A stretch of 64,000 nt of DNA from Saccharothrix saharensis (GTDB taxonomy: Bacteria; Actinomycetota; Actinomycetes; Mycobacteriales; Pseudonocardiaceae): positions 5,155,386-5,219,385 of the forward strand of contig NZ_VFPP01000001.1 of NCBI RefSeq assembly GCF_006716745.1. Direction: 5' to 3'. How positions within the stretch are numbered: position 1 is the stretch's first letter; every line of letters begins with the position of its first letter. Below are positions 1 to 64,000 of the stretch, in pieces. Made by a program: the position numbers and the translations under genes. The notes beneath the pieces are model-generated. The model made no database searches. It saw nothing but the letters and a program-made list of their open reading frames with translations, and was not told the DNA's origin.

Positions 1-594
1 CTGGTGGCCGCGCGCAGCCTGTGCCGGCTGCTCGACTCCAGCGGCGTGGACGTGCCCGTGGTGGCCGTCGTCACCGAGGGCGGCCTGGTCGCGGTCAACT
101 CCGACTGGAGCGTGGACGAGATCCTGCTGCCGACGTCCGGGCCGGCGGAGGTGGACGCCCGGCTGCGCCTGGTGCGCTCCCGGCGCGGCACCACGCAGCC
201 CGGCGGCGACGGCTCGCTGCAGCTCGGTGAGCTGGTCATCGACGAGGCCACCTACACCGCCCGCCTGCGCGGCCGCCCGCTCGACCTGACCTACAAGGAG
301 TTCGAGCTCCTCAAGTACCTGGCCCAGCACGCCGGCCGCGTGTTCACCCGCGCGCAGCTGCTGCAGGAGGTCTGGGGCTACGACTTCTTCGGCGGCACGC
401 GCACGGTCGACGTGCACGTCCGACGCCTGCGCGCCAAGCTGGGCCCCGAGCACGAGTCCCTCATCGGCACCGTGCGCAACGTGGGCTACAAGTTCGTGCG
501 CCCCCCGCGCCCGGGCAGCGCCCGCCGCGTGGACCACGCGATCGACGCCCCCGAGACCACGATCGACGACGCCGAGCTCATCTTCAGGGCCTGA
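1..594 (+). CDS. glnR: OmpR-family winged-helix response regulator, GlnR-like; 5' end runs off the window
   Basis: C-terminal trans_reg_C wHTH ([73 protein letters not shown]). Position immediately upstream of mshD matches M. tuberculosis Rv0818(glnR)-Rv0819(mshD). Confidence 0.55.
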
Positions 595-689
595 CGGGGC
601 CACCCCCACCGGCCCGCGAGGCCGCCAACGGATGACCGACTTCCGGGGCGGCCTCGCCCGTCCACGCGGAGCGTGGACAATCCAACACC

Positions 690-1568
690 GTGGACTTGAC
701 CTGGTTCGACGTGTTGTCCCCCGAGCAGGCCGACGAGGTCTCCGGCCTGCTCGGAGCCGCCCAAGCCGCCGACGGCGTCGCCCCCGTCGGCGAGGCGGTG
801 ATCCTGCGCCTGCGCCCCGACGCGCACGGCAGCCGGCACCTGCTGGCCCGTGATGGCGGAACGCTGGTCGGCTACCTGCACCTCGACGTCTTCGGCGACT
901 CCGACGGCAACGAGGTCGCGGAGCTGGCCGTGCACCCCGACCACCGCCGCCGCGGTCACGGCGCTGCGCTGGTCGAAGCGGTGGCCGACCGCGCCAAGCC
1001 CCTGCGGGTCTGGTCGCACGGCGGCCACCCCGGCGCCGGGGCGCTGGCCGTCAAGCTCGGTTACCGCAAGGTCCGCGAGCTGCTGCGCCTGCGCCGCCCC
1101 CTGGACGCCGACCTGCCCGCGCCCGTGCTGCCCGACGGCGTGACGCTGCGCCCGTTCGTGCCCGGCCGGGACGAGGCGGCGGTGGTCTACGTCAACCACC
1201 GCGCGTTCTCGTGGCACCCCGAGCAGAGCGCGATGAGCATCGAGGACGTGCGGCAGAAGGAGGAGCAGCCGTGGTTCGACCCGGCCGGGTTCCTCCTGGC
1301 CGTCGACGGCGACGGGCGGCTGCTGGGCTTCCACTGGACCAAGGCGCACACCGCCGAGCTGGGCGAGGTGTACGTGGTGGGCGTCGACCCGGACGCGCAG
1401 GGCGGCGGCCTCGGCAAGGCGATCACCCTGGCCGGTCTCGCGCACCTGCGCGACGCCGGGCTCACCGAGGTGATGCTGTACGTCGAGTCCGACAACGCCG
1501 CGGCACTGGCCGTGTACGACCGGTTGGGCTTCACCCGCTGGGACTCGGACGTCCAGTACGCCCGGTAG
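690..1568 (+). CDS. mshD: mycothiol synthase MshD (tandem GNAT acetyltransferase)
   Basis: 292 aa with two GNAT halves. Motifs shared with Mtb MshD (LLGFHWTK, GEVYVVGVDP, LYVESDN). Confidence 0.85.
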   Translation: MDLTWFDVLSPEQADEVSGLLGAAQAADGVAPVGEAVILRLRPDAHGSRHLLARDGGTLVGYLHLDVFGDSDGNEVAELAVHPDHRRRGHGAALVEAVADRAKPLRVWSHGGHPGAGALAVKLGYRKVRELLRLRRPLDADLPAPVLPDGVTLRPFVPGRDEAAVVYVNHRAFSWHPEQSAMSIEDVRQKEEQPWFDPAGFLLAVDGDGRLLGFHWTKAHTAELGEVYVVGVDPDAQGGGLGKAITLAGLAHLRDAGLTEVMLYVESDNAAALAVYDRLGFTRWDSDVQYAR

Positions 1569-1648
1569 TGACAAACCCATCACGCGCTGCAAACGCGCTG
1601 GTCACGGGACACCCAAAAGGCGGTGTACTCGGTCACTTCCCGTGTCAT

Positions 1649-1666
1649 GTTCACCCGCCGTTCACC
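1649..1666 (+). promoter_or_regulatory. PHO box: two 11-nt direct repeat units (GTTCACCcgcc GTTCACCtact) about 100 nt upstream of pstS
   Basis: Exact GTTCACC heptamers at 1649-1655 and 1660-1666 with 11-nt periodicity, matching the actinomycete PhoP operator consensus. Confidence 0.55.
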
Positions 1667-1762
1667 TACTCCTGGGTGCCTGTCCACCATCGCTACCTAC
1701 CGTCCGTGTCGAGCGGCGGGGCTTCGCCGCGAAACCCGCTTCCGTAGCTGGAGGACTCCCAG

Positions 1763-2884
1763 GTGAAGACCAAGCGACACGGCGCCGTACTCGGCCTGAT
1801 CGCGGCCGGTGCGCTTCTGCTCACCGCGTGTGGCAGCGACAACAACGCCCCCAGCGCCGGTTCCACGTCGGCGGCCGGCGACTCGTCGGTCCCCGTCGAG
1901 TGCGGTGGCAAGTCGAAGCTCAGCGCAGAGGGCTCTTCCGCGCAGCAGAACGCGATCGCCACGTTCATCCAGGCCTACCAGGCGAAGTGCCCGGGCTCGG
2001 ACCTCGCCTACAACGCCTCCGGCTCCGGCGCGGGCGTCAAGCAGTTCAACGCGGGCCAGGTCGACTTCGGTGGCTCCGACTCGCCGCTGTCGGAGAGCAA
2101 GGGCGAGGTCGCCGCGGCTGCCGAGCGCTGCAAGGGCAACCCCGCGTGGAACCTGCCGCTGGTCTTCGGCCCGGTCGCGCTGGGCTACAAGCTCGAGGGC
2201 GTCAACGACCTGGTCCTCAACGGCGAGGTGACCGCCAAGATCTTCAACGGCGGCATCAAGAAGTGGAACGACCCGGCCATCGCGGCGCTGAACAGCGGCG
2301 CGTCGCTGCCCGACAAGGACATCAAGGTCGTCTACCGCTCGGACGAGTCCGGCACGACCGACAACTTCCAGAAGTACCTGACCGCCGCCTCCAAGGGCGC
2401 GTGGACCCAGGGTGACGGCAAGCAGTTCAAGGGCGGCGTCGGCGAGGCCAAGGAGAAGTCCGCCGGTGTCGCGCAGGCCGCGGGTTCGGTCGACGGCGCC
2501 ATCACCTACGTCGAGCTGTCGTTCGCGCAGGACAACAAGCTGTCCCTGGCCAAGATCGACAACGGCTCCGGCCCGGTCGAGCTGACCAACGAGACGGTCG
2601 GCAAGGCCATCGACGGCGCCACCATCAAGGGCACCGGCAACGACCTGGTCCTCGACCTGAACTCGATCTACGGCTCCACCACCGCGGGCGCCTACCCGCT
2701 GCTGCTGGCCACCTACGAGATCGTCTGCTCCAAGGGCTACGACGCCGACACCGCGAAGGCCGTGAAGGCGTTCCTGACCGTCGCGGCGACGACTGGCCAG
2801 GACGGCCTGGCGGACGCGGGCTACGCTCCGCTGCCGAAGGCCTTCCAGGACAAGCTGCTGACCGCCGTCAAGGCCATCGCCTGA
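1763..2884 (+). CDS. pstS: phosphate ABC transporter substrate-binding lipoprotein PstS
   Basis: GTG start with GGAGGA SD. Signal peptide plus lipobox LLTACGS. PstS-family sequence ([22 protein letters not shown]). Confidence 0.9.
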
Positions 2885-2918
2885 CCAGGCCGACACGCGT
2901 CCCGGGAACGCCATCGCG

Positions 2919-3974
2919 ATGAACGACCGCACTGTGGCCCCGCGCCCCGCGGGCACCGGCACGACCGGTGCCCGCGGGGGCGTTCCGGCTGCTCGACCCG
3001 ACTCGGAGGCTCCGATTCCCCCGACCACGGAAGCCGACCAGAAGACCCACGTCCGGCCGGGTGACCGGATCTTCGCAGGCCTGGCCACGGGGTCGGGCAT
3101 CTTCATCGTGGTCCTGATCGCGGCGATCGGCGTCTTCCTGCTGCTCCAGGCCATCCCCTCGCTCGCGCTGGACAAGGTCAACTTCCTGACCAGCCGCGAG
3201 TGGTCCACCAGCGACGTCAACAACATGCGCTACGGCATCCTCGACCTGCTCCTGGTCACCGTGGTGTCGTCCGCGTTCGCGCTGGTCATCGCGATGCCGA
3301 TCGCCCTGGGCATCGCGCTGTTCCTCACCCAGTACGCGCCGCGCCGGCTCGCCCGGCCGTTCGCCTACATCATCGACCTGCTGGCCGCCGTGCCGTCGAT
3401 CATCTTCGGCCTGTGGGGCCTGCTCGTGCTCGGCCCGGTGCTCACCCCGATCGGCGAGTGGCTGACCTCGTCGCTCGGCTGGATCCCGCTGTTCGCCAAG
3501 GGCAACGTCAGCATCGAGCTCGGCGGCACCATCTTCACCGCCGGCATCGTGCTGGCCGTGATGATCCTGCCGATCATCACCGCCGTCAGCCGCGAGGTGT
3601 TCGACCGCACGCCGGTCACCCACGTGGAGGGCGCCATCGCGCTCGGCGCCACCAAGTGGGAGGTCGTGCGCACCACCGTGCTGCCGTTCGGCAAGGCGGG
3701 CTACGTCAGCGCCTCCATGCTCGGCCTCGGCCGCGCCCTGGGCGAGACGATCGCCTTGACGATCATCCTCAGCGGCACGGGCGCCGCGTTCGCGTGGAGC
3801 CTGTTCGACGGCGGCGCGACGTTCGCGTCCAAGATCGCGCTGGCCGCGCCCGAGTTCAACGACCCGCGCACGGCGGGCGCCTACATCGCCGCCGGCCTGG
3901 TGCTGTTCGTCCTCACCTTCGGCGTCAACGCCCTCGCCCGGTCCATCGTCGCCGGTCACAAGGAGTACGAATGA
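2919..3974 (+). CDS. pstC: phosphate ABC transporter permease PstC
   Basis: Multi-TM permease with EAA-like loop. Pro-rich N-terminal extension. Order pstS-C-A-B. Confidence 0.85.
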
Positions 3975-4885
3975 CGACCGACACGGCGGACCTGAACCGC
4001 CTCGCCACGCCGCCGACGTTCCAGAGCGTCAGCGGCACGCGCAAGCTCAAGAACGGCATCGCCACCGCGCTGGTCTACGGGGCGTTCCTCGTCGCGATCG
4101 TGCCCCTGATCTGGGTGCTGTGGGTCGTCATCCAGCGCGGCTTCCCGGTCGTGCTCGACGGCGACTGGTGGCAGAAGTCGCTGTCCGGCCTGCTGGGCCG
4201 CCAGCAGGGCGGCGGCGTCTACCACGCGATCTACGGCACCCTGGTCCAGGGCCTGGTGTGCGGCTTGCTGTCCGTGCCGATCGGCCTGTTCGTCGGCGTG
4301 TACCTGGTGGAGTACGGCGGCCGGTCCAAGCTGTCCAAGGCCACCACGTTCATGGTCGACATCCTGACCGGTGTGCCGTCCATCGTGGCCGCGCTGTTCA
4401 TCTACACGCTGTGGATCACCTACTTCGGCTTCGGCCGCAGCGGGTTCGCGGTGTCCCTCGCGCTGGTGCTGCTGATGGTGCCGGTGATCGTGCGGACCAC
4501 CGAGGAGATGCTGAAGATCGTGCCGGACGAGTTGCGCGAGGCGTCCTACGCGCTCGGCATCCCCAAGTGGAAGACGATCGTGAAGGTCGTCATCCCGACC
4601 GCGCTGTCCGGCATCATCACCGGCATCATGCTGGCCCTGGCCCGCGTCATGGGCGAGACCGCGCCGGTGCTCGTGCTGGCCGCGTACGCGCCCTACATCA
4701 ACTACAACCTGTTCGAAGGGCCGATGGCGTCGCTGCCGCTGCTCATGACGTCGGAGCGGAACAACCCGACGCAGGCCGGTTTCGAGCGGATCTGGGGTGC
4801 GGCGATCACCCTGGTCATCATCATCACGCTGTTCAACCTGCTGGCGACCGTGATCTCGCGGTGGCTGGCTCCGAAGACGAAGTGA
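3971..4885 (+). CDS. pstA: phosphate ABC transporter permease PstA
   Basis: ATG at 3971 overlaps the pstC stop (ATGA). MTTDTADLN... is a TM permease. The 561-aa ORF listed from 3200 is an out-of-context extension. Confidence 0.85.
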
Positions 4886-4895
4886 GCGGGCGGTC

Positions 4896-5672
4896 ATGGC
4901 CAAGCGCATCGACGTGAAAGACCTGAACCTGTACTACGGCAAGTTCCACGCCGTGGACGGTGTCTCGCTCGCCGTGCCGCCGAAGAACGTGACGGCGTTC
5001 ATCGGCCCGTCCGGCTGCGGGAAGTCCACCGTGCTGCGGTCGTTGAACCGCATGCACGAGGTGGCGCCCGGGGCGCGGGTGGAGGGCACCGTGCTGCTCG
5101 ACGGCGAGGACATCTACGCGTCCTCCGTCGACCCGGTGCAGGTGCGCCGGACCATCGGCATGGTGTTCCAGCGCCCCAACCCGTTCCCGACGATGTCCAT
5201 CCGGGACAACGTGGTGGCGGGCCTGAAGCTCGCGGGCGAGCGGAACAAGAAGAAGCTCGACGAGGTGGCCGAGCGGTCGTTGCGCGGGGCGAACCTGTGG
5301 AACGAGGTCAAGGACCGCCTCGACCGCCCCGGCGGCGGCCTGTCCGGCGGTCAGCAGCAGCGGCTGTGCATCGCGCGGGCGATCGCCGTGCAGCCGGACG
5401 TGCTGCTGATGGACGAGCCGTGCTCGGCGCTGGACCCCATCTCCACGCTCGCGATCGAGGACCTGATCACCGAGCTGAAGAAGGAGTACACGATCGTCAT
5501 CGTGACCCACAACATGCAGCAGGCGGCGCGGGTCAGCGACCAGACCGCGTTCTTCAACCTGTTGGGTGTCGGCCAGCCCGGTCGGCTGATCGAGGTGGAC
5601 GACACGGAGAAGATCTTCTCCAACCCGAGCCAGAAGGCGACCGAGGACTACATCTCGGGCCGTTTCGGCTGA
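4896..5672 (+). CDS. pstB: phosphate ABC transporter ATP-binding protein PstB
   Basis: Walker [10 protein letters not shown], signature [14 protein letters not shown], Walker [12 protein letters not shown]. 258 aa. Confidence 0.9.
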
Positions 5673-5687
5673 TCGCGCCCCGACCCC

Positions 5688-5720
5688 GGAAGCCCTCCCA
5701 CCTGCAGTGGGAGGGCTTCT
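5688..5720 (+). terminator. GC-rich stem-loop (14-bp stem) after pstB
   Basis: ggaagccctcccac-ctgca-gtgggagggcttct. No U-tract, as is usual for actinomycete terminators. Confidence 0.4.
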
Positions 5721-5806
5721 ACGCGTTCGGGTGACAGGGGGAACCGAGGCGCCGCCCCTACCGTCAAAATCGAGACACGGTCCTCCTTTCGGAGGTACCG
5801 TGACGG

Positions 5807-6238
5807 TTGGGATCGGCAGACTCGCAGGGGGTAACCGTGGCGGCGGAAGGTGCGTGGAGCGCACAGTCCATGCAAGCTATGACGGCCGGCATGGTGGGCT
5901 TGAAGCAGGCCGCCGAGTCCGGTTCGTTCGCCATCAGCCAGGACGGTGCGGAGGCGTACCTGAAGGCGATCGACCGCGCCGAGCAGGACCTCTTCAAGCT
6001 TGACCGCCAGGTGGGTCTGCTGCGCCAGGACGTCAAGCTCGGCACCAGTCCCGACGCTACTGCGCTGACGAGCTACAACCGTGAGAACGTCGAGGGTGGA
6101 GCAGGCACGTCCGGGATAGTGCCAGCGATCGAGCAGTTGCGGTCCGCGTTGAGCGAGGCACGTGAGGCGTTGCAGAAGGCGATCGAGAACTATCGTGAGG
6201 TCGACAGCTCGAACGCAAGCACCTATAAGCGCTACTGA
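5807..6238 (+). CDS. small all-helical protein with C-terminal YxxxD motif (PE/Esx-like T7SS substrate candidate)
   Basis: 133-143 aa, Ala/Glu-rich helical, ends ...ENYREVDSSNASTYKRY (YxxxD). Alternative GTG start at 5837. First gene of a co-directional, closely spaced cluster. Confidence 0.4.
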   Translation: MGSADSQGVTVAAEGAWSAQSMQAMTAGMVGLKQAAESGSFAISQDGAEAYLKAIDRAEQDLFKLDRQVGLLRQDVKLGTSPDATALTSYNRENVEGGAGTSGIVPAIEQLRSALSEAREALQKAIENYREVDSSNASTYKRY

Positions 6239-6250
6239 GGGTGGAAGCAG

Positions 6251-6793
6251 TTGATCAAGGGATTGTCGGTCCGCATCGTCTTGTCGCTGACGGTGCTCGG
6301 CGCCGTTGTCACCGGCTGCACCACCGGCGGAACGGCCACGCCGGGGTCGACCACCACATCGGGCACGACTGAGCAGACGGGGAAGGGCACCACCACGACG
6401 AAGCCTTCCGGTGGTGGTGACTCGCTCGCGGACTTCGACTCGTGCGAGGTTCTCAACTCTGTCGCGGCACAGCTCAACCTGACCGAAGTCGAGGAGGAGA
6501 GTCGCGGCGCGTGCGGTGCAGCGACCTCACCTGCCGGTGGCGTGTCGATCAAGGCTCAACCCGAGCTCGCCATCGCCGACGCGGTCGGCGATGGCAAGAA
6601 GTCCGATACCTCCATCGGTCCGCGCAAGGCCCGGCTCGTGGAGGCGCCGGGAACCAACACATCGTGCCTGGTCGCGGTTGAAGTCAGTCCGACGTCCAGG
6701 GTCGACGTCATCGCTTCCACCCGCTCGCTGGAATCCTCGTGCGAGTTGGCCACCAATGTGGCCACCGCCATCGAGCCGAAGCTGCCGAAGTAA
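6251..6793 (+). CDS. DUF3558-like secreted lipoprotein
   Basis: TTG start. Signal peptide and lipobox VVTGC. Thr/Gly-rich linker. Paired Cys residues typical of DUF3558. Confidence 0.5.
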   Translation: MIKGLSVRIVLSLTVLGAVVTGCTTGGTATPGSTTTSGTTEQTGKGTTTTKPSGGGDSLADFDSCEVLNSVAAQLNLTEVEEESRGACGAATSPAGGVSIKAQPELAIADAVGDGKKSDTSIGPRKARLVEAPGTNTSCLVAVEVSPTSRVDVIASTRSLESSCELATNVATAIEPKLPK

Positions 6794-6812
6794 CCCGAGG
6801 GGGGAGAACGTC

Positions 6813-8384
6813 GTGACGCCGCCGAACACGCAGCCGCCGTACGGGCCGCCGTCCAACTCGCTGCCGCCGCAGAGCAGCAACCAGGCGACCCAGGTCACCT
6901 ACGCGGGGCAGACCGAGGCCGAGTTGCGTGCCGAGTACGAGCGCGAGCGCGCCGCCAACCCGGGCATCTTCGGCGCCATCACGACGCTCGACGACTACCT
7001 GCGCTACAAGCAGCAGTCGGCGCAGTACCAGGCCACGCAGGAGCAGCAGCTGGAGCAGGTGGTCGAGAACTACCGCCCGCCGCTGTCCGCGCCCGGCTCG
7101 CACTACCTGTCCTGGGACCACAAGGCGCTCAAGGACATGGTCACCACGAACATGGCCCCGACCACCGCCAACGAGCAGGGCGAGGCCTGGACCAAGATCG
7201 GCAACACGCTGGCCGAGCTGCAGGCCAACCTGACCAGCGCCACGGCGGCCAGCAAGGGCGCCTGGCAGGGCGCGGCGGCGGAGTCGGCGCAGGGGTACTT
7301 CACCAACGTCGCCACCTGGTCGGGCAACGCGGCCCAGGGCGCGCAGCTCACCGGCAACAAGCTGTACGCCCAGAGCACGGCGGCCGAGCAGGCGAAGAAC
7401 GCGATGCCCGAGCCGGTCGAGTTCAGCACCGCCGACGCCTACAAGATGTTCTTCTCCGAGCCCAACCCGTTCAAGTGGGCCGAGACGATCGACCAGATCG
7501 AGCAGAAGTTCGAGGAGAAGCAGCAGGCCCACGAACGTGCGGCCGAGGTCATGACGACCATGTCCACGAGCTTCCAGGAGTCGGGCTCCACCATGCCCGC
7601 CTTCTCGCCGCCCCCGCCCATGGAGGGCTCCGGTGGCAGCGGTGACCCGGGGCAGCCCGGCACCGGCCAGATCGGCAGCCGGCCGACCGTGCCCAGCGGC
7701 AACGGGAACGGCACGGGCAGCGGCAGCGGGTTCGGCGACCTCGGCGTGCCCGGCGGTGGCGGCGGCACGGGCAGCGGCAGCGGCGGTGGCAACACCAACC
7801 AGTCCGGCTTGAACGGTCCCGGCGGCATCTCGACCCTGCCCGGCCCCGGTGGCGGTGGCGGCGGTGGTGGCGGCAACACGACCATCCCCGGTCCCGGCGG
7901 CGGCCCCTACCCGCCCGGCATCTACCCGCCGGGCACCGGGCCCAACCAGCGGCCGACGACCCCGCCCGGCGGACGTCCCCCGGGCATGCCGAACGGTCCC
8001 GGCCGGGGCCCCGGCGGTGGCCCCGGTGGCCGCGGCTTCGGCGGCGGCCCGGGCGGTGTGCCCGGTGGCGGTCCCGGTGGCATGGCGGCGGCCGGTCGCG
8101 GTGGCCTGGGTGGTTTCGGGCCCGGCGGCAGCGCGGGCACGCTCGGCGAGGCGGGCCGGTCCGGCGCGGGCGGCTTCGGGCCGGGCGGCAGCGGCGGCCT
8201 CGGTGGCGCGGGCGCGGCGGGTCGCGGCGGTGTGGGCGGCATGGGCGCCGGCGGCATGGGCGCCGGCGCCGGACGTGGTCAGGGCGAGGAGGACAAGGAG
8301 CACAAGGCCGCGTCCTACCTGGTGGAGACCGAGGACGTCTTCGGCGACGGCACGATGGTCGCTCCGCCGGTCATCGGCGGGTGA
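6813..8384 (+). CDS. WxG-motif / PPE-like helical N-domain protein with long Gly/Pro-rich low-complexity C-terminal region (T7SS substrate candidate)
   Basis: GTG start with GAGGGGGGAG SD. N-terminal ~270 aa helical with W-Q-G (..SKGAWQGAAAESAQGYF..). The ~250-aa G/P-rich tail ends in acidic EEDKEHKAASYLVETEDVF. The stop overlaps the start of the EspG-like gene. Confidence 0.5.
   Translation: MTPPNTQPPYGPPSNSLPPQSSNQATQVTYAGQTEAELRAEYERERAANPGIFGAITTLDDYLRYKQQSAQYQATQEQQLEQVVENYRPPLSAPGSHYLSWDHKALKDMVTTNMAPTTANEQGEAWTKIGNTLAELQANLTSATAASKGAWQGAAAESAQGYFTNVATWSGNAAQGAQLTGNKLYAQSTAAEQAKNAMPEPVEFSTADAYKMFFSEPNPFKWAETIDQIEQKFEEKQQAHERAAEVMTTMSTSFQESGSTMPAFSPPPPMEGSGGSGDPGQPGTGQIGSRPTVPSGNGNGTGSGSGFGDLGVPGGGGGTGSGSGGGNTNQSGLNGPGGISTLPGPGGGGGGGGGNTTIPGPGGGPYPPGIYPPGTGPNQRPTTPPGGRPPGMPNGPGRGPGGGPGGRGFGGGPGGVPGGGPGGMAAAGRGGLGGFGPGGSAGTLGEAGRSGAGGFGPGGSGGLGGAGAAGRGGVGGMGAGGMGAGAGRGQGEEDKEHKAASYLVETEDVFGDGTMVAPPVIGG
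7600..8300 (+). repeat. coding low-complexity Gly/Pro codon repeats (GGC/GGT/CCG/CCC runs)
   Basis: Reiterated GGxGSGSGG / PGGGPGG units inside CDS 6813-8384. Confidence 0.5.
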
Positions 8385-9178
8385 GCGTGTTCTCGTTCGC
8401 CCTGTCCTTCGCGGCGGCCGACATGCTCTGGGAAGACCTCAAGCTCGGCAGCCGCCCCTACCCGTTCGAATTCCCCTACCTCGGGCAGACGTTCGACGAG
8501 CGGCGCGGCATCCGCAACGCCGTCTACCGCGACCTGGAGTCGCGCGGCCTGGCCCACCGCGGCCGGGTCGCGCCCGAAGTGGCGGAAGCGCTCACCCTGC
8601 TGGTCCGCTTCGACTACTGCCTCACCGCGATCGCGTCCCTGGACGCGCGCAACGTCGAGCGCCAGATGCTGGCGCGCGGCGGCGCGGCCGGGGAGAACGC
8701 GGCGCTCGCCGTGATGGACGACCGGCAGATCAAGGTCGACGTGCTGCGCGCGCCCGGCCTGCTGCGCGCGATCGTGGACCTGGTCCCGCCGTCACGGCCC
8801 GGTCCCGGTCAGTCGATCACCGTGCCGGTGCCGTCGTCCGCGCCACCGCCGCCACCGCGCCGGGACGACGACTTCGGCAATGCCACGTTCACCCAGGCCA
8901 TGGCACCGCGCTCGTCGACGTCCACGCAGGTCCGCGCGTTGGAGGCGGTGTTCGAACGGCCGCGCCTGCGGGCCGGCCAGTTCGGCGTCACGGTCCGCGG
9001 CAGGCACGGCCGGGAGCAGCGCGCGCCGCAGGTCGCCTGGTTCGACAACGACCAGGGTCGCTACCTGTCGCAGACGCGGCAGGGGCCGGACGGCCAGAAG
9101 TGGCTCACCCACGCCCCCGCCGACAACGCGCGCATCGCCGCCCAGCTCTCGCAGGAGCTGAACGGCCTGCTCGCCTGA
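8381..9178 (+). CDS. EspG-like ESX secretion-associated chaperone
   Basis: N-terminus MSVFSFALSFAAADMLWEDLKLGSRPYPFEF fits the EspG signature (SxxExDxLWExLgLGxxP). 265 aa. GTGA-coupled to the upstream PPE-like gene. Confidence 0.55.
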   Translation: MSVFSFALSFAAADMLWEDLKLGSRPYPFEFPYLGQTFDERRGIRNAVYRDLESRGLAHRGRVAPEVAEALTLLVRFDYCLTAIASLDARNVERQMLARGGAAGENAALAVMDDRQIKVDVLRAPGLLRAIVDLVPPSRPGPGQSITVPVPSSAPPPPPRRDDDFGNATFTQAMAPRSSTSTQVRALEAVFERPRLRAGQFGVTVRGRHGREQRAPQVAWFDNDQGRYLSQTRQGPDGQKWLTHAPADNARIAAQLSQELNGLLA

Positions 9179-9181
9179 ACC

Positions 9182-9853
9182 TCAGGAGCCGTCCGCGGTG
9201 TCGGGGTGGTAGCCGGGCATCCGCCCGGTGACCACGAAGACGGTGCGCTTGGCGACCGACACGGCGTGGTCGGCGAACCGCTCGTAGAACCGGCCCAGCA
9301 GCGTGGTGTCGACGGCGGACGGCACGCCGTGCTGCCAGTCCTTGTCCATGATCACGGTGAACAGGTGCCGGTGCAGGTCGTCCATCGCGTCGTCGGCGTC
9401 CTCCAACGACCGGGCCCGCTGCACGTCCTGCGTGCGGATGATGTCGGTCGCCTCACGCGCCAGCTCGACCGCGATGCGGCCCATCTCGGCGAAGTACGGC
9501 CGCACCGTGTCCGGCAGCACCGGGTTGGGGTGCCTGCGGCGCGCGGCCTTGGCCACGTGCAGCGCCAGGTCGCCCATCCGCTCCACGCTCTCGGCCGCGT
9601 GGATCACCGCGAGCACGATGCGCAGGTCGGTCGCGACCGGCGCCTGCAGCGCCAGCAGCGCGTAGGCCTGCTCCTCGATGTCGGCGCGCACGTCGTCGAT
9701 CTTGGCGTCGTCGCCGATCACCTGCTCGGCCAGGGCCAGGTCGGCCCCGAGCAGGGAAGCGGTCGCGCGCTCCATCGCGTCACCGGCCATGCCGCACATG
9801 TCGGCGAGCTGGTCGGCGAGTTGTCCGAGCTGGTCGTGGTAGGCCTCACGCAT
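9182..9853 (-). CDS. phoU: phosphate transport system regulator PhoU (PhoY-like)
   Basis: 223 aa, two PhoU repeats. Positional equivalent of Mtb phoY2 next to the LCP gene. Confidence 0.85.
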
Positions 9854-9897
9854 GGCCGTCAGCCTACGGCCAGGTCATCGCGGTAGCGACCCACCCC

Positions 9898-9917
9898 GGT
9901 GAACCGCGGATGAACCC
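9898..9917 (-). promoter_or_regulatory. PHO box upstream of phoU (GTTCATCcgcg GTTCACC on the minus strand)
   Basis: Two GTTCAyC units at 11-nt spacing about 45 nt upstream of the phoU start. Confidence 0.5.
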
Positions 9918-9933
9918 GAGACGTCCAGTCCGA

Positions 9934-12900
9934 CTAGGCGCAGGGGTCCTTCCCGGCGTTGACGACGGCCAGGTCCTCCGGCGGCGACGTCTTGCCCGGC
10001 TCGCCGCCCGCCGCCTGCGGTGCGCGGGTCTCCTCGTCCCAGCCGGGCCCGATCAGCAACTGCACCGCGCCGCCCATGTTCGCCTGGAACTGCAGCGTCG
10101 CGCCGGGCACCGAGGACTGCAGCGTCGCCGCCGCGTCCTCCGCGCCGATGCCGTACAGGATCACGGTCTTCTCGGCGGGCGGCGCGTCACCGGGGATGAC
10201 GACGTCGTAACCGAGTTCCCGCAACGCGTCCGTGGCCCGACGGGCCGCGCCGCCGTTGTCCGGGTCACCGTTGCGCACCTGGATCTTGATGCCCTTGTGG
10301 TCGATGATCCTGCCCTGCTTCGGACCCGGCGGCGGCGCGGACGCCTGCGTCGGCTGGGCCTGGTTCGGGTCGGCCGGGGTGTTGTCCGGCGTCTCCTCGG
10401 GCAGCGGCGTGCCGTCGATGATCGCCTGGAACAACGCCTTGGTGTCCGCTTCCTTCAACAGCTCCAGGTTGTCGTCGTTGGACAGCGTCTCGCCCTCGGA
10501 CGTCTCGTGCGGGATGGTGATGAAGGTGACCCGGCCCGCTTCGAGGCTGCGCAACGACTGCGCCAGCGTCAGCATGTCGTTCACGCCGATGTTCTGGCCG
10601 ACGGTCGAGGAGGCGAACGCGTTGAGGAACGCGTTGAGCTTGCCCGGGTTCAGCAGGATCTCCGACGACAACGCCTTGCGCAGCAACGAGGACAGGAACT
10701 GCTGCTGCCGGTTGACCCGGTCGTAGTCGGTCTTGTCCTCGCCCGAGACCTTGCGGGCGCGCACGTAATCCAGCGCCTTGGTGCCGTTGACCTCGAACCG
10801 GCCCGCCTGGTCGAAGATCACGCCGAGCTCGTCGTCCTTCATCGGCTTCGGCACGCACACCGGAACGGTGCCGATGGCGTCGACCATGCCCTTGAAGCCG
10901 TTGAAGTCGACGCTGATGAAGTGGTTGATCTCCAGGCCGGTCAGCTCGGTCATGAACTTGCTGACGCACTTGGGCCCGCCGACCGCGTACGGCTCGTTGG
11001 CCTTCACGTCCTCTTCGGCGTCGAGCTGCTCGCCGGTGTACTGGCCGGTGGAGGGATCCCACCGCTCGCACTGCGGGCGCTTGATGAGCAGGTCGCGCGG
11101 CACGGAGACGACGACCATGCGCTTACGGTCGGCGGGGATGTGCGCGAGCATCAGCACGTCCGAGCGCGCGCCCGGCTCGAAGTTGGCGTCGCCGACGCCG
11201 TCCTGCGGCTTGGCGCCCGCCCGGGTGTCCGAGCCGACGATGAGGAAGTTCTCGTCGCCGAGCTGCTTCTCCGCCTCGTGCACCGCGGCGGAGTTGGTGT
11301 TCAGCGCGTCGATCTCGGTGAACTTGCTGTCGATGTAGAACATCGCGCCCCAGCCGAGGCCGGTGGACACGAACACCAGCACCGCGGCGGCCAGCGACAC
11401 GACCTTGACCGTGCGCACGATCTTGCTGTGCTTGGCGGTGCGGCCGCGGCGGCGCGGGCCTTCGTCGTCGGGGGCGTCGACCGGTGAGGCGTACTCGGTG
11501 GCGTCCTCGTCGTGGTCGGCCTTCCACGGCATGAGCTTCTGGCGGCGTTCCTTGCGCAGGCGTTCCTGCTCGGCCAGCTCGTCGTGGACGGCGGAGAAGC
11601 GGGCCAGGGTGTGGTCGACCTCGCGACGTTTCTTGACGTCGTCGCTGATGGCCTCCATCTCCGTGGTGAGGCTGGCCGGGTCGATGGCCTCGCGCGGCTC
11701 GGGGCTCGCGCCGCCGCCGAGGCGGTCGGCGATGACGGGTGCCGCGTCGGGCACGACGACGTCGCCGTCGTCGGCGAACCTGCGACCGGTCACGTCACCG
11801 ACGGGCCGCGGGCCGCTGCCGTCCGCGGGACCGTCCGCGAGGCGACGCGGGCCGCTGCCGTCCACCGGGGGCACCGGCGGGCCGTCGGCGAGGCGGCGGG
11901 GACCGTCCACCGGGGGTGCGGGGGGTCCGTCGGCCAGGCGACGTGGGCCGTCGACCGGGGGTGCGGGTGGTCCGTCCGCCAGGCGACGGGGACCGTCGAC
12001 CGCGGGTGGGCCGTCGGCGAGCCGCCGAGGGCCGTCCACCGGTGGGCCGTCGGCCAGGCGGCGCGGGCCGTCGACCGGGGGTGCGGGAGGTCCGTCGGCG
12101 AGGCGGCGCGGGCCGTCGGGCGGCGCGATCGGGGGGGCCGGGGGTCCGTCGGCGAGCCGACGCGGGCCGCTGCCGTCGGGACGGCGGCCGACCGGGTCCT
12201 CACCGGGCGCACCGGGTGCCGGGCGGCGCGGGTCGGCGGGTGCTTCGGGGCGCGGTCGGCGGCCGGTGCCGGGTCCGCCGGTCAGGTCGTGCGGGCCGCT
12301 GCCGGTGGCCGGCGGGCCGGGGTGGGGCCGTCGGCCGGTGTGCTCACCGGGACGCGGCCCGTCCGCGAGCCGCCGCCCGGTGCCGTCGGCCGGCGCGCCT
12401 TCGGCGACCCGGCGTCCGGGCGGTGCGAGGTCGTCCGGCCGGCGGCGCGGTCCGCTGCCGTCGGGCACGCGCCGGGACGCGTCCGGGGCGAGGGCCTGCG
12501 GGCCTTCCGCCGGGCGGCGGGGCGCGTTCTCGGGCCGTTGACGGGGTCCGCTGCCGTCCGGCACGCGCCGTGGCGCGTCGGGAGCCAGGTCGTCGGGACG
12601 ACGGCGTTGCCCGGTGCTCTCGGCGACCCGGCCGGGGCCATCCGGTGTGAGGTCTTCGGGCCGGCGGCGCGGTCCGCTGCCGTCGGGCACGCGCCGGGAC
12701 GCGTCGGGGGCGAGGCCTTCCGGGCGGGGCGCGGCGGGGTCGGGGTGCCGTCGGCCGGGGTGCGGACGCCGGCCGGTGCCGTCGGCGGGCCGGGGCGGTG
12801 CGGCCGGGTCCTGCGGTGCGCGCGGGACGTCCGGGCCGGGGCGGCCGTTGGCGGGGATGCGCCTGCTCGGCTCGCCCGGCCGCGGTGCGAGGTCGTCCGG

Positions 12901-13377
12901 GCGGCCGGGGTGACCGTTCGGCGGGGGCGCGGTGCGGCCGGGACGTGCCGGGCCGGGCTCGTCGGGACGGCGGCGCGCGCCGGTGTCCTCCGGTACGGGG
13001 CGCGGCGTCCTGGTCCCGGTGCCCTCGCCCGCCGGGGCGAAGAAGTCGTTGGAGGGCGGCGCGGCCGGCGGCGGGGCCTGGCGGCGCGGCGGTTCCGGCG
13101 CGGCGCGGCGGCCGGTGCCCTCGGGGGCCTGGCGGCCGTTCTGGGGCGGCGCGGGTCTGCGTGGCGGCTCGGGCTCGGGCGCGGCGCGCCGGCCGGTGTC
13201 CGACGGACCGGGTGGGACCGGGCGGGGGATGTTCGTGCGGCTGTGCTGCTCCAGCAGGTCGGACACGCTCAGCCCGCCACCGTCCAGCGACCTGCGGCGA
13301 CGGCCGGTCGGCTGGTCGTCCTGCGGGGCCTGGTCACCTCCGGGTCCGGGGCCGCCACGGCGGGGCTCGTCGGGCAC
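9934..13377 (-). CDS. LytR-CpsA-Psr (LCP) family cell-wall glycopolymer transferase with ~620-aa Pro/Arg/Gly-rich repeat-containing cytoplasmic N-terminus
   Basis: One TM (VVSLAAAVLVFVSTGLGWGAMFYI), an LCP catalytic domain (FLIVGSDTR..SDVLMLAHI..VSVPRDL) and a C-terminal LytR_C domain. Positional equivalent of Mtb Rv0822c. Confidence 0.8.
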   Translation of the reverse strand: MPDEPRRGGPGPGGDQAPQDDQPTGRRRRSLDGGGLSVSDLLEQHSRTNIPRPVPPGPSDTGRRAAPEPEPPRRPAPPQNGRQAPEGTGRRAAPEPPRRQAPPPAAPPSNDFFAPAGEGTGTRTPRPVPEDTGARRRPDEPGPARPGRTAPPPNGHPGRPDDLAPRPGEPSRRIPANGRPGPDVPRAPQDPAAPPRPADGTGRRPHPGRRHPDPAAPRPEGLAPDASRRVPDGSGPRRRPEDLTPDGPGRVAESTGQRRRPDDLAPDAPRRVPDGSGPRQRPENAPRRPAEGPQALAPDASRRVPDGSGPRRRPDDLAPPGRRVAEGAPADGTGRRLADGPRPGEHTGRRPHPGPPATGSGPHDLTGGPGTGRRPRPEAPADPRRPAPGAPGEDPVGRRPDGSGPRRLADGPPAPPIAPPDGPRRLADGPPAPPVDGPRRLADGPPVDGPRRLADGPPAVDGPRRLADGPPAPPVDGPRRLADGPPAPPVDGPRRLADGPPVPPVDGSGPRRLADGPADGSGPRPVGDVTGRRFADDGDVVVPDAAPVIADRLGGGASPEPREAIDPASLTTEMEAISDDVKKRREVDHTLARFSAVHDELAEQERLRKERRQKLMPWKADHDEDATEYASPVDAPDDEGPRRRGRTAKHSKIVRTVKVVSLAAAVLVFVSTGLGWGAMFYIDSKFTEIDALNTNSAAVHEAEKQLGDENFLIVGSDTRAGAKPQDGVGDANFEPGARSDVLMLAHIPADRKRMVVVSVPRDLLIKRPQCERWDPSTGQYTGEQLDAEEDVKANEPYAVGGPKCVSKFMTELTGLEINHFISVDFNGFKGMVDAIGTVPVCVPKPMKDDELGVIFDQAGRFEVNGTKALDYVRARKVSGEDKTDYDRVNRQQQFLSSLLRKALSSEILLNPGKLNAFLNAFASSTVGQNIGVNDMLTLAQSLRSLEAGRVTFITIPHETSEGETLSNDDNLELLKEADTKALFQAIIDGTPLPEETPDNTPADPNQAQPTQASAPPPGPKQGRIIDHKGIKIQVRNGDPDNGGAARRATDALRELGYDVVIPGDAPPAEKTVILYGIGAEDAAATLQSSVPGATLQFQANMGGAVQLLIGPGWDEETRAPQAAGGEPGKTSPPEDLAVVNAGKDPCA
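11820..12180 (-). repeat. intragenic tandem repeat (~9 units of 30-45 bp) encoding (PPAPP)VDGPRRLADGP
   Basis: Visible as reiterated ggtccgtcggccaggcgacg.gggccgtcgaccggggg on the + strand. A second looser repeat block (PDGSGPRRRPDDLAPDA) lies at about 12390-12730. Confidence 0.6.
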
Positions 13378-13587
13378 CCGGTCTCCCTTCAGCGTCGGTC
13401 ATTAGTAGGTCGTCATCACGAGTTGACGACAGCAAGGACACAGTGGTTGCACCAACGGCGTGTCACTTGCCTTGGCGATACTACGGATGACCGCCAGTCC
13501 TGACGACCACTCCCGGTGATACAGGGGTCGGCAGTACTCGGTTGCGCGCAGCAGACTACGACCGAAAGGGTGAGTTGCTGGTCGGTG

Positions 13588-14586
13588 TCAGTAACCGACG
13601 ACCCTCGATTCGGCTATGCCTCGTCGCCCGGAAGCGGCACCCGCGAGGCGGACGCGACCGTTCTCCCGGTAGGCGACGGCGTTGCGTCCTGACTGCTTGG
13701 CGGTGTAGAGCAGGCTGTCCGCGAGCAGGAGCTGCTGCTCCGGGGTGACCGGCGGGCGCGTCGGCGACCCCGCGGCGGGCGGCTCGTAGGCCAGGCCGAT
13801 GCTGACGGTCACTCGCAAACCCGGCGCGAGCGAAGCCCAGGCGTGACGCTCGACACGCAACCGGGCCGCCTCGGCGATCTCCACCGCCGGCGCGGGCTCC
13901 ACGCCCGGCAGCACGAGGACGAACTCCTCGCCGCCGTAGCGGGCGCAGAACCCGCCCTCCGGCAGCTCCTCCTGCAACAGCTCGACCACGCGCTGCAACA
14001 CCCGGTCGCCCAGGAGGTGACCAAAAGTGTCATTCACCTGTTTGAACCAGTCCAGGTCGATCAACGCGATGGCCAGCCCCGACGCGGTCGACCCGCGCTC
14101 GGCGACCATGCCCAGCAGCCGCTCGTCCAGGTACCGGCGGTTGTAGCTGTCGGTGAGGCTGTCGCGCAGGCTCTGCTCGCGCGCCTCGGCGTGCTCGCGG
14201 CGCAGCCGGTCGACCTCCCGCCGCAGCTGCTCGGGCACCTGCGGCGGGTCGTCCTGGTCGGCGTAGACCAGGTCGAACGCGGACCGCAGGTGCTGGTAGG
14301 CCTGCCGCCACTGGCCCCTGGAGGCGAGCAGCGCGGCGATCGACTCGTGCAGCTGCACCAGGCCGGTGCCCTCGTGCTCGGACGCGGGCACGCCTCCTGC
14401 GGGCCGGCCGTCGTGGTCGGACCCGGCCACTTCGGGTCGCAGTGCGGTCATCGCGCTCACCTCCCTCCTTGCCAAGGTGTCGTCTGATACGAGGCGACGC
14501 TTGAGCCGGCGGGACGCGTCACAGAGGGATTTCCCTCGACTGGTTGACCGTGCACTGCTCCGAACCAGTGACATTCGGTGATCCAA
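13588..14586 (-). CDS. GGDEF-domain diguanylate cyclase
   Basis: RYGGEEF active-site motif, with DxLTxxxNRR and LDLDxFKxxND upstream. N-terminal ~150 aa uncharacterised. The start may be internal (MTALRPE). Confidence 0.8.
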   Translation of the reverse strand: MDHRMSLVRSSARSTSRGKSLCDASRRLKRRLVSDDTLARREVSAMTALRPEVAGSDHDGRPAGGVPASEHEGTGLVQLHESIAALLASRGQWRQAYQHLRSAFDLVYADQDDPPQVPEQLRREVDRLRREHAEAREQSLRDSLTDSYNRRYLDERLLGMVAERGSTASGLAIALIDLDWFKQVNDTFGHLLGDRVLQRVVELLQEELPEGGFCARYGGEEFVLVLPGVEPAPAVEIAEAARLRVERHAWASLAPGLRVTVSIGLAYEPPAAGSPTRPPVTPEQQLLLADSLLYTAKQSGRNAVAYRENGRVRLAGAASGRRGIAESRVVGY

Positions 14587-14631
14587 CGACCCAAAAACTT
14601 GCCGAGCGTGGTCAACGGGCTCCGCGTCACC

Positions 14632-15090
14632 TCAATTGACGCACGGGGCGAAGCCGTAGGCCTTGCCGTTGAGCAGGACGACGTGCTGCGAGCCGATCTG
14701 GCTGCCGACCTCCGTGCCCTCCTGCACCACGGTCAACGTCACCGCGACGACCAGCACCACGCCGCGCGGGTGCTCGTCCGCGCCGGGCGGCGTCCACGCC
14801 GGGTCCAGGCGCAGCGTCGACATGGTCGGCTGCACCTTGATGGTGCCCGCGGGCAGCTCGCAGTCCTCGTCGCGGAAGTCGGGGTGCTGGGTGTCGTCGA
14901 GCAGCTCGTGCTGCTCGGACGTGCCCTGCCCGCCCGCCTCGTTGAGGTCGGCGAAGTAGCCGGACACCAGCTCGCGCTCCACGTCGGTGACCCGCAGCGG
15001 ACGGGCCACGCCGGTGATCGTCGAGCCGCACCCGGTCAGCACGAGGGCGCACGCCAGCGCGATCGCGGCGCGCGCGAGCACCTCAGCCAC
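14632..15090 (-). CDS. hypothetical lipoprotein
   Basis: Signal peptide with lipobox LTGCGS. 152 aa. Confidence 0.4.
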   Translation of the reverse strand: MAEVLARAAIALACALVLTGCGSTITGVARPLRVTDVERELVSGYFADLNEAGGQGTSEQHELLDDTQHPDFRDEDCELPAGTIKVQPTMSTLRLDPAWTPPGADEHPRGVVLVVAVTLTVVQEGTEVGSQIGSQHVVLLNGKAYGFAPCVN

Positions 15091-16231
15091 CCGAGTGCAG
15101 CTCGTCGGCGCCCACCGGCACGGTGGCGTCCTCCGGGTCGTCCAGCCAGCCGTCGGGCAGCACGACCTTGCCGGGCGAGCCCTGCCGGCCGCGCGGTTCG
15201 TCGGCGTTGTCCGGGAACGGGAGGTCCGGGTCGAGCCGGCCGACCAGGTCGTCCAGCTCGGCGAGCGTGGAGACCATGGCCAGCGCGCGCCGCAGCTCCG
15301 CGCCGACCGGGAAGCCCTTCAGGTACCAGGACACGTGCTTGCGCAGGTCACGCAGCCCTTTGTCCTCGCCCAGGAAGTCGGCGAGCAGGGCACCGTGGCG
15401 GCGCAGCACCTCCCCGACCTGACCCAGCCGCGGCCCCTCCGGGATGGGCTCGCCCCGGAACGCGGCCTGCAGCTCGCCGAACAGCCACGGCCGCCCCAGG
15501 CAGCCGCGCCCGACGACCACGCCGTCGCACCCGGTCCTCGCGACCATGTTTAGGGCGTCGCGGGCGCTGAAGATGTCGCCGTTGCCGAGCACGGGGATGC
15601 TGGTCACGGCCTCCTTCAGGCGGGCGATGGCGGACCAGTCGGCCTGGCCGGAGTAGCGCTGGGCGGCGGTGCGCGCGTGCAGGGCGACGGCTCGCGCGCC
15701 CTCGTCCTCGGCGATGCGGCCCGCGTCCAGGTAGGTGAGGTGGTCGTCGTCGATGCCGATGCGGAACTTGACCGTCACCGGCACCCCGGCGGGCTCGGCG
15801 GCCCGTACCGCGGCCCGGACGATCTGCCGGAACAGCTGGCGCTTGTACGGCAGGGCCGCGCCGCCGCCCTTGCGCGTCACCTTGGGCACGGGGCAGCCGA
15901 AGTTCATGTCGATGTGGTCGGCCCGGTCCTCGGCGACGATGATCCTCGCGGCTTCGGCCATGGACTTCGGGTCCACGCCGTAGAGCTGCATCGAGCGGGG
16001 GTTCTCGCCCTCGCCGAAGGTGATCATCTGCATCGTCTTGGCGTCGCGTTCGACGATGGCGCGGGCCGTGATCATCTCGCAGACGTAGAGCGAGGTCGGG
16101 CTGCCGAACTCGCGGCACAGCTGCCGGAAGGCCACGTTCGTGATGCCGGCCATGGGGGCGAGCACGACGGCGGGATCGACCGGGTACCGGCCGATCGTCA
16201 GGGGCTTGGTGGCGTGCAGGGCGGTGGACAT
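15083..16231 (-). CDS. dusB: tRNA-dihydrouridine synthase DusB-like
   Basis: Dus TIM-barrel motifs (LAPMAGITN, DMNFGCP, VTVKFRIG). Start assigned to internal ATG MSTALHATK; the 437-aa ORF adds a junk N-extension. Positional equivalent of Mtb Rv0823c. Confidence 0.8.
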   Translation of the reverse strand: MSTALHATKPLTIGRYPVDPAVVLAPMAGITNVAFRQLCREFGSPTSLYVCEMITARAIVERDAKTMQMITFGEGENPRSMQLYGVDPKSMAEAARIIVAEDRADHIDMNFGCPVPKVTRKGGGAALPYKRQLFRQIVRAAVRAAEPAGVPVTVKFRIGIDDDHLTYLDAGRIAEDEGARAVALHARTAAQRYSGQADWSAIARLKEAVTSIPVLGNGDIFSARDALNMVARTGCDGVVVGRGCLGRPWLFGELQAAFRGEPIPEGPRLGQVGEVLRRHGALLADFLGEDKGLRDLRKHVSWYLKGFPVGAELRRALAMVSTLAELDDLVGRLDPDLPFPDNADEPRGRQGSPGKVVLPDGWLDDPEDATVPVGADELHSGG

Positions 16232-16459
16232 CGCCGTCCATTGTCGCCCAGCCCCGGTAGTGGTGGGCGCCACATCACCGAACGGACCGCACCCGCCACG
16301 CCGGCTCCGGCTCGTGGCCGCGAGCACGCGGTCCGGGGCGAGGTGGGCGACGAGACCCCCGAGCACGGCCGCGTCCGCCATGGCCGGCGCCCGCACGTGG
16401 CGCTTCGCACGTCACAGGCGGTCCACCTGGGGAGCGCGCTGGAGGTCGACCAGCCCGGG

Positions 16460-16945
16460 TCAGCGCCGCACCACCCAGTCGTGGCAGCGCATCCAGCGGC
16501 CCGGCGGGTACTCGAAGTCGACTTCGCCGAGCAGCGTGAAGCCCGCCTTGCGGCACACCGCGTTGGACGCCGGGTGGTCCACCGACGGGAACGCGTGCAC
16601 CGACCGCCGACCGCCCTCGACCGGCGCGGCCGCCACCGTCGCCCGTGCCGCCACCGAGGCCACCCCGCGACCCTGGAACTCCGGCAGCACGCTCCACCCG
16701 ACCTCCCAGACCTCCTCGTCGCGCCACGTCCGGCCCCAGTACCCGATGCTGCCCGCGGGAACCCCGTCGACCTCGACCCGGAACATCCGACCGTCGCCGA
16801 GCAGGAGGTAGCGCCGGTGCCGGTCGGTCACCCGGTCGTCGGGTTCCGGGCCGCCGAGGTGGTCGGTCAGCTCCGGCGCGTTCAGCCGGCGCAACAACCC
16901 GAGGTCGCCCTCGGACCACGGCCGCAGGTCGATGTGCGGGGTCAT
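16460..16945 (-). CDS. GNAT family N-acetyltransferase
   Basis: Start at MTPHIDLRPW. GNAT-like core (..VGWSVLPEFQGRGVASVAARA..). Confidence 0.5.
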   Translation of the reverse strand: MTPHIDLRPWSEGDLGLLRRLNAPELTDHLGGPEPDDRVTDRHRRYLLLGDGRMFRVEVDGVPAGSIGYWGRTWRDEEVWEVGWSVLPEFQGRGVASVAARATVAAAPVEGGRRSVHAFPSVDHPASNAVCRKAGFTLLGEVDFEYPPGRWMRCHDWVVRR

Positions 16946-16983
16946 GGGGGCAGGGTGCCGGCGGGGTACGACAGTCCCCGGTG

Positions 16984-17454
16984 TCAGAACGGGACGGTGA
17001 TGCAGCCGACCCGCGCACCCGCCGTGCCCGCGTGCCCCGGCTCGGTGTGCGTGTGCTCCTCGTGCAGCACGATCGACCGGGGCCGCCGTTCCCCGAACCG
17101 CCACTCCACCCGCGCCCGCGCCTCACCCCACCCGTTCGCGTCGGTGGTGAAGTCGAGCCAGATCTCGTTGTCCGGGTTGGCGAACGCGGGATCCGTCGCT
17201 CCACCCTGGACGTGCTGGTAGTGCGGCCCGGAGTCGGCGGGCGCCGGCCCGCAGGGGTTCACGTGCGCGTGCGCGCCGTAGGCACGGTCCGGCAGCAGAC
17301 CGCGGGCGCGCAACAACACGACCGTGCCGCCGTTCACGGGCGCGGCCGCCACATCGGCCCGCGCCCCGGCGGGCACCCGCGGGTCGTAACTGATGAGGTC
17401 CCCGGACACGACGGTGAACGAAGCGGTGAGGGCGAGTGCCACAGCGAAGTGCAT
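16984..17454 (-). CDS. sodC: Cu/Zn superoxide dismutase-like secreted protein
   Basis: Signal peptide MHFAVALALTASFTVVSG. C-terminus HEEHTHTEPGHAGTAGARVGCITV resembles the SodC G-N-A-G-x-R-x-A-C-G-V-I end. His-rich copper-site-like region. Confidence 0.45.
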   Translation of the reverse strand: MHFAVALALTASFTVVSGDLISYDPRVPAGARADVAAAPVNGGTVVLLRARGLLPDRAYGAHAHVNPCGPAPADSGPHYQHVQGGATDPAFANPDNEIWLDFTTDANGWGEARARVEWRFGERRPRSIVLHEEHTHTEPGHAGTAGARVGCITVPF

Positions 17455-17546
17455 GGCTCTCTGCTTATCGCCGCCCACCCCCACCCGCCACCGCGATCAC
17501 CCGTTCCGGTGGAATTCGCACCGGTCGGCGATGGGGGATGCGCGGT

Positions 17547-17589
17547 CGAGTTTGGTGGGCCGCCAGGGACTCGAACCCTGAACCCGAAG
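17547..17589. repeat. att-like direct repeat (partial 3' copy of tRNA-Lys)
   Basis: Identical to 26331-26373. Not a complete tRNA. Confidence 0.7.
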
Positions 17590-18053
17590 GTTGTAAATCT
17601 TGCTCGCTTGACGTCTGCCAATATTGTCCGTCGTCTGCTGCCACCTGCAGAATTTTCAATCGTGAACCGCCACTGTGTATAGATCGATGCGGTGCTCTAT
17701 CGTCGTTAGTTAGGGGTAACTGAGGGGCCTAACCCTGCTGCGGACATCGTCCGTCGCGTCCACTGCCTACCCTTTGACGTGTCGTCCACCTTCGTCTCGA
17801 CCTCTTAGATAGCAAGGTTATCGCTATCCGTTTTGTGATCAAACGACGATGAAGGTAGCTTGTGAACCACTGACCTGTGATGGTCTAGCGTAGGCGCGCA
17901 GTGGATATGAATCGTCCTCAAGTTGAAGACCGTGGATCTCTATCGACAAGTCTCGACAGTTCGTTACCAGGCGGGCGAATTGTTATGAGTTGTTGACAGT
18001 TCAAGCGTCTTGCCGAACACACGTTCGAATACGGGTAACGTGCTACACCCGAT

Positions 18054-20558
18054 GTGATGACATGTGTGCATCTGTGTGGCGATCTATCATTAAAGGTCAA
18101 TGAAAGCACAACCAGGGGAACGCCGTTGACCCAAGTATCAGAGCCCGGAAGTCCCGTAGCCTACGTACAGGTAGAGATTGATTATGCAATCTTGCAGCAC
18201 TTCTCGCAGCACCTGTACTCGTCGCCAAACAAGGCCGTCGAAGAGCTAGTCACTAATGGCTACGACGCATTGGCCATGAAGGTGAACGTCTTCCTTCCGG
18301 GATCCTCTGCTCGGGATTGCGTTCTTGTGTGGGATGACGGCGACTCCATGGATCTCGACGGAATACGTCAGTTGTGGTGGATTGCGCGCAGCCCAAAAAA
18401 CGATGGAACTGCGAGGGTCGCACGATCTGCTGCTCGGGGAATCGAAAGAGCAATGATCGGCAAGTTCGGCATCGGCAAGCTCGCAAGCTACGCTCTCGGG
18501 GACAGAATATCGCACCTTTGCCACCGAGAAGGCCGATACTACCTTATCGCAGTGTCGTATGGGCAGGCGCCGAAGACCGACCCTGGCGATGCGTCCCCCA
18601 GGAAGGGGTTCGAAGTCCCAGTCCTGGAGCTGTCCGAGGAAAGCGCTAAGACTTTCACCAAGAGTCTGTATAGGACGGTTCCTAGCAACTTTAATGAGCT
18701 GTGGTCTCAACCGTCATGGACGCTGGCTATTATCGACGAACTTAAGGAAGAAGTCAATCTTACTCCTGGCCGTTTGCGCTGGGTGCTGGGCAACGGCATG
18801 CCGAGCAGGCCAGATTTCAAGGCGTTTGTTAACCAGGTAGAGGTTACGCCCAAAATTGAGCAGGGAGCTCTAGCCACATGGGACGCCTCTGATAAAGGAA
18901 TCAAGGAGCGACTTAAAGCTGAGTGGGATGAGGCAAAGAAGGCAGGACGTGTCACGGGCGATATAGAATTTACCAAGAAGGGCGATCACCCTGTTGTGGT
19001 AATGCCACACCTTGGCGATGTCCGTTTGCGAGTTAAGCTATTCGATAGATCTCTGTTTCAGAAGGACCGATCCGAATCCGGAAGAAGTGAAGGCTTCTTC
19101 GTGATGGTTCGAGACCGTCTGCTGAACCCGGACGATCCGAAGCTTTTCTTGCACGACCCGTCGTACGGCGCGTTCAACCGGATGCAGATTTTCATTTGGG
19201 CTGATGGCCTAGATAGTGACCTTCTCGCCGACCGTGAACGTTTGCATCGTTTGGCACCAACTGGGGTAGAACTTGAAATATTACAAGTTGCCCTATATCG
19301 AGCCGGCCGCAATAAGCTAACTGCGACAGAATCTCACGCCAGGCTTGAGTCACGTGTAGCGGAACTCCCCATTATTGCTCGGGAGTACCTTAGGGATCCA
19401 CTTACAGCGCTGATTATGAACGAGCCGGGGGGTGATCTGACTGCCGTTAACCCTAGTGAAACTCGCATGACAATTGAAGCAAGAGGTTCGAAATCCCCTT
19501 TGTCTAGCCTAGACGTAGCGGAAAATCGCATCGTTACTAATATCGACCATCCGATGTACGTGACAATGCTGGAGACTTTTGGTCGCAGTAGAAGGAGTCA
19601 AGAGGCACAGAAGCTTGTAGAGATGTTCGCGGTGGCAGACCTTTTGCTCAAAGGCAGGCTCCTCGACCTCGGTGTCGACATCGACATCGTCGACAATGTA
19701 ATGAAATGGCGTGAAGCGCAATTGCGTTCGTTGCAAGCGGGCTTCAAGCAGAGCCCGGATGTAATTATTAAGGAAGTTATCGACACAAGCTACAAAGGTC
19801 ACAAGCCATTCGAACAGGCTTTGGCTAAGTTGTTCCAACTGATGGGTTTCTACGCTGAAATCGATGGCGCATCGGGCAAAAAAGATGTCTTGGTTATTGC
19901 ACCTGTCGGTGAAGAAGAGAAGCGATTCACCGTAGAAGCCAAAGGCTCGAAGAAGTCATTGGCGAACGACGACGCTGAAATCAGTGGCGCAGCCGCTCAT
20001 GCTATAGAGGTAGACGCTCTTTTTAGCGTCGTTGTTGCTCGTGAATTCGCGGGATTTGCGCGGCTACCCGAAGGCGAGGAGCCAGCCATCCTGAAGGAGT
20101 GCAGAGCGCAGAAAGTCGATGTATCAATCATCACGGTAGACGCGCTGGTTGATCTATATGAGGCGGTCAAGCGTCACCAATACCCTCTACCTATGATTTC
20201 TGATACGTTGGCCGAAATATGCTCCCCTGAAGAAAAAAGGCGTCGCATAGCGGAAATGCGTAACCCGCTTACAGCCAACTTTGATTGGCGTGACGTCTTC
20301 GATGAACTATGGAGCATGCAGCAGGGAACGGCTAGTAGAGAGCCGGTCTCTACCTTGGCACTTCGACAAGCACGGCCTGAGTGGAAAGCAATGTCCCGGG
20401 AGTCTTTTGACCAAGTGCTAGTTGGCCTTGACTCTCTGTCAGGTGGCCTACTGAAGGTTACAACGTCTCAGCACACGGTGAATCTGCTGCAAGCACCAGA
20501 TCTAGTCGCGGCAAGGATCGCTGCTTCTGTCGAAGGAAATCCGGATAAGAAGTCGTGA
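18054..20558 (+). CDS. GHKL-family ATPase (MORC/MutL-like Bergerat fold) fused to a C-terminal Mrr-like PD-(D/E)xK nuclease domain
   Basis: N-box ELVTNGYDA, G1 box DDGDSMDLDG, G2 box GKFGIGKLASYALG. C-terminal region FEQALAKLFQLMGFYAEIDGASGKKDVLVIAPVGEEEKRFTVEAKGSKK is arranged like the Mrr catalytic domain (D...ExK). Low-GC gene, 834 aa. Confidence 0.6.
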   Translation: MMTCVHLCGDLSLKVNESTTRGTPLTQVSEPGSPVAYVQVEIDYAILQHFSQHLYSSPNKAVEELVTNGYDALAMKVNVFLPGSSARDCVLVWDDGDSMDLDGIRQLWWIARSPKNDGTARVARSAARGIERAMIGKFGIGKLASYALGDRISHLCHREGRYYLIAVSYGQAPKTDPGDASPRKGFEVPVLELSEESAKTFTKSLYRTVPSNFNELWSQPSWTLAIIDELKEEVNLTPGRLRWVLGNGMPSRPDFKAFVNQVEVTPKIEQGALATWDASDKGIKERLKAEWDEAKKAGRVTGDIEFTKKGDHPVVVMPHLGDVRLRVKLFDRSLFQKDRSESGRSEGFFVMVRDRLLNPDDPKLFLHDPSYGAFNRMQIFIWADGLDSDLLADRERLHRLAPTGVELEILQVALYRAGRNKLTATESHARLESRVAELPIIAREYLRDPLTALIMNEPGGDLTAVNPSETRMTIEARGSKSPLSSLDVAENRIVTNIDHPMYVTMLETFGRSRRSQEAQKLVEMFAVADLLLKGRLLDLGVDIDIVDNVMKWREAQLRSLQAGFKQSPDVIIKEVIDTSYKGHKPFEQALAKLFQLMGFYAEIDGASGKKDVLVIAPVGEEEKRFTVEAKGSKKSLANDDAEISGAAAHAIEVDALFSVVVAREFAGFARLPEGEEPAILKECRAQKVDVSIITVDALVDLYEAVKRHQYPLPMISDTLAEICSPEEKRRRIAEMRNPLTANFDWRDVFDELWSMQQGTASREPVSTLALRQARPEWKAMSRESFDQVLVGLDSLSGGLLKVTTSQHTVNLLQAPDLVAARIAASVEGNPDKKS

Positions 20559-20614
20559 TACATCTGTTGCCACCTATGTGGTGGACTGCGTGACGATGAC
20601 GATAAGATCACGTA

Positions 20615-21673
20615 GTGACCGCTACAGCGCCTACCGCAGTTGACTTGTTCGCCGGAGCCGGAGGGGCAACTCAAGGACTCCGAGATGCTGGCTTCAACGT
20701 AGTAGGAGCTGTGGAGTTCGATCCAGAAGCGTCTCGGTCTTACCGTCTGAATCACCCAAGAACTCGGCTTTGGCAATCTGATATACGATCGTTGCCAGCA
20801 GAACGGATGCGCATTGAACTAGGCTTGCGCATTCGTGAACTGACTCTCTTGAAGGCATGCCCGCCGTGTCAGGGATTTTCATCCCTTGCGGGTGGGCGAA
20901 GCATGGATGAAACGCGTAATGATCTAGTTCACCAAGTGGTGCGGTTCACTAGGGCTTTCATGCCTAAGGCTATTCTGCTAGAAAATGTTCCAGGTTTGGC
21001 GCGTGATAGACGGTTTACTGAATTGACCGAGAAGCTGAGCAAGCTTGGATACTCGTTCGGTAGTTACAAATTGAATGCCACAGTCTTCGGTGTTCCTCAG
21101 CGCCGAAACCGATTGGTTGTTCTCGGCATTAGAAGCCGGAAGGCGGTTATCTCTTCCGATATTTGGGAGATTCTGGGTCAGGGTTATGCGCCTGTCGCTC
21201 TTACTGCAGGCGAGGCTTTGCAAAATTTGTACAGCTTGGCTCGCAAGAATGACCCGCTCAATCGTCATCGTTCACTGTCGAAATCTACTGCCGAACGAGT
21301 GAAGGCGATTCCAGTCGGTGGTACGCGATTTGACCTGCCTCCGGAGCATCGTCTCCGCTGCCATAACGAAGTGGACAGTAAGGGGGGGCATCGAGCAACA
21401 GCCTCATACGGTCGAGTAAAGCTCGACCTACCAGCACCTACTATGACGACGCGCTGTACGACGCCTGCATGTGGTTCTTTCATTCACCCTATTGAAAATC
21501 GCGGCCTGACCTTGCGCGAAGCGGCATACTTCCAAACTTTTCCCGTAACGTATGACTTTCTGGGCTCTTACGAGTCGATCGAGCGCCAGATAGGAAATGC
21601 TGTCCCAGTTGAAATGGCTAAATATCTCGGGATTGCTGTGCTTAAGTCAGTACGTAGGGCTCGGTTGCTCTAA
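20615..21673 (+). CDS. dcm: DNA (cytosine-5)-methyltransferase
   Basis: Motif I DLFAGAGG, motif IV PCQGFS, motif VI ENVPGL, C-terminal QIGNAVPV. 352 aa. Low GC. Confidence 0.85.
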   Translation: MTATAPTAVDLFAGAGGATQGLRDAGFNVVGAVEFDPEASRSYRLNHPRTRLWQSDIRSLPAERMRIELGLRIRELTLLKACPPCQGFSSLAGGRSMDETRNDLVHQVVRFTRAFMPKAILLENVPGLARDRRFTELTEKLSKLGYSFGSYKLNATVFGVPQRRNRLVVLGIRSRKAVISSDIWEILGQGYAPVALTAGEALQNLYSLARKNDPLNRHRSLSKSTAERVKAIPVGGTRFDLPPEHRLRCHNEVDSKGGHRATASYGRVKLDLPAPTMTTRCTTPACGSFIHPIENRGLTLREAAYFQTFPVTYDFLGSYESIERQIGNAVPVEMAKYLGIAVLKSVRRARLL

Positions 21674-22120
21674 TTGCACGTTGGCAAGGCTGTGGGCTGG
21701 TCGATGCCGTCAGGCGTCGAGCTGTCCACAGGCGCGGCAGCCGAGCGCCATAACCACGCGGCCGAGTCGACCACCGCGCGCTCGTCTCAAGCCCTGAGGC
21801 CGGAAGTATCGTCGTCGAGCAGATGGGTAGATCTGTTCAAGCGGTTCTCTGGGGGCACTGGCCGTGGCCTCCGGCTGTTGTGGGCAGGTTTCGGTGCCTC
21901 GCGTGTCGCGCCCGTGGGCCGCCAGGCCCACTTGGCGCGACCGAAGACATCGCCGGAGCCTGCCCACAACAGCCCGCAAGGGCACGAACGGCCAGCGGCC
22001 CCGGAGGGGGCCGCCTTGATGAAGAAAAGAAACTCTGAACACCGTGGTCAGGCTGCCTCGGTGTCCGCTGGAGTTGATGCCACTGTCGCGTGGTGGGCGG
22101 TGATGGCGTAGGAGTAGGGC

Positions 22121-22768
22121 ATGGTCGCTGCCGTGGTGTTTGACGTGGGTGAGACGTTGCTGGATGACTCGCGGGAGTGGGGGGCATGGGCGGATTGGAT
22201 CGGGGTGTCTCGGCACACGTTCTCGACGGTGCTCGGGGCGGTGACAGCGGCAGGGCGGGATAACGCGGAGACGTTCCAGTACTTCCGGCCTGGGTTCGAT
22301 GTGGCTCAAGAGCGGCAGCTTCGGGAGCGGGCTGGGGTGGGTGAGCGCATCGAGGATCGGGACTTGTACCCGGATGTGCGGATCGGGCTGGCTCGGCTGC
22401 GGGAGGTCGGGCTATGGGTTGGGGTGGCGGGGAACCAGACTGCTCGGGCGGCGGAGTTGCTGCGGGGGTTGAGGTTGCCGGTGGATGGGTTGGCGACGTC
22501 TGGTGAGTGGGGTGTGGCCAAGCCTGCGGCGGAGTTCTTCGAGCGGGTGGTGGGGATGACGCCTGCGGTGGTGGCTGGTGATGTGCTCTACGTCGGTGAT
22601 CACCGGGACAACGATGTTGTGGCGGCGAAGGCGGCTGGGTTGCGTACGGCGCTGATCCGGCGTGGACCTTGGGGATACCTGTGGGCGGATGACCCGTTGG
22701 TGCGTCGGGACGCCGACTGGGTCATCGACTCACTGCACGACCTGCCGGAGCTGCTGGCGAACGGCTGA
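22121..22768 (+). CDS. HAD-superfamily hydrolase
   Basis: Motif I VVFDVGETLLD, Lys motif VAKP, motif IV GDHRDND. Confidence 0.6.
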   Translation: MVAAVVFDVGETLLDDSREWGAWADWIGVSRHTFSTVLGAVTAAGRDNAETFQYFRPGFDVAQERQLRERAGVGERIEDRDLYPDVRIGLARLREVGLWVGVAGNQTARAAELLRGLRLPVDGLATSGEWGVAKPAAEFFERVVGMTPAVVAGDVLYVGDHRDNDVVAAKAAGLRTALIRRGPWGYLWADDPLVRRDADWVIDSLHDLPELLANG

Positions 22769-22779
22769 GGCGTAGCCGC

Positions 22780-24240
22780 TCAGCGAGCGCCTGCCCAGGC
22801 GGCCAGGTCGAGTAGGCCGGAACTGAGTGACGGGTGGGTGCGTAGCAGCACGGACAGGGCTTGGCGGACCTGTGGATGGGCGCGCACGTGTTCAGGTGCG
22901 GCTTGGCGGGCGGCCTGCAAGCACATGTAGGCGTCTTCGTGGCGGCCGAGGTCGAGTTGGGCGCGGGCCAAGTCGATGTAGTAGTGCGAGCGGCGTTCGG
23001 CGGGTAGTTCGGCGGGCGGGTGCCAGGTGGAGGCTCGTTGGATGCCTGCGGCGTCTCGTAGCTCGGCGGCAACGGCCAGCTCGTGGATGCGCAGAGACGC
23101 GGGGCCGAAGGCGGTGCCGTGGTAGATGCCTTCGGGTGCGGCGTGGGCGGCGTAGCGGGCGGTGAGCAGGTGGTCGGCGGCGATGTCGGCTTTGCCTGCT
23201 CGGGCGGCGACGACCGCGGCTCGCATGTGGAGTGCGCCGAAGGCGGCTGCGGTGGGTGCCTGTTTCAGGTCGCGGGTCGGGAGTTGGTCGGCGGCGTGGT
23301 CCAGGGCGCGGGCGGCGGTGTGGAGGTCGCCGCTGGCGAAGAACGTTTCGGTGCGCACGTAGGCGACTGCGGCGAACAGTAGTGGGTTGTCGGCCTCGGT
23401 TGCTGTTGTGCGCATGAGGTCGATGAGGCGGGCCGACAGGTCGAAGTAGCGGTACTTGTAGGCCACGCCATCGGCGGCGCGTAGGGCCAGGGTCAGCAGG
23501 GATGCGACGTGGCGGCGGTCGGCTGGGTCGAGGAGTTGGCGGGCTCGGGCAAGTTCGCCGATTAGGGCGGGTAGGTGGCGGACGAGTTCGCCTTAGCGGG
23601 CTTCGAGCCGGTGGTTGTTCATGCGGGCGACGTCGGCGGCCAGCTCGGGAAGGCTTCGCGTCGGGCCGTCGTCGGGTAGGTCGAGGATGTCGAGCGCGCG
23701 GCGTAGGCGTGGGATGCCGACCTGCACGATGTCCAGCTCTTGAGCTGGTTGGGGTGGTGGCTGATCGGCCGGTGCCCACGACTGGTGGGGCGAGTAGGCC
23801 GGGCTCGGGTCGACGGTGCGGCCGGCGTAGAGGTTGCGGACGTCGTGGACTTCGCGCGCGGTGCCGTCGAACCATCGGAGGTGGCGCGGGACGTGGAGGG
23901 CGTCGCACCAGCGTTCGAGGCGTTCGAGGTCGGTGACCGGGCGGCGGGAGCGTTCGACTTCGCTGACGCGGCCTTGGGTGAGGTCGAGCCAGACGGCGAG
24001 GGTGGCTTGGGGGACGGTCGGGTTCTGGGCCTGGCGGTAGGCGCGGAAGACCTGGCCGATGTTGCGGGACTCGAACGCCTCGCGGATGGTGGGCTTGGCC
24101 CAGAACTCCGGCGGCAGCGTCGGGGCGTGGAGCGTAGAAGCCGCGGTGCAGCGGCCACAAAGTTCGCCCCGGTTGTCCTTGGCCAGCAAGGTGTCACACG
24201 TGCGGCAGCGTCGCTTGGACGTGGTCACGTGGTCGTTCAC
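22780..24240 (-). pseudogene. XRE-family HTH regulator (actinomycete ~450-aa type) interrupted by an in-frame TAA
   Basis: N-terminal part 24240-23596 carries the HTH (TLAVWLDLTQGRVSEVER). TAA at 23593-23595. The same frame continues through 23466-22780 with the C-terminal helical domain. Confidence 0.55.
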
Positions 24241-24383
24241 CCCTTGGTCGAGCTGTGCCTACTTCGGAGTGTAACTCGCCGATTACGGTGCTGAGCTGCG
24301 GTTAGTGGTGACGGCGATCTTCGATCAGTCATTGGTATGGGATCGGCGTTGCGTCCGAGTGAATCTGGTCGAGCAAGTCCCAG

Positions 24384-24734
24384 GTGTACACGGAGGTCGA
24401 ACCCATGGGGATGTACTTGCTCTTCCAGCCGGAGGAGGACGCCGAGTCGGCGTTGGTGGAACGGGCACAGGGGCATCCGTCCCTGGTGATCGCGTCCGGT
24501 GACGCGCGGCTGACGGTGCAGATCGCTGGTCGTGAAGGTGGGGCGCAGCTCGCGATCAGGTTCGCGCGTGAGCTGGCCGAGTCGGCTGCGCAGTTCGCCG
24601 ACCGGTGCGAAGCCCTCACCAAGCTCGCACCGCTCGACTTCGAGCACTTGAGCGCTCTGGTGGGCGCGACGCCGGACGAGGTGAACGCGCTGACGGTCCC
24701 TGCCGGTGATGACGTGAAGGAAGTCGAGCGGTGA
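24384..24734 (+). CDS. hypothetical protein
   Basis: 116-aa ORF divergent from the XRE gene and overlapping the next ORF (ATGA). No recognisable domain. Confidence 0.3.
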   Translation: MYTEVEPMGMYLLFQPEEDAESALVERAQGHPSLVIASGDARLTVQIAGREGGAQLAIRFARELAESAAQFADRCEALTKLAPLDFEHLSALVGATPDEVNALTVPAGDDVKEVER

Positions 24735-25066
24735 GTGAGGTCGACGGCTTGAAGCCGTTGTGCGACGAGACGGAGTTCGCGGCCCTGTTGGAGACGATGG
24801 TGGTGACCTCTGCGCCGCGGGTGTTTGCGGTGGTGCAGGAGTTCGGTGAACGCCTCGACGGCTGGGTCGCTGGGTGGGGCTTCGCCTTCGAGGACCGCGC
24901 GGAGGTCTTCTCGGTCCATGACCACTCCCGCATGAGTCTGGGCAAGCCGGAGAACGCGTTGCACCTGTTCAGCAGCGCGCGCAATCAGTTGACGGCGCGG
25001 CTGGTGTGGCTGCCCGACGTCGGCGAACGACCGGACGTCTCGGAGGTGGCTACCTGCTCGGTGTAG
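24731..25066 (+). CDS. hypothetical protein
   Basis: 111-aa ORF translationally coupled to the previous one. Confidence 0.3.
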   Translation: MSEVDGLKPLCDETEFAALLETMVVTSAPRVFAVVQEFGERLDGWVAGWGFAFEDRAEVFSVHDHSRMSLGKPENALHLFSSARNQLTARLVWLPDVGERPDVSEVATCSV

Positions 25067-25186
25067 CGGTCGAGGTCCGGGGTTCGGCGCCGGCAAGGGG
25101 GCGTGATGTCTGAAGAGGACGAGTGGACGGCGGAGCACTGGCGGGATCTCCCCAGGCCTCCGAACTCCTGGTGCGCCTGGAGGAAC

Positions 25187-25585
25187 TCAGTGATCGGCTG
25201 AGTCGGGTTGAGGCTCGGCTGGCGTGGTCCCGAGAATCTCAGCCTCGACAGCGGCGACGCGCCGGCTGAGGTCGTCCAGGACCGTGTTGATGCGGTCGAA
25301 CATCTGCCGAAGCTCATGCGGTGAGGGCACGTCGTCCCCCGCATGGGCTTCGGGCTTCTTCACCACGATCGTGCCTTCGCCCTGGCGGGAGATGACCAGT
25401 CCTTCGTTGCGGAGCTGGTCCAGTGCCTTCTGCAACGTCATCACGGCGCGGCCGTACTTGGTCTGAAGCTCGGTCAGGGACGGGAGCTTGTCGCCGACCT
25501 CGACCTCGTCGGACGCGATGTAGTGGCGCAGGTCGTCTGCGATCTGCTGGTACGCAGGTCGGCGATCGGTTGCGTCTGGGCGCAT
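25187..25585 (-). CDS. GntR-family winged-helix transcriptional regulator (KorSA-like position in an integrative element)
   Basis: HTH region LPSLTELQTKYGRAVMTLQKALDQLRNEGLV. 132 aa. Confidence 0.6.
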   Translation of the reverse strand: MRPDATDRRPAYQQIADDLRHYIASDEVEVGDKLPSLTELQTKYGRAVMTLQKALDQLRNEGLVISRQGEGTIVVKKPEAHAGDDVPSPHELRQMFDRINTVLDDLSRRVAAVEAEILGTTPAEPQPDSADH

Positions 25586-25660
25586 GCACAGGCTGCAGCG
25601 ATGGAGCTAGCACCGCTGGAAGTCACTCGATCGGCCTAGTGTCTCTAATGCCTTTACTAG

Positions 25661-26275
25661 CTATGTGCTTCGACCGCGGTTGAGGTTGTCGACCTGCTCA
25701 AGAAGCGGGACCAGGACGAGCAGGCCGTCAAGGACGACCTGCCGGACCTCGTCCGGTTCTTCCTGGGCACCGGAGAACGGACCGAGGAGGCACTGGGCGC
25801 GTACTGGCCTGACTTCAACGAAGAGGCGCGGGAACTGGCCATGTCTGGCAACGTCATCCGCGCACGCGGTCGAGGCCGGGTCGTGAATCGGGGCAAGACG
25901 GAGAATGCTGAACGACCGATCCCGCTGCCGGACTGGTGCGTCGTCATGCTGGTGGGGAGGCGCTCGAAGGCTTCGGACCTCGACGGCCCGATCTTCCCCA
26001 GCTCGACCGGCACGATTCGTGAGGCTACGAACGTCCGCAATCGCGCGTGGAAGCCGTTCATCACCCGGGCCGGGTACGAATGGGTGACTTTCCGAACCTT
26101 TCGGAGGACCGTCGCCACGCTGCTGGACGAGGCGGGTCTGACGGCCCGGCAGATCGCCGACCTGCTCGGTCACTCGCGGCCGTCGATGACGCAGGACGTG
26201 TACATGGGCCGCAGGTCACCCGGTCGGGCGGCGGCGGACGCGCTGGGAGCAGTCATCACCGTAAGTGAGGGGTAA
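25661..26275 (+). pseudogene. int: tyrosine recombinase/integrase, 5'-truncated (C-terminal catalytic domain only)
   Basis: In-frame stretch after the TAG at 25658-25660 contains box I (FLGTGERTEEAL) and box II (HSRPSMTQDVYMGRR). Only ~205 codons remain; the N-terminal arm-binding and core-binding domains are absent. Confidence 0.65.
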
Positions 26276-26330
26276 ACGGGGGATCCGACTCCGCTGAACC
26301 CTGGTCCAACCGCTGGACCAGCGAGTTTGG

Positions 26331-26373
26331 TGGGCCGCCAGGGACTCGAACCCTGAACCCGAAGATTAAAAGT
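26331..26373. repeat. att-like direct repeat overlapping the 3' end of intact tRNA-Lys
   Basis: Identical to 17547-17589. Confidence 0.7.
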
Positions 26374-26412
26374 CTCCTGCTCTGCCAATTGAGCTAGCAG
26401 CCCGTGCTCGAC
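26337..26412 (-). tRNA. tRNA-Lys (anticodon UUU), CCA encoded
   Basis: Cloverleaf derived by hand: acceptor GGGCTGC/GCGGCCC, D-arm GCTCAATTGGCAGAGC, anticodon stem GGAGA/TCTTC with loop CTTTTAA, T-arm CAGGGTTCGAGTCCCTG. Confidence 0.85.
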
Positions 26413-26555
26413 AGCTTACCGAGGTCGGCGTGCCCGACGAGCCGGGTGGTCGACGGCGTGGTGTGGGTGCGGTCACGTTCTGGGTGGCGCGGAGCGGTGC
26501 GGGGCAGGTCAGGGGTTGGTGACGAGTCGACGGCGGGCGTTCGGACTACCGTGGC

Positions 26556-27416
26556 GTGGTGCGGGTGGCGACGTGGAACGTGAACTCGGTGAAGCAGCGG
26601 GTGCCGCGGTTGTTGCCGTGGCTCGAGCAGCGGCGGCCCGACGTGGTCTGCCTGCAGGAGACGAAGCTCGCCGACGACGCCTTCGCGGCGTTGCTCGGTG
26701 ACGAGTTGGCCGCTCGCGGGTACGAGGTGGCGGCGCACGGGGAGGGGCGCTGGAACGGGGTGGCGATCCTGTCCCGGGTCGGGTTGGACGACGTGGTGAA
26801 CGGGCTCGCGGACGGGCCGGGGTTCCCGCACCCCGAGGCGCGGGCGGTGGCGGCGACGTGCGGTGGGGTGCGGGTGCACTCCGTGTACGTGCCGAACGGG
26901 CGCGCGCCGGACTCCGACCACTACCGCTACAAGCTGGCGTGGTTGGCGGCGTTGCGCGACGTGGTGGCGGCCGGGCCGGAGGACGCGGTGGTGTGCGGTG
27001 ACGTCAACATCGCGCCCGCCGACGCGGACGTGTTCGACCCGGCGGCCTACGTCGGTCACACGCACGTGACCGCGCCCGAACGGGAGGCGCTGGCGGCGCT
27101 CCAGGCGGTCGGGCTGCACGACGTGGTCCGCGACCGGTGGCCGGACGAGCGGGTCTTCACCTACTGGGACTACCGCGCCGGCATGTTCCACCAGGACCTC
27201 GGCATGCGCATCGACCTGGTGCTGGCGTCGACCCCGGTGGCGGCGCGCGTGAGGGCCGCGTGGGTCGACCGGCAGGCGCGCAAGGGCACCGGGCCCAGCG
27301 ACCACGCGCCGGTGATCGTCGACCTGGACGTGGCGCCGGACGGCGACATCGGGCCGGTCGTGCCGCCGCCGTCGGCACCGCGCGCCCGCAAGTCCGTGAA
27401 GCTGCCCCAGTCCTGA
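26556..27416 (+). CDS. xthA: exodeoxyribonuclease III (Xth/APE1 family)
   Basis: VATWNVNS..CLQETK..; EEP-family motifs. 286 aa. Confidence 0.8.
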   Translation: MVRVATWNVNSVKQRVPRLLPWLEQRRPDVVCLQETKLADDAFAALLGDELAARGYEVAAHGEGRWNGVAILSRVGLDDVVNGLADGPGFPHPEARAVAATCGGVRVHSVYVPNGRAPDSDHYRYKLAWLAALRDVVAAGPEDAVVCGDVNIAPADADVFDPAAYVGHTHVTAPEREALAALQAVGLHDVVRDRWPDERVFTYWDYRAGMFHQDLGMRIDLVLASTPVAARVRAAWVDRQARKGTGPSDHAPVIVDLDVAPDGDIGPVVPPPSAPRARKSVKLPQS

Positions 27417-27450
27417 GCGCCCGGTCCTGAGCGCCCGGTCCTGACGTCCC

Positions 27451-28473
27451 TCAGCCCGCCAGCTCGTCGCGCTCCAGGTCCGCGCTCCACGACGGCTGCG
27501 GCGCCAGCGCCAGTGCCACCCGCAGGCCCGCGTCGCGCACCCCGGTGAACCGGCGCACCCTGGCCAAGCGGTTGAGCCACAACGACCGCGCGGCCAGCCG
27601 CTGCGTCACCCGCCGCCGCTTCGAGTCGTACGCCCGCAGCCCCTCCTCGACGTCGCCGGTCAGGCACTCGGCCAGCACCACGCCGTCGATGATCGCCTGG
27701 CACGCGCCCTGCCCGAGGTCCGGTGTCATGGCGTGCGCGGCGTCACCGAGCAGCGCCACCCGCCCCGACACGTACCGGCGCAACGGCGACAGGTGCAGCA
27801 GGTCGTGCCGCAGCACGTCGGTCGCGGCGGCGAGCACGCGCGGGATCGGGTCGTGCCAGTCGGCGAACACCGAGAGGTCCCGGCCCATCGCGTACCAGTT
27901 GGTGCGCCCGTCGGCCTGCGGTGTGAGGCCGAACTTGCCGCCGCGGCCCCAGGTCTCGCCGCCCGCGCCCACCTCGACGTCCACGGTGCCGCGCCACCCG
28001 ACCGCCCCGGACCGCAGGACCCGCGCGTCGAACAGCTCGCCGCGCACGGCGCTGTGGACGCCGTCCGCGCCGACCACGACGTCGTACCCGGCGCAGTCGG
28101 CCAGGGTCGCCGCCGCGCCGAACCGGACCACCCCGTCCGGCAACGCCTCCGCGAGCACGCCGAGCAGCGCGGGCCGCGTGAGCAGGTGCACGGAGCTCGC
28201 CGGGATGGTCCCGAGCACCGTCCCGTCCGGCTTGCGCACGGTCCCGTCGGTCTGCCGCCGCCCGGCCCGCCGCGCGGCGTCGCCGACCCCGAGCCGGTCC
28301 AGCGCGGCCAGGGCGTCGGGCCAGATCCCCAGCCCGGTGCCCGCGTCCGGCAACGCCGCCGAGCGCTCGAAGACGTCGACCTCCCACCCCCTGCGCCGCA
28401 AGCCGACGGCCGCGGCCAGGCCGCCGACCCCTCCACCCACCACCGCCGCACGTCGCGCTCCCACGCCGGCCAC
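27451..28473 (-). CDS. FAD-dependent monooxygenase (UbiH/salicylate hydroxylase-like)
   Basis: GGGVGGL Rossmann motif and GDAAHAMTPDLGQG FAD motif. 340 aa. Confidence 0.75.
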   Translation of the reverse strand: MAGVGARRAAVVGGGVGGLAAAVGLRRRGWEVDVFERSAALPDAGTGLGIWPDALAALDRLGVGDAARRAGRRQTDGTVRKPDGTVLGTIPASSVHLLTRPALLGVLAEALPDGVVRFGAAATLADCAGYDVVVGADGVHSAVRGELFDARVLRSGAVGWRGTVDVEVGAGGETWGRGGKFGLTPQADGRTNWYAMGRDLSVFADWHDPIPRVLAAATDVLRHDLLHLSPLRRYVSGRVALLGDAAHAMTPDLGQGACQAIIDGVVLAECLTGDVEEGLRAYDSKRRRVTQRLAARSLWLNRLARVRRFTGVRDAGLRVALALAPQPSWSADLERDELAG

Positions 28474-28476
28474 CGT

Positions 28477-28512
28477 ACTACAGCTGTAGTGTACCGCACT
28501 ACGGGTGTAGTA
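28477..28512. promoter_or_regulatory. two palindromic operator-like sites (ACTACAGCTGTAGT; ACTACGGGTGTAGT) in the monooxygenase/tetR divergent intergenic region
   Basis: Perfect 14-bp palindrome at 28477-28490 and a related imperfect site at 28499-28512, between divergent starts 28473 and 28522. Confidence 0.45.
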
Positions 28513-28521
28513 TCACGATCG

Positions 28522-29070
28522 ATGACCAGGCAGCAGCAGGTGCTCGACGCCGCGATCCGCGTCCTCGGCACCGGCGGCATGCGGCAGCTCACCCACCGCG
28601 CCGTCGACACCGAAGCCGGCCTGCCGCAGGGCTCGACGTCCAACCACTTCCGCACCCGGGATGCCCTGGTCGGTGCGGTCCTCGCCCGACTCCTGGAACG
28701 CGAGACCGCGGTGTGGCGGGGGGTGGCCGGCGACGTCACCACCCCCGAAGCCCTCGCGGACGCGGTCGGCGCGCTGGTCCGGCGGCTGGCCGAGCAGGAC
28801 CGCGTCCTCACGCTGGCCCGTCACGCGCTGCTGGTCGAAGTGGCCCAGCGCCCCGGACTGCGCGGCGCGGTCGACCGGGCGCACCGCGAGATCGCGCGCT
28901 GGGCCGTGCCCCTGGTCGCGGAGCTCGGCTCGGCCGACCCGCCCGCCGACCTGGCCCTGCTCCTCGCCGTGATCGACGGCTTGCTGACCAACCAGCTGGC
29001 CGACCCGAGCCCGCGCTTCGACCCCGCGGCGGCCGTCCGCACGGTGCTTCGGGGGATGCTCCCGGGCTGA
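28522..29070 (+). CDS. TetR-family transcriptional regulator
   Basis: N-terminal HTH LTHRAVDTEAGLPQGSTSNHFRTRDAL. 182 aa. Confidence 0.75.
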   Translation: MTRQQQVLDAAIRVLGTGGMRQLTHRAVDTEAGLPQGSTSNHFRTRDALVGAVLARLLERETAVWRGVAGDVTTPEALADAVGALVRRLAEQDRVLTLARHALLVEVAQRPGLRGAVDRAHREIARWAVPLVAELGSADPPADLALLLAVIDGLLTNQLADPSPRFDPAAAVRTVLRGMLPG

Positions 29071-29083
29071 GCGCTCGGCCATC

Positions 29084-30340
29084 ATGTGCGCCGACCCACG
29101 ACCCGGAGGAGCGGCGACGGTGACCGACCACGTGACGCAGGCGTACCTGGACGACGAGAGCCTGCACGGGGTGATGGCGGGGCTCGACCTGCCGCCCGCC
29201 CTGCGCGCCGCGTACGGCCACCGGCTGGTGAACCGGCCGTTCTTCCTGGACGAGTACACCGCGCACGACGTCGCGGCGGACGTCATGGACTTCTTCGAAC
29301 TCCTCTTCTCCTTACCGCGCAGGATGTTCGACGGCAGCTTCACGCGGTTCGCCGAAGCGCTGGGCATCCCGCCCGCCGAAGCCGCGATCATGGGTTCCGA
29401 GCGCCCGCCGACGCACGGTCGCGCGGACATCTACCGGGTCGGCGACGCGTTCCGGCTGCTGGAGATCAACGCGGGCTCGCAGCTCGGCGGCCCCGACCTC
29501 GGCGAGTTGGCCCGCGTCATCCAGCAGGACGCCGGCTTCGAGCCGTTCGTGCGGGAGCACGACCTGCGCCACGTCAACCCGGTCGAGAAGCTGCTGGACG
29601 CCGTTGGCCGCGACCGCACCATCGCGTTCCTCGAAGAGGGCGGGATGCTGACCAGGTTCGCCAAGGGGTTCGAGAGCTTCCGGGAGACCTGCGCGCGGTC
29701 GGGCGTGGACGTGCTGCTGGGCGAGCTGCACGAGCTGACCGAGCGCAACGGCCACCTCCACCTGCACGGCACGAAGCTCGACGTGGCGGTCCGGTACTTC
29801 AACGCCGCCCAGGCCGTCGGTTACGCCGAGCTGCTCGCCAAGGGCCACAAGACCGAGCTCTACACGCCGTTGTCGAGTTACTACTACGGCAGCAAGTCGA
29901 CCATCGCGCTGTTGTCCGAGCACCGCGAGGTGCTGACCGACGACGAGAAGGCGTTGGTGGACCGGCTGGTGCCGTGGACCCGGTACGTGCGCGACGTGCC
30001 GCGCGACCGGCTGCGCGCGGACCGGGAGAACCTGATCGTCAAGGCGGCGGGCGGGTTCGCGGGCGCGGGCGTGCACCCCGGTTGGCTGCTGACGGACCGG
30101 GAGTGGGCGCGGGTGCTGGACGACGTCGCGGGGCAGCCGTACGTCGTGCAGGAACGAGTGCGGCCCACGCCCGACGTCGTGCCCGGCGACGACCGGCCGT
30201 GGTTGACGACGTGGGGCTGGTTCGTGACCGACCAGGGCTTCGCGGGCATGAGCATCCGGTCCATGCCGTTCGCCGACGGCGCCGTGGTCAGCTACGCCGG
30301 CAACCCGGCGACGAAGGTCTCCGGCCTGCTCGTGCACTGA
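29084..30340 (+). CDS. hypothetical protein, possibly ATP-grasp/glutathionylspermidine-synthetase-like fold
   Basis: 418 aa, 14 bp downstream of tetR. No motif I can name with certainty. Confidence 0.3.
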   Translation: MCADPRPGGAATVTDHVTQAYLDDESLHGVMAGLDLPPALRAAYGHRLVNRPFFLDEYTAHDVAADVMDFFELLFSLPRRMFDGSFTRFAEALGIPPAEAAIMGSERPPTHGRADIYRVGDAFRLLEINAGSQLGGPDLGELARVIQQDAGFEPFVREHDLRHVNPVEKLLDAVGRDRTIAFLEEGGMLTRFAKGFESFRETCARSGVDVLLGELHELTERNGHLHLHGTKLDVAVRYFNAAQAVGYAELLAKGHKTELYTPLSSYYYGSKSTIALLSEHREVLTDDEKALVDRLVPWTRYVRDVPRDRLRADRENLIVKAAGGFAGAGVHPGWLLTDREWARVLDDVAGQPYVVQERVRPTPDVVPGDDRPWLTTWGWFVTDQGFAGMSIRSMPFADGAVVSYAGNPATKVSGLLVH

Positions 30341-30420
30341 CCGGCGCGGTCCGACCGCGTTGCGTCATTTCCCCCGGATCACCGCCGAAAACGGGTTAGG
30401 GTCCCGTGAAAGGGGGGTAC

Positions 30421-31002
30421 ATGGGGGAGTTCTTCGCGGCGTCGCTGGGATTCCCGGTCGCGGTGCTGAGCGTGCTGCTGGTCGTCGTGGTGGCTTACTG
30501 GCTGCTGGTGGCCTTCGGCGCGGCGGACGCGGACTGGGTCGAGCTGGACATCGGCGGCGTGCCCGCGACCCTGGGGCTCTCCCTGCTGATCGCCGTGTCG
30601 TGGTTCGCGTGCCTGGCGGGCGTCGAGCTGCTCGGTCCGACCTCGACGCCCGCGCGCCTGGGCGTGCTGGGCGGGTCGCTGGTCGTCGGCCTGGTGCTGA
30701 CCCGGTTCGCCATGACGCCGTTGAAGCGGCTGTTCCCGGAGGACCCGCCCGCGTCGCGCCTGGACTTCGTCGGCCGCCCGTGCGTCATCCGCACGGGTCG
30801 GGTGACGCGCACGTTCGGCCAGGCGGAGGTCACCGCCGCGGACGGCTCGTCGGCGGTCGTGCAGGTGCGGCAGCCGGGCGAGGACCCGCTGACGGCCGGC
30901 ACCACCGCGCTGATCTTCGACTACGACGTGGACGGCGAGTTCTTCTGGGTCGCGTCCCTCGACTTCGGACACGACCCGACTCTCACACGGGGGGACCACT
31001 GA
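30421..31002 (+). CDS. NfeD/YqiJ-like membrane protein (flotillin partner)
   Basis: Strong SD aaagggggg before ATG 30421. 3-4 TM helices then a soluble beta-rich C-terminus. Stop overlaps the flotillin start (TGATG). Confidence 0.6.
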   Translation: MGEFFAASLGFPVAVLSVLLVVVVAYWLLVAFGAADADWVELDIGGVPATLGLSLLIAVSWFACLAGVELLGPTSTPARLGVLGGSLVVGLVLTRFAMTPLKRLFPEDPPASRLDFVGRPCVIRTGRVTRTFGQAEVTAADGSSAVVQVRQPGEDPLTAGTTALIFDYDVDGEFFWVASLDFGHDPTLTRGDH

Positions 31003-32999
31003 TGGACGTCATCACCACCGGGTTCGGCATTCTCGTCGCCGTCGTCCTGGTCGTCGTCATCGGCCTGCTGATCCTGATCAGCCGCCTGTTCCGCAAGATC
31101 GACCAGGGCAAGGCGCTGATCATCTCCAAGGTGCGCAAGGTGGACGTGACGTTCACCGGCGCCGTGGTGCTGCCGGTGCTGCACCGCGCGGAGATCATGG
31201 ACATCTCGGTGAAGACGATCGAGATCCGCCGCGCCGGGCAGGAAGGCCTGATCTGCCAGGACAACATCCGGGCCGACATCCGGATCACGTTCTTCGTGCG
31301 GGTGAACAAGACCGTCGAGGACGTCATCAAGGTCGCCCAGGCGATCGGCACCGCCCGGGCGAGCGACGAGCAGACGTTGCAGGAGCTGTTCAACGCCAAG
31401 TTCTCCGAGGCGTTGAAGACGGTCGGCAAGCAGCTCGACTTCATCGACCTCTACACCAAGCGCGACGAGTTCCGCGACCGGATCATCCAGGTCATCGGCA
31501 CCGACCTCAACGGCTACAGCCTGGAGGACGCGGCGATCGACTACCTGGAGCAGACGCCGATGGCGCAGCTCAACCCGTCGAACATCCTCGACGCCCAGGG
31601 CATCCGCAAGATCACCGAGCTGACCGCGATCGAGCACGTGCGCACGAACGAGTTCACCCGGCACGAGGAGAAGGAGATCACGCGCCAGAACGTCGAGGCG
31701 CGCGAGGCGATCCTGGAGCTGGAGCGCCGCCAGGCGGACGCGGAGATCAAGCAGAAGCGCGAGGTCGAGACGATGCGCGCCCGCGAGGAGGCCGAGATCG
31801 CCAAGGTGCAGGCCGAGGAGCGCCTCAAGGCCAACACCGCGCACATCCGCACGGACGAGCAGCTGGGCATCCAGACCGAGAACAAGGCGCGGGAGATCGC
31901 GGTGGCGGAGAAGAACCGCGAGCGCGTGATCGCGATCGAGACCGAGCGCATCGAGAAGGACCGGATGCTGGAGGTCATCGGCCGGGAGCGGGAGACCGAG
32001 CTGACCCGGATCGCCGCGGACAAGGAGCTGGAGGCCGAGAAGCGGTCCATCGCCGAGGTGGTGCGCGAGCGCATCGCGGTGGAGAAGACCGTGGCCGAGC
32101 AGGAGGAGATCATCAAGCGGCTGCGCGCGGTCGAGGAGGCCGAGCGGGAGCGGCAGACCGTGGTGATCAAGGCCGAGGCGCAGGCGCAGGAAGGCCTGGT
32201 CAAGGACATCAAGGCGGCCGAGGCCGCCGAGCAGGCCGCGAAGTTCAAGGCGCGCGAGGAGCTGCTGCTGGCCGAGGCGCGGCAGCAGGCCGCGGAGCTC
32301 GACACCCGCGCGATGATCCGGCTGGCCGAGGGCAAGCAGGCCGAGGCGGCGGCGTCCGGTCTCGCCGACGTGCAGGTGCGCGAGCGGGACGCGGAGGCGA
32401 TCGAGAAGGTCGGTCGCGCCGAGGCCGTGGTGGAGAAGGAGAAGGCGCTGGTGGCCGCGCTCGCGATCCGCGAGAAGCTGAAGGGCGAGGCGGAGGGCCT
32501 GGCGGACAAGGCGGGCGCGATGGCCGCGCTGGACGAGGTGACCCGCGAGCACGAGGAGTACCGGCTGCGGCTGGAGGCGGACAAGGAGGTCCGGCTCGCC
32601 GGGATCGACGTGCAGCGGCAGGTGGCCGAGTCGCAGGCGCTGGTGCTGGCGGCGGGCCTGGAGAAGGCCGACATCGACATCGTCGGCGGCGACAGCATGT
32701 TCTTCGACCGGATCGTCGGCGCCATCACGATGGGCAAGCAGGTCGACGGGTTCGTGGAGCACTCCGACGTCGCGCAGACCCTCGCCGGGCCGTGGCTGAA
32801 CGGGACGGCGAGCTTCACCGACGACATCGGCAGGCTGCTCGGCTCGATCGGCACCGGTGACGTGAAGAACCTGACGGTGTCCGCGCTGCTGCTCAAGCTG
32901 ATCAACTCCGGCGGGCCGGACGAGGGCAAGCTGCGCGAGCTGCTGGCCGCCGCGCAGCGCCTGGGCGTGGCCGAGCGGCCGGTCGCCTCGCTGTCGTGA
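31002..32999 (+). CDS. flotillin-family SPFH (band-7) protein with extended E/A/R/K coiled coil (YqiK/FloT-like)
   Basis: N-terminal TM and an SPFH domain (ISKVRKVDVTFTGAVVLPVLHRAEIMDISVKTIEI...), then ~350 aa of EA-rich repeats and a C-terminal flotillin tail. The 879-aa ORF in the track is an upstream frame extension. Confidence 0.8.
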   Translation: MDVITTGFGILVAVVLVVVIGLLILISRLFRKIDQGKALIISKVRKVDVTFTGAVVLPVLHRAEIMDISVKTIEIRRAGQEGLICQDNIRADIRITFFVRVNKTVEDVIKVAQAIGTARASDEQTLQELFNAKFSEALKTVGKQLDFIDLYTKRDEFRDRIIQVIGTDLNGYSLEDAAIDYLEQTPMAQLNPSNILDAQGIRKITELTAIEHVRTNEFTRHEEKEITRQNVEAREAILELERRQADAEIKQKREVETMRAREEAEIAKVQAEERLKANTAHIRTDEQLGIQTENKAREIAVAEKNRERVIAIETERIEKDRMLEVIGRERETELTRIAADKELEAEKRSIAEVVRERIAVEKTVAEQEEIIKRLRAVEEAERERQTVVIKAEAQAQEGLVKDIKAAEAAEQAAKFKAREELLLAEARQQAAELDTRAMIRLAEGKQAEAAASGLADVQVRERDAEAIEKVGRAEAVVEKEKALVAALAIREKLKGEAEGLADKAGAMAALDEVTREHEEYRLRLEADKEVRLAGIDVQRQVAESQALVLAAGLEKADIDIVGGDSMFFDRIVGAITMGKQVDGFVEHSDVAQTLAGPWLNGTASFTDDIGRLLGSIGTGDVKNLTVSALLLKLINSGGPDEGKLRELLAAAQRLGVAERPVASLS

Positions 33000-35900
33000 C
33001 CGCGGCGGTGGAGCCTTCGGGCGCGGCGTTGGAGGCGGGCACCTACGAGGTGCTGCGGGCCCGGCTGGCCGAGCAGGCGGCCGGGCTCGCCCGCCGGGCG
33101 GAAGCGCTGAACGCGCGTCGGCTGGAGGCGTTCGGCAGCGCCGAGCTGACGTTGCTGGGCACCGAGCGCATCCGCACCGAGCACAACTGCGTGCCGCGGG
33201 ACTGCGTTTCCCTTTCCGTCGCCGAGGGGCGGGGATCCCCGGTGGCCGGGCTGATGCTGTTCGGCTACAACGTGTTCATCGGCCTGAAGCCGGAGACGAC
33301 GGTCGACGACGTGTTCTCGCTGCACCGGTTCGCCCGCGACGGTGACGCGTTCCGGTTCGAGGACGCGGCGGACGACGAGCTGCCCGGCCTGCTGCGCGAC
33401 CCGCGGTTCGAGCGGGACTTCGCCGAGCTGTACCGGTACTACCGCGACACGCGCCTGATCCAGCTGCGCCGGGTCGAGGGCCGGTTGCTGGCGGTGTTCC
33501 AGACCGGCGCGCGCATCGGGGACATCCGGGTGCTGCGCTGGCGGGTCGGCGTGGACGGCGCGGTGGAGTACCTGGACAACCGGGGCGAGCGCGACCACGT
33601 GTTCCCGCCGTCGCACGACTTCGAGTGGGTCGTGACCGGCCGCGAGCACCACGTGCTCGGCCGCCACCCGCACATCTCGATCGAGGACGAGGTGTTCGTC
33701 GAGACCATCGGCGGCGACCTCACCATCAAGGTGGAGGACAACACCGAGACCGGCGAGGGCGTGTACACCGAGCCGGTGGACGAGCCGCTGCAGTCGCTGG
33801 CCGACGGCGACGTGCAGTACGCGCGGGTCGGCTCGCTGATCCTGCTGCGCATCCGCCCGTACAACGAGACCGCGTGGCGGCACCTGGTGTTCAACACCCG
33901 CACCCGGTCCGTGGTGCGGCTCGACGGCATCGGCCAGGCGTGCCAGCGGCTGCCCGAGGACCAGGGGCTGATCTTCCCCGGCGGCTACTACCTGGCCACG
34001 GGCGTCAGCAAGACGTTCGACACCCCGGTGGACGAGCTGGAGTTCGAGCGGGTCATCCGCTCCACCAACGGCGAGGACGTGCTGTACGTCTTCCACGCCC
34101 GCCGCGACGGCCGGTCGCTGCTGCTGCCGTACAACGTGATCCGCAAGGAAGTGGCGAACCCGCTGTCGTGCCACGGGTACTCGCTGTTCGACGACGGCAC
34201 GCTGGTCGTGTTCCGCGCGATGAGCGACGAGCCGACCCGCGTGCACCCGATGCAGGTGTGGCAGACGCCGTACCTGTCCGACGCGTACGCCGCCGCGCAG
34301 CCCGCGGGCACGGGCCCGTTGGCCCGGGTCGGGAACGCCGACCTGGTGCGCGGCATCTCCGACTGCCTGTCGGTGACCCGAGTGGTCGGCGAGATGGCGC
34401 CGTCGGTGGCGGTGTTCGAGGACCTGATCGCCTCGTGCACCAGGGTGTTCGACGCCTACCACTGGCTGGGCGACCCGGAGCTGGAGGACCTGCGCGCGCC
34501 GTTGACGCAGGTGCGTGCGACGGCCGAGCAGGTGCTGGACGAGTTCGAGACCGTGCAGGCGCTGACCGACCAGGCGGCGGCCGCGGTGGTCGAGGCGGAC
34601 GAGCGGATCGCGTCGCTGGTGCGCCGGGTGCGCGGCGAGGTGCCGAGGACCGCGGACGCGTGGGTGCGGCAGTTGGCCGACCTGCGGCAGGCGCAGGGCC
34701 ACCTGGTGACGTTGCGGGAGATGCGGTACGCCGACGTGGCGCGCATCGACTCGCTGACGGCGTCGCTGCGCGAGGAGCTGGGCGGCACGGCGCAGCGCGC
34801 GGTCGAGCACCTGCGCCGCGACGACGCGTTCGCGGGCTACCACGAGCAGGTCGAGGCGCTGGTCGGCAAGGCGGATGCGATCGGCACGGTCGCCGAGGCC
34901 GAGCCGGTGGTGGCGGAGCTCGCCGAGCAGCAGCGCGGCCTGGAGGTGCTGACCGAGGTCGTCGGGTCGCTGGACATCGCCGACGCCACCGTGCGCACGT
35001 CGATCCTGGAGCGGATCGGCGAGGTGCTGGGCGGGCTGAACCGGGCGCGGGCCACGGTGGACGGTCGCAGGCGCGCCCTGGCGGCCACCGAGGGCCGGGC
35101 CGAGTTCGCCGCCGAGTTCGCGCTGCTGGGCCAGGCGATCACCGCCGCGTTGGCGGTCGCGGACACCCCGCAGCGGTGCGACGAGCAGTTGGGCCGGCTG
35201 CTGCTCCAGGTGGAGAACCTGGAGTCGCGGTTCGGCGAGTTCGACGACTTCCTGGCGCGGCTGGGCGGCAAGCGGACCGACGTGTACGAGGCGTTCTCGT
35301 CGCGCAAGCAGGCGTTGCTGGACGACCGGGCGCGGCGCGCGGACCGGCTCTCGTCGTCGGCCGACCGGATCCTGGCGAGCGTGACCAGGCGGGTGGCGTC
35401 GCTGGCGTCGGTGGACGAGGTCAACACCTACTTCGCGTCCGACCCGATGGTGGGCAAGCTCCGCTCGGTGGCCGACGAGCTGCGGTCGCTGGGCGACCAG
35501 GTGCGGGCCGAGGAGCTGGACGGGCGGGTGCTGGCCGCGCGGCAGGAGGCGGGCCGCGCGCTGCGCGACCGGCTGGACCTGTTCGACGGCGACACGATCC
35601 GGCTCGGCCGGCACCGGTTCGCGGTGAACACCCAGCCGGTGGACCTGACGCTGGTGCCGAAGGACGGCGCGCTGTCGTTCGCCATCACCGGCACGGACTT
35701 CCGCTCGCCGGTGCGCGACCCCGCGTTCGCCGACACCAAGCCGTTCTGGGACCAGCTGCTGGTGTCGGAGACGGCCGAGGTGTACCGGGCCGAGCACCTG
35801 GCCACCTCGATCCTGGCGACGCACCCGGTGGACGCGCTGCACGTCGCCGTCACCGAGGAGCGGCTGCCCGGGCTGGTGCGGCAGGTGGCCGAGTCCAGGC

Positions 35901-37870
35901 TGGACGAGGGTTACGAGCGCGGCGTGCACGACCACGACGCGGCACGCATCCTCGACGTCCTGCTGCGGGTGCACGCGGGCGCGGGGGTGCTGCGGTACCC
36001 GCCCTCGGCGCGGGCGGCGGCGCAGCTGTTCTGGGCTTCGGCCGACGAGGACGTGCGGGCGGTGCTCGAACGGCGCGCGGTGTCGTTGGGGCGGGCACGG
36101 GCGGCGTTCGGGCACACGACGGCCATCGACGAGCTGTGCGCGGAGCTGGCCGAGGCGGCCGGTGACCCGTTGGCGGGCGAGTACCTGTTCGAGGAGCTGT
36201 GCGGCGCCCCGTCCGGGTTCGCCACGAGCGCCGGGGCGCGTGCCCTGGTGGACGCGTTCCACCGCGCGCTGGGCGGGCGGAAGGAGTTCGACGACGACCT
36301 GCGCGCGGTGGCGGACCCGTCCTCGCGGCGCCGGTTGGTGGAGGGCTGGTACGAGGCGTTCCTGACCGGCTCGCCCGACCGGGACCGGTACCTGCCGGAC
36401 CTGCCGGAGGCGGTGGCGCTGGAGCTGTGCCGCGACCTGCCGCGGCACGAGTCCTCGGCCCAGCTCACGGCGACCGTGGACGGCCTGCTCGGCACGCACC
36501 CGCGCGTCGTCGACCGGTCGTTGGCGTTCCGGCTGGACGAGCTGCTGGCCCGCACGCGGGCGTTCCGCGAGCAGCGCGTGCCCGCCTACCGGGCCTACCA
36601 GCGGCGGCGCAACGAGGTCGTGGCCGCCGAACGGGCGCGGCTGCGGCTGGACGAGTACCAGCCGAAGGTGATGAGCGCGTTCGTGCGCAACCGGCTGCTG
36701 GACGAGGTGTACCTGCCGCTGATCGGCGACAACCTGGCCAAGCAGCTCGGCGCGGCGGGTGACGGCAAGCGCACCGACCAGATGGGCCTGCTGCTGCTCA
36801 TCTCACCGCCCGGCTACGGCAAGACCACGCTGATGGAGTACGTGGCCAACCGGCTCGGCCTGGTGTTCGTCAAGGTCAACGGCCCGTCGCTGGGCCACGA
36901 GGTGACGTCGGTCGACCCGGCGGACGCGCCGAACGCCACCGCGCGGCAGGAGGTCGAGAAGATCTCGTTCGCGCTGGAGGCGGGCAACAACGTGCTGCTG
37001 TACCTGGACGACATCCAGCACACGTCGCCGGAGCTGCTCCAGAAGTTCATCTCGCTGTGCGACGCGCAGCGGCGGATGGAAGGCGTGTGGGACGGCGGCA
37101 CGCGCACCTACGACCTGCGCGGCAAGCGGTTCGCGGTGTGCATGGCCGGCAACCCCTACACCGAGACGGGGCAGCGCTTCCGCATCCCCGACATGCTCGC
37201 CAACCGCGCCGACGTGTGGAACCTGGGCGACGTGCTGTCCGGGCGCGAAGAGCTGTTCGCGTTGAGCTACGTCGAGAACGCGCTCACGTCCAACCCGGTG
37301 CTGGCGCCGCTGTCCACCCGCGACCGCGGCGACGTGGAGCTGCTCGTGCGGATGGCGCGCGGCGAGGACGTGCGGGCCGACCGGCTCGCGCACCCGTACT
37401 CGCCGGTGGAGCTGGAGCAGGTGCTGTCCGTGCTGCGCAAGCTGGTGCGGGTGCAGGAGGTCGTGCTGGCGAACAACCAGGCGTACATCGCCTCGGCCGC
37501 CCAGTCCGACGCGTCGCGCGTCGAGCCGCCGTTCAGGTTGCAGGGCTCCTACCGGAACATGAACAAGCTGGCGGAGAAGGTGGTGCCGGTGATGGACGAC
37601 GCGGAGCTGGCGGCGGTGATCGACGACCACTACGCGGGCGAGGCGCAGACCCTGACCTCCGGCGCGGAGGCGAACCTGCTGAAGCTGGCCGAGTTGCGCG
37701 GCACGCTGACCGAGGAGCAGGCCGCGCGGTGGGCCGCGGTGAAGGCCGCCTACGTCCGGGCCCAGGCTCTCGGCGGCGCGGACGACGACCCGACGTCCCG
37801 CACGGTCGGCGCGCTGTCCCTGCTCACCGACCGGGTGGGGTCGGCGCTGGACCGCCTGGCCGACCGCTGA
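32996..37870 (+). CDS. 1624-aa multidomain protein with C-terminal MoxR/dynein-like AAA+ ATPase module; N-terminal ~1250 aa uncharacterised
   Basis: GTG start overlapping the flotillin stop (GTGA). Walker A LISPPGYGKTT, Walker B VLLYLDDIQH, sensor-1 AVCMAGNP. A predicted beta-rich N-region and a long helical middle region. Confidence 0.7.
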   Translation: MTAAVEPSGAALEAGTYEVLRARLAEQAAGLARRAEALNARRLEAFGSAELTLLGTERIRTEHNCVPRDCVSLSVAEGRGSPVAGLMLFGYNVFIGLKPETTVDDVFSLHRFARDGDAFRFEDAADDELPGLLRDPRFERDFAELYRYYRDTRLIQLRRVEGRLLAVFQTGARIGDIRVLRWRVGVDGAVEYLDNRGERDHVFPPSHDFEWVVTGREHHVLGRHPHISIEDEVFVETIGGDLTIKVEDNTETGEGVYTEPVDEPLQSLADGDVQYARVGSLILLRIRPYNETAWRHLVFNTRTRSVVRLDGIGQACQRLPEDQGLIFPGGYYLATGVSKTFDTPVDELEFERVIRSTNGEDVLYVFHARRDGRSLLLPYNVIRKEVANPLSCHGYSLFDDGTLVVFRAMSDEPTRVHPMQVWQTPYLSDAYAAAQPAGTGPLARVGNADLVRGISDCLSVTRVVGEMAPSVAVFEDLIASCTRVFDAYHWLGDPELEDLRAPLTQVRATAEQVLDEFETVQALTDQAAAAVVEADERIASLVRRVRGEVPRTADAWVRQLADLRQAQGHLVTLREMRYADVARIDSLTASLREELGGTAQRAVEHLRRDDAFAGYHEQVEALVGKADAIGTVAEAEPVVAELAEQQRGLEVLTEVVGSLDIADATVRTSILERIGEVLGGLNRARATVDGRRRALAATEGRAEFAAEFALLGQAITAALAVADTPQRCDEQLGRLLLQVENLESRFGEFDDFLARLGGKRTDVYEAFSSRKQALLDDRARRADRLSSSADRILASVTRRVASLASVDEVNTYFASDPMVGKLRSVADELRSLGDQVRAEELDGRVLAARQEAGRALRDRLDLFDGDTIRLGRHRFAVNTQPVDLTLVPKDGALSFAITGTDFRSPVRDPAFADTKPFWDQLLVSETAEVYRAEHLATSILATHPVDALHVAVTEERLPGLVRQVAESRLDEGYERGVHDHDAARILDVLLRVHAGAGVLRYPPSARAAAQLFWASADEDVRAVLERRAVSLGRARAAFGHTTAIDELCAELAEAAGDPLAGEYLFEELCGAPSGFATSAGARALVDAFHRALGGRKEFDDDLRAVADPSSRRRLVEGWYEAFLTGSPDRDRYLPDLPEAVALELCRDLPRHESSAQLTATVDGLLGTHPRVVDRSLAFRLDELLARTRAFREQRVPAYRAYQRRRNEVVAAERARLRLDEYQPKVMSAFVRNRLLDEVYLPLIGDNLAKQLGAAGDGKRTDQMGLLLLISPPGYGKTTLMEYVANRLGLVFVKVNGPSLGHEVTSVDPADAPNATARQEVEKISFALEAGNNVLLYLDDIQHTSPELLQKFISLCDAQRRMEGVWDGGTRTYDLRGKRFAVCMAGNPYTETGQRFRIPDMLANRADVWNLGDVLSGREELFALSYVENALTSNPVLAPLSTRDRGDVELLVRMARGEDVRADRLAHPYSPVELEQVLSVLRKLVRVQEVVLANNQAYIASAAQSDASRVEPPFRLQGSYRNMNKLAEKVVPVMDDAELAAVIDDHYAGEAQTLTSGAEANLLKLAELRGTLTEEQAARWAAVKAAYVRAQALGGADDDPTSRTVGALSLLTDRVGSALDRLADR

Positions 37871-37880
37871 CCGCCGGCCG

Positions 37881-38399
37881 TCAGTCGGCCCGTTCGCAGG
37901 CGATGCCGTCGCCGTCGCGGTCGAGGTGGTGGCGGTCCCAGCCGACCACCTCGACGCGCGTGGTGCCCTGCTCGTTCAGCCAGTCGCACAGCCGCCGCAC
38001 GCCGCGCGGGAACCGCCAGGGCACGCACGGCCCCTCGGTCAGGTACGAGCGGTCGCAGTCCTCGCCCCACGACGGGCTCGTGGACGGGGTGCTCTCCGGG
38101 GCGCTCGACGACGGGGGCGGCTCGGTCGTGGTCGTCGTCACGGCGACTTCGGTGGTGGTGACCGGCGGCGTGGGCCGGGGCGCGGGCGGCAGGACGACCA
38201 CGGGCACGGTCGTCGGCCGCGCGACTTCCAGGGTGGTGGTGTAGGTGGCGCTGAGCACGCCGGGTTCCACCGGGCTCTGCTGCACCTGCCGCACGTCGAC
38301 CGGGCGCGGCTCGTCCACCGTGATCGCCAGCGCCACGAGCGTGCCGGTCGCCAGTAACAGCACCACTCCGGCGAACGCGACACTCCTGCCACTGCTCAT
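37881..38399 (-). CDS. secreted Excalibur calcium-binding domain protein
   Basis: Signal/TM sequence, Pro/Thr-rich linker, C-terminal DRDGDGIACE motif. Confidence 0.6.
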   Translation of the reverse strand: MSSGRSVAFAGVVLLLATGTLVALAITVDEPRPVDVRQVQQSPVEPGVLSATYTTTLEVARPTTVPVVVLPPAPRPTPPVTTTEVAVTTTTTEPPPSSSAPESTPSTSPSWGEDCDRSYLTEGPCVPWRFPRGVRRLCDWLNEQGTTRVEVVGWDRHHLDRDGDGIACERAD

Positions 38400-38524
38400 C
38401 CCAGCACCCGCTCCGAGGCTCCAAGCTGTCACGTGGAATCGCTCGTGCCGCGGGAGGCGTTACGCCCCAGTCGTTCCGGCAGGTCGCGGGGGGTGACGAG
38501 AACCGCACCACGTGACACGATCGG

Positions 38525-39367
38525 GTGGTGGACGTCGGGTTGCTCGGACCGGGAACCGTCACGTGGCAGCTGCACGCCGATCCCGCCATGTGGGTCGCCG
38601 GCATCGCGAGCCTCTACCTCCAGGCGCTGCACCCCCGCGCGGTCGCCGCCGTGGTGCAGAACTCCACCTTCCAGCAGGACCCGCTGGGCCGGTTGCTGCG
38701 CACCGCGGACTTCGTCGGCACGGTCAGCTACGGCTCCACCGACGAGGTCGAACGAGCCGCCGCACGCGTCCGCGGCGTGCACCGCACCCTGCGCGCCAAG
38801 GACTCGACGACGGGCCGCGGCTTCCGCATCGACGACCCGGAACTGCTGCTGTGGGTGCACTGCGCCGAGGTCCACTCCTTCCTCACCGTGCTGCGCCGCG
38901 CCGGCTACCGCCTCACCGACGCCCAGGTCGACCGCTACTACGCCGAGCAGCGCCGCACCGCCGCCCTCGTCGGCCTGCACGCCGACGAGGTGCCCGGCAG
39001 CGCCGCCGAGGTGGCCGACTACTTCGCCGCCGTGCTCCCGGAGCTCAAGCGCACCGCGGACTCCGAGGTCGTGTACCGGTTCCTGCACCGCCCGCCCGTG
39101 ACCGGCCTGCTGCGCCTCGGCCTGGACGCCTACGAGCCGCTGCTCGGCCACCTCGCGTACTCCGTGCTGCCCGAGTGGGCCATCGCCCTGCACGGCCACC
39201 GGCCCTACCCGGAACCCGCCGCCACCGCACTGCTGCGCGCCGTCCGCGCCGCCGCGCTGCTGGTGCCCGCGCCGATCCGCTGGGGCGTGCCCGAAGGCCA
39301 CGTGAACAAGGCGATACGGCGACTCGGCCTGCGGGTGGCGCCCAGGCGAGCACTCCTGCCGTCCTAG
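38525..39367 (+). CDS. DUF2236 / MpaB-like oxygenase family protein
   Basis: 280 aa with conserved [13 protein letters not shown] core typical of the ER-bound-oxygenase/rubber-oxygenase-like family. Confidence 0.5.
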
Positions 39368-39534
39368 GGCGGAGTCGGCGGACTCACAGCCGCCACTGCT
39401 CCGAACGGCGCAGTGGAGTGGACCACTGCGACCTTTATCGCACTTGGAGGAACGCTCGGTTTGCTTAGCATGGCCAACGTCCGGCGCGCCGACCCGCGCC
39501 GACGTCCCCGAGCACCCCGAGAGGTTCGCACCTC

Positions 39535-40362
39535 ATGCTGTTCCGACGACTGCTGCCCGCGACCGCGCTGGCCGCGGCCCTGTCCCTGACCGCCGCCTGC
39601 GGCGGCGCGAGCGACGACACCCTCGCCGGCAAGGCCGACGACGGCGAGCTGACCATCGGCATCCGGTTCGACCAACCGGGCCTGGGCCAGCGCCGCCTCG
39701 ACGGCAAGTACGTCGGCTTCGACGTGGACGTGGCCAAGTACGTGGCCGCCCAGCTCGGCGTCGACGAGAAGGGCATCACCTGGCGCGAAGCCCGTTCCGC
39801 CGACCGCGAGAAGCTGCTCGCCTCCGGCGAGGTGGACTTCGTCGTCGCCACCTACTCGATCACCGACAAGCGCAAGGAGCAGGTCGCCTTCGCCGGGCCG
39901 TACTTCGAGACCGGCCAGGGCGTGCTCGTCCGCTTCACCGAGGACGACATCACCGGCCCGGAGACGTTGAACGGCAAGAAGCTGTGCTCGGTCACCGGTT
40001 CCACCTCGGCGCAGAAGGTGAAGGACCAGTTCGCCCAGGACGTGCAGCTCGTCGAGTACGGCCAGTACTCCGACTGCGTCATCGCGCTGCTCGCGGGCAA
40101 CGTCGACGCGGTGACCACCGACGAGGTGATCCTCGCCGGGTACGTGGCCGAGAACCCCGAGCTGCTCAAGCTGGTCGGCACGCCGTTCACCACCGAGCGG
40201 TACGGCATCGGCCTGCCCAAGGAGGACGCCGCGGGCCGGGCGGTGGTCAGCTCGGCCATCGAGAAGATGGTCGGCTCCGGCGAGTGGCGGTCCGCGCTGG
40301 AGCGCAACATCGGCCAGGCCGGCGTGGAACTCCCGGAACCACCCAAGGTGACGGAGAAGTAG
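39535..40362 (+). CDS. amino-acid ABC transporter substrate-binding lipoprotein (family 3, glutamate/glutamine-binding like)
   Basis: Lipobox LTAACGG. SBP_bac_3 motifs ([24 protein letters not shown]). No permease or ATPase adjacent. Confidence 0.75.
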
Positions 40363-40574
40363 CTGTCCGGTGGACCAATGACTTCGGGGGTGTAGTGCTG
40401 GGCGTCACCAACCGATACGCTCAGCCACGCAGGCCGTGGTTTCTGTGTTCGTGTCTCACGCTCGCGGAACGACACGCGGGCGTGCCGTCCCCACCCCAGC
40501 GGTGGGGGAAACGCCCCGGGACGGCCGGGGCTGCACGGTGCAGCCCCAAGCTTTCCTGCGATGGAGGCAGGTAC

Positions 40575-40778
40575 ATGGCACTGGGCACTGTCAAGTGGTT
40601 CAACTCCGAGAAGGGCTTCGGCTTCATCGCCCAGGAGAACGGCGGGCCGGACGTCTTCGTGCACTACTCGGAGATCCAGGGCCAGGGATTCCGCACCCTG
40701 GAGGAGAACCAGCGGGTCGAGTTCGAGATCGGCCAGGGCACCAAGGGTCCGCAGGCCCAGAACGTGCGCAAGGTCTGA
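40575..40778 (+). CDS. cspA: cold-shock protein CspA family
   Basis: 67 aa; [12 protein letters not shown] and VFVHYS RNP motifs. Long structured 5' leader (40380-40574). Confidence 0.9.
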
Positions 40779-40903
40779 TCACGGCCGGTCGTCACAACTG
40801 CACGTCTCGGCGATCACGAAGCGGGCCCCCGACCGGGATGGTCGGGGGCCCGCTCGCGCTTCGGGTTCGGGCCCGGCTTCGGGGCCGGGGCGGTGCGGGT
40901 GGG

Positions 40904-41278
40904 CTAGAAGCCGCGCTGGCGGGCTTCCCACTCCAGTCGCTGCATGACCCACTCGGTGGCCAGCGCCTGGGGTGACGTCTGCCGCTCGGCGGCCAGCTCC
41001 TTCAGCTGCTCGTTCGCCATCAGCTGGAGGCGGAGCTGGTAGACCTGCGCGTTGCCGAAGCTGGTGCCGGCCGTCGTCTCCGCGGCCGTCGTCTCCGGGG
41101 CGAGGGCGGCCAGGTAGGACTCCAGCTCCTCGTCGGGCAACGGTTCTTCCACTTCGCGCGAGGGCGGGCGATGCCGGCCGGACTTCGACCGTCCAAGGGA
41201 TCCAAGAGGCACGGCGACACGATAACGGTTGGATTGCGGAGGCGGCCGAAGTGTGGCCTGGGTCACAGATGTGTGCAT
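40904..41278 (-). CDS. hypothetical protein, possible ribbon-helix-helix C-terminus
   Basis: C-terminal YQLRLQLMANEQLKELAAERQTSPQALATEWVMQRL looks like a beta-strand plus two helices. Start uncertain. Confidence 0.25.
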   Translation of the reverse strand: MHTSVTQATLRPPPQSNRYRVAVPLGSLGRSKSGRHRPPSREVEEPLPDEELESYLAALAPETTAAETTAGTSFGNAQVYQLRLQLMANEQLKELAAERQTSPQALATEWVMQRLEWEARQRGF

Positions 41279-41455
41279 GGAGAGGCCCCCGCGCCAGGGG
41301 GAGGAACGCGGGGGCCGGAGGGGATCTCCACAGGCGCTGACCGGGGGTGTGTCAGCAATTCGGATTCTTGCACGCGCACGTGGACCTGGGGAGTGGGTTG
41401 ACCCGAAATCTTCAGGTAGTCGACGGCGCCGACCCGTTCCGGTGCGCCGGTGGAG

Positions 41456-41929
41456 CTACCCCTGAGGGGTGTGCGGCTCGTCGGGCGGCGTCTCCAGGTC
41501 GGTGATCTCGCCCTCCAGTCGCTGCACCAGGTCCTCCAAGCCCGCGAGCATCCCGTCGAGCTGGCTCATCTTGTCGCTCATCAGCCGGTCGATGTCCGCT
41601 TCGATCGCCGACAGCGACAGGCTGCCGAACAACTCCTGCGGGTTCGCCGCGGCGGACCCGGGTCCACCGGCGGCCGGGCTCCCGGCCGCCGGTGCGCCGT
41701 CGGCCTCGGTGTCCGGCTGGGCGGCGTCGGCCTCGGCGGTCCCCGGCTCGGCGTCGGTCGGCTCGGCGGCGGCCGGCTCGGGCACGGCCCGCTCGGCGGG
41801 ATCGGGTTCGGGCTCGCGCGCCGGCGGTGGCGTCGTGGTCGCGCCGTCCGCCGCCGCTGGTTCCGGCGTCTGCCCCGGTACCGGTTCGGTCATGGGTTGC
41901 ACCCTCCTCGTTCGCGACAAGCACATCAC
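41456..41929 (-). CDS. hypothetical acidic Pro/Ala/Glu-rich protein with C-terminal coiled-coil segment
   Basis: ORF with codon bias typical of the genome. Likely starts at the internal MTEPVPG. Confidence 0.3.
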   Translation of the reverse strand: MMCLSRTRRVQPMTEPVPGQTPEPAAADGATTTPPPAREPEPDPAERAVPEPAAAEPTDAEPGTAEADAAQPDTEADGAPAAGSPAAGGPGSAAANPQELFGSLSLSAIEADIDRLMSDKMSQLDGMLAGLEDLVQRLEGEITDLETPPDEPHTPQG

Positions 41930-42590
41930 GCGACGCTTGACACCAAGTGGCCTACACGGAAAGTGACGCTCTGTTGTGCCTGAATCACTCTCCGGGGGGC
42001 TGCTGCGGTTCGATGGGCTCGCTTAGCCTCACGCCAACCTCAAGTCGGGGAGGCGTCATGAGCGGGTCCCTTGAAGTGCGTCAGTTCCTGTGGAACCAGG
42101 ACGACACGATGTCCAGGCCGGGCGGCGGTGGGGTGCCCGCCCAGCGCACCGGTGAGCCGTCGCGGATCTCGGACGAGCAGGTGCACCGGGCTCGGTTGTC
42201 GGTGGCGCGCGGTGCCACCAGTGCCGAGGACTGCCGGTTGCTGCTCGACATGCTCGGGCTGTCACCGGGTGAGGACGGGGGCGTGCCGCCGGTGCAGCGG
42301 TAGGACGTCACGGGTCACGGCCCCTCCGGGACGGCTCGATCCGGAGGGGCCGTCCTGTCGCGGTGGCACGGCGGTCCGCCACGAGCGGTGGCGGCGGGCC
42401 GAGCGGTCGACCGACGAGCGGTTCGGCGACGCGCGCGCCGTGCCGACCGGGCTGGAATCGCAGGTCAACACCTTGTTCGACCCCCGTTTTGGAAGTGTGG
42501 TGCCTCGTGCCCTATGCTTACGATGCTTCCACCGGACAGCGTGGAGGGCCTGGGAAAGAAGGTGGCCCAAGGGCTGCCGGAGGAAACCAG

Positions 42591-42663
42591 GTCCCCATCG
42601 TCTAGCGGCCTAGGACCCCGCCCTTTCAAGGCGGTAGCGCGGGTTCGAATCCCGTTGGGGGCA
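42591..42663 (+). tRNA. tRNA-Glu (anticodon UUC)
   Basis: Acceptor GTCCCCA/TGGGGGC; anticodon stem-loop CCGCC-CTTTCAA-GGCGG; T-arm GCGGGTTCGAATCCCGT. Confidence 0.85.
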
Positions 42664-42699
42664 CGTAGTACAGTGAGACAGCAAGGCAGAAGTGAGCAA

Positions 42700-42773
42700 G
42701 GCCCAGTGGCGCAGTTGGTTAGCGCGTCGCCCTGTCACGGCGAAGGTCGCGGGTTCGAGTCCCGTCTGGGTCG
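42700..42773 (+). tRNA. tRNA-Asp (anticodon GUC)
   Basis: GGCCCAGTGGCGCAGTTGGTTAGCGCG-TCGCC-CTGTCAC-GGCGA-AGGTC-GCGGGTTCGAGTCCCGT-CTGGGTCG. Confidence 0.85.
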
Positions 42774-42808
42774 CAAGGCAGTTCGGCCGGTTGGTCGAGC
42801 CGCTACCT

Positions 42809-42885
42809 GGCCAGGTAGCTCAGTTGGTACGAGCGACCGCCTGAAAAGCGGTAGGTCGGCGGTTCGACCCCGCCCCTGGCCACCA
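42809..42885 (+). tRNA. tRNA-Phe (anticodon GAA), CCA encoded
   Basis: GGCCAGGTAGCTCAGTTGGTACGAGCG-ACCGC-CTGAAAA-GCGGT-AGGTC-GGCGGTTCGACCCCGCC-CCTGGCCACCA. Confidence 0.85.
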
Positions 42886-42894
42886 GATCGCTCG

Positions 42895-42928
42895 AAAAAG
42901 CCCCTCCCATTGCCGGGAGGGGCTTTTT
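42895..42928. terminator. bidirectional rho-independent terminator (14-bp GC stem flanked by A5 and T5)
   Basis: aaaaagcccctccc-attgcc-gggaggggcttttt, between the tRNA cluster (+) and the convergent PP2C-like gene (-). Confidence 0.6.
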
Positions 42929-43671
42929 CATTTCGCGGCGGCGAATCGGATGACCGCCAGCGCTTGATCGTCGTGCACTTTCGGCCGCGGCCACTTCGCA
43001 CGACCACCGTCAGCCTCTTCGGCCGCGCGGATCTCGTCCAGCACGGCTTCCGGACCTTTTTCCGACGTGATGTCCAACACGGTTTGCCAGTCCGCGAACA
43101 AGCCGTAGTCGTCCACGCCGCAGGACACGCCGTCGGTCGCCATCAGCACGGCCCGGACCCGGTGGCGCGGCCAGCTCGCCCGCACCGCCCGGTGCGCGGC
43201 GGCCGGCTCCGCCTCCGCCACCCACCAGCCGTGCTCGCGGTTGCGCCAGTCCGTGATCCGGTCGACCCGGCCGCGCAGGTCCCGCAACCGGTTGTCGGCG
43301 ACGACCTCCGCGCCGTCCCGGGTGAACACCACGACCGGGCTGTCCGCCAGCACCAGGACGTCGACCGCGGTGTCGGTCCAGCGCGTGATCGCGACCGTGC
43401 TCGACGGCGAGTCGCCCGGCGTCAGGCCGTGCCGGGCGGCCAGCCGGGCGATGGCCCGCGCGAGGTCGTCGGCCAGGTCGCCGTCCAGGTCGGTCAGCTC
43501 CTCGGCGAGGTGGCGGGAGTGCCAGCCGCCGTCGCGTTCCCGCGGGGTCGGCGAGGTGGCGCCGTCCAGCAGCACCACGGCGTTCGGCAGGACTACGACG
43601 CGGTCCTCGGTGGGGCGCGGCAGGCCGTCGCGGCCCACCCCGGCCCGTTCGGCGGTGGTGATCTCCGGCAT
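42928..43671 (-). CDS. PP2C/SpoIIE-like phosphatase-domain protein (tentative)
   Basis: Start at the internal MPEITTAERAG. Motifs VVLLDGATS and VLMATDGVSCGVDD resemble PP2C metal-binding segments. Confidence 0.4.
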   Translation of the reverse strand: MPEITTAERAGVGRDGLPRPTEDRVVVLPNAVVLLDGATSPTPRERDGGWHSRHLAEELTDLDGDLADDLARAIARLAARHGLTPGDSPSSTVAITRWTDTAVDVLVLADSPVVVFTRDGAEVVADNRLRDLRGRVDRITDWRNREHGWWVAEAEPAAAHRAVRASWPRHRVRAVLMATDGVSCGVDDYGLFADWQTVLDITSEKGPEAVLDEIRAAEEADGGRAKWPRPKVHDDQALAVIRFAAAK

Positions 43672-43689
43672 CACGGCCGAGCCTAGTGC

Positions 43690-43733
43690 GTCAACTTGGG
43701 TTGACAACCGGGCGTGTGTCAACCAAAGTTGAC
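43690..43733. promoter_or_regulatory. twin inverted repeats GTCAAC-N4-GTTGAC (43690-43705, 43718-43733) in a divergent intergenic region
   Basis: Two 16-bp palindromic sites 12 bp apart, between the PP2C-like gene (-) and the small HTH gene (+). Confidence 0.45.
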
Positions 43734-43736
43734 GGC

Positions 43737-43949
43737 ATGACGGAGGCAACCGAGCTCGCCTCGGCGGCGGGCGACCAGGACCCCAGGGTCGGGCTGCGGG
43801 CGGTGAGCGCACTGCGCCGACTGCTGGAAACGCTCGAAACCGTGCAGGTGCGCAACGCCCGTGCCCGCGGCTGGTCATGGCAGGAGATCGCGGCCGAACT
43901 CGGGGTCACCCGACAGGCCGTCCACAAGAAGCACGGGGGAGACCGATGA
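43737..43949 (+). CDS. small helix-turn-helix protein
   Basis: 70 aa; C-terminal ..ARGWSWQEIAAELGVTRQAVHKKH is a classic HTH. The stop overlaps the next gene. Confidence 0.45.
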   Translation: MTEATELASAAGDQDPRVGLRAVSALRRLLETLETVQVRNARARGWSWQEIAAELGVTRQAVHKKHGGDR

Positions 43950-44482
43950 TCGGGGAACGGTTCACCAGGGCGGCCCGCCAAGCCGTCCACGAAGCCGTCG
44001 TGCAGGCCGAACGCCTCGACGCGCCGGAGATCGGGCCCGAGCACCTGGCGCTGGCCCTGCTCGACGCGCCGGTGCTGGCCGAGTTCGAGCTGGCGCGCGA
44101 CGAGGTCGTCGACGCGTTCGCCGCCGCCCGGCGCAAGGGCGGCCTCAGCGACGCCGACACCGAAGCGCTGCGGCGGCTCGGCATCGACGTCGACGAGATC
44201 GTGGCGTCGGTCGAGCGCACGCACGGCGAAGGCGCGCTGGCCGGTGCGCCGATCCGGCGCCGCCGGCGGTTCTTCGGCAACCACCTGCCGTTCACCGCGG
44301 CGGCGAAGAAGACGCTGGAGCGCAGCCTGGTCGAAGCACGCGACCTGGGCCACGGCTCGCTCGGCCAGGAGCACCTGCTGTTGGCGCTGCTGGCCGAGCG
44401 CGGGTTGGTGGCCGAGGTGCTGGGCGCGCGGGGCGTGAGCTACGTGGAGGTCAGGAAGCGGGTCGCTCGCTCACCCAGGTGA
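43946..44482 (+). CDS. Clp amino-terminal (ClpN repeat) domain protein
   Basis: Two Clp_N repeats (EHLALALL.., EHLLLALLAERG). 178 aa, no AAA domain. Confidence 0.65.
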   Translation: MIGERFTRAARQAVHEAVVQAERLDAPEIGPEHLALALLDAPVLAEFELARDEVVDAFAAARRKGGLSDADTEALRRLGIDVDEIVASVERTHGEGALAGAPIRRRRRFFGNHLPFTAAAKKTLERSLVEARDLGHGSLGQEHLLLALLAERGLVAEVLGARGVSYVEVRKRVARSPR

Positions 44483-45080
44483 CCAGGGGGAGGAACGCCT
44501 GGGTCAGCGGGCCGATGGTGACGGCGTAGAGCACCGTGCCCACGCCGATCGTGCCGCCGAGCAGCCAGCCGACCGCCAGCACGGTCACCTCGACCACCGT
44601 GCGCACCAGGCGCAACGAGGTCCCGGTCCGCGCGCAGAAACCGGTCGTGAGGCCGTCCCGCGGACCGGGACCGAGGCGGGCGCCGATGTAGACGGCGGCG
44701 GCCAGGCCGTTCAGCACGATGCCGGCGGCGAGGAACACGATGCGCGGCAGCAGGTCGGTGGGGTTCGGCAGGATCGCGAGCGTGACGTCGACGGCGACAC
44801 CGATGACGACCACGTTGCTGACCGTGCCGACCCCGGGTCTCTGCCGCAGCGGGATCCAGCAGAGCAGGACCACCACGCCGACAAGAGCCGTGATCAGGCC
44901 GAACGACAGGCCGGTGAGCTTGGTCAGGCCCTCGTGCAGCACGTCCCACGGGTCGAGGCCGAGGGTGGCGCGGATCTGCAGCGCCATGCTCGCGCCGTAG
45001 AGCCACAGGCCCGCGAGGAGCTGGGGGACGCGGCGGACGGGGGAGACGGTGACCGGGACCGGGGTGAGGGCGGCGAGCAT
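44451..45080 (-). CDS. YczE/YitT-like membrane protein
   Basis: Start at the internal ATG (MLAALTP..). 5-6 TM helices. Divergent from a MocR-type regulator, the usual arrangement. Confidence 0.5.
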   Translation of the reverse strand: MLAALTPVPVTVSPVRRVPQLLAGLWLYGASMALQIRATLGLDPWDVLHEGLTKLTGLSFGLITALVGVVVLLCWIPLRQRPGVGTVSNVVVIGVAVDVTLAILPNPTDLLPRIVFLAAGIVLNGLAAAVYIGARLGPGPRDGLTTGFCARTGTSLRLVRTVVEVTVLAVGWLLGGTIGVGTVLYAVTIGPLTQAFLPLVTWVSERPAS

Positions 45081-45141
45081 GTGGCCATCCTTCGTTCCGA
45101 TTGGCCTTGTATTCCAGAGCCAATCCGCAATAATTGGCCTT

Positions 45142-46602
45142 ATGAACCCCGATGTCCCGCCAGGTGGACGCATATCCGGCTTCCGACTGGCCCGACTGCT
45201 CGGTGAGTGGCGTCGCCGTGGCGCACGCCACGGCTCGGCTGACCTGGCCGCGGCGATCCGGATGCTCGTGCTCGACGGTCGGCTGCCCGCGGGGACGCGG
45301 CTGCCGGCGGAGCGCGAACTGGCCGAGGTGCTGCCGGTGAGCCGCACGATGATCACCGCGGCGCTGGACCAGTTGCGGTCGGAGGGGCTGGTCGCGAGCC
45401 GGCGCGGGGCCGGGACGTGGATCAGCCTGCCGACGGGGACGCTCGGGGTCGAGCCGGACACCCCGCTGGTGGGGCACAGCATGGTCGACTTCGCGCGGGC
45501 CGCACCACCGGCGCTGCCGGGCGTGCTGGCGGCGTTCGACCAGGTCAGACGGGTCCTGCCGGAGCACCTGGCCGACCACGGGTACTACGAGCACGGCCTG
45601 CCCGAGCTGCGCCGGCGCATCGCCGACCGGTACACCGCGCGCGGCCTGCCGACGTCACCCGACCAGATCGTGGTGACCAGCGGCGCGCAGCACGCCCTCG
45701 CCCTGACCCTGCGACTGTTCACCGGACCGGGTGACCGGGTGCTGGTGGAGCAGCCGAGCTACCCGAACGCGCTGGACGCGATCAAGGCCGTCTCCGCCAT
45801 CCCGGTGCCGGTCGCGATGACCGACACCGGCTGGGACCTGCCCGGCATCGCCGCCGCCCTCCGCCAAGCCGCACCGCGCATGGCGTACGTCGTGGTCGAC
45901 TTCCACAACCCCACCGCCCACCGCCTGGACGCCGAGGGTCGGGCCGAACTGGCCGACACGGCCCGCCGCGCCCGCACCCCGCTGGTGGTGGACGAGACCG
46001 TCGTCGAACTGGACCTGGACGGCGACCCGCTGGACGGCCCGCCGCCGATGGCGAAGTTCGCCGACGACCTCGTCGTGACCCTGGGCTCGGCCAGCAAATC
46101 GCACTGGGGCGGCCTGCGGATCGGCTGGATCCGGGCGTCACCCGAGGTGGTCCACCGCCTGATCTCCACCCGCACCGCGCTCGACCTGGGCTCCGCGGTG
46201 GTCGAGCAGCTGGTGCTGGCCGAGCTCCTCGCCGACCCCGAACCGGCCCTGCGCGACCGGCGGGCGCAGTTGGCGGCCCAGCGGGACGTGCTGCTGGCGG
46301 GGCTGCGCGAGCACTGCCCGACCTGGCGCGTCCGCAGGCCGGGGGGCGGGCTGAGCCTGTGGTGCGAGCTGGACGGTCCGGTGAGCACCCGCATCGCGGT
46401 CGTGGCCCAGAACCACGGCATCCGCCTGGCACCGGGGTCGCGCTTCGGGGTGCACGGCGGGTTCGAGCGCTGGTTGCGCCTGCCGTTCGTGCAGCCGCCG
46501 GAGGTCCTGCGCGACGCGGTCCGCCGGCTGGGGCTGGTCGCCGCGTCGGTGGCGGGTCCGGCGGTCCCCGCCGATGCCGAGCTCACCGTGCCGGTCGCCT
46601 GA
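45142..46602 (+). CDS. MocR/PdxR-family regulator (GntR HTH fused to a class I aminotransferase-like domain)
   Basis: N-terminal GntR HTH (LPAERELAEVLPVSRTMITAALDQLRSEGLV) followed by a ~350-aa PLP-fold domain. Confidence 0.8.
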   Translation: MNPDVPPGGRISGFRLARLLGEWRRRGARHGSADLAAAIRMLVLDGRLPAGTRLPAERELAEVLPVSRTMITAALDQLRSEGLVASRRGAGTWISLPTGTLGVEPDTPLVGHSMVDFARAAPPALPGVLAAFDQVRRVLPEHLADHGYYEHGLPELRRRIADRYTARGLPTSPDQIVVTSGAQHALALTLRLFTGPGDRVLVEQPSYPNALDAIKAVSAIPVPVAMTDTGWDLPGIAAALRQAAPRMAYVVVDFHNPTAHRLDAEGRAELADTARRARTPLVVDETVVELDLDGDPLDGPPPMAKFADDLVVTLGSASKSHWGGLRIGWIRASPEVVHRLISTRTALDLGSAVVEQLVLAELLADPEPALRDRRAQLAAQRDVLLAGLREHCPTWRVRRPGGGLSLWCELDGPVSTRIAVVAQNHGIRLAPGSRFGVHGGFERWLRLPFVQPPEVLRDAVRRLGLVAASVAGPAVPADAELTVPVA

Positions 46603-47266
46603 CGGGTCCGCTGTTCGGCTGGTGGCCCGTTCGCGCGACGGTCCGCGCGACGCCCCGCTCGGCGGGCAGCTCGGCGGTCAGCGCGGACGGAAGGCCGGGC
46701 TGGAGGCTCGACCACCAGGCCGGCCGGTGGCTTGGCCGGAGCTGCGGCTGATGCCGCGGCCGGTGGTCCGGGTGGTGGTCTCGCCAGTGGCGCTCCGGGA
46801 AGTCCGGGCGGCCGTCTTCTGGTCGGTGGCCCGTCCGACCGTCTCGCCACCGGGCTGGGTGGTGCCGGTGGCGGGGTGTGGGCGGGGGTGTGGTTGGCAG
46901 GGGGTCCTCATGTTCTAACCGAGGGGTGGTAACAGTGTTTCCGTACATTTTCGGGTGATGATCACCCGATTGTGTTTCCCGGCCGTCGGGTCCGGCGCAG
47001 CCCCTCGGTGTGCCGGAGCCCGACGGCGGTTCGTGGACCTGCGGCGGGGACGCTCCAGGGATTGGCGTCCCCTGCCGCAGGTTCCCGTGCGGTCCCGGCG
47101 CTCGCGGGGGCAGCGCGGCGACGGGACCTCACCCGTTCCTGCCAGGGCGCGGTTGGCAGGACGGGGAGCCTCGCGGTTGATGCGCGAACAGGTGTGATGT
47201 GTGAGAAAAGACCAAGTCAAACGGTGTGTGATCGCGTGTGCTCAGGGCACACGGGTCCCGTCTGAC

Positions 47267-48205
47267 TCAGTCGGGTGACGTGCTCGGCAGCCCCGGCACG
47301 CTGCCGGGGGTGCGGCCGTCGTCCCAGCGCTCGGCCGACCACGCGGCCAACGGCTTGGGGTCGGACTGGCCGGTGAGCGACACGAGCACGCCGCCCCGGT
47401 GGCCGCCGCCGCTGTCCGCGCTGCCCGAGGACGCCGTCGGCGCGCTCGGCGCGGGCGCCTGCTTCGGCGCGGGCGCGGGAGCGCTCGGTTGCGGCGCTTC
47501 CCAGACCACCTCGGCGTCCGGGGTGGCCGGCGGCACGGCCGGCGCGGGCGGGGTCAGAGGTGCGAACAGCGGCACGGTCACGGGGACCGGCGTGGCCGCG
47601 GGCACCGCGGTCGGCGTCACGGCCGTCCGGGCCTGGGCCTCCGCTGCACGGGCGGCGGCCTTCGCGGCCACCTTCGCCTCGAACAGCGGCACCGGCATCG
47701 TGTTCGACACCGCGCCCGAGTGGCTGTACCCGCCGTGGCTCCCGGCACTGCCCGCGTACTCGTAGCTCTCCTCGCCGGTGCTGTCCGAGTACGGGTCGGC
47801 GTCCGGGTAGCGGTAGACCTCGGGCTCGACCGGGCCGCTCATCACGGCCGGCGCGGCGGGGGCGAGTACGTCGGCCCCGGTCAGGTCGGCGGTGAACAGC
47901 GCGACCGCGGGGAACGACTCGAACGACTGAGCCGACTCGATCGGCTGAGGCTCGTGCGTGACGGTCGCGAACGGCGCGAGCTTCTCCGGCACGGCCTCGG
48001 CGACGGCCTGGTCGACGATCGCGGTCTGCGGTCCGCCGAACGCCGCGTTCACCGCGTCGAGCGTCTTCACCGCCTCGTCCGAGTGGTCCTCGCCCGCGGA
48101 CGCCACCCCGGCGCACACGAACCACGCCGCCGCCGCCAACCCGCCCACGGTGAGGGTCCGGAGCAGCAGCGATCCTCCGCGGCGCACCGCGTAGGGAGTG
48201 GCCAC
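47267..48205 (-). CDS. secreted Ala/Pro-rich hypothetical protein
   Basis: Signal peptide (LLLRTLTVGGLAAAAWFVCAGVASA), acidic YEY segment, PAPAP repeats. Confidence 0.45.
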   Translation of the reverse strand: MATPYAVRRGGSLLLRTLTVGGLAAAAWFVCAGVASAGEDHSDEAVKTLDAVNAAFGGPQTAIVDQAVAEAVPEKLAPFATVTHEPQPIESAQSFESFPAVALFTADLTGADVLAPAAPAVMSGPVEPEVYRYPDADPYSDSTGEESYEYAGSAGSHGGYSHSGAVSNTMPVPLFEAKVAAKAAARAAEAQARTAVTPTAVPAATPVPVTVPLFAPLTPPAPAVPPATPDAEVVWEAPQPSAPAPAPKQAPAPSAPTASSGSADSGGGHRGGVLVSLTGQSDPKPLAAWSAERWDDGRTPGSVPGLPSTSPD

Positions 48206-48767
48206 CGTGGATCACCACCGTTCCGGGCTGAAGCGAACGGGACGGACCGTTCGAGGTCGACGTTCTGCTATGTCTAGCACTGGGAACCGCATTTTCGAAC
48301 GTTCTCCGGCGGAAACCGCTCGGAAGGGCGGTGCGGTGCGGCTGTCCGTGTTGTTCCACCGGTGCGCGAACACAGTCCGTCGTGTCCACCTGATGGGGTG
48401 ATGGCGGGAAATGTCCGTTGTGGACTGGCGGGTGGTGTCCGCTGTGGACGCCTGACCGGCCACTTCGGCCACCACGGCCCATGACGCCCGATTGGGCGTC
48501 CCTCGGATGGGTGACAGTGAACGCATAGTCGCCCCGCTCCGAAGCAGGCGAAGCACAGGCCACCCGGCTCGGACCGCGCGTCCGCAAGCGTTTGCGCCGA
48601 GTCGGTCGCGACAACAGCAGCACCAATCCGGCCGCACTGCCGACAACACCAAAGGCTCTCGCACCCATTCGGCCAAGTCGTGCCCGCGCGGCAGTTCGTC
48701 CGCCGACGATAAATGCGAAAAGAATTCGCCCACATGCCCGACGCGTCCACCACGTCCCCCCGCGCCG

Positions 48768-49193
48768 TCACGCGACGAACCAGGGCGTGGCGTGGTCCGG
48801 ACCGCCGCCCCGCAGCACGCACCGCACCGGCCCGAACGGCACCCGCTCGACGTAGAACCACCCGGCCGCGTCCAGCGCCGACGTCACCGACCCGCCCGGC
48901 CACCGCACCACCGCGAACGCACCGACCCGGGCCGACCCGCTGACCCGCACCCCACCGCCGTCACGCGCAAGACGCAGGTCAAGCCCGCTGAACGTCACCC
49001 TCCGCGACCCACCCGGCGGGTCCACGAGGACCGAATCCGACAGCAACCGCAGCGGCAGGGCTTCGGTGCGCTCACGCAACGCGGCGCGCGCCCGGACGGC
49101 CACGCGCCGCGGCATCGGGTCGAAGCGGTCCACCACCGCGGCCAGGGCGTCGAGCAGCGCCCGGTCGCCGCACGCCCGCTCCACGCCGATCAC
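48768..49193 (-). CDS. hypothetical protein translationally coupled to the ECF sigma factor (possible cognate partner)
   Basis: GTG at 49193-49191 overlaps the sigma stop 49192-49190 (GTGA). No TM segment or zinc motif. Confidence 0.35.
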   Translation of the reverse strand: MIGVERACGDRALLDALAAVVDRFDPMPRRVAVRARAALRERTEALPLRLLSDSVLVDPPGGSRRVTFSGLDLRLARDGGGVRVSGSARVGAFAVVRWPGGSVTSALDAAGWFYVERVPFGPVRCVLRGGGPDHATPWFVA

Positions 49194-49747
49194 CGCGCCA
49201 CCCCGAGGCGGCGGCGCAGCAGGTCCAGGCACCGGCCGCGGGTGGCGCCCAGGCTGTTCACCGGCACCCCGACCGCCGCGGCGACCTGGGTGAACGACAG
49301 CTCGGGCGCGAACGCGGCCAGCCGCAGGATCTCCCGGCACCGGTCGGTCAGCGTCGCGTACGCCCGCCACAACCCGGCGTCACGGGCCAGCGCCACCTCC
49401 TCCGGCGTCGGCCCGCCGTCGGCGCGGTCGACGGGTTTCGCCAGCTCCAGCGGCACTTCCCGGCCGCGCGACCGCAGCACGGCGAGCGTCTCGCGCCGGG
49501 TGGTGGTGACCAGCCACGCGCCCAGCCGGTCGGGCCGGCGGATGCGGGCCAGGTTCTCGGCCAGCGCGAGCCAGGTGGCCTGGCAGACGTCGGCCGCGTC
49601 CTCCCGGCTCAGCCGGTGCGAGCGCGGCACCGCCCACACGAGGCGCGCGTAGCGGCGGACGATCTCGTGCCACGCGGCGGCGTCGCCGCGGCAGGCGTGC
49701 ACGAGCAGCTCGGTGTTCTCCCAATCTCGCATGCTCTTTGAGAGCAC
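49190..49747 (-). CDS. ECF-subfamily RNA polymerase sigma-70 factor
   Basis: Region 2 (LVHACRGDAAAWHEIVRRYARLVWAV) and region 4 HTH (SFTQVAAAVGVPVNSLGATRGR). Confidence 0.75.
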   Translation of the reverse strand: MLSKSMRDWENTELLVHACRGDAAAWHEIVRRYARLVWAVPRSHRLSREDAADVCQATWLALAENLARIRRPDRLGAWLVTTTRRETLAVLRSRGREVPLELAKPVDRADGGPTPEEVALARDAGLWRAYATLTDRCREILRLAAFAPELSFTQVAAAVGVPVNSLGATRGRCLDLLRRRLGVAR

Positions 49748-49820
49748 GGGTTCTGACCTGGGGATACCGTCGCCGCACGATGGTGTGGTCGAAGGAACCG
49801 ATGATCGTCGGGGTGCGTCG

Positions 49821-52007
49821 CTACTCGGTTCGCAGGCTCGCCGGGCGGATCGCCGAGCGCAGCGCGGGCAGCGTGCACAGCGACACCACGAGCACGGCGA
49901 CCGCCGCCGCGGCGACCGTGGTGGCGATCTCGGTCCAGTCGACGCGGAACCGCCCGGACGGGGCCACGAGCCAGGCCGTGCCCAGGCCGATCGGGATGGC
50001 CACGGCGAGGCCGAGCGCCGCCGGCACCGCCGACTGCCAGAGCGAGGACATCGCGAGCACCTTGGCCGGCACGCCGTTCGCGACCAGCACCGCGGTGGGC
50101 CGGCGACGTTCGAAGACCTGGTCCACGGCCGCCGCCGCGAGACCGATCACGGCGAGCAGGGTGAGCAGCACCGACCCGCCGATGACGCCGCTGCGCAGCG
50201 ACGTGAACAGCTCGACCTGACCCGCCGCGAACTGGCGGCGCAGCGTGACGCCCCGGTCGGTGCGGCCGGTGGCGGCGAGCAGGCGGTCGCCGAACGACTC
50301 GTCCGGGTCGCCTCGCACGACGAGCTCGGTCGGCGGCAGGGAGGCCAGCACCGGATCGGCTCCGCCGGCCACGACGAGCCCCCGGAACGCGCCCTCCGCC
50401 CGCTTGTGCGGCGGCACGACCCAGTCCTGACCGGCGACCTTCAGCCTGGTGCCGGGTGCGGGCCCGGACCCGACCAGGTACGCCGAGCCGTTCACGCAGT
50501 CCCGCACGTCGAGGCGTTCGGCGATCTCGACGCAGTCGGTGCTGGTGACGGTGGTGCGGTCGACGGTGGTGCGGTCGACGGTGTGCGTGCGCACCTCGCT
50601 GACCTGCCGCACGCCGCCGACGAGCGCGATCGCCTCCTCCAGCGGTCGCACCGAGGCGTGCGGCGGCAGGTCGAGCACCCAGCGGTCGGGTGTGTCCGTC
50701 GGTGGTGCGGCGGTGTACTGGGCCGCGACGCCGAGCAGCACCTGCAACGTCAACGAGCCGGTCAGCACGACGACGACGCCGGACAGCACGCGGGGCGTGC
50801 CCGCGTCGAAGCGCAGGGCGCGCAGGGCGAGCAGCGGCGCGATGCCGTTCGGCTCCACGCGGTGCGCGACCTCGCCGACGAGCCACGGCAGCACCGCGCC
50901 CGTGCCGGCGAGGACGAGCGCGATGCCCGCGCCGAGCCCGACCGCCAGCCGTGCGTCGGCCACCACCTGCCAGTAGCTGCCGATCAGCGAGATGACCACG
51001 ATCAGCGCCGCGCCCGCGCCGATCAGGGCGAACCGCCACCACGCCCGGCGGCGCGGCAGCTCGACGGCGCGGGACAGGCCGAGCGGGCCGACGTCCTCGG
51101 TGCGCAGGGCCAGCAGGGCCGACACGACGGCCACCACCGGCACGCCCACCGCGATCAGCGCGCCGAGCAGCGGGTCGGGCAGCAGGTCCGTGGGGAAGAA
51201 GCCGACGCCTTCCACCTCGATGAACCGGGCGAGCGGCCGGGCGGCGAAGAACAGGGCCACGCCGACGAACAGGCCGAGCACGGCCCCGGTCAGGGTCTCG
51301 CCGCTGGCGATCCAGCGGAGCTGGGTGCGGGACGCGCCGACCAGCCGGATCGCGGCCAGGCGCTGTTCCCGGCCGGTCGCGCCGAGGCGGGTGGCGACCA
51401 GCACGAAGATGCCCAGCGGCACGAGCAGGGCGCTGATCGCGGCGACCATGAGCAGCCGGTAGACCGGCGGCAGTGTGGGCGGTGGCCGGTCGCCGCCGAA
51501 CCCGGCGGCAGGGTGGGCGGCGGCGAGGTTGGCGTCGGCCAGGCCCGCGTAGAAGATCAAGGACTTCGGCCTGGGCAGGCCCGCGTCGGCGATCACGCCG
51601 ATGACGCTCTCCGGGAAGCGGGCGCGGACCGAGTCGTCGGTGCGCATCAGGTCGAGCAGCTCGGGCGAGACGACCAGCTCGCCCGGTCCGGGGATGCGGC
51701 CGACGCCGGGCGGCGCGGGTGCGCCGCTCGCGGTGGCGGCCAGTTCCACGCCGGTGATCAGGCGGCCCTGCCACGACACGCTGACGGGCCGGGCCCTCAG
51801 CGTCCCGCCCGCCGACGTCGGGTCGAGGGACGCCGCCTGCACGCGCTGCGACTTCGCCTCCCGCGCGGGGCCGACCGAGGCGGCCAGCAGCAGCACGGTG
51901 ACGCCGAGGCCGACGCCCGCGGCGGTGAGCGCCAACCTGGCCCACGACGTCCGGCTGCCCCCGACAGCCAGCCGGACGCCGAGGACCAGGTCGGCGAGCC
52001 ACCTCAT
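49821..52007 (-). CDS. FtsX-family ABC transporter permease (large, MacB-like)
   Basis: Start at the internal MRWLADLVLGVRLAVGG. Many TM helices and large extracytoplasmic loops. Confidence 0.7.
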   Translation of the reverse strand: MRWLADLVLGVRLAVGGSRTSWARLALTAAGVGLGVTVLLLAASVGPAREAKSQRVQAASLDPTSAGGTLRARPVSVSWQGRLITGVELAATASGAPAPPGVGRIPGPGELVVSPELLDLMRTDDSVRARFPESVIGVIADAGLPRPKSLIFYAGLADANLAAAHPAAGFGGDRPPPTLPPVYRLLMVAAISALLVPLGIFVLVATRLGATGREQRLAAIRLVGASRTQLRWIASGETLTGAVLGLFVGVALFFAARPLARFIEVEGVGFFPTDLLPDPLLGALIAVGVPVVAVVSALLALRTEDVGPLGLSRAVELPRRRAWWRFALIGAGAALIVVISLIGSYWQVVADARLAVGLGAGIALVLAGTGAVLPWLVGEVAHRVEPNGIAPLLALRALRFDAGTPRVLSGVVVVLTGSLTLQVLLGVAAQYTAAPPTDTPDRWVLDLPPHASVRPLEEAIALVGGVRQVSEVRTHTVDRTTVDRTTVTSTDCVEIAERLDVRDCVNGSAYLVGSGPAPGTRLKVAGQDWVVPPHKRAEGAFRGLVVAGGADPVLASLPPTELVVRGDPDESFGDRLLAATGRTDRGVTLRRQFAAGQVELFTSLRSGVIGGSVLLTLLAVIGLAAAAVDQVFERRRPTAVLVANGVPAKVLAMSSLWQSAVPAALGLAVAIPIGLGTAWLVAPSGRFRVDWTEIATTVAAAAVAVLVVSLCTLPALRSAIRPASLRTE

Positions 52008-52178
52008 CGGAACACGCCCTGGGTGCTCCGGCCGCCCGCGCGGGCGGTGTGGTGACGGTGGTGCGGATATGGGGTCACATCTCCTTAGACGCTTCGGAGC
52101 GCCCGAACGTGGCTTCGGTGTGCCGACCACCGGTGACGCCGCCGCCCCCGACCGGGGACGGCGACGTCCGCCGAGGAC

Positions 52179-54473
52179 CTACTCGGAGCGCAGGCCGAGG
52201 GCGCCGGTGGCGCGCCACAGGGACGGCAGCGACAGCAGGGTCACGATCACGACGAGCAGGGCGGCGGCGGCGCTGAGCACGCCGATGCCCGGCCAGTCGA
52301 GCACGACCGGCTGGGAGATGATCCGCAGCAGCAGGACCGCGAGACCGCCGCCCACGCCGACGGCCACGACCAGCGCCAGCAGCAGCGGCACGGCGTTCTG
52401 CCACAGCAGCGACCGGCCCAGCGCGCCGCGCGGGACACCGCCCGCCGCCAGCACGGCCAGTGGCCGCCTGCGTTCGCGGACCTGCTCCAGCGCGAGCACC
52501 AGCAGGCTCGCGCCCGCCAGCAGCAACGTGACCAGCGAGCCCGCCAGCAGCGCCTGCCGGATGCTCTGGAACTCCTTGATGCGGTCGGACAGGTCGACCT
52601 GCCCGTAGTAGGCCGCGTAGGCGCGCCACGTCATCGGCGCCACGGCGTTGCGGACGTGCTCGGCGATGTCGGGCCGGTCCGGGTCCACCCGCACGAGCAC
52701 CCTGGTGTGGCCCGCGGTCGCCGGCAGGTCCCGCACCAAAGACGGCGTGACGAGCAGCCCGGAGGCGCTCATCGGATCGTCCGCGGGCCCGGCGACCTCG
52801 GTGAACGCGGGCACCGTCCACTCCAGACTCGGCTCCTGCTCCTGGTCGTTCGCGAACACCGAAACTCGTTGCCCCGGCTGGGGTTCCGGCCGGTTGGAGC
52901 CGGGCACCTGCTCGACGCCGATGTGGAACGAGTCGCCGTCCGCGCAGCTCGGCAGCGCCGACACCGTCCGCAGCACCTCGCACGTGCCGACCGTCGCCGA
53001 GTAGTAGTCCTCACCGAGCTTGAACGCGACGGTCCGCAGCGGGTGCACCCGTTCCACGCCGACCGACCGCTGCAACAGGCCCACGGTCTGCTCGATCGTC
53101 TCGGGCGTCGACTCCTGCAGGACGACCGAGATCCGGGTCTGGTCGGCCTGCGGCAGGGGCCGGTCCACGACCTCGCTCTCCGCGCTGGCCAGCACCGACT
53201 GCAGCGCGATCCCGCCCGCCAGGACCACGGCCACGCCGCCGACCACGCGCGCCGCCGTGCCGCTCTCCAGCTGGAGCCGGCGGATCGCGAGCTGCCACGA
53301 CGGCGCGCCACCGCGCAACCGGCCCACCGTGCGCTCGACCACCCACGGCAGCAGCACCGGGATGCCCAGCAGCAGCAGGATGATCCCGCCGATGACGATC
53401 TCGGCGGACCCGCTGCTCACCGCGCCGCCGAACGCGCCGGCCTGGGTCAGCAGCGCCGCCGCGCCGAGGGCGATCGGCACCAGCCGCCACCACAGCACCC
53501 GCCGCACCGGCTTCGTCCGCCGCACCACGCCCAGCGGCTCGACCACCGTGCGGCGCATCGCGACGATCGCCGTCACCACGGCCATGACCGGCACCAGCAC
53601 CGCGATCAGCACCGCGAGCGGCAGCGACGGGGTCAGGTCGCTGACGAACACGCTGATGCCGAGGAGCTGGACGTGCTCGACGAACTGCCGTGCCGCGAAG
53701 AACAGCGCCGCGCCGACGGCCAGACCGACGACCGCGCCCAGCAACGCCTCGCCGGCCGCGATCCGCCGCACCCGCTGCGCGCCCGCGCCGACCAACCGCA
53801 ACGCGGCCAGCCTGCGGTCCCGCTCGGCGCCCGCCAGCCGGGTCGTGATGCCCACGAACACCAGCACCGGGAACAGCAGCGCGACCACGCCGACCATGAT
53901 CAGCAGGGACAGGATCGGGTCGAGGGTGCGCTCCTGCCGCTCGCCGCCGTACCGGACGACCACCTCGCCCGCGTCCCGCGTCACGGTCGAGTCGCCCGCG
54001 TAGAACACCATGTCGTCCGGCGCGTTCAGCCCCGCCTGACCGAGCGTGCCGATCACCTGCTGGGGGAACCGCTCGCGCAGCAGCGCGCCGTCCGGGGAGG
54101 CCAGCAGCTCCGCCAGCGCGGGCGACACGAACACCTCGCCGTCGCCGGGCACCCTCGACGTACCCGGTGGCACGGGCGCGTTCGGACCGGTGGCGTGCAC
54201 GAACCGGCCGGTGATCGTGTCGCCTCGGTACTCGGTGTTCCAGAAGATCGAGTAGAGCACGTCACCGGTCGCCTCGCGGTCGGTCACGGGCGAGGCCGCG
54301 GCCTCTCGCTCCGCGCGTTCGGACAGCACCGTCGTCACCGACGACGCGGCCAGCAGCACGGCCACCCCGATGCCGATGCCCGCGCCGGTCAGCGTCAGGC
54401 GCACCCACGAGGTCCGGCCGCCGCCGAGCGCCAGCCGGACGCCCAGCGCCAGGTCGGTGAACCACTGCCTCAC
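52179..54473 (-). CDS. FtsX-family ABC transporter permease (paralog of 49821-52007)
   Basis: GTG start overlaps the ATPase stop (GTGA at 54470-54473). Paralogous N-terminus VRQWFTDLALGVRLALGG. Confidence 0.7.
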   Translation of the reverse strand: MRQWFTDLALGVRLALGGGRTSWVRLTLTGAGIGIGVAVLLAASSVTTVLSERAEREAAASPVTDREATGDVLYSIFWNTEYRGDTITGRFVHATGPNAPVPPGTSRVPGDGEVFVSPALAELLASPDGALLRERFPQQVIGTLGQAGLNAPDDMVFYAGDSTVTRDAGEVVVRYGGERQERTLDPILSLLIMVGVVALLFPVLVFVGITTRLAGAERDRRLAALRLVGAGAQRVRRIAAGEALLGAVVGLAVGAALFFAARQFVEHVQLLGISVFVSDLTPSLPLAVLIAVLVPVMAVVTAIVAMRRTVVEPLGVVRRTKPVRRVLWWRLVPIALGAAALLTQAGAFGGAVSSGSAEIVIGGIILLLLGIPVLLPWVVERTVGRLRGGAPSWQLAIRRLQLESGTAARVVGGVAVVLAGGIALQSVLASAESEVVDRPLPQADQTRISVVLQESTPETIEQTVGLLQRSVGVERVHPLRTVAFKLGEDYYSATVGTCEVLRTVSALPSCADGDSFHIGVEQVPGSNRPEPQPGQRVSVFANDQEQEPSLEWTVPAFTEVAGPADDPMSASGLLVTPSLVRDLPATAGHTRVLVRVDPDRPDIAEHVRNAVAPMTWRAYAAYYGQVDLSDRIKEFQSIRQALLAGSLVTLLLAGASLLVLALEQVRERRRPLAVLAAGGVPRGALGRSLLWQNAVPLLLALVVAVGVGGGLAVLLLRIISQPVVLDWPGIGVLSAAAALLVVIVTLLSLPSLWRATGALGLRSE

Positions 54474-55160
54474 GTGACCGGCTCCATCTCGCGGGACCGG
54501 CCGTCGCGCACCACGACCTCGCGGTCGGAGTAGGCCGCCACCCGGGCCTCGTGCGTCACGAGCACCACCGCCGCGTTGGTCTCCTTCGCCGCGGTGACCA
54601 GCAGCTGCATCACGCGCTCGCCGTTGAGCGAGTCGAGCGCGCCCGTCGGCTCGTCGGCGAACACCACGCGCGGACCGGTGACCAGGGCGCGGGCCACGGC
54701 CACGCGCTGGCCCTGGCCGCCGGACGTCTCGCCGGGGCGCTTGTCCGCGACGTCGGCGACCTCCAGCCGCTCCAGCCACTCGCGGGCGCGGGACTCGGCC
54801 TCCTTGCGCTTCACCGAACCCAGCCGCAGCGGCAGCGCGACGTTCTCCAGGCAGCTCAGCTCCGGCACGAGCTGGCCGAACTGGAACACGAAGCCGAAGT
54901 CGGTGCGCCGCAGCTCGCTGCGCGCGCCGTCGCCCATCGCGCTGAGCTCCACGTCGCGGTAGCGGACGGTGCCCCGGTCGGGCGTGAGGATGCCCGCCAG
55001 GCAGTGCAGCAGGGTCGACTTGCCGGAGCCCGACGGGCCCATCACGGCGACCACCTCGCCCGCCAGCACGCGCAGGCCGGCGCCGTCCAACGCGGGGGTG
55101 GGGCCGAACGACTTGTGCAGGTCGACGGCTTCGAGCAGGGGTCGGGTGGTCGAGTCCGTG
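54470..55160 (-). CDS. ABC transporter ATP-binding protein
   Basis: Walker A GPSGSGKST, signature TSGGQGQRVAVARAL, Walker B VVFADEPTGALD. Start at MTGTDSTT. Confidence 0.85.
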
Positions 55161-55164
55161 CCGG

Positions 55165-55689
55165 TCATCGGGTCACCGCCGTCTTGAGTCGGCCGAGGCG
55201 CGCGGCGGTGAGCTCCAGCCAGCGCAGGTCGGCTTCCAGGTGGAACAGGGCGTGGTCGCAGATGAGCTGGTCGGCGAGGTCGCCGCGCGCCTTGCGCTTG
55301 GTCAGCTCGCGCATGGTGACCAGGTGGGCGGCGCGCTGGACGTCGAGCACGTCGTCCGCGCTGCGGCCGGACAGCAGGGCCAGCACGACCTTGGCGTAGA
55401 GCGTGTTCTGCAGGTAGGGCTCCGGCTTCTCCGGCGTGCCCAGCCAGTGCTCCACGTCCGTGACGCCGGCGTCGGTGATGGCGTACCGCTTGCGTTCCGG
55501 GCCCTCGCCCGCTTCGACGCCCGCCTCCTCGACCAGGCCGTTGCGGAGCAGGCGCGACAGCGTGGTGTAGACCTGCCCGTAGTGCAGCGGGCGGTCGTGG
55601 CCGAAGCGCTCGTCGTAGGCCTTCTTCAGGTCGTAACCGTGCCGGGGGCCCTTTTCGAGCAGGCCCAGCAGGGTGTGTCCGATCGACAT
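55165..55689 (-). CDS. PadR-family transcriptional regulator
   Basis: MSIGHTLLGLLEKGPRHGYDLKKAYDERF.. is a PadR wHTH. First gene of the padR-ATPase-permease-permease operon. Confidence 0.75.
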   Translation of the reverse strand: MSIGHTLLGLLEKGPRHGYDLKKAYDERFGHDRPLHYGQVYTTLSRLLRNGLVEEAGVEAGEGPERKRYAITDAGVTDVEHWLGTPEKPEPYLQNTLYAKVVLALLSGRSADDVLDVQRAAHLVTMRELTKRKARGDLADQLICDHALFHLEADLRWLELTAARLGRLKTAVTR

Positions 55690-55841
55690 GCGGGCGACTA
55701 TACACACGGTGTATACACTCGGTTCATAGCCTGATCGGCGCAGCGGGACCGCTGGTCCGAACAGGCAGTCGGCGTAACCGATCACGGTGGATTGACGGTT
55801 ACTTCGCCACATCCGCCCTCTCCGACGCCTACAGTGGAGGG

Positions 55842-56378
55842 GTGACTGGTCTGGCGGCCGGCTGGGACCACGCGGCTTTCACGCAGGGTCGAGCCGGCGA
55901 TGCGGAACACGATGTGGAGCTGCTGCTCGCTTTCCTGAACACCCGAGACCTCGAACTCGGCACGGACGTCCTGGACAGCGCCGCCGCCTGGCGCGCGTGG
56001 GTCACCGAACGCGGCCTGGGCCGGGCTGGTGATCCGCACGAGGTCCGCGCCGTCCGCTCCTCGCTGCGGGCCTCGCTGGGTGAACGGCACGACGGACCCG
56101 ACCCCACCCCCGTCGCGGGCCTGATCCGCGTCGACCTCAGCCACGGCGTGCCGACGATGTCCAGCACCGACGCGCTCGGCGCGGTGCTCGGCGCGGCGGC
56201 GCGGCTGGCCGTGCTCGGGACGTGGGAGCGGTTCAAGATCTGCCAGGCGGACGACTGCCGGTGGGCGTTCTTCGACCGCTCGCGCAACCGCTCGCGCACC
56301 TGGTGCTCGATGCAGACGTGCGGCAACCGGGAGAAGGCGCGCAACTGGCGGGAACGCCGCGCCCTGAGCGTGACCTGA
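55842..56378 (+). CDS. CGNR zinc-finger (ABATE) domain protein
   Basis: C-terminal CQADDCRWAFFDRSRNRSRTWCSMQTCGNREKARNWRERR. Confidence 0.7.
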   Translation: MTGLAAGWDHAAFTQGRAGDAEHDVELLLAFLNTRDLELGTDVLDSAAAWRAWVTERGLGRAGDPHEVRAVRSSLRASLGERHDGPDPTPVAGLIRVDLSHGVPTMSSTDALGAVLGAAARLAVLGTWERFKICQADDCRWAFFDRSRNRSRTWCSMQTCGNREKARNWRERRALSVT

Positions 56379-56477
56379 GCGTGGAATTCGGGGTACCCGG
56401 GCGTTCGACACTCGGGACCCGAGCGTTCGACACTCGCGAGAGTCCCACGTGCGGGCACCCCGGGTTCACCGCTCAGG

Positions 56478-57773
56478 TCACGTCACGAGCTGGCCGACGG
56501 TGTAGATCGCCAGGCCGGCCAGCGCGCCCACGACCGTGCCGTTGATGCGGATGAACTGCAGGTCGCGCCCGACCTGCAGCTCGATCTTGCGCGAGGTCTC
56601 CTCGGCGTCCCAGCGCTCCACGGTGTCGGTGATCAGCGTGGTGATCTCGTCGCGGTAGTTGGTCACCACGTACCCCGCCGCGCCCTCGAGCCACCCGTCG
56701 ACCTTCGCGCGCATCGACTCGTCCTCCACCAGCCGGCGGCCGAACGCGACCAGCCCCTCGCGCACCCGCCTGCGCAGCTCCGACGACGGGTCCTCGGCCG
56801 CGTCGAGCAGCATCTTCTTCGCCGTGCCCCATGCCGACCCGATCACCCGCTGCACGTCCGGGTGCTCGACCACCTGCTGCTTGACCTGCTCGGCCCGCTG
56901 CATGGTCGCCGGGTCGGTGCGCAGGTCGGTCGCGAACTCGATCAGGAACTGGTCCACCGCCAGCCGCATGGGGTGGTTGACGTCGGTCTTCACCGCCCAC
57001 GCGAAGTTCAGCAGCTCGGTGTAGACCTTGTCGCCCAGCAGCGAGTCGACGAACTTCGGCGACCACGACGGCGCCCGGTCCGACACCACGCCCATGACCT
57101 TCTCGTAGTTGTCCCGCACCCAGTCGTACGCCCGGTCGCACATCAGGTCCACGAGCTTGTGGTGCGCGCCGTCGGTGAGCACCTGGCCCAGCAGCTTGCC
57201 CAGCGGCGGACCCCACGGCCGGTCGACCAACCGCCGCACCACCGCCTGCTCCACCACGGCCTGCACGTCGTCGTCGCGCAGCACGGTGACCGCGCCCTTC
57301 ACGACGTTGGCCAGCTCCGACGTCACCCGCTCGGCGTGCTCCGGCCGGGCGAGCCACTCGCCGATCCGCCGCCCGATGCCCGCCCGGCGCAGCTTGTCCC
57401 GCACCACCGCCTCGGACAGGAAGTTCGTCCCGACGAACGACCCCAGCGCGTCGCCGAAGGTGTCCTTGCGGGTCGGGATGATCGCCGTGTGCGGGATCGG
57501 CAGGCCGAGCGGCCGGCGGAACAGGGCGGTCACGGCGAACCAGTCGGCCAGCGCGCCGACCATGCCCGCCTCGGCGGCGGCCCGGACGTACCCGACCCAC
57601 GCCGGGCCGCCGTCCTCGAACAGCAGGGCCACCAGGAAGATCGCCGTCGCGGCCAGGAAGAAGCCGGTCGCCACGAGCTTCATCCGGCGCAGTCCCTGGC
57701 GCTTGAGCTGGTCAGCGGGGGTCAGTTGCTCCACGCCGCCATTGTCCGTGAAGATTCGGCGTTGTGCGGGCAC
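56478..57773 (-). CDS. DUF445-family membrane protein
   Basis: 431 aa with an N-terminal TM and a conserved core. Weak family assignment made from memory. Confidence 0.45.
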   Translation of the reverse strand: MPAQRRIFTDNGGVEQLTPADQLKRQGLRRMKLVATGFFLAATAIFLVALLFEDGGPAWVGYVRAAAEAGMVGALADWFAVTALFRRPLGLPIPHTAIIPTRKDTFGDALGSFVGTNFLSEAVVRDKLRRAGIGRRIGEWLARPEHAERVTSELANVVKGAVTVLRDDDVQAVVEQAVVRRLVDRPWGPPLGKLLGQVLTDGAHHKLVDLMCDRAYDWVRDNYEKVMGVVSDRAPSWSPKFVDSLLGDKVYTELLNFAWAVKTDVNHPMRLAVDQFLIEFATDLRTDPATMQRAEQVKQQVVEHPDVQRVIGSAWGTAKKMLLDAAEDPSSELRRRVREGLVAFGRRLVEDESMRAKVDGWLEGAAGYVVTNYRDEITTLITDTVERWDAEETSRKIELQVGRDLQFIRINGTVVGALAGLAIYTVGQLVT

Positions 57774-58936
57774 CAGCGCTAGTCACCAGGATGAGGCCGT
57801 TCACCTCGACGATCTTCGCCGAGATGACGGCATTGGCCACGCGCACCGGGGCGGTGAACCTCGGGCAGGGCTTCCCGGACACCGACGGCCCGACCGGGAT
57901 GCTCGACGTCGCCAAGGCGTCCATCGACGCGGGCCTCAACCAGTACCCGCCGGGGCCGGGCACGCCGGAGCTGCGCCGGGCGATCGCCGAGCACCGGTCG
58001 CGCTACGGCACGCACTACGACCCGGACACCGAGGTCCTGGTGACGGTCGGCGCCACGGAGGCCATCGCGGCCACGTTGCTGGCGCTGGTGGAGCCCGGTG
58101 ACGAGGTGGTGCTCATCGAGCCCTACTACGACTCCTACGCGGCGTCCGTGGCGCTGGCCGGGGCGACCCGGCGCACGGTGGGGCTGGTCGAGGAGCCGGG
58201 CACGGGTCGGCTCGGGCTGGACGTCGACGCGCTGCGCGCCGCCGTCGGCCCGCGCACCAGGGCGGTGCTGCTCAACTCGCCGCACAACCCGACCGGCACC
58301 GTGCTCAACCGCGACGAGCTGGCCGCCGTGGCGGCGCTGTGCGTCGAGCACGACCTGGTGGCGATCACCGACGAGGTGTACGAGCACCTGGTCTTCGACG
58401 GGCTCGAGCACGTGCCGCTGGCCACGTTCCCCGGCATGGCCGAGCGGACCGTGACGATCTCCGGCGCCGGCAAGTCGTTCAACTGCACGGGCTGGAAGAT
58501 CGGCTGGGCGTGCGGCCCGGCGGAGCTGGTCGGCGCGACCCGCGCGGCCAAGCAGTTCCTGACCTTCGTGGGCGGCGCGCCGTTCCAGCCGGCCGTGGCG
58601 CACGCGCTGCGGCACGAGCTGGAGTGGGTCGAGGGCTTGCGCACGTCCTTGCAGGACAAGCGCTCGCGGCTGTCCGACGGCCTGGCCGAGGCCGGGTTCG
58701 CGGTGCGGCCCAGCGAGGGCACCTACTTCATCACCGCGGACGTCCGGCCGCTCGGCTTCACCGACGGCGCGCAGCTGTGCCGGGAGCTGCCGGAGCGGAT
58801 CGGCGTGGCGGCCGTGCCGGTGCAGGTGTTCACCGACCACCCCGACCAGTGGCGGCACCTGGTGCGGTTCGCGTTCTGCAAGCGCGACGAGGTGCTGGAC
58901 GAGGCGATCTCCCGGCTACGCGAGCTCGGCGTCTGA
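57764..58936 (+). CDS. PLP-dependent aminotransferase class I/II
   Basis: Aminotransferase fold with PLP-lysine region (SGAGKSFNCTGWKIGW). 390 aa. Confidence 0.8.
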   Translation: MRAPALVTRMRPFTSTIFAEMTALATRTGAVNLGQGFPDTDGPTGMLDVAKASIDAGLNQYPPGPGTPELRRAIAEHRSRYGTHYDPDTEVLVTVGATEAIAATLLALVEPGDEVVLIEPYYDSYAASVALAGATRRTVGLVEEPGTGRLGLDVDALRAAVGPRTRAVLLNSPHNPTGTVLNRDELAAVAALCVEHDLVAITDEVYEHLVFDGLEHVPLATFPGMAERTVTISGAGKSFNCTGWKIGWACGPAELVGATRAAKQFLTFVGGAPFQPAVAHALRHELEWVEGLRTSLQDKRSRLSDGLAEAGFAVRPSEGTYFITADVRPLGFTDGAQLCRELPERIGVAAVPVQVFTDHPDQWRHLVRFAFCKRDEVLDEAISRLRELGV

Positions 58937-60856
58937 CCGGACCGGGGCCGCGCGGTCGCCCGCCAGCCGGTCCTGCACCAACGCGTGCCGGAACTGGTAG
59001 GCGGCCCCGGCCTGCCGCAGCACGCCGAGCTTGCGCGCGTCCTCCAGGAACACCATCAGCTCCCACGGCAGCTTGCCGCGCAGCGCCAGCCAGATCCGCG
59101 CCACGGTGAACCACCACCAGCGCAGGTGCAGCACGGACAGGGTGAAGCCGAGCATCAGCCCGCACGCCAGGCCGAGCCCGACCATGCCGGACTGCTTGGG
59201 CCCGAACACCAGTCCGGCCGCCGCGCCGAACACCACGGCCAGCACCAGCGACCCCGTCCACACCGCGATCCGGTCCCGCGCCATCGTCCACTTCGGACTG
59301 GACGGGTGGCTCAGCTCGGCCGTGCTGCCCAACCCGAACCGCAGCGCCACCGCCACCGCGATGCCCAGGCCGACCACCAAGCCGGCGGACAGCCCGTACA
59401 GCGCGCCGAACACCAGGCCGGCGGCCGTGCCGAGCACACCGCTGACCACGACCAGGCTGCGCCACACCCCCAGCCGCGGTTTCGGCACCCGGTGCCCGGA
59501 CGCGTACAGCGCCGCCACCGCGACCGCGACCCCGGCGGCCAACCCCGTGATCGGGGCCAGCTCCGGCGTGCTCGCGTACGCCATCAGCCAGGCCACGCCG
59601 AACCCGCCGATCAGGCCGAGCGCGACCGCGCCGAGCAGGGCGAGCCACGTGCTGCCGACCGAGCGGCGCAGCTCCCACCAGCCCAGTTCGCGCACACCGC
59701 GCCGACGCATCTCGCCCGCCAGGAACGCGAGCCAGCGGGCCGCCTTCTCCCGGGGCCACACCTGGCTGGCACGGGCCTGGTGCGCGACCCCGCGATCACC
59801 GAACGCGCCGCCGACCAGCAGGTCCGCCAGGTGGTTCTCGATGGCGAACCGGTCGGGGAACCGGGTGCGGTCCAGCAGCTCGCTCGGCTCGCCGTACCCG
59901 TAGACGACGCCCGCCAGCCACACCGCGAGGGGCGTGGACAGCGCCTCGGCCAGCCGGCCGTCCGGCTCGTCGCGCAGGTGCAGGAACACCGGCTCCCAGC
60001 GGGCCGCGCCGACCGGGTCGGAGACCGACCGCAGGTAGCCCGCGACCTCCTCCAGGTCCACCGGCTGCAACTCCACCACCTGCGCGTTCGGCACGGTGGC
60101 GGCCGACTCGGCGAACTCGGCGGTGCGGCAGGTCAGCACCAGCGGGTGCGAGCCGGGGAACGCGCGGTTGATGCGGTCGAGCGCGTCGGCGCGCCGTTCC
60201 GCCGGGATCTGGTCCAGGCCGTCGAGCACGGGGAAGATCCGGCGCTGCTCGACCAGCAGGTCACCCGCGTAGCTGCCGTACAGCTCGGTGTTGCGCAGCG
60301 CCGGGTGGTCCTCGTAGAGCCGCCGGGTCATCCAGGTGCGGACGTCCTCCGCCTCCGGGTTCCACGTGGACAGCGGCAGCAGGAACGGCACCGGGCCGTC
60401 CACGAGGCGGTCGAGCAGGCCGATCGTGAGCAGCATCGCGGTCGTGCTCTTGCCCGCGCCGGGCTCGCCGAGGAACACCATGCGCGGGGTGCGCTGGAAC
60501 GCGCGGACGACCGCGTCGCTGTGCCCCGGTTCACCCCGCACGGCGCTCCAGTGCAGGTCGAGGAGGTGTTCCCGCAGGCCGCGGGCGTGGCACTCCTCGT
60601 TCCACTGCGCGTGCAGGGCGCGGGCCAGGGCGCTCGCGGCGGCGTCGAGGTTGTCGTCGGTGGCCAGTCCGGCGGCGCGTTTGCGGTGCAGCCACGGGTC
60701 CAGCGCGGCGAGCAGCGCCAGGAACCCGAGGGCGAGGCCGGTCAACCACAGGTCGGGGTCGATGCCGTAGTCGGTGACGAACAGGCCGGCCGCGGCGAGC
60801 ACGGCGGCCAGCACGCACCCGGTGAGCACGGCCCGCTGGCGGAATCTGGACACCAC
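58916..60856 (-). CDS. membrane-embedded NACHT-family NTPase
   Basis: Two N-terminal TM helices. NACHT motifs: P-loop FLGEPGAGKST, Walker B FLLPLS, IFPVLDGLDQIP, VLTCR. About 6 C-terminal TM helices and the actinomycete NACHT tail ..AYQFRHALVQDRL. Confidence 0.65.
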   Translation of the reverse strand: MVSRFRQRAVLTGCVLAAVLAAAGLFVTDYGIDPDLWLTGLALGFLALLAALDPWLHRKRAAGLATDDNLDAAASALARALHAQWNEECHARGLREHLLDLHWSAVRGEPGHSDAVVRAFQRTPRMVFLGEPGAGKSTTAMLLTIGLLDRLVDGPVPFLLPLSTWNPEAEDVRTWMTRRLYEDHPALRNTELYGSYAGDLLVEQRRIFPVLDGLDQIPAERRADALDRINRAFPGSHPLVLTCRTAEFAESAATVPNAQVVELQPVDLEEVAGYLRSVSDPVGAARWEPVFLHLRDEPDGRLAEALSTPLAVWLAGVVYGYGEPSELLDRTRFPDRFAIENHLADLLVGGAFGDRGVAHQARASQVWPREKAARWLAFLAGEMRRRGVRELGWWELRRSVGSTWLALLGAVALGLIGGFGVAWLMAYASTPELAPITGLAAGVAVAVAALYASGHRVPKPRLGVWRSLVVVSGVLGTAAGLVFGALYGLSAGLVVGLGIAVAVALRFGLGSTAELSHPSSPKWTMARDRIAVWTGSLVLAVVFGAAAGLVFGPKQSGMVGLGLACGLMLGFTLSVLHLRWWWFTVARIWLALRGKLPWELMVFLEDARKLGVLRQAGAAYQFRHALVQDRLAGDRAAPVRSDAELA

Positions 60857-60908
60857 CGCATCATGACGGACCGATCACTGGTGGTGGTGACACGGTCACC
60901 CCTGTGTC

Positions 60909-61454
60909 GTGCGTACCCTCGAAGAGGTGATCTGTCCGAAGTGCCAGGACCTGATGCGGACCATCAGCCGTGGTTCCGTTCACATCGAGCAGTGCGAGAA
61001 CTGCAAGGGCGTGTTCCTGGACGGCGGCGAGCTGGAGCAGATCATCGCCGCCGAACGGGCGCACTACGCGCAGCCGTACCGGCCGGAGGGCGTCCCGGTG
61101 CACACGCCGGTCGCACCCGTGCCCGTCGCTCCCGTGCCCGTCGCTCCTGGGCCGGTCTCACCCGGGCCGGTGGCCGCCGGTGATCCGACGGTGGCCGCGC
61201 CGGTCGAGGGTGCCGCGCCGGTCGAGCCCGCGGCGCCGGGAGCAGGCGAGGTCGCCGACGTCCCGCCCGCGGCCGGGCCGCCTCCGCCCTACCAGCCGCC
61301 GCCGGGCACGCACACCGGCCCGCCGCCCCCGTACCAGCCACCGCCCGGCACCGTGCCCGCCGCGCCACCGCCGGCGGTGTACCCGGTCGGGTACCACGAC
61401 CCGCACTACCCGCCGCGCCGCAGGCGCAGCTTCCTGGAGGAACTGCTCGACTGA
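60909..61454 (+). CDS. zinc-ribbon (TFIIB-type) protein with Pro-rich C-terminus
   Basis: CPKC..x17..CENCKGVFLDGGEL, then PPPYQPPPG repeats. Confidence 0.45.
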   Translation: MRTLEEVICPKCQDLMRTISRGSVHIEQCENCKGVFLDGGELEQIIAAERAHYAQPYRPEGVPVHTPVAPVPVAPVPVAPGPVSPGPVAAGDPTVAAPVEGAAPVEPAAPGAGEVADVPPAAGPPPPYQPPPGTHTGPPPPYQPPPGTVPAAPPPAVYPVGYHDPHYPPRRRRSFLEELLD

Positions 61455-61494
61455 ACGGTCCGAGCGTTCGACTCGTGCGCCCCGGACGCAGGAC

Positions 61495-62649
61495 TCACGG
61501 GAGGGGCCAGGTCAGGGCGGTGCCGTCCAGGGCGAAGTGCTGGGCGGTCGGGGTCGCGGTGAAGGTGAACCGGTGCCGGCGGGGTTCGCCCAGCGCGCGC
61601 CACTGGCGGTAGGCGGCCTCGGCGACGTCCCACAGCGCCCGCGGCCCGCCCTGGTCCACGACGGCACCCCGGTGCCGGACCCACGAGCCGTCCGGGTGGA
61701 CCAGGCGGACCGGGTCGCCCGCCACCGCCACCTCGGCCAGCGCGAGGCCCGCGAAGAACTCGAAACCACCGCCCGGGTCGAGCACCGCGCGCGAGGACAG
61801 CAGGGTCGTGCGTGACGTCGTCGGCTCCGCGGTCGAGGCCGCTACCAGCGCCTCGTCGGCCCACGCCTGCCGGTGGGCGCGCAACGGCATGAACCGGCCG
61901 TCCTCCGGCAGCACCCGACCGGTGGCCCGCCCGTCCCGCACGGTCAGCCGCACCAGGCCCGCGCCGATGGCCCGGTTCAACGTGGTCACGACCACCCCGC
62001 CGGGCGCGGTCTGCGCCAGCCACGCCGTCGGGATCCGCGACACCGCGCACGTGCCGAGGACGCGGTCGTAGGGCGCACGCGGCGCGTGACCCCGCTCACC
62101 GTCGCCCGCGACGCACGTCGGGTGGTGGCCAGCGACGGCCAGCCGCGCCCGCGCCCGCGCCAGCACGCCGGGGTCGACGTCGATCGAGGTCACCCGGTCG
62201 TCGCCGAGCACGTGGGCGAGCAGGGCGGCGTTGTAGCCGGTGCCGGTGCCGACCTCCAGCACCCGGTCGCCGGGCGCGACGGACAGCGCCTCCAGCATGA
62301 TCGCCATGATCGTCGGCATGCTCGACGAACTCGTGGGTACCCCGGTCGCGGCACCGGTGGCGAGTGCTTGCTGCCACGCTCGGTCGTCGTTGTCGAGCTG
62401 GGTCACGCGGACGTCGTCGCGGTAGACCAGCGCGAGGTGGTCCGGGTGCGCGTCGGTCACCGGCTCCCAGGCGCCGTCGGGACGGGGCGCGAAGAACCCC
62501 GGCAGGAACACGTGCCTCGGCACCTGCCGAAACGCGTCGACCCACCGCGGGTCGCGCAGCACGCCGGCGGCCACGAGCGCGTCGACCAGCCGAGCCCGCA
62601 GGTTCGCCGCGACATCCACGCGGTCCACGGTAGCCCTGTGGGCGAGCAC
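61495..62649 (-). CDS. protein-L-isoaspartate O-methyltransferase-like SAM methyltransferase with ~170-aa C-terminal extension
   Basis: SAM motif LEVGTGTGYNAALLA and a PCMT-like core. The extra C-terminal domain resembles the FxLD-system/lanthipeptide-associated O-MTase class. Confidence 0.55.
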   Translation of the reverse strand: MLAHRATVDRVDVAANLRARLVDALVAAGVLRDPRWVDAFRQVPRHVFLPGFFAPRPDGAWEPVTDAHPDHLALVYRDDVRVTQLDNDDRAWQQALATGAATGVPTSSSSMPTIMAIMLEALSVAPGDRVLEVGTGTGYNAALLAHVLGDDRVTSIDVDPGVLARARARLAVAGHHPTCVAGDGERGHAPRAPYDRVLGTCAVSRIPTAWLAQTAPGGVVVTTLNRAIGAGLVRLTVRDGRATGRVLPEDGRFMPLRAHRQAWADEALVAASTAEPTTSRTTLLSSRAVLDPGGGFEFFAGLALAEVAVAGDPVRLVHPDGSWVRHRGAVVDQGGPRALWDVAEAAYRQWRALGEPRRHRFTFTATPTAQHFALDGTALTWPLP

Positions 62650-62731
62650 ACGTCCCGATCGCTAGCAGAGCGCTTGCAGTAGCTAGCACCTCCGCGTACG
62701 GTCGACAGCGGATCGAGGAGGTGCCGCGAAG

Positions 62732-63115
62732 TTGGACAAGTCCATCGACGAGGCGGTGGCCGATCTCGGCCGCGACATCGGCGAGTACATCCGCCAGCAG
62801 CGCAACACGGCGAAGATCTCGTTGCGGCAGCTGGCCAAGCTCGCCGGGGTCTCCAACCCGTACCTGAGCCAGATCGAACGCGGTCTGCGCAAGCCGAGCG
62901 CGGAGATCCTGCAGCAGATCGCCAAGGGGCTGAGGATCTCCGCGGAGGCGCTGTACGTCGAGGCCGGGATCCTGGAGCAGCGCGAGGGCGGCGCCCTCGC
63001 GGACGCCATCGTCACCGCCCCCGACCTGACCGAGCGGCAGAAACAGGTGTTGCTCGACGTCTACGAGTCGTTCCGGCGGGAGAACACCGCCACCAAGACC
63101 AAGCCGGAGGAGTGA
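62732..63115 (+). CDS. XRE-family HTH transcriptional regulator (Mtb Rv0474-like position)
   Basis: ISLRQLAKLAGVSNPYLSQIERGLRKPS is a Cro/C1 HTH. 127 aa. Confidence 0.65.
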   Translation: MDKSIDEAVADLGRDIGEYIRQQRNTAKISLRQLAKLAGVSNPYLSQIERGLRKPSAEILQQIAKGLRISAEALYVEAGILEQREGGALADAIVTAPDLTERQKQVLLDVYESFRRENTATKTKPEE

Positions 63116-63120
63116 TCTCC

Positions 63121-63819
63121 ATGCCGAACCTGCCCACCACCGAGGAACTGCGCAAGGCGGGCGAGCAGGCCGTCGCCGCCGCCCGCACCCCGCTGCTCGC
63201 CGCCCTGGGCGCCGGTGACCTGGCCGCCAAGGCCGTGATCGAGGCGCTGAACAAGGCCCGCGAGCGCGCCGAGTCGGCGAAGAGCGCCGCCGAGTCCGCC
63301 GACCTGAAGAAGGACCTGCGCGACCGGCTCGACCCGGCCGAGCTGCGCAAGGTCGTCGACGCCTACACGCAGTCCGCGCTGAACCTCTACCAGTTCCTCG
63401 CCCAGCACGGCGAGGAGGCGCTGGAGAAGCTGAAGACCCAGCCCGGCCTGCAGAAGGCGCTGCACCAGGTCGAGGAGGCCGTCGAGACCGCCCAGAAGCG
63501 CACCGAGGCCGCCGCCGCCGACGCCCGCGTGCTGGCCGACGACGTGCTCGGCAAGGTGTCCCGCCGCACCCGCGCGGTCGGCGAGAAGGTCGCCGACGAC
63601 CTGGACGACGCGACCGAGAAGCTCGCCGAGACCGTGGTCGAGGTCGGTGGCGACGTCGCCGCCGAGGTCCGCGAGACCACCCGCAAGGCGGCGCCGCGCA
63701 AGCCCGCCGCGACCAAGCCGGTCACCGCGACCAAGCCGGTGGCCAAGCCCGCGAGCTCGACCAAGACCGCGGCCACCCGCTCGACCACGGCGAAGAAGCC
63801 GGCCGACAGCGGCCAGTGA
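63121..63819 (+). CDS. hbhA: heparin-binding hemagglutinin (HbhA)-like coiled-coil protein with Lys/Ala/Pro/Thr-rich C-terminal repeats
   Basis: PLLAALGAGDLAAKAV and RTRAVGEKVAD match Mtb HbhA segments (PLLAALGAADLALATV; QTRAVGERAAK). C-terminal KPxxTK repeats. Confidence 0.6.
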   Translation: MPNLPTTEELRKAGEQAVAAARTPLLAALGAGDLAAKAVIEALNKARERAESAKSAAESADLKKDLRDRLDPAELRKVVDAYTQSALNLYQFLAQHGEEALEKLKTQPGLQKALHQVEEAVETAQKRTEAAAADARVLADDVLGKVSRRTRAVGEKVADDLDDATEKLAETVVEVGGDVAAEVRETTRKAAPRKPAATKPVTATKPVAKPASSTKTAATRSTTAKKPADSGQ

Positions 63820-63901
63820 CCCGACCGTGACGGGGCGTCCTGACCGAGGACGCCCCGTTTCGGCTGTACCGCGACGGCGCCGCGCACGTACGCTGGAGGC
63901 G

Positions 63902-64000
63902 TGTTGCCACCATTCCCCCCGTTCAGTCCGCTCTACCTGGACATCTGGGTCATGTTCGCGGCCTACTACGCCGCGCTGGTCATGGGGGTGTTCGCGTTCG
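63902..64000 (+). CDS. membrane protein, 5' fragment (runs off window end; Rv0476-like position)
   Basis: GTG start; hydrophobic N-terminus ..LYLDIWVMFAAYYAALVMGVFAF. Confidence 0.3.

Follow-up and report, generated by a model that had tools for sequence, protein, structure and literature searches.

Why do four genes stand between pstB and phoU in Saccharothrix saharensis, and what might their products do together? Within the 64,000-nt stretch of DNA analysed here (hereafter the window), the pstB–phoU interval holds four co-directional, tightly spaced ORFs on the + strand (5837-9178), which we refer to as g1 (5837..6238), g2 (6251..6793), g3 (6813..8384), and g4 (8381..9178). The spacing is 12 nt between g1 and g2 and 19 nt between g2 and g3, and g3 and g4 overlap by 4 nt. 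The upstream flank encodes PstB (TIGR00972, 2e-115) and the downstream flank encodes PhoU (TIGR02135, 3e-52). [quoted passage not shown] The four genes are retained in ~25 Saccharothrix/Actinosynnema genomes and are under purifying selection (dN/dS 0.18-0.6). We conclude, with a probability of roughly 0.68, that g1-g4 form a self-contained operon that lies outside the pst operon, has its own ECF-sigma promoter, and encodes T7SS substrates together with their chaperone.

The region between pstB and g1 contains two conserved elements. A predicted terminator hairpin for pstB (5688..5720, + strand) has a 14-bp G+C-rich stem without a U tract (RNA fold -39.1 kcal/mol, z -5.3) and is maintained through compensatory changes in the alignment of orthologous loci. 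It is followed by an ECF-sigma-type promoter (5740..5768, + strand), consisting of a -35 box GGAACC (5740-5745), a 16-nt spacer, and a -10 box CGTCAAA (5762-5768). In 22 of 22 aligned orthologous loci the two boxes are unchanged and the sequence between them varies, and the motif has a single match in the window against 0.01 expected. A scan of 5600-9400 for consensus sigma-70 promoters and terminators retrieved nothing, the hairpin having no U tract and the promoter being of the ECF type, and a hairpin in the 5'-UTR (5776-5802) was not significant (z -1.5). Across cassettes, the promoter consensus reads GGAACC-N16/17-CGTCA(A/T)A. The motif is also found 5' of cassettes at the unrelated loci L037, L038, and L039, no recognisable copy was found at L035 and L036, and 29 of the 37 loose matches in 729 kb scanned lie directly upstream of a cassette. 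The pattern GGAAC...CGTC is generic and common to many ECF sigma factors. Because of this, and because the agreement of the -35 box GGAACC(G/A) with the GGAACCG box published for the Mycobacterium abscessus SigM/ESX-4 regulon (PMC13491425) concerns the -35 box alone, the assignment of the sigma factor as SigM-like is weak.

By its sequence, g4 belongs unambiguously to the EspG family, as had been anticipated. The Pfam EspG profile PF14011 matches it with 230 bits (cut-off 27, E 4.3e-68) over profile positions 2-244 of 245, and the same profile is found in 93 of 93 g4 homologues, which are named EspG across Pseudonocardiaceae. The start of g4 overlaps the stop of g3 (GTGA), indicating translational coupling with, as well as adjacency to, the PPE-fold gene.

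The identification of that partner, g3, as a PPE-fold protein is supported by structural modelling. The gene starts at a GTG preceded by the RBS GGGGGAG and encodes 523 aa. In its AF2 model, a helical N-terminal extension (aa 1-95) of low confidence (pLDDT 56-65) leads into a PPE-like five-helix domain (aa ~96-258, 7098-7586, + strand) with a core at pLDDT 79-92. Helices H116-147 and H154-197 are joined by a turn that carries a WxG motif (W151-x-G153, 7263-7271, + strand), with both W151 and G153 invariant across 21 sequences. PDB searches with g1, g2, g3, and g4 as single sequences gave nothing useful, and profiles were required to reach PDB matches; the g3 profile matches PPE4 residues 18-175 (158 residues, E 1.2e-3). 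In a Foldseek search of the PDB, the nine best matches were PPE41, PPE4, and PPE15 from PE-PPE-EspG complexes (TM by target 0.70-0.82, prob 1.0), followed by EspB structures with poor TM-scores (0.3-0.44). The Pfam PPE profile PF00823 matches g3 itself with 23.2 bits, below the cut-off of 26 (E 7.9e-5). Among g3 orthologues that share 62-92% identity over the region used as query, many have PF00823 among their precomputed matches and are named PPE. The g3 sequence that precedes the position aligned with PPE4 residue 18, ...YLSWDHKALKDMV, has no Pro-Pro-Glu tripeptide. Beyond the PPE-like domain, a low-complexity Gly/Pro-rich region (7605-8282, + strand) runs into a conserved C-terminal motif, EDKEHKAASYLVETEDVFGDGTMVAPPVIGG (8286-8381, + strand), whose ~32 residues are nearly invariant between genera (pattern EDxEHxxxxYLxE...F..D...APPVIG) and which retrieved no match when searched against plasmids with tblastn. 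The expected PPE-like WxG protein with a Gly/Pro-rich tail is thus what we find.

For g1, a GTG start at 5837 with the RBS AGGGGG is favoured because the N-terminus is conserved, and the TTG start listed at 5807 is unlikely. The 133-aa product, which ends in ...ENYREVDSSNASTYKRY, is predicted to form four helices (AF2 pLDDT 91) and carries a YxxxD export motif in which Y119 (6191-6193) and D123 (6203-6205) are invariant in 23 close homologues. Its family comprises 226 clusters of ~130-residue proteins with a conserved YxxxD/E, which falls within the last 30 residues in 123 of 140 distant homologues; in cluster look-ups, the distant relatives are annotated as "hypothetical protein" throughout. 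The original prediction had described g1 as PE-like, and in this respect it was only partly right: the helical character and the YxxxD motif were confirmed, but g1 can be ruled out as a PE protein, having no PF00934 match at E<=1 (and none among 121 relatives at E<=0.01) and four predicted helices versus the two-helix hairpin of PE. A Pfam search gave no match of g1 itself to EspC (PF10824). The S. syringae counterpart at L036 does match that model (E 2.9e-4, nearly full length), although its 21.7 bits stay under the cut-off of 23.5; in the family as a whole, HMM matches to EspC (3/121) and WXG100 (2/121) are all weak and below curated thresholds. Likewise, a weak TIGR03930 match of g1 covers the C-terminal helix (14.7 bits, cut-off 44.85), and the g1 profile reached PDB entries weakly, through the C-terminal/last helix only (T. 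curvata EsxB, E 0.076; PE25, E 0.53). No WxG is found in g1. A fold search with its model yielded no specific match, the weak resemblance to Lap proteins of the TelA-LXG complex not being significant, and hhalign detected no relationship between the g1 and g3 families. We would therefore place g1 in an unnamed family that is, at best, weakly EspC/WXG100-like.

The second gene had been predicted to encode a lipoprotein of DUF3558 architecture, and both its lipobox and its Pfam match bear this out. The lipobox of the 180-aa product reads VTGC, with the lipidation Cys23 at 6317-6319, and PF12079 covers profile positions 1-172 of 173 with an E of 7e-8, although its 33.0 bits fall just under the cut-off of 34.1. 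Its length falls within the 177-195 aa expected of actinobacterial DUF3558 lipoproteins. The same profile is found in g2 orthologues, in a paralogue (44% identity), and in the genes at the same position of other loci, and sequence comparison reveals four more conserved Cys beyond Cys23.

The four-gene order is found again in at least five genera of the Pseudonocardiaceae, both next to pst and elsewhere. The cassette lies between pstB and phoU in Saccharothrix, Actinosynnema, Actinokineospora, and Solihabitans. Cassettes of the same order are found at unrelated sites in S. syringae and Actinocrispum, and the loci L036, L037, and L039, where cassettes lie, have no link to phosphate. The "insertion" of the original prediction is accordingly not a recent event, the same site being occupied in four genera. 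The GC3 of g3 and g4 is 0.95-0.99 and host-like, in contrast to g1 and g2, which have low GC3 and high dS. Because g3 and g4 are host-like in GC3 and the site is kept across genera, we reject a recent horizontal acquisition.

These distributions also bear on the strongest alternative, that two independent two-gene modules stand side by side: g1 with the DUF3558 lipoprotein (for example, a secreted ligand with its membrane receptor), and the PPE-like protein with EspG alone, the N-terminal extension of g3 replacing a PE partner and g1 not being the heterodimer partner of g3. We regard this as possible but rather doubtful. Stand-alone g1-DUF3558 pairs without PPE/EspG are found at L033 and L037, and extra g1/DUF3558 copies at L021, L025, and L028, whilst at L035 (Actinokineospora) and L030 (A. 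pretiosum) PPE-EspG stands with no g1. Because each pair occurs without the other, a g1-g3 heterodimer, as judged from gene content, is not obligatory. The difference in GC3 and dS between the two gene pairs points the same way, as do the 95 helical residues that extend g3 and the presence of EspB, a fused PE-PPE protein, among its fold matches. However, model confidence for that extension is low, all four genes stay in order in at least five genera and at unrelated loci, and M. abscessus shows the same order of small protein, DUF3558, and PPE. In addition, no conserved YxxxD/E is found in g3, so g3 alone would miss half of the export signal.

The fastest-evolving gene of the cassette is g2 (41-80% identity, dN/dS up to 0.6), and it has been duplicated at some loci, a frequent trait of immunity genes. 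This would fit a polymorphic-toxin-type system in which g3 is the effector, g2 confers immunity outside the cytoplasm, and targeting and chaperoning fall to g1 and EspG. For LXG toxins, Lap and WXG proteins play these parts, and the fold of g1 bears the slight likeness to Lap proteins mentioned above. The M. abscessus SigM regulon, moreover, includes toxin-like genes (PMC13491425). Nevertheless, we consider a toxin system very unlikely, since the low-complexity Gly/Pro stretch and near-invariant motif that follow the PPE domain of g3 are the reverse of what a polymorphic toxin would carry at its tip, and Pfam matches PPE alone in g3, with no recognisable toxin domain.

A similarly small chance is given to the possibility that the proteins are not secreted, being instead helical and Gly-rich proteins of a cytoplasmic or structural kind, accompanied by an EspG homologue with a different role. 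Signal peptides are absent from g1, g3, and g4, and a Pfam scan of ~35 ORFs within the 64-kb window gave 0 matches to T7SS core families, in agreement with the earlier claim that the window has no ESX core genes. Against this, WxG and YxxxD/E, combined with a PPE fold and a neighbouring EspG, make up the defining signature of T7SS substrates, and the operon partner g2 is a predicted exported lipoprotein. Least probable of all is that g1-g4 are functionally part of Pst/PhoU, co-transcribed with pstSCAB and active in phosphate scavenging or sensing: the conserved pstB–phoU position in four genera would suit it, as would the control of ESX-5 secretion by M. tuberculosis Pst/SenX3-RegX3 that Elliott and Tischler reportedly described in 2016, but a strong conserved terminator hairpin stands 3' of pstB, the cassette has its own conserved promoter, cassettes lie at phosphate-unrelated loci (with promoter copies at L037 and L039), and no PHO-box-like direct repeats were evident when the alignment was inspected by eye.

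Returning to a self-contained operon for T7SS substrates and their chaperone, we consider it most likely that the cassette is an ECF-sigma-controlled substrate/chaperone set for an ESX-4-type T7SS. Clusters of this type have been reported among Pseudonocardiales in Saccharopolyspora erythraea (PMC4791881) and, with eccB/C/D and mycP, in Amycolatopsis (PMC11004387). Judging from GGAACC-N16-CGTCAAA, an ECF sigma factor, possibly SigM-like, would switch on g1-g2-g3-g4 as one transcript. EspG (g4) would then bind the hydrophobic helix-4/5 tip of the g3 PPE-fold domain (the conserved MFFSEPNPF loop), keep g3 soluble, and hand it to an ESX-4-type T7SS encoded elsewhere; here the family and the fold come from our matches, and the binding is extrapolated from mycobacterial PE-PPE-EspG structures. 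The WxG turn of g3 and the YxxxD of g1, both present as motifs, may pair as a bipartite T7SS export signal. With its lipobox and four Cys, g2 would be exported via Sec and lipidated, and on the external side of the membrane it might act as receptor, anchor, or maturation partner for the secreted proteins. More speculatively, the Gly/Pro-rich tail of g3 could serve as an extended, wall-spanning linker ending in ...APPVIG.

The usual account treats PE/PPE proteins and EspG as innovations of mycobacteria that go with the mycomembrane and ESX-1/2/3/5. The present cassette places this "mycobacterial" PPE/EspG substrate-chaperone system in soil actinomycetes without a mycomembrane, and its conservation in these non-mycolate hosts, with its own promoter and under purifying selection, therefore pushes the origin of PPE/EspG back towards ESX-4-type systems. 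A tentative and bolder reading, which we think unlikely though worth stating, is that the cassette marks an ancestral ECF (SigM-like)-driven ESX-4 effector regulon common to mycobacteria and Pseudonocardiaceae, so that PPE/EspG and the DUF3558 partner would predate the mycomembrane and the ESX-1/2/3/5 expansions. If true, this would contradict a plasmid-borne gain of espG, pe, and ppe within Mycolata, as an existing model has it, and the g1 family would have been the first YxxxD/E partner, with PE taking its place later. With few paralogues and no pathogenicity, the cassette is also a genetically simple system in which to study the role of the DUF3558 lipoprotein, which is also found beside M. 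abscessus ESX-4 effectors, and it is suited to asking how EspG passes substrates to a minimal T7SS and which signal induces an ECF-controlled effector regulon. The conserved promoter motif should allow direct enumeration of the regulon in any Pseudonocardiaceae genome.

Among known systems, g1 resembles EspC/EspA-type ESX-1 substrates (PF10824, T7SS_ESX_EspC) and WXG100 proteins in being small and helical with a C-terminal YxxxD/E, but its family scores below their curated thresholds and g1 has no WxG. The ESX-1 substrate EspB shares with g3 a helical N-terminal part and a long low-complexity C-terminal region, whereas the TM-scores are poor and YxxxD/E is absent from g3 itself. EspB is independent of EspG. 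In the mycobacterial PE-PPE-EspG triads (PE25-PPE41-EspG5, PE5-PPE4-EspG3, PE8-PPE15-EspG5), as in the cassette, espG adjoins and is coupled 3' of a WxG PPE-fold gene, an upstream gene codes for a small helical protein bearing a C-terminal YxxxD/E, and the low-complexity C-terminal region of g3 is paralleled in many PPE proteins. Unlike the triads, the cassette has a small partner (133 aa, four predicted helices) that is not PE, and its g3 has no Pro-Pro-Glu, an added N-terminal extension, and a conserved ...APPVIG end. It also lies, in Saccharothrix, outside any esx locus, and secretion from this non-mycolate actinomycete would not involve passage through a mycomembrane. The SigM/ESX-4 regulon of M. 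abscessus contains PE-DUF3558-PPE operons (Mab_0012c-0010c, Mab_1828-1830, Mab_1896c-1895c) and a PE-PPE-EspG operon (Mab_0149c-0147c) (PMC13491425). These operons are like the cassette in gene order (a small YxxxD/E protein, then DUF3558, then PPE), in being orphan modules distant from the esx core, in the -35 GGAACC(G) of an ECF-type promoter, and, in one operon, in an EspG-like gene after PPE. In contrast to M. abscessus, Saccharothrix, a member of the Pseudonocardiaceae, has all four genes joined in one cassette.

In Saccharothrix saharensis, a member of the Pseudonocardiaceae with about 70% G+C, the cassette genes lie on the plus strand between pstB and phoU in the order g1 (5837-6238), g2 (6251-6793), g3 (6813-8384) and g4 (8381-9178). 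Upstream are genes for GlnR (1-594), a GNAT acetyltransferase (636-1568) and PstS, PstC, PstA and PstB (1748-5672), and downstream, on the minus strand, those for PhoU (9182-9853) and a large LCP protein (9934-13377), beyond which a GGDEF protein and Dus follow in the local order. A purine-rich ribosome-binding site stands ahead of each cassette gene; g1 and g2 are separated by 12 nt and g2 and g3 by 19 nt, and the g3 stop overlaps the g4 start as GTGA. The convergent g4 and phoU have stop codons 3 nt apart (9176-9184), which leaves no space for terminators in between.

When the window proteins were compared with 31 related loci by tblastn, the order pstB-g1-g2-g3-g4-phoU was found in all Saccharothrix and Actinosynnema genomes with a contig spanning the site except A. 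pretiosum, which has the PPE-EspG pair only, g1 and g2 being absent from its site. Identity to the window proteins across the related loci is 95-100% for PstB, 63-96% for EspG, 60-83% for g1, 54-97% for the g3 N-domain and 41-80% for g2, and dN/dS is 0.18-0.6 in g1-g4 versus 0.01-0.06 in pstB. The conserved order and these dN/dS values indicate that g1-g4 are genuine genes under purifying selection, yet fast-evolving. GC3 is host-like in g3, g4 and the flanking genes (0.95-0.99) but lower in g1 and g2 (0.81-0.82), whose dS, in the same genome pairs, is 2-4 times as high as in pstB and g4; together these values suggest either weaker codon bias or exchange with paralogous g1-DUF3558 pairs.

The g4 product matches Pfam EspG over the whole model (230 bits, E 4.3e-68). 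PF14011 is present in 93 of 93 homologues, which in NCBI, where named, are called "ESX secretion-associated protein EspG" and come from Saccharothrix, Actinosynnema, Umezawaea, Lentzea, Solihabitans, Actinokineospora, Kibdelosporangium, Actinophytocola and Actinocrispum. The g3 protein, 100% identical to the NCBI entry "PPE-repeat protein [Saccharothrix saharensis]", scores slightly under the 26-bit Pfam PPE threshold (23.2 bits, E 8e-5), and many of its orthologues carry PF00823. A profile of 15 diverse g3 N-terminal domains matched PPE4 of PE5-PPE4-EspG3 over 158 residues (E 1.2e-3), followed by WXG100 proteins. The AlphaFold2 model of g3 has a pLDDT of 79-92 in its core, and PPE41, PPE4 and PPE15 account for the nine top-ranking PDB matches (TM 0.70-0.82 by target), with EspB next at poor scores. 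W151 and G153 are invariant and sit in the turn joining two long helices; the helix-4/5 tip reads MFFSEPNPF, with P219 invariant, and is where EspG would be expected to bind. Unlike mycobacterial PPE proteins, g3 lacks the Pro-Pro-Glu motif, carries a 95-residue N-terminal extension modelled with low confidence and, after about 230 Gly/Pro-rich residues, ends in the motif EDxEHxxxxYLxE..D..F..D...APPVIG. This motif is nearly invariant even among homologues about 30% identical; it matched no Pfam family, and no match was found on plasmids.

The lipoprotein g2 matches DUF3558 over the full model length (E 7e-8), and PF12079 is found in the genes at the g2 position of other loci. Its lipoprotein signal has the lipobox VTGC with Cys23, and four further cysteines, kept in paralogues, suggest two disulfides and an extracytoplasmic location. 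The small protein g1 had been described in the original prediction as PE-like, and this did not hold: neither g1 nor any of 121 relatives gave a PE match. An exhaustive profile search placed it in a family of 226 clusters that is without a Pfam model and whose proteins are mostly 110-180 residues long. YxxxD/E occurs within the last 30 residues in 123 of the 140 relatives examined, and Y119 and D123 are invariant in 23 close homologues. Weak matches within the family were to EspC (PF10824; 3 of 121) and WXG100 (2 of 121), and the gene that takes the place of g1 in the S. syringae cassette matched EspC over nearly the full model, slightly under threshold (E 2.9e-4). We consider g1 best placed in an unnamed YxxxD/E-bearing family that distantly resembles EspC/WXG100.

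The hairpin that follows pstB is strong (-39 kcal/mol, z -5.3) and preserved through compensatory changes, and downstream of it, at 5740-5768, is the sequence GGAACC-N16-CGTCAAA. An alignment of 22 orthologous intergenic regions shows no change in either box and free variation in the 16-nt spacer, as expected of a genuine -35/-10 pair; judged by its sequence, this is an ECF-sigma-type promoter. The exact motif occurs once in the window against 0.01 expected; each 20-kb orthologous locus has a single copy, in every case upstream of g1, or two copies where g1 is duplicated. Copies precede the Solihabitans cassette (GGAACC-N16-CGTCATA), the Actinocrispum cassette (GGAACC-N17-CGTCATA) and a lone g1-DUF3558 pair of S. 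coeruleofusca (L037; GGAACC-N16-CGTCGAT), and a looser form of the motif matched 37 times in 729 kb, 29 of these immediately upstream of a cassette; no recognisable copy was present in the Actinokineospora and S. syringae loci. Cassette leaders of four genera also share a conserved GGTAC(C/G/T)GTG box, which follows the -10 at a distance of about 30 nt (window 5793-5802, and the 5'-UTRs of L035, L038 and L039, from Actinokineospora, Solihabitans and Actinocrispum); it may serve as another -10 box, of the TANNNT type, or in regulation.

The order of a small YxxxD/E protein, DUF3558, a PPE-like protein (about 440-560 residues) with the conserved motif and its APP(V/T)IG at the end, and EspG recurs elsewhere. 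Solihabitans fulvus has all four genes at the pst-phoU site, Actinokineospora auranticolor has DUF3558-PPE-EspG there with g1 absent, and S. syringae and Actinocrispum wychmicini have the four-gene cassette at sites unrelated to pst-phoU. Two stand-alone g1-DUF3558 pairs in S. coeruleofusca (L033, L037) and the PPE-EspG pair of A. pretiosum show that the cassette consists of two tight pairs that usually travel together. The genes do lie between pstB and phoU, as originally predicted, but recurrence across genera and sites makes this "insertion" old rather than recent. In some Actinosynnema and Saccharothrix genomes the interval from pstB to the cassette contains an additional g1 with its own promoter copy, or an additional DUF3558 gene (at 6267 and 7431 in locus L025, and around 6570-7180 in L021 and L028), suggesting that the g1-DUF3558 sub-module has been duplicated locally.

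Several other features of the window were recorded. The LCP protein (LytR-CpsA-Psr plus LytR_C) downstream of phoU has about 560 Pro/Arg/Gly-rich N-terminal residues, with tandem "PPVDGPRRLADGP" repeats in its N-terminal half and local GC up to 0.86; the product at this position has 996 aa in Solihabitans and 1551 aa in Actinokineospora, without a recorded Pfam match. The region 17500-26400 is probably an integrated island with a restriction-modification-like system: a 4-kb low-GC stretch (0.50-0.54, the background being about 0.70) contains the genes for an 834-aa HATPase_c_3 protein (18054-20558) with a weak PADLOC type II REase match and for a C-5 cytosine DNA methylase (20615-21673), and beyond it lie part of a phage integrase gene (25661-26275) and a minus-strand tRNA (26331-26403). 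Three genes stand in a row on the plus strand at 28988-37870, for an unknown protein of 450 aa, an SPFH/Band-7 protein of 915 aa and a protein of 1669 aa with DUF3686, DUF7902 and AAA ATPase ("ATPase involved in DNA repair").

A functional tie between the cassette and phosphate transport is unlikely, because a terminator follows pstB, the cassette has its own promoter, and copies lie at unrelated loci. The original prediction of an orphan type VII secretion (T7SS) substrate and EspG module between pstB and phoU is confirmed as an observation and supported as an interpretation, and we put at roughly 0.7 the probability that the cassette is an ECF-sigma-controlled orphan substrate and chaperone operon serving an ESX-4-type T7SS with genes elsewhere. 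Families and folds, motifs, operon layout, cassette recurrence and promoter conservation were established here. In the proposed reading EspG would act as chaperone of the PPE-fold g3, g1 would contribute YxxxD as one half of the export signal, the lipoprotein would be active outside the membrane, and an ECF sigma factor would drive expression. That the two pairs also occur apart from each other weakens the case for the presumed g1-g3 pairing.

Non-mycolate actinobacteria have been described as having ESX-4-type clusters only, including two in Saccharopolyspora erythraea, and espG, pe and ppe were proposed to be later, plasmid-borne additions within Mycolata (Newton-Foot et al., PMC4791881); for Amycolatopsis, a genome paper names eccB, eccC, eccD and mycP (PMC11004387). 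Our literature search found no description of EspG/PPE cassettes in Pseudonocardiaceae; database annotations already apply the EspG and PPE names to these proteins. Set against the literature, the cassette stands out by its non-mycolate host, non-PE partner family, unusual PPE architecture and dedicated ECF promoter. A close parallel is the SigM regulon of M. abscessus, which in a 2026 study is centred on ESX-4 substrates and includes six DUF3558 genes, three PE-DUF3558-PPE operons and one PE-PPE-EspG operon, with the -35 box GGAACCG (PMC13491425), the box by which the two promoters were compared.

Follow-up and report, generated by a model that had tools for sequence, protein, structure and literature searches.

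A GHKL ATPase–nuclease fusion beside a C5-cytosine methyltransferase in Saccharothrix saharensis: a candidate restriction–modification system on a tRNA-Lys island

The genome of Saccharothrix saharensis contains a gene for a large protein, with an ATPase at its N-terminus and what looks like a nuclease at its C-terminus, followed directly by a gene for a DNA methyltransferase (MTase). Does this pair constitute a restriction–modification (R–M) system, and if so, what would a restriction enzyme do with such an ATPase? The role of the ATPase in fusions of this kind is a long-standing question, as is that of the C-terminal domain of HgiDII; we know of no demonstration of what the ATPase contributes, nor of any biochemical characterization of the kind. 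GHKL ATPase–restriction nuclease fusions have figured in REBASE-based surveys since 2008. The initial annotation of the locus was right to treat them as computational predictions of that year; they were catalogued then in R–M systems, and the S. saharensis enzyme therefore joins a known and widespread but biochemically uncharacterized kind. We favour, with a probability of roughly 0.6, a two-gene R–M system brought in as a low-GC cassette of 4 kb within an 8.8-kb element integrated at tRNA-Lys. The features of the locus are collected in Table 1. Coordinates are those of the window, the whole stretch of 64,000 nucleotides that was analysed, and residues of the nuclease protein are numbered from the ATG at 18057.

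Table 1. Features of the S. saharensis cassette and of the island that carries it.
Feature	Position	Strand	Basis or remark
Border of the island, 43-nt copy of the 3' end of tRNA-Lys	17547..17589	-	Exact 43-nt repeat
Putative restriction endonuclease gene	18054..20558	+	ORF list and translation; longest ORF 834 aa, start probably at TTG 18126 (~810 aa)
GHKL (Bergerat-fold) ATPase domain, aa ~30-235	18144..18761	+	Pfam HATPase_c_3 and invariant motifs
S5-like transducer domain (predicted), aa ~236-400	18762..19256	+	Foldseek to MORC2/3/4 ATPase modules; R343, R354 and N357 invariant
Long-helix linker with small beta subdomain (predicted), aa ~401-565	19257..19751	+	AF2 secondary structure
PD-(D/E)xK nuclease domain (predicted), aa ~566-720	19752..20216	+	Structure prediction; catalytic E586, D610, E627, K629
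C-terminal winged-helix domain (predicted), aa ~721-826	20217..20534	+	Candidate DNA-binding or recognition element
C5-cytosine DNA methyltransferase, 352 aa	20615..21673	+	PF00145, TIGR00675, PADLOC MTase_II; FxGxG, PC, ENV and QRR motifs
Conserved long hairpin, right edge of shared cassette	21858..22043		Identity and folding
Truncated tyrosine integrase that retains just its C-terminal catalytic domain	25841..26275	+	PF00589
tRNA-Lys(UUU) gene (26328-26403) and second 43-nt repeat (26322-26364)	26322..26403	-	ARAGORN, Rfam

The large protein was first described as having 834 aa. The reading frame is real and of that maximal length, but the protein itself is probably shorter. Because coding conservation with relatives begins at about position 18117 and a Shine–Dalgarno-like AGGGGA lies 6 nt upstream of the TTG at 18126, this TTG is the probable start codon, which would give a protein of ~810 aa. 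The public annotation, with a start at 18192 and 788 aa, omits one conserved, confidently modelled strand.

The claim of a complete N-terminal Bergerat-fold ATPase is well founded. The motifs ELVTNGYDA, DDGDSMDLDG and GKFGIGKLASYALG are all present in the translation, HATPase_c_3 (PF13589) matches aa 56–169 with 42.5 bits against a Pfam cutoff of 25, and the same family is matched by 51 of 51 aligned relatives. Profile and motifs, the latter comprising an N-box (ExxxNxxD), a DxGxG-like G1 and a GxxGxG G2, place the protein by sequence in the GHKL ATPase superfamily. Residues E62, E63, N67 and D70 of the N-box, D93 and G95 of G1, G135, G138, G140 and K141 of G2, and T222 do not vary across 74 relatives, of which 21 are close and 53 distant, and those for ATP binding and hydrolysis stay invariant down to 25% overall identity. 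The second glycine of G1 is a serine in the branch of the S. saharensis protein and either glycine or serine in the distant branch. Because the E-D-(E/D)xK residues of the nuclease are invariant in the same relatives along with those of the ATPase, both activities are probably under selection.

Between the ATPase and the nuclease lie a transducer and a helical region that the initial annotation did not mention. In Foldseek searches with the predicted AF2 model (pLDDT 83.9), the ATPase cassettes of MORC2, MORC3 and MORC4 align over 410–530 columns (E 1.8e-12 and weaker, probability 1.00), and the modelled order, a GHKL domain and then an S5-fold transducer, is that of MORC and paraMORC proteins (Iyer et al. 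2008). MORCs are set apart from paraMORCs by a MORC-specific sequence motif (PMC2292703). Crystal and cryo-EM structures of these eukaryotic MORCs are the best fold for the first ~450–500 residues, although MORC ATPases have only 12–15% sequence identity to the S. saharensis protein. The CW and coiled-coil chromatin-reader domains of MORCs are absent from it, whereas MORCs have neither a nuclease domain nor an MTase partner. The AF2 model of the linker has helices at 401–432, 439–455, 512–537 and 542–564 and strands within 470–495, and aa ~401–565 have no assigned family or fold.

The C-terminus had been read as an Mrr-like nuclease, and here the claim divides. The segments FEQALAKLFQLMGF, DVLVIAPVG and VEAKGSKK are present, and structure prediction, proposed at the outset as a check on this region, does yield a PD-(D/E)xK fold: aa 560–833 are modelled as a restriction-nuclease fold followed by a winged helix, the former with an alpha-beta-beta-beta-alpha-beta core and E…D…(D/E)xK catalytic residues in place. 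The specific resemblance to Mrr stands less firmly, as the protein itself has no match to Mrr_cat (PF04471) at E ≤ 0.01; the family is matched in Pfam by 29 of 51 homologous colinear relatives, with a best E of 4.3e-06. PDB sequence searches, run with the whole protein and with a C-terminal profile, returned Hsp90-type GHKL matches only and no nuclease, and for this reason structure prediction was called for. The best fold matches of the nuclease region are HindIII, FokI and BspD6I, with Mrr and the Mrr-like AF1548 being poorer structural matches than FokI and HindIII. Identity to the FokI and BspD6I cleavage domains and the HindIII catalytic core is 13–15%, and these enzymes have no ATPase. 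The winged helix, which the initial annotation did not include, follows the nuclease domain, whereas FokI carries its recognition domain on the N-terminal side of the cleavage domain.

The next gene was taken to encode a C5 methyltransferase, and the profiles agree: PF00145 matches aa 8–340 with 192 bits (cutoff 22), TIGR00675 matches with 159.9 bits (cutoff 100.65) and the PADLOC model MTase_II with 265 bits. These full-length matches above cutoff, with the motifs visible in the translation, assign it to the C5-cytosine DNA methyltransferases.

An R–M pairing predicts homologs that co-occur with methyltransferases, and the neighbourhoods bear this out. The endonuclease family is large, with at least 679 full-length relatives (counted as clusters of proteins) and, in species-representative genomes, no fewer than 465 loci, patchily distributed over bacterial and archaeal phyla. 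A C5-MTase, variable in side and orientation and at 26–85% identity, lies within 341 bp in 21 of 23 close loci; in distant loci the partner is an N6/N4 MTase (PF01555), within 200 bp in 48 of 57. Together, 69 of the 80 loci thus have an MTase of one class or the other as immediate neighbour; most of the remainder lie on truncated contigs or have a different MTase close by. Conservation of the nuclease gene beside an MTase gene is the arrangement of Type II-like R–M systems. Near-universal linkage, taken with the conserved catalytic residues, supports the restriction–modification reading, and the linkage disfavours a Type IV or a Shedu-like enzyme.

A Type IV enzyme, that is, a modification-dependent Mrr-like nuclease acting against foreign methylated DNA with the MTase functionally unrelated, is accordingly very improbable. 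Mrr has no cognate MTase, whereas an MTase beside nearly every member of the S. saharensis family is the hallmark of a partner that protects, with which a Type IV enzyme would clash. Nor was an SRA, EVE or PUA-type domain, or any other modified-base reader, found by Pfam or fold comparison, and the enzymes that supply the best folds are blocked by modification, so the protein does not have the features of the Mrr type.

A stand-alone Shedu-like nuclease of the paraMORC3 or VcSduA type, in which the GHKL domain would sense infection and the MTase would not be protective, follows a similar logic. VcSduA of Vibrio cholerae, for which a clamp-like dimer is predicted, needs both its ATPase and its nuclease residues for phage defence (PMC12137116), and paraMORC3/Shedu type I-D proteins likewise have a GHKL ATPase and a middle domain followed by a PD-(D/E)xK nuclease at the C-terminus (PMC2292703, PMC12137116). 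However, their nuclease is of the DUF4263 type, which has no Pfam match in the S. saharensis protein or in 51 relatives, and the Shedu models of PADLOC do not match the S. saharensis protein, which by sequence falls outside this group. As VcSduA-type proteins are encoded by stand-alone genes and the family described here almost always adjoins an MTase, we regard this explanation as highly unlikely.

The comparison with BbrUII and HgiDII is closer and bears on the role of the ATPase. This family is the best NCBIfam match, over the ATPase module, for every family member tested. Like the S. saharensis system, it combines an N-terminal GHKL module with a DNA methyltransferase partner. The equivalog model NF050001, whose cutoff is 550 bits, gives the S. 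saharensis protein 46.6 bits over profile positions 2–118 of 659, so that only the first ~120 residues align; relatives score 53–84 bits, and some match positions 5–369 (GHKL and transducer). At the curated cutoff the protein thus lies outside the family. The nearest relatives of the S. saharensis MTase (57–60% identity) nevertheless pair with full-length HgiDII-like proteins, in Micromonospora and Streptomyces, with which BLASTP aligns the N-terminal GHKL-containing region only. No fold was assigned to the C-terminal half of R.HgiDII (PMC2441816), whereas that of the S. saharensis protein is predicted to be a FokI/HindIII/Mrr-type PD-(D/E)xK domain with a winged helix. The R.VeiORF1182P subfamily, a putative Type II enzyme in REBASE with a GHKL N-terminus and a PD-(D/E)XK C-terminus (PMC2441816), shows the same two-part architecture and is also a putative restriction enzyme, a computational entry compared here by description.

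REBASE files R.HgiDII among the orthodox Type IIP (subtype P) enzymes (PMC2441816) and, by analogy, the GHKL module may for that reason not be needed for cleavage itself. The pair could then be a classical Type IIP-like system cleaving with Mg2+ only, its GHKL domain serving as a structural dimerization or regulatory appendage that, for example, delays restriction in a new host. That the closest named family has the same kind of N-terminal module, and that the MTase linkage is that of ordinary Type II systems, earn this explanation a real though minor share of belief. Against it, E63, N67, D70, D93, G95, the G2 box and T222 would not be expected to remain invariant down to 25% identity in a purely structural domain.

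In the R–M system that we prefer, the C5 methyltransferase would mark host copies of the target sequence and the large protein would be the restriction enzyme, its PD-(D/E)xK domain cutting unmarked DNA. Contact with DNA would likely fall to the neighbouring winged helix, perhaps together with the middle region. The N-terminal MORC-like GHKL and transducer module would most likely follow the mechanism of MutL, MORC and Hsp90: on binding ATP, the N-termini would dimerize and close a clamp round the DNA, the clamp would pair two single-site nuclease domains and so license double-strand cleavage, and ATP hydrolysis would reset the enzyme. The analysis itself shows what the domains are, that their catalytic residues are conserved, that an MTase is linked almost universally and that the cassette has moved. 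For the S. saharensis enzyme we infer cleavage and ATP use, and with them methylation protection, ATP-controlled dimerization or clamping, and the choice of the domain that reads the sequence.

No hypervariable specificity block was found across the nuclease family. For an enzyme that matches the specificity of its MTase, the lack of a block tracking such different partners is odd. A bolder proposal, which we hold tentatively and think rather less than even in likelihood, is a distinct class of restriction enzyme in which a MORC-type ATP-driven DNA clamp licenses a FokI-like nuclease, with recognition loose or modular enough to accommodate C5, N4/N6 and divergent MTases. If such a class exists, it would be the simplest bacterial model of how a MORC ATPase engages DNA. 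Among bacterial proteins, the ATPase module of this family comes closest in fold to the eukaryotic MORCs, and its biochemistry could show how a MORC clamp couples ATP to DNA. The family suits the question of what the ATPase is for, being large, with a single polypeptide, a two-gene context, a confident predicted structure and clear point mutants.

The target sequence is not readable from named homologs of the MTase, since 120 of its 120 best matches carry generic names. Kinship with HgiDII and BbrUII, together with one locus (L027) that adjoins a XamI-type R–M system, gives a weak hint of GTCGAC. PADLOC returned one weak N-terminal match to a REase_II model and no named defence system. No controller protein was found, and a scan for promoters and terminators revealed neither a clear promoter nor any enrichment relative to shuffled sequences.

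The surroundings point to a mobile origin. The cassette is ~4 kb long, has a GC content of 50–55% against 72%, and sits inside an 8.8-kb island bounded by the 43-nt tRNA-Lys repeats; the direct repeat of the tRNA 3' end and the recombinase beside the tRNA gene identify a tRNA-integrated genomic island. The integrase matches positions 57–166 of the 172 of PF00589, with only ~190 aa open in frame, and because it is truncated the island is probably no longer mobile. A sister species shares only 18014–22053, and the cassette is absent there from the same locus. It is hardly credible in this setting that the protein is a sensor kinase or, as a paralogue of MutL or MORC, a housekeeping factor of DNA repair or chromatin; the initial annotation had named a histidine-kinase or MutL paralogue in a housekeeping context among the findings that would overturn its reading. 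Relatives do give weak NCBIfam matches to MutL and Hsp90 across the GHKL domain, but the location in an island, the low-GC cassette missing from the sister locus, the patchy spread over phyla, the predicted restriction-type nuclease and the absence of any Pfam histidine-kinase dimerization or phosphoacceptor domain from the protein all speak against it. For the S. saharensis genome, the system is nothing out of the ordinary, a cassette for defence or addiction gained by horizontal transfer. Across 20 related loci the tRNA and island context shows no common pattern, and the idea of an element backbone common to the Micromonospora and Streptomyces loci found no support, the MTase alone being shared.

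A Vsr or controller function was weighed for an ORF at 21674–22111, 3' of the MTase gene, but this ORF matches no family, overlaps the hairpin and is probably not a gene. The hairpin has no match in Rfam at either the gathering threshold or a permissive one. It is 89% identical to its counterpart in Actinosynnema (L002), above the identity of the coding regions, and folds with a minimum free energy of -128 kcal/mol (z -7.2) and 65 conserved pairs, two of them compensatory.

The window has a GC content of ~72%, against 50–55% at 17.5–21.75 kb, where the sole long open reading frames (ORFs) are those of a large protein and of a methyltransferase (MTase), together the cassette. The initial annotation had described the pair as a fusion of a GHKL ATPase and an Mrr-like nuclease beside a C5-cytosine MTase, and all of the motifs it quoted are present in the two translations. 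The Bergerat-fold ATPase was recovered in the large protein by a Pfam search (HATPase_c_3), and the second ORF matched DNA_methylase (PF00145) at 192 bits, its Dcm type being confirmed by NCBIfam. The proposed length of 834 aa for the large protein holds for the maximal ORF but not for the gene start, conservation with relatives beginning near 18117. The public record of the identical protein from Saccharothrix saharensis, labelled ‘ATP-binding protein’, starts at 18192 (788 aa) and drops an N-terminal strand that is conserved in the family and of high confidence in the structural model. A TTG codon at 18126 is preceded by AGGGGA 6 nt upstream, and a gene start near 18126 suits the evidence better than the annotated one.

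The AlphaFold2 model of the large protein, for which 51 full-length relatives were aligned (mean column identity 44%, few indels), has a mean pLDDT of 83.9. In Foldseek searches with this model, the closest folds to residues ~30–400 were the MORC2/3/4 ATPase cassettes (GHKL plus S5) of human and mouse (E ~1e-12), with Hsp90/TRAP1 second. Residues ~401–565 are modelled as long helices and a small beta subdomain to which no fold was assigned. FokI and HindIII independently took the top ranks for the nuclease region, with a probability of 1.00 but an E of only ~4e-3. In sequence, the large protein itself misses the Pfam profile Mrr_cat, whereas 29 of the 51 relatives match it. The catalytic residues E586, D610, E627 and K629 are placed on the expected helix and strands of the predicted structure. 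Both this E-D-(E/D)xK set and the residues for ATP binding and hydrolysis are invariant or nearly so across 74 full-length relatives (21 close, 53 distant). Since both sets are kept in these 74 proteins, selection acts on both of the predicted activities, ATPase and nuclease.

In species-representative genomes, relatives are encoded at no fewer than 465 loci, of which the best 80 were analysed. These form two branches, L001–L023 (identity ≥34%) and L024–L080 (25–31%). A C5-MTase lies ≤341 bp away in 21 of the 23 loci of the first branch, upstream or downstream and co-directional or convergent. These partners share 26% to 85% identity with the window MTase, intact genes encoding ~350 to 480 aa, and by this spread they are of several different kinds. 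In the second branch the place of the C5-MTase is taken, at 48 of 57 loci and ≤200 bp away, by an N6/N4-type MTase (PF01555) of ~390–460 aa, encoded on the same or occasionally the opposite strand. Stop and start codons of the two genes frequently overlap. Contig ends interrupt most of the loci that lack an MTase; at L015 and L058 the neighbourhood check found none beside the nuclease gene. The co-occurrence of homologs with MTases is therefore near-universal among the 80 loci, across two chemically different types of methylation. Such adjacency is the mark of a protective partner and speaks against both a methylation-dependent Type IV enzyme and a stand-alone Shedu-like nuclease. We put the probability that the cassette is a restriction–modification (R–M) system at roughly 85%.

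Some neighbourhoods are more elaborate. In a Bathyarchaeia locus (L027), one of those not counted above as MTase-linked, genes for a XamI-family restriction endonuclease (371 bits) and an MTase of Eco57I/N6 type come after the GHKL-nuclease gene, so one MTase may serve two nucleases. L064, one of the loci without an adjacent MTase, has a defence-island context, the neighbours of the nuclease being a HEPN_Swt1-DUF499 protein and a methylase-like DUF1156 protein. At L050 and L074, a second GHKL-domain gene, similar at its N-terminus only and adjoining a C5-MTase, sits beside the N6/N4-linked system; tandem arrangements of GHKL-type R–M systems can thus occur.

When the large protein and seven relatives were compared with NCBIfam, the BbrUII/HgiDII family of restriction enzymes (NF050001) came first in every case, at 46–84 bits against a cutoff of 550; the match spans the GHKL domain and extends over profile positions 5–369 in two members. 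The predicted ATPase module thus ranks as a sister to these enzymes, but the large protein stands outside their family. R.HgiDII consists of a GHKL domain and a C-terminal domain of unassigned fold, and among four further GHKL-containing REBASE subfamilies one, R.VeiORF1182P, has a PD-(D/E)XK C-terminus (Orlowski and Bujnicki, 2008, PMC2441816), the pairing also found in the large protein. MORC and paraMORC ATPases were placed in R–M neighbourhoods by Iyer, Abhiman and Aravind (2008, PMC2292703), paraMORC3 carrying a restriction-fold nuclease at its C-terminus. ParaMORC3 is now seen as a variant of Shedu (DUF4263), and phage defence by one member, VcSduA, requires both ATPase and nuclease residues (PMC12137116). 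In contrast, Pfam found no DUF4263 in the large protein or the 51 relatives, PADLOC found no Shedu match in the large protein, and the present family is MTase-linked whereas VcSduA is not. No open-access paper was found that reports biochemical work on a GHKL nuclease of this sort with a linked MTase. The family is large, and the cassette adds one instance to a biochemically uncharacterised kind that has been catalogued computationally since 2008; its interpretation as a candidate ATP-dependent restriction module is supported.

The window MTase has thousands of relatives by sequence search. The nearest outside the cassette (57–60% identity) are from Micromonospora (L081) and Streptomyces (L083), divergently paired with HATPase_c_3 proteins of 771 aa and 716 aa. 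These partners match NF050001 over positions 48–647 (L081, 252.4 bits) and 1–646 (L083, 243.9 bits) of 659, both below the cutoff, and their BLASTP alignment with the large protein is restricted to the N-terminal, GHKL-containing region. One m5C-MTase clade thus serves two GHKL-nuclease families with unlike C-terminal halves; the partners may represent an unnamed sister family of HgiDII-type enzymes, common in actinomycetes. XamI-type R–M systems, such as that at L027, have the specificity GTCGAC. HgiDII and BbrUII recognise the same sequence (PMC5867850), which makes GTCGAC a candidate target of the window system, though only as a hint. Despite widely differing partner MTases, the nuclease scaffold is colinear throughout the 51-sequence alignment, with no hypervariable block; either a target is common to many members or dispersed residues make the recognition.

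In the large protein, an intact MORC-like ATPase, a nuclease of the FokI/HindIII/Mrr type and a winged helix are joined in one polypeptide, an enzyme that is mobile and linked to an MTase. MutL, GyrB, Hsp90 and MORC dimerise N-terminally upon ATP binding, and FokI-type nucleases need dimerisation. From these two properties we infer that the enzyme would bind unmethylated target DNA, that ATP would shut the N-terminal gate, so that the DNA is clamped and two nuclease domains come together to cut both strands, and that hydrolysis would reset the enzyme; C5 methylation would block recognition of the site. An ATP-licensing step in cleavage has about an even chance, the main rival being that Mg2+ alone suffices for cutting, as in an orthodox Type IIP enzyme, with the ATPase reserved for regulation or assembly.

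Coordinates of features in the window and in loci of relatives (L numbers)
Feature	Sequence	Position	Strand
Large protein, maximal ORF	window	18054-20558	+
C5-MTase ORF	window	20615-21673	+
Island border repeats, exact 43 nt of tRNA-Lys(UUU) 3′ end	window	17547-17589; 26322-26364	
tRNA-Lys(UUU) gene with the second repeat	window	26322-26403	
HAD hydrolase, in island	window	22121-22768	
422-aa ORF	window	22892-24160	-
GntR regulator, in island	window	25187-25585	
Tyrosine integrase, beside tRNA-Lys; C-terminal catalytic ~190 aa left	window	25841-26275	+
Hairpin, right edge of shared cassette	window	21858-22043	
Hairpin	L001	~11760-11960	
Hairpin	L002	11909-12096	
GHKL nuclease, XamI-family, MTase genes	L027	7977-12943	
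Nuclease, DUF1156, HEPN_Swt1-DUF499 genes	L064	1755-7958	
Second GHKL-domain gene	L050	~15517-16939	
Second GHKL-domain gene	L074	~950-2318	
MTase and HATPase_c_3 pair	L081	2586-6074	
MTase and HATPase_c_3 pair	L083	2717-6029	

The sister species Saccharothrix tamanrassetensis has only 18014–22053 in common with the window (77% identity), the flanks being unrelated. The cassette lies inside an 8.8-kb island bounded by the tRNA-Lys repeats, which also holds further ORFs without family assignment. The integrase remnant retains its R...Y motifs but has lost its N-terminal half, so the island is probably immobilised. An Actinosynnema locus (L002) shares the cassette, the GntR region and the downstream hairpin, which is ~140 nt long with near-perfect pairing and has a short GC hairpin behind it. 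At 89%, hairpin identity across genera is above that of the genes; the fold z-score is -7, 65 of the pairs are conserved and 2 changes are compensatory. The hairpin matched no Rfam family and is single-copy in the window; possible roles are those of a small RNA, a terminator or a recombination site. GC skew within the island is unusually strongly positive at 22000–24300 (+0.26 to +0.42, 300-nt windows); the 422-aa ORF under this stretch, where several ORFs overlap, had no Pfam match. Elsewhere in the window, a tRNA-Glu, tRNA-Asp and tRNA-Phe cluster at 42591–42885 is ordinary.

Follow-up and report, generated by a model that had tools for sequence, protein, structure and literature searches.

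A DUF3686-family AAA+ ATPase encoded beside a flotillin in Saccharothrix saharensis and its candidate role in flotillin scaffold remodelling

We identified in Saccharothrix saharensis a three-gene module encoding a small membrane protein (gene A), a flotillin-like protein (gene B) and a 1624-residue AAA+ protein (gene C). Our favoured reading, to which we give a probability of roughly 0.55, is that C acts in the cytoplasm as an AAA+ machine, attaching to the flotillin scaffold and remodelling it, the three genes forming one membrane-associated module. The in silico analysis revealed the domain architectures, the intact ATPase motifs, the membrane topology, an obligatory linkage between B and C, and genes of stress-related families that accompany the module in other taxa.

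Results

Organisation of the operon

The three genes follow each other on the same strand of the window, i.e., the whole stretch of 64,000 nucleotides that was analysed. The genes (ORF calls) and their junctions are:

30421..31002, + strand, gene A, 193 aa, ATG start
31000..31004, + strand, A/B junction TGATG, stop of A and ATG of B, 1-nt overlap
31002..32999, + strand, gene B, 665 aa
32996..32999, + strand, B/C junction GTGA, GTG start of C and TGA stop of B, 4-nt overlap
32996..37870, + strand, gene C, 1624 aa, GTG start

The preliminary description had reported three co-directional ORFs with TGATG and GTGA overlaps, and all of them were found at the positions it gave. A purine-rich GAAAGGGGGG at 30408-30417 precedes the ATG of gene A (30421). 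The GC3 in the frames of A, B and C ranges from 0.87 to 0.97, a coding signature expected in a genome of 72% GC. The scan of the high-GC window DNA for sigma-70 promoters and terminators gave nothing useful. The overlaps behind the tight translational coupling that had been proposed are present at the Saccharothrix locus, but are not a general trait: the 4-nt overlap between B and C recurs in only 16 of 82 related loci. Many actinobacterial loci have an overlapping or very short B-C junction, and the gap is 40-330 nt in Streptomyces and in the non-actinobacterial loci.

The gene upstream (29084-30340, 418 aa) lies outside the module and is conserved in the closest Saccharothrix/Actinosynnema relatives only. 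We considered it as a glutathionylspermidine-synthase-like polyamine gene, such as the one of pQBR103, and rejected this candidate, which showed neither a Pfam match nor BLASTP similarity. No PspA or other stress gene was found in the operon of the window.

A flotillin and its small membrane partner

Gene B encodes a flotillin of the YqiK/FloT type, as previously proposed. Its protein has one N-terminal transmembrane (TM) helix in the TM scan and a C-terminal region beyond a long coiled coil:

31095-31526, + strand, SPFH/Band_7 domain of B, residues 32-175 (Pfam Band_7, E=3.3e-7)
31602-32561, + strand, coiled coil of B rich in E, A, K and R, residues ~201-520 (composition scan)

Besides the Band_7 match, the assignment is supported by the alignment of the gene B family with E. 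coli YqiK (hhalign probability 99.9%, E=3e-31, 392 columns, 29% identity). The Pfam Flot domain (PF15975) was undetected in gene B, and sequence and profile searches of the PDB with this protein returned no match.

The protein of gene A has three hydrophobic segments (residues ~1-38, 42-74 and 80-98, hydrophobicity scan), followed by a beta-rich soluble domain at its C-terminus (residues ~115-180, nt 30763-30960). It is best described, from its profile similarities and predicted topology, as a YqiJ/YuaF-like membrane protein with three TM segments. The gene A family aligned with E. coli YqiJ with an hhalign probability of 80% (E=1.4e-5), and the Pfam profile YqiJ_N weakly matched two of 22 family members. 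The name NfeD given to gene A in the preliminary description is acceptable in the loose sense of YqiJ/YuaF only; the Pfam NfeD profile (PF01957) did not match gene A even at E<=10, nor any of the 22 family members. NCBIfam profiles gave only spurious low-complexity matches in the gene A family.

Architecture of the giant ATPase

The product of gene C (~180 kDa) has no TM segment in the scan and is a soluble protein. Its regions and motifs are:

33086..34462, + strand, DUF3686, residues 31-489 (Pfam, E=2.4e-222)
34559..35572, + strand, helical rod of spectrin-like three-helix bundles, residues 522-859 (model)
34823-35074, + strand, DUF7902, within the rod, residues 610-693 (Pfam, E=9e-33)
35597..36640, + strand, conserved middle region, residues 868-1215 (invariant columns, alignment, model)
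35906-35941, + strand, near-invariant motif E-G-Y-x-x-G-[VI]-H-D-x-D-A, residues 971-982
36683..37585, + strand, single AAA+ module, residues ~1230-1530 (Pfam, invariant columns)
36812-36829, + strand, Walker A GYGKTT, residues 1273-1278 (motif scan)
36995-37012, + strand, LLYLDD of the Walker B LLYLDD(IQH), residues 1334-1342 (motif scan)
37139-37156, + strand, stretch including sensor-1 (CMA)GNP, GNP at residues 1385-1387 (motif scan)
37202-37213, + strand, putative arginine finger NRAD, residue 1403 (role suggested by the motif pattern)
37544-37555, + strand, putative sensor-2 GSYR, residue 1517 (role suggested by the motif pattern)

The first ~1250 residues had been thought to match no family, a view overturned by the Pfam matches to DUF3686 and DUF7902. 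AlphaFold2 models the N-terminal part as a long helix (residues 11-46) and a beta-propeller (residues ~52-423), with a pLDDT of 89.3 and a pTM of 0.88 for the DUF3686 region. The Foldseek search of this model against the PDB gave 171 matches at E<=1e-3, and the 50 listed among them were all generic beta-propellers or propeller-containing chains. In the model, the middle region consists, in this order, of a small beta unit, a helical domain, another beta unit and a helix; no structural match was found for the modelled residues 868-1215.

The Walker A, Walker B and sensor motifs that had been noted in C are all present. Pfam profiles AAA, AAA_22 and AAA_5 match residues 1262-1393, the latter with 25.8 bits (cut-off 22) over profile positions 2-127 of 139. 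The alignment of 17 sequences spanning 31-77% identity shows K1276, T1277, D1338, D1339, N1386, R1404 and R1520 to be invariant. Since these residues include those of the Walker A, Walker B, sensor and arginine motifs, which are all invariant in the family, C is presumably catalytically active. Its Walker B has DD instead of DE, and hydrolysis could therefore be slow or regulatory. There is no evident motif resembling the pore loops of unfoldases, so that disassembly of the threading type is not indicated. Searches of the PDB with C and with its family profile returned matches at the level of the P-loop only (Rix7, p97, RuvB) and no solved relative. Similarly, only the P-loop region was shared with FtsH in hhalign. 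The 'MoxR/dynein-like' class suggested for this ATPase is a plausible, tentative assignment.

Conservation of the module

Homologues of C are not mostly encoded away from flotillin genes: in all 86 related loci for which upstream sequence was available, the gene immediately preceding C is a flotillin-like gene B. These B-C loci span at least six phyla, including Actinomycetota, Myxococcota, Acidobacteriota, Deinococcota, Gammaproteobacteria and a Clostridia MAG. Gene A is present upstream of B in 73 of the 86, and was lost in one Streptomyces lineage. The all-vs-all clustering of neighbouring ORFs revealed no other conserved neighbour, the next real cluster covering only 14 loci, and the flanking genes, which are ordinary metabolic or regulatory genes, differ between loci. 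The universal adjacency of B and C among the loci examined supports the proposal that A, B and C belong to a single functional module, and the A-B-C arrangement is far beyond chance. It might still be argued that three unrelated genes happen to be packed together in one genome; adjacency in 86/86 loci, across several phyla and amid unrelated flanks, refutes such an incidental linkage, to which we give practically no credence.

The giant ATPase occurs in at least 588 bacterial species of at least six phyla, and gene C has matches in over 6,000 protein clusters (at 90% identity). When actinomycete genera from several orders are compared, the identity of C is 60-77% and that of B averages 71%. 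The identities of B and C co-vary across loci (r=0.90), a correlation that is confounded by phylogeny. The Saccharothrix copy is an unremarkable ortholog of this module.

In other taxa the module is accompanied by accessory genes. It is joined to DUF2170 (CesT-like) and PspA in Simiduia, to phospholipase D (PLD) and TelA in Vibrio, and is adjoined by LemA and TPM in Proteus, while the module of pQBR103 has DUF2491, DUF350, DUF1190 and glutathionylspermidine synthase. These genes, all with a membrane or envelope theme, point to membrane stress, and not to DNA repair or phage defence.

Discussion

Alternative explanations

The alternative with the most in its favour casts C as an assembly chaperone of the MoxR type, which matures or inserts a client complex and for which the flotillin microdomain is only a platform, C working on its clients rather than on the scaffold itself. 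The AAA_5 match covers nearly the whole profile, we read the motifs after Walker B (NP, NRAD, GSYR) as resembling the MoxR/ChlI type, and a study of S. aureus reports that FloA-NfeD stabilises unfolded proteins (PMC11222466). Yet, the family of C aligned poorly with E. coli RavA (hhalign probability 6.7%, E=0.0055, 80 columns), and no conserved candidate client gene occurs in the neighbourhoods of the module. MoxR ATPases are usually accompanied by a partner with a VWA domain, and no conserved gene of this kind was found near the module among the surveyed loci. We regard this explanation as unlikely. Defence systems often feature a large NTPase that has repeat or propeller domains and a membrane partner, and C could accordingly be the NTPase sensor or switch of an anti-phage or conflict system, its propeller being the sensor domain and the flotillin and YqiJ-like proteins disrupting the membrane in abortive infection. 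There is a SIR2-STAND gene next to the Psychrobacter copy, a low-GC islet resembling a restriction-modification locus ~10 kb upstream of the module in the window, and a few copies on megaplasmids. However, PADLOC (PADLOC-DB v2) matched neither A nor B, and C only at the P-loop of IetA, marginally (E=0.0019, 30 residues). None of 50,697 phage records matched, and the 13 matches among 72,556 plasmid records were mostly megaplasmids, chromids or mis-filed chromosomes. These results disfavour the defence function that had been suggested. The proteins of the module have no recognisable effector domain, B and C are unusually conserved for defence genes, the flanks are not defence islands, and the recurring accessory genes belong to envelope-stress families. 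A role in defence is in our view improbable.

The annotation of C tells another story. Pfam describes DUF3686 as an 'ATPase involved in DNA repair', NCBI uses the product name 'DNA repair ATPase' for most of the listed gene C clusters, and C weakly matches RuvB_N/RuvB at the P-loop only. If C were a DNA repair ATPase, its adjacency to a flotillin would reflect some membrane-tethered DNA transaction. But the similarity to RuvB is confined to ~45 residues around Walker A, the RuvB models reach only 18-22 bits where their cut-offs are 282-299, and profile searches detected no nuclease, helicase or DNA-binding domain in C. No conserved DNA-repair gene occurs in the neighbourhoods of the module, the obligatory partners of C are membrane proteins, and our literature search found no paper supporting the name, which was presumably carried over when an ATPase with a long coiled coil was annotated automatically. 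We find a function in DNA repair very hard to credit, and 'Flotillin-associated AAA+ ATPase' would be a better label for these clusters.

Proposed function

A membrane-associated assembly of A, B and C is the most economical reading of the data. B, anchored by its single N-terminal helix, most likely oligomerises into an SPFH scaffold or cage at the cytoplasmic face of the membrane, which the YqiJ-like protein A, with its three TM segments, would join. C has a propeller-tipped, spectrin-like arm mounted on one AAA+ module, through which it may oligomerise. Its N-terminal helix, propeller or rod could dock on the flotillin scaffold, and ATP hydrolysis would then drive the assembly, disassembly or turnover of the scaffold, or act on clients held by it, in the service of membrane-stress maintenance or repair. 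We infer that A, B and C interact physically, and likewise infer their oligomeric state, the activity in remodelling and what triggers it. The conserved region with the GVHDxDA motif could carry a different activity, and this activity could dominate the biology.

Bacterial flotillins have been the subject of many studies, but how they work is disputed and, to our knowledge, none has an established partner that consumes energy. A 180-kDa AAA+ protein always encoded beside a flotillin is an obvious candidate for this role, and C provides a direct genetic handle on flotillin foci. More tentatively, we suggest that the DUF3686 ATPase might be the dedicated ATP-driven engine that remodels or disassembles bacterial flotillin assemblies and, where the module is fused to them, PspA/ESCRT-III-like ones, the GVHDxDA domain bringing a new activity in scaffold or lipid recognition or in catalysis. 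If this were true, it would be a functional analogue of Vps4, or of FtsH within HflK/C, of a kind thought to be missing in bacteria.

Comparison with known systems

The preliminary description knew of no flotillin operon with a partner of this kind. The architecture had in fact been described by Ravi et al. (mSystems 2024, PMC11237479; preprint 2020), who reported operons encoding a YqiJ/YuaF TM protein, a Band-7/flotillin protein and an AAA+ ATPase with a beta-propeller and a coiled coil. The full operon is often joined to PspA, and abbreviated flotillin-YqiJ/YuaF operons with the AAA+ ATPase and without PspA are widely distributed. In the window these three components recur in that order, as a YqiJ/YuaF-type protein with three TM segments, a Band-7 flotillin and a propeller/coiled-coil/AAA+ protein, and this copy of the module lacks the CesT-PspA dyad, the PLD and the polyamine genes of the fuller operons. 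Working independently by comparative genomics, these authors arrived at a functional interpretation that agrees with ours; they did not name DUF3686 and reported no experiments. Their ATPase may belong to the same family as C, to judge indirectly from the gene context of DUF3686 homologues, which reproduce the CesT/PspA-linked arrangement in Simiduia (DUF2170/CesT-PspA-A-B-C) and the PLD-linked one in Vibrio (A-B-C-PLD). Our literature searches found no experimental study of the flotillin-AAA+ module and no paper mentioning DUF3686 or PF12458. A survey of SPFH proteins in P. aeruginosa does not mention this ATPase. Streptomyces StlP (SCO2834) is a different, stomatin-like SPFH protein.

In the two-gene operons yqiJ-yqiK of E. 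coli and yuaF-floT of B. subtilis (NfeD-like plus flotillin), the gene for the small TM protein precedes that for the flotillin, as in A-B. The operon of E. coli K-12 ends after yqiK, whereas the module of the window adds the 1624-aa ATPase; blastn with a probe from Proteus, a search of limited sensitivity, detected no relative of C among 5,426 complete genomes of E. coli.

Three other systems resemble the module in part. According to published work, SPFH proteins build membrane cages, and HflK/C surrounds the AAA+ protease FtsH. The likeness, an SPFH membrane scaffold coupled to an AAA+ ATPase, is an analogy only: C has neither a protease domain nor a TM anchor, and the systems are not homologous. 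In Vps4-ESCRT-III and PspF-PspA an AAA+ ATPase is genetically tied to a membrane-remodelling scaffold, and A-B-C is itself fused to pspA in some Proteobacteria. C is not a homologue of Vps4, since it has no MIT domain, nor of PspF, since it lacks sigma-54 activator motifs; according to a 2025 review, bacteria appear to have no Vps4-like ATPase for scaffolds of the PspA/ESCRT-III type. Finally, C resembles MoxR/RavA (AAA_5) in its weak full-length AAA_5 match and similar motif layout, and differs from them by the absence of a VWA partner, the poor similarity to RavA and an N-terminal extension of 1,230 residues that is unique to the family of C.

The flotillin operon and its conservation

The window is actinobacterial DNA with a high GC content (~72%), and its closest protein matches are in Saccharothrix and Actinosynnema. 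The three genes of the operon are co-directional, with GC3 values of 0.87-0.97 in their frames, and are joined at their ends by TGATG and GTGA. The ORFs, their junctions and the ATPase motifs of C were all found where the preliminary description had placed them:

30421-31002, + strand, gene A, ORF of 193 aa
31000-31004, + strand, A/B junction, TGATG
31002-32999, + strand, gene B, ORF of 665 aa
32996-32999, + strand, B/C junction, GTGA
32996-37870, + strand, gene C, ORF of 1624 aa

The family of C is large. Among 8,000 scored candidates, drawn from clusters at 90% identity, 6,404 match it at E<=1e-10, as do 1,411 representatives at 50% identity with E<=1e-3; at least 588 GTDB species genomes carry it. 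We gathered 90 related loci, 80 by a genome scan and 10 by look-ups of single proteins and plasmid matches. They come from Actinomycetota, Myxococcota, Acidobacteriota, one Clostridia MAG, Deinococcota and Gammaproteobacteria (Simiduia, Psychrobacter, Proteus, Vibrio and the Pseudomonas plasmid pQBR103). In four of them the sequence is cut off where C starts, which leaves 86 with upstream sequence, and in all 86 a homolog of B immediately precedes C in the same orientation. The 4-nt overlap between B and C is lineage-specific (16 of 82 loci), and gaps of 40-330 nt separate the two genes in Streptomyces and in the non-actinobacterial loci.

Upstream of B, 73 of the 86 loci encode a homolog of A. 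The 13 loci that lack it are all from Streptomyces, and in five further Streptomyces loci A is truncated ahead of its C-terminal beta domain. These loci belong to one Streptomyces group, in which B and C are intact:

L034-L037, L041, L042, L048, L052, L054, L056, L066-L068, L070, L074, L077, L078, L080, related loci of Streptomyces with A absent or truncated

Hence, the B-C pair can do without A in that lineage, and B-C is the invariant core, since B adjoins C even where A is missing. All-vs-all clustering of every ORF in the related loci revealed no other conserved gene: beyond A-C and their shadow frames, the largest cluster covers 14 loci. A-B-C is a real module, with strong conservation and a functional link between its genes.

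Identity of A and B

Gene A encodes three hydrophobic segments followed by a C-terminal beta-rich domain. It had been named NfeD, yet the Pfam NfeD model matched neither A (even at E<=10) nor 21 of its relatives. The A family aligns instead with E. coli YqiJ (hhalign probability 80%, E=1.4e-5), and A is best called YqiJ/YuaF-like.

Residues 32-175 of B match the Pfam Band_7/SPFH profile. The B family (alignment of 15 members) and E. coli YqiK share 392 aligned columns (hhalign probability 99.9%, E=3e-31). The protein has a single N-terminal hydrophobic helix and a 320-residue segment rich in E, A, K and R. The Pfam "Flot" model gave no match to B. Judged from these alignments, B is a flotillin of the YqiK/FloT type.

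Architecture of C

The N-terminal region of C had been described as belonging to no nameable family, but Pfam matches DUF3686 at residues 31-489 (E=2.4e-222) and DUF7902 at residues 610-693. The AlphaFold2 model of residues 1-520, built from a 48-sequence alignment, has a long helix leading into a beta-propeller (pLDDT 89.3, pTM 0.88). Foldseek returned 171 PDB matches to this propeller at E<=1e-3. All of the 50 listed ones are propellers of a generic kind or chains that contain one, including Elp1, DCAF1, paraoxonase, sialidase and prolyl oligopeptidase. The model of residues 521-1230 (pLDDT 89.6) shows a long helical rod, after which come two beta units, the first of them small, with a helical domain between them. 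The helical domain, for which no structural match was found, bears a near-invariant motif that may serve in binding or catalysis; E925, R931 and R1006 are also invariant.

35906-35941, C residues 971-982, E-G-Y-x-x-G-[VI]-H-D-x-D-A motif, where a helix begins
36995-37012, C residues 1334-1339, Walker B hhhhDD, with D1338-D1339 invariant in the family (DE is usual)

Residues 1262-1393 match the Pfam profiles AAA, AAA_22 and AAA_5, of which AAA_5 aligns weakly over the whole AAA+ domain. Walker A, Walker B and the sensor-1 Asn of this module are invariant in sequences down to 31% identity, as are the putative Arg finger and sensor-2 Arg. The DD in place of DE may imply slow or regulated ATP hydrolysis. 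PDB profile matches and FtsH have only the P-loop region in common with C, and RavA aligns poorly to it. We found no transmembrane segment in C.

Other features of the window

The genes flanking the operon (Exo_endo_phos, a FAD oxidoreductase, a 418-aa gene, an Excalibur protein and an MpaB-like oxygenase) are common only to the closest relatives. The 418-aa gene, kept only in the closest Saccharothrix and Actinosynnema genomes, has no Pfam or NCBIfam-style assignment and no similarity to the glutathionylspermidine synthase encoded ahead of the module on pQBR103. Further upstream lies a low-GC islet (52-55% GC against the ~72% background) with genes for a GHKL-type ATPase of 834 aa (HATPase_c_3) and for a C-5 cytosine DNA methylase. 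To all appearance, it is an R-M or defence-like element gained by horizontal transfer, with no relation to the flotillin module.

18054-21673 (context 17500-26400), low-GC islet
23593-24240, - strand, HTH_31 regulator near the islet
26328-26403, - strand, tRNA-Lys near the islet
29084-30340, + strand, 418-aa ORF with strong coding GC3, ending 80 bp upstream of A
42591-42885, + strand, cluster of tRNA-Glu, tRNA-Asp and tRNA-Phe

Proposed function and alternatives

The available excerpts of the literature describe SPFH proteins as forming large membrane-attached cages or rings, HflK/C as enclosing the AAA+ protease FtsH, and SPFH oligomers as bound by NfeD-type partners. Together with the domain anatomy of A, B and C, this makes a flotillin scaffold with a docked C machine the best-supported reading of the module, in which everything past architecture and linkage is inferred. 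The scaffold would be built by A and B at the cytoplasmic side of the membrane. C, which is soluble and probably oligomerises as an AAA+ protein with rod-like arms tipped by propellers, would dock on the scaffold and use ATP for the assembly, disassembly or turnover of the scaffold, or to act on clients, in maintenance under membrane stress. This last theme is backed by the PspA, CesT-like, PLD, TelA, LemA/TPM and polyamine genes that accompany the module in other taxa. A reasonable variant takes C as a MoxR-like client chaperone on the flotillin platform, although the VWA partner expected of such a system is lacking.

Two other readings fare less well. A role in defence is disfavoured by the absence of PADLOC matches, the lack of an effector domain in the module and the non-defence nature of the flanking genes; copies were found in no phage and in few plasmids, and the high conservation also speaks against it. 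That C acts in DNA repair comes only from the database label of its family, "DNA repair ATPase", for which we found no support: similarity to RuvB covers the P-loop only, far below threshold, and no repair genes co-occur with the module.

Accessory genes and previously described systems

The accessory genes attached to the module are lineage-specific. Simiduia has the order DUF2170 (CesT-like)-PspA-A-B-C and Vibrio campbellii the order A-B-C-PLD-TelA. In pQBR103, A-B-C follows polyamine-type genes. In all three, C is a DUF3686 homolog.

L084 (Simiduia) 3961-5260 and 13239-13781, DUF2170 and PspA; downstream Zn-ribbon protein
L088 (pQBR103) 65-3119, DUF2491, DUF350, DUF1190 and glutathionylspermidine synthase
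L090 (Proteus) 2582-4362, LemA and TPM-domain protein, divergently transcribed
L091 (Vibrio) 12843-14621, PLD-like and TelA

In Psychrobacter (L085, 14829-17309), the module is followed closely, on the opposite strand, by a SIR2 and STAND-NTPase gene whose architecture is of the defence type; no such neighbour was seen in the other loci.

In the searched literature we found no mention of DUF3686 or PF12458 and no experimental characterisation of the A-B-C system, which has nevertheless been noted. Flotillin operons had been thought to have no known partner of this kind, but Ravi et al. (mSystems 2024, PMC11237479; preprint 2020) already describe one. The PspA neighbourhoods in their survey include a 3-TM YqiJ/YuaF-type protein, a flotillin, an AAA+ ATPase with beta-propeller and coiled-coil regions, and sometimes phospholipase D. 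According to them, abbreviated operons of a flotillin and a YqiJ/YuaF protein, "in some cases" with this ATPase, are widely distributed, and their Table S3 gives the same order in Dokdonia donghaensis. As the energy-consuming partner still missing for bacterial flotillins, the C family is a good candidate and a tractable one. The locus of the window is itself ordinary. DUF3686 homologs occur in the contexts of Ravi et al., and the window therefore probably carries, in abbreviated form, a system already described on computational grounds alone.
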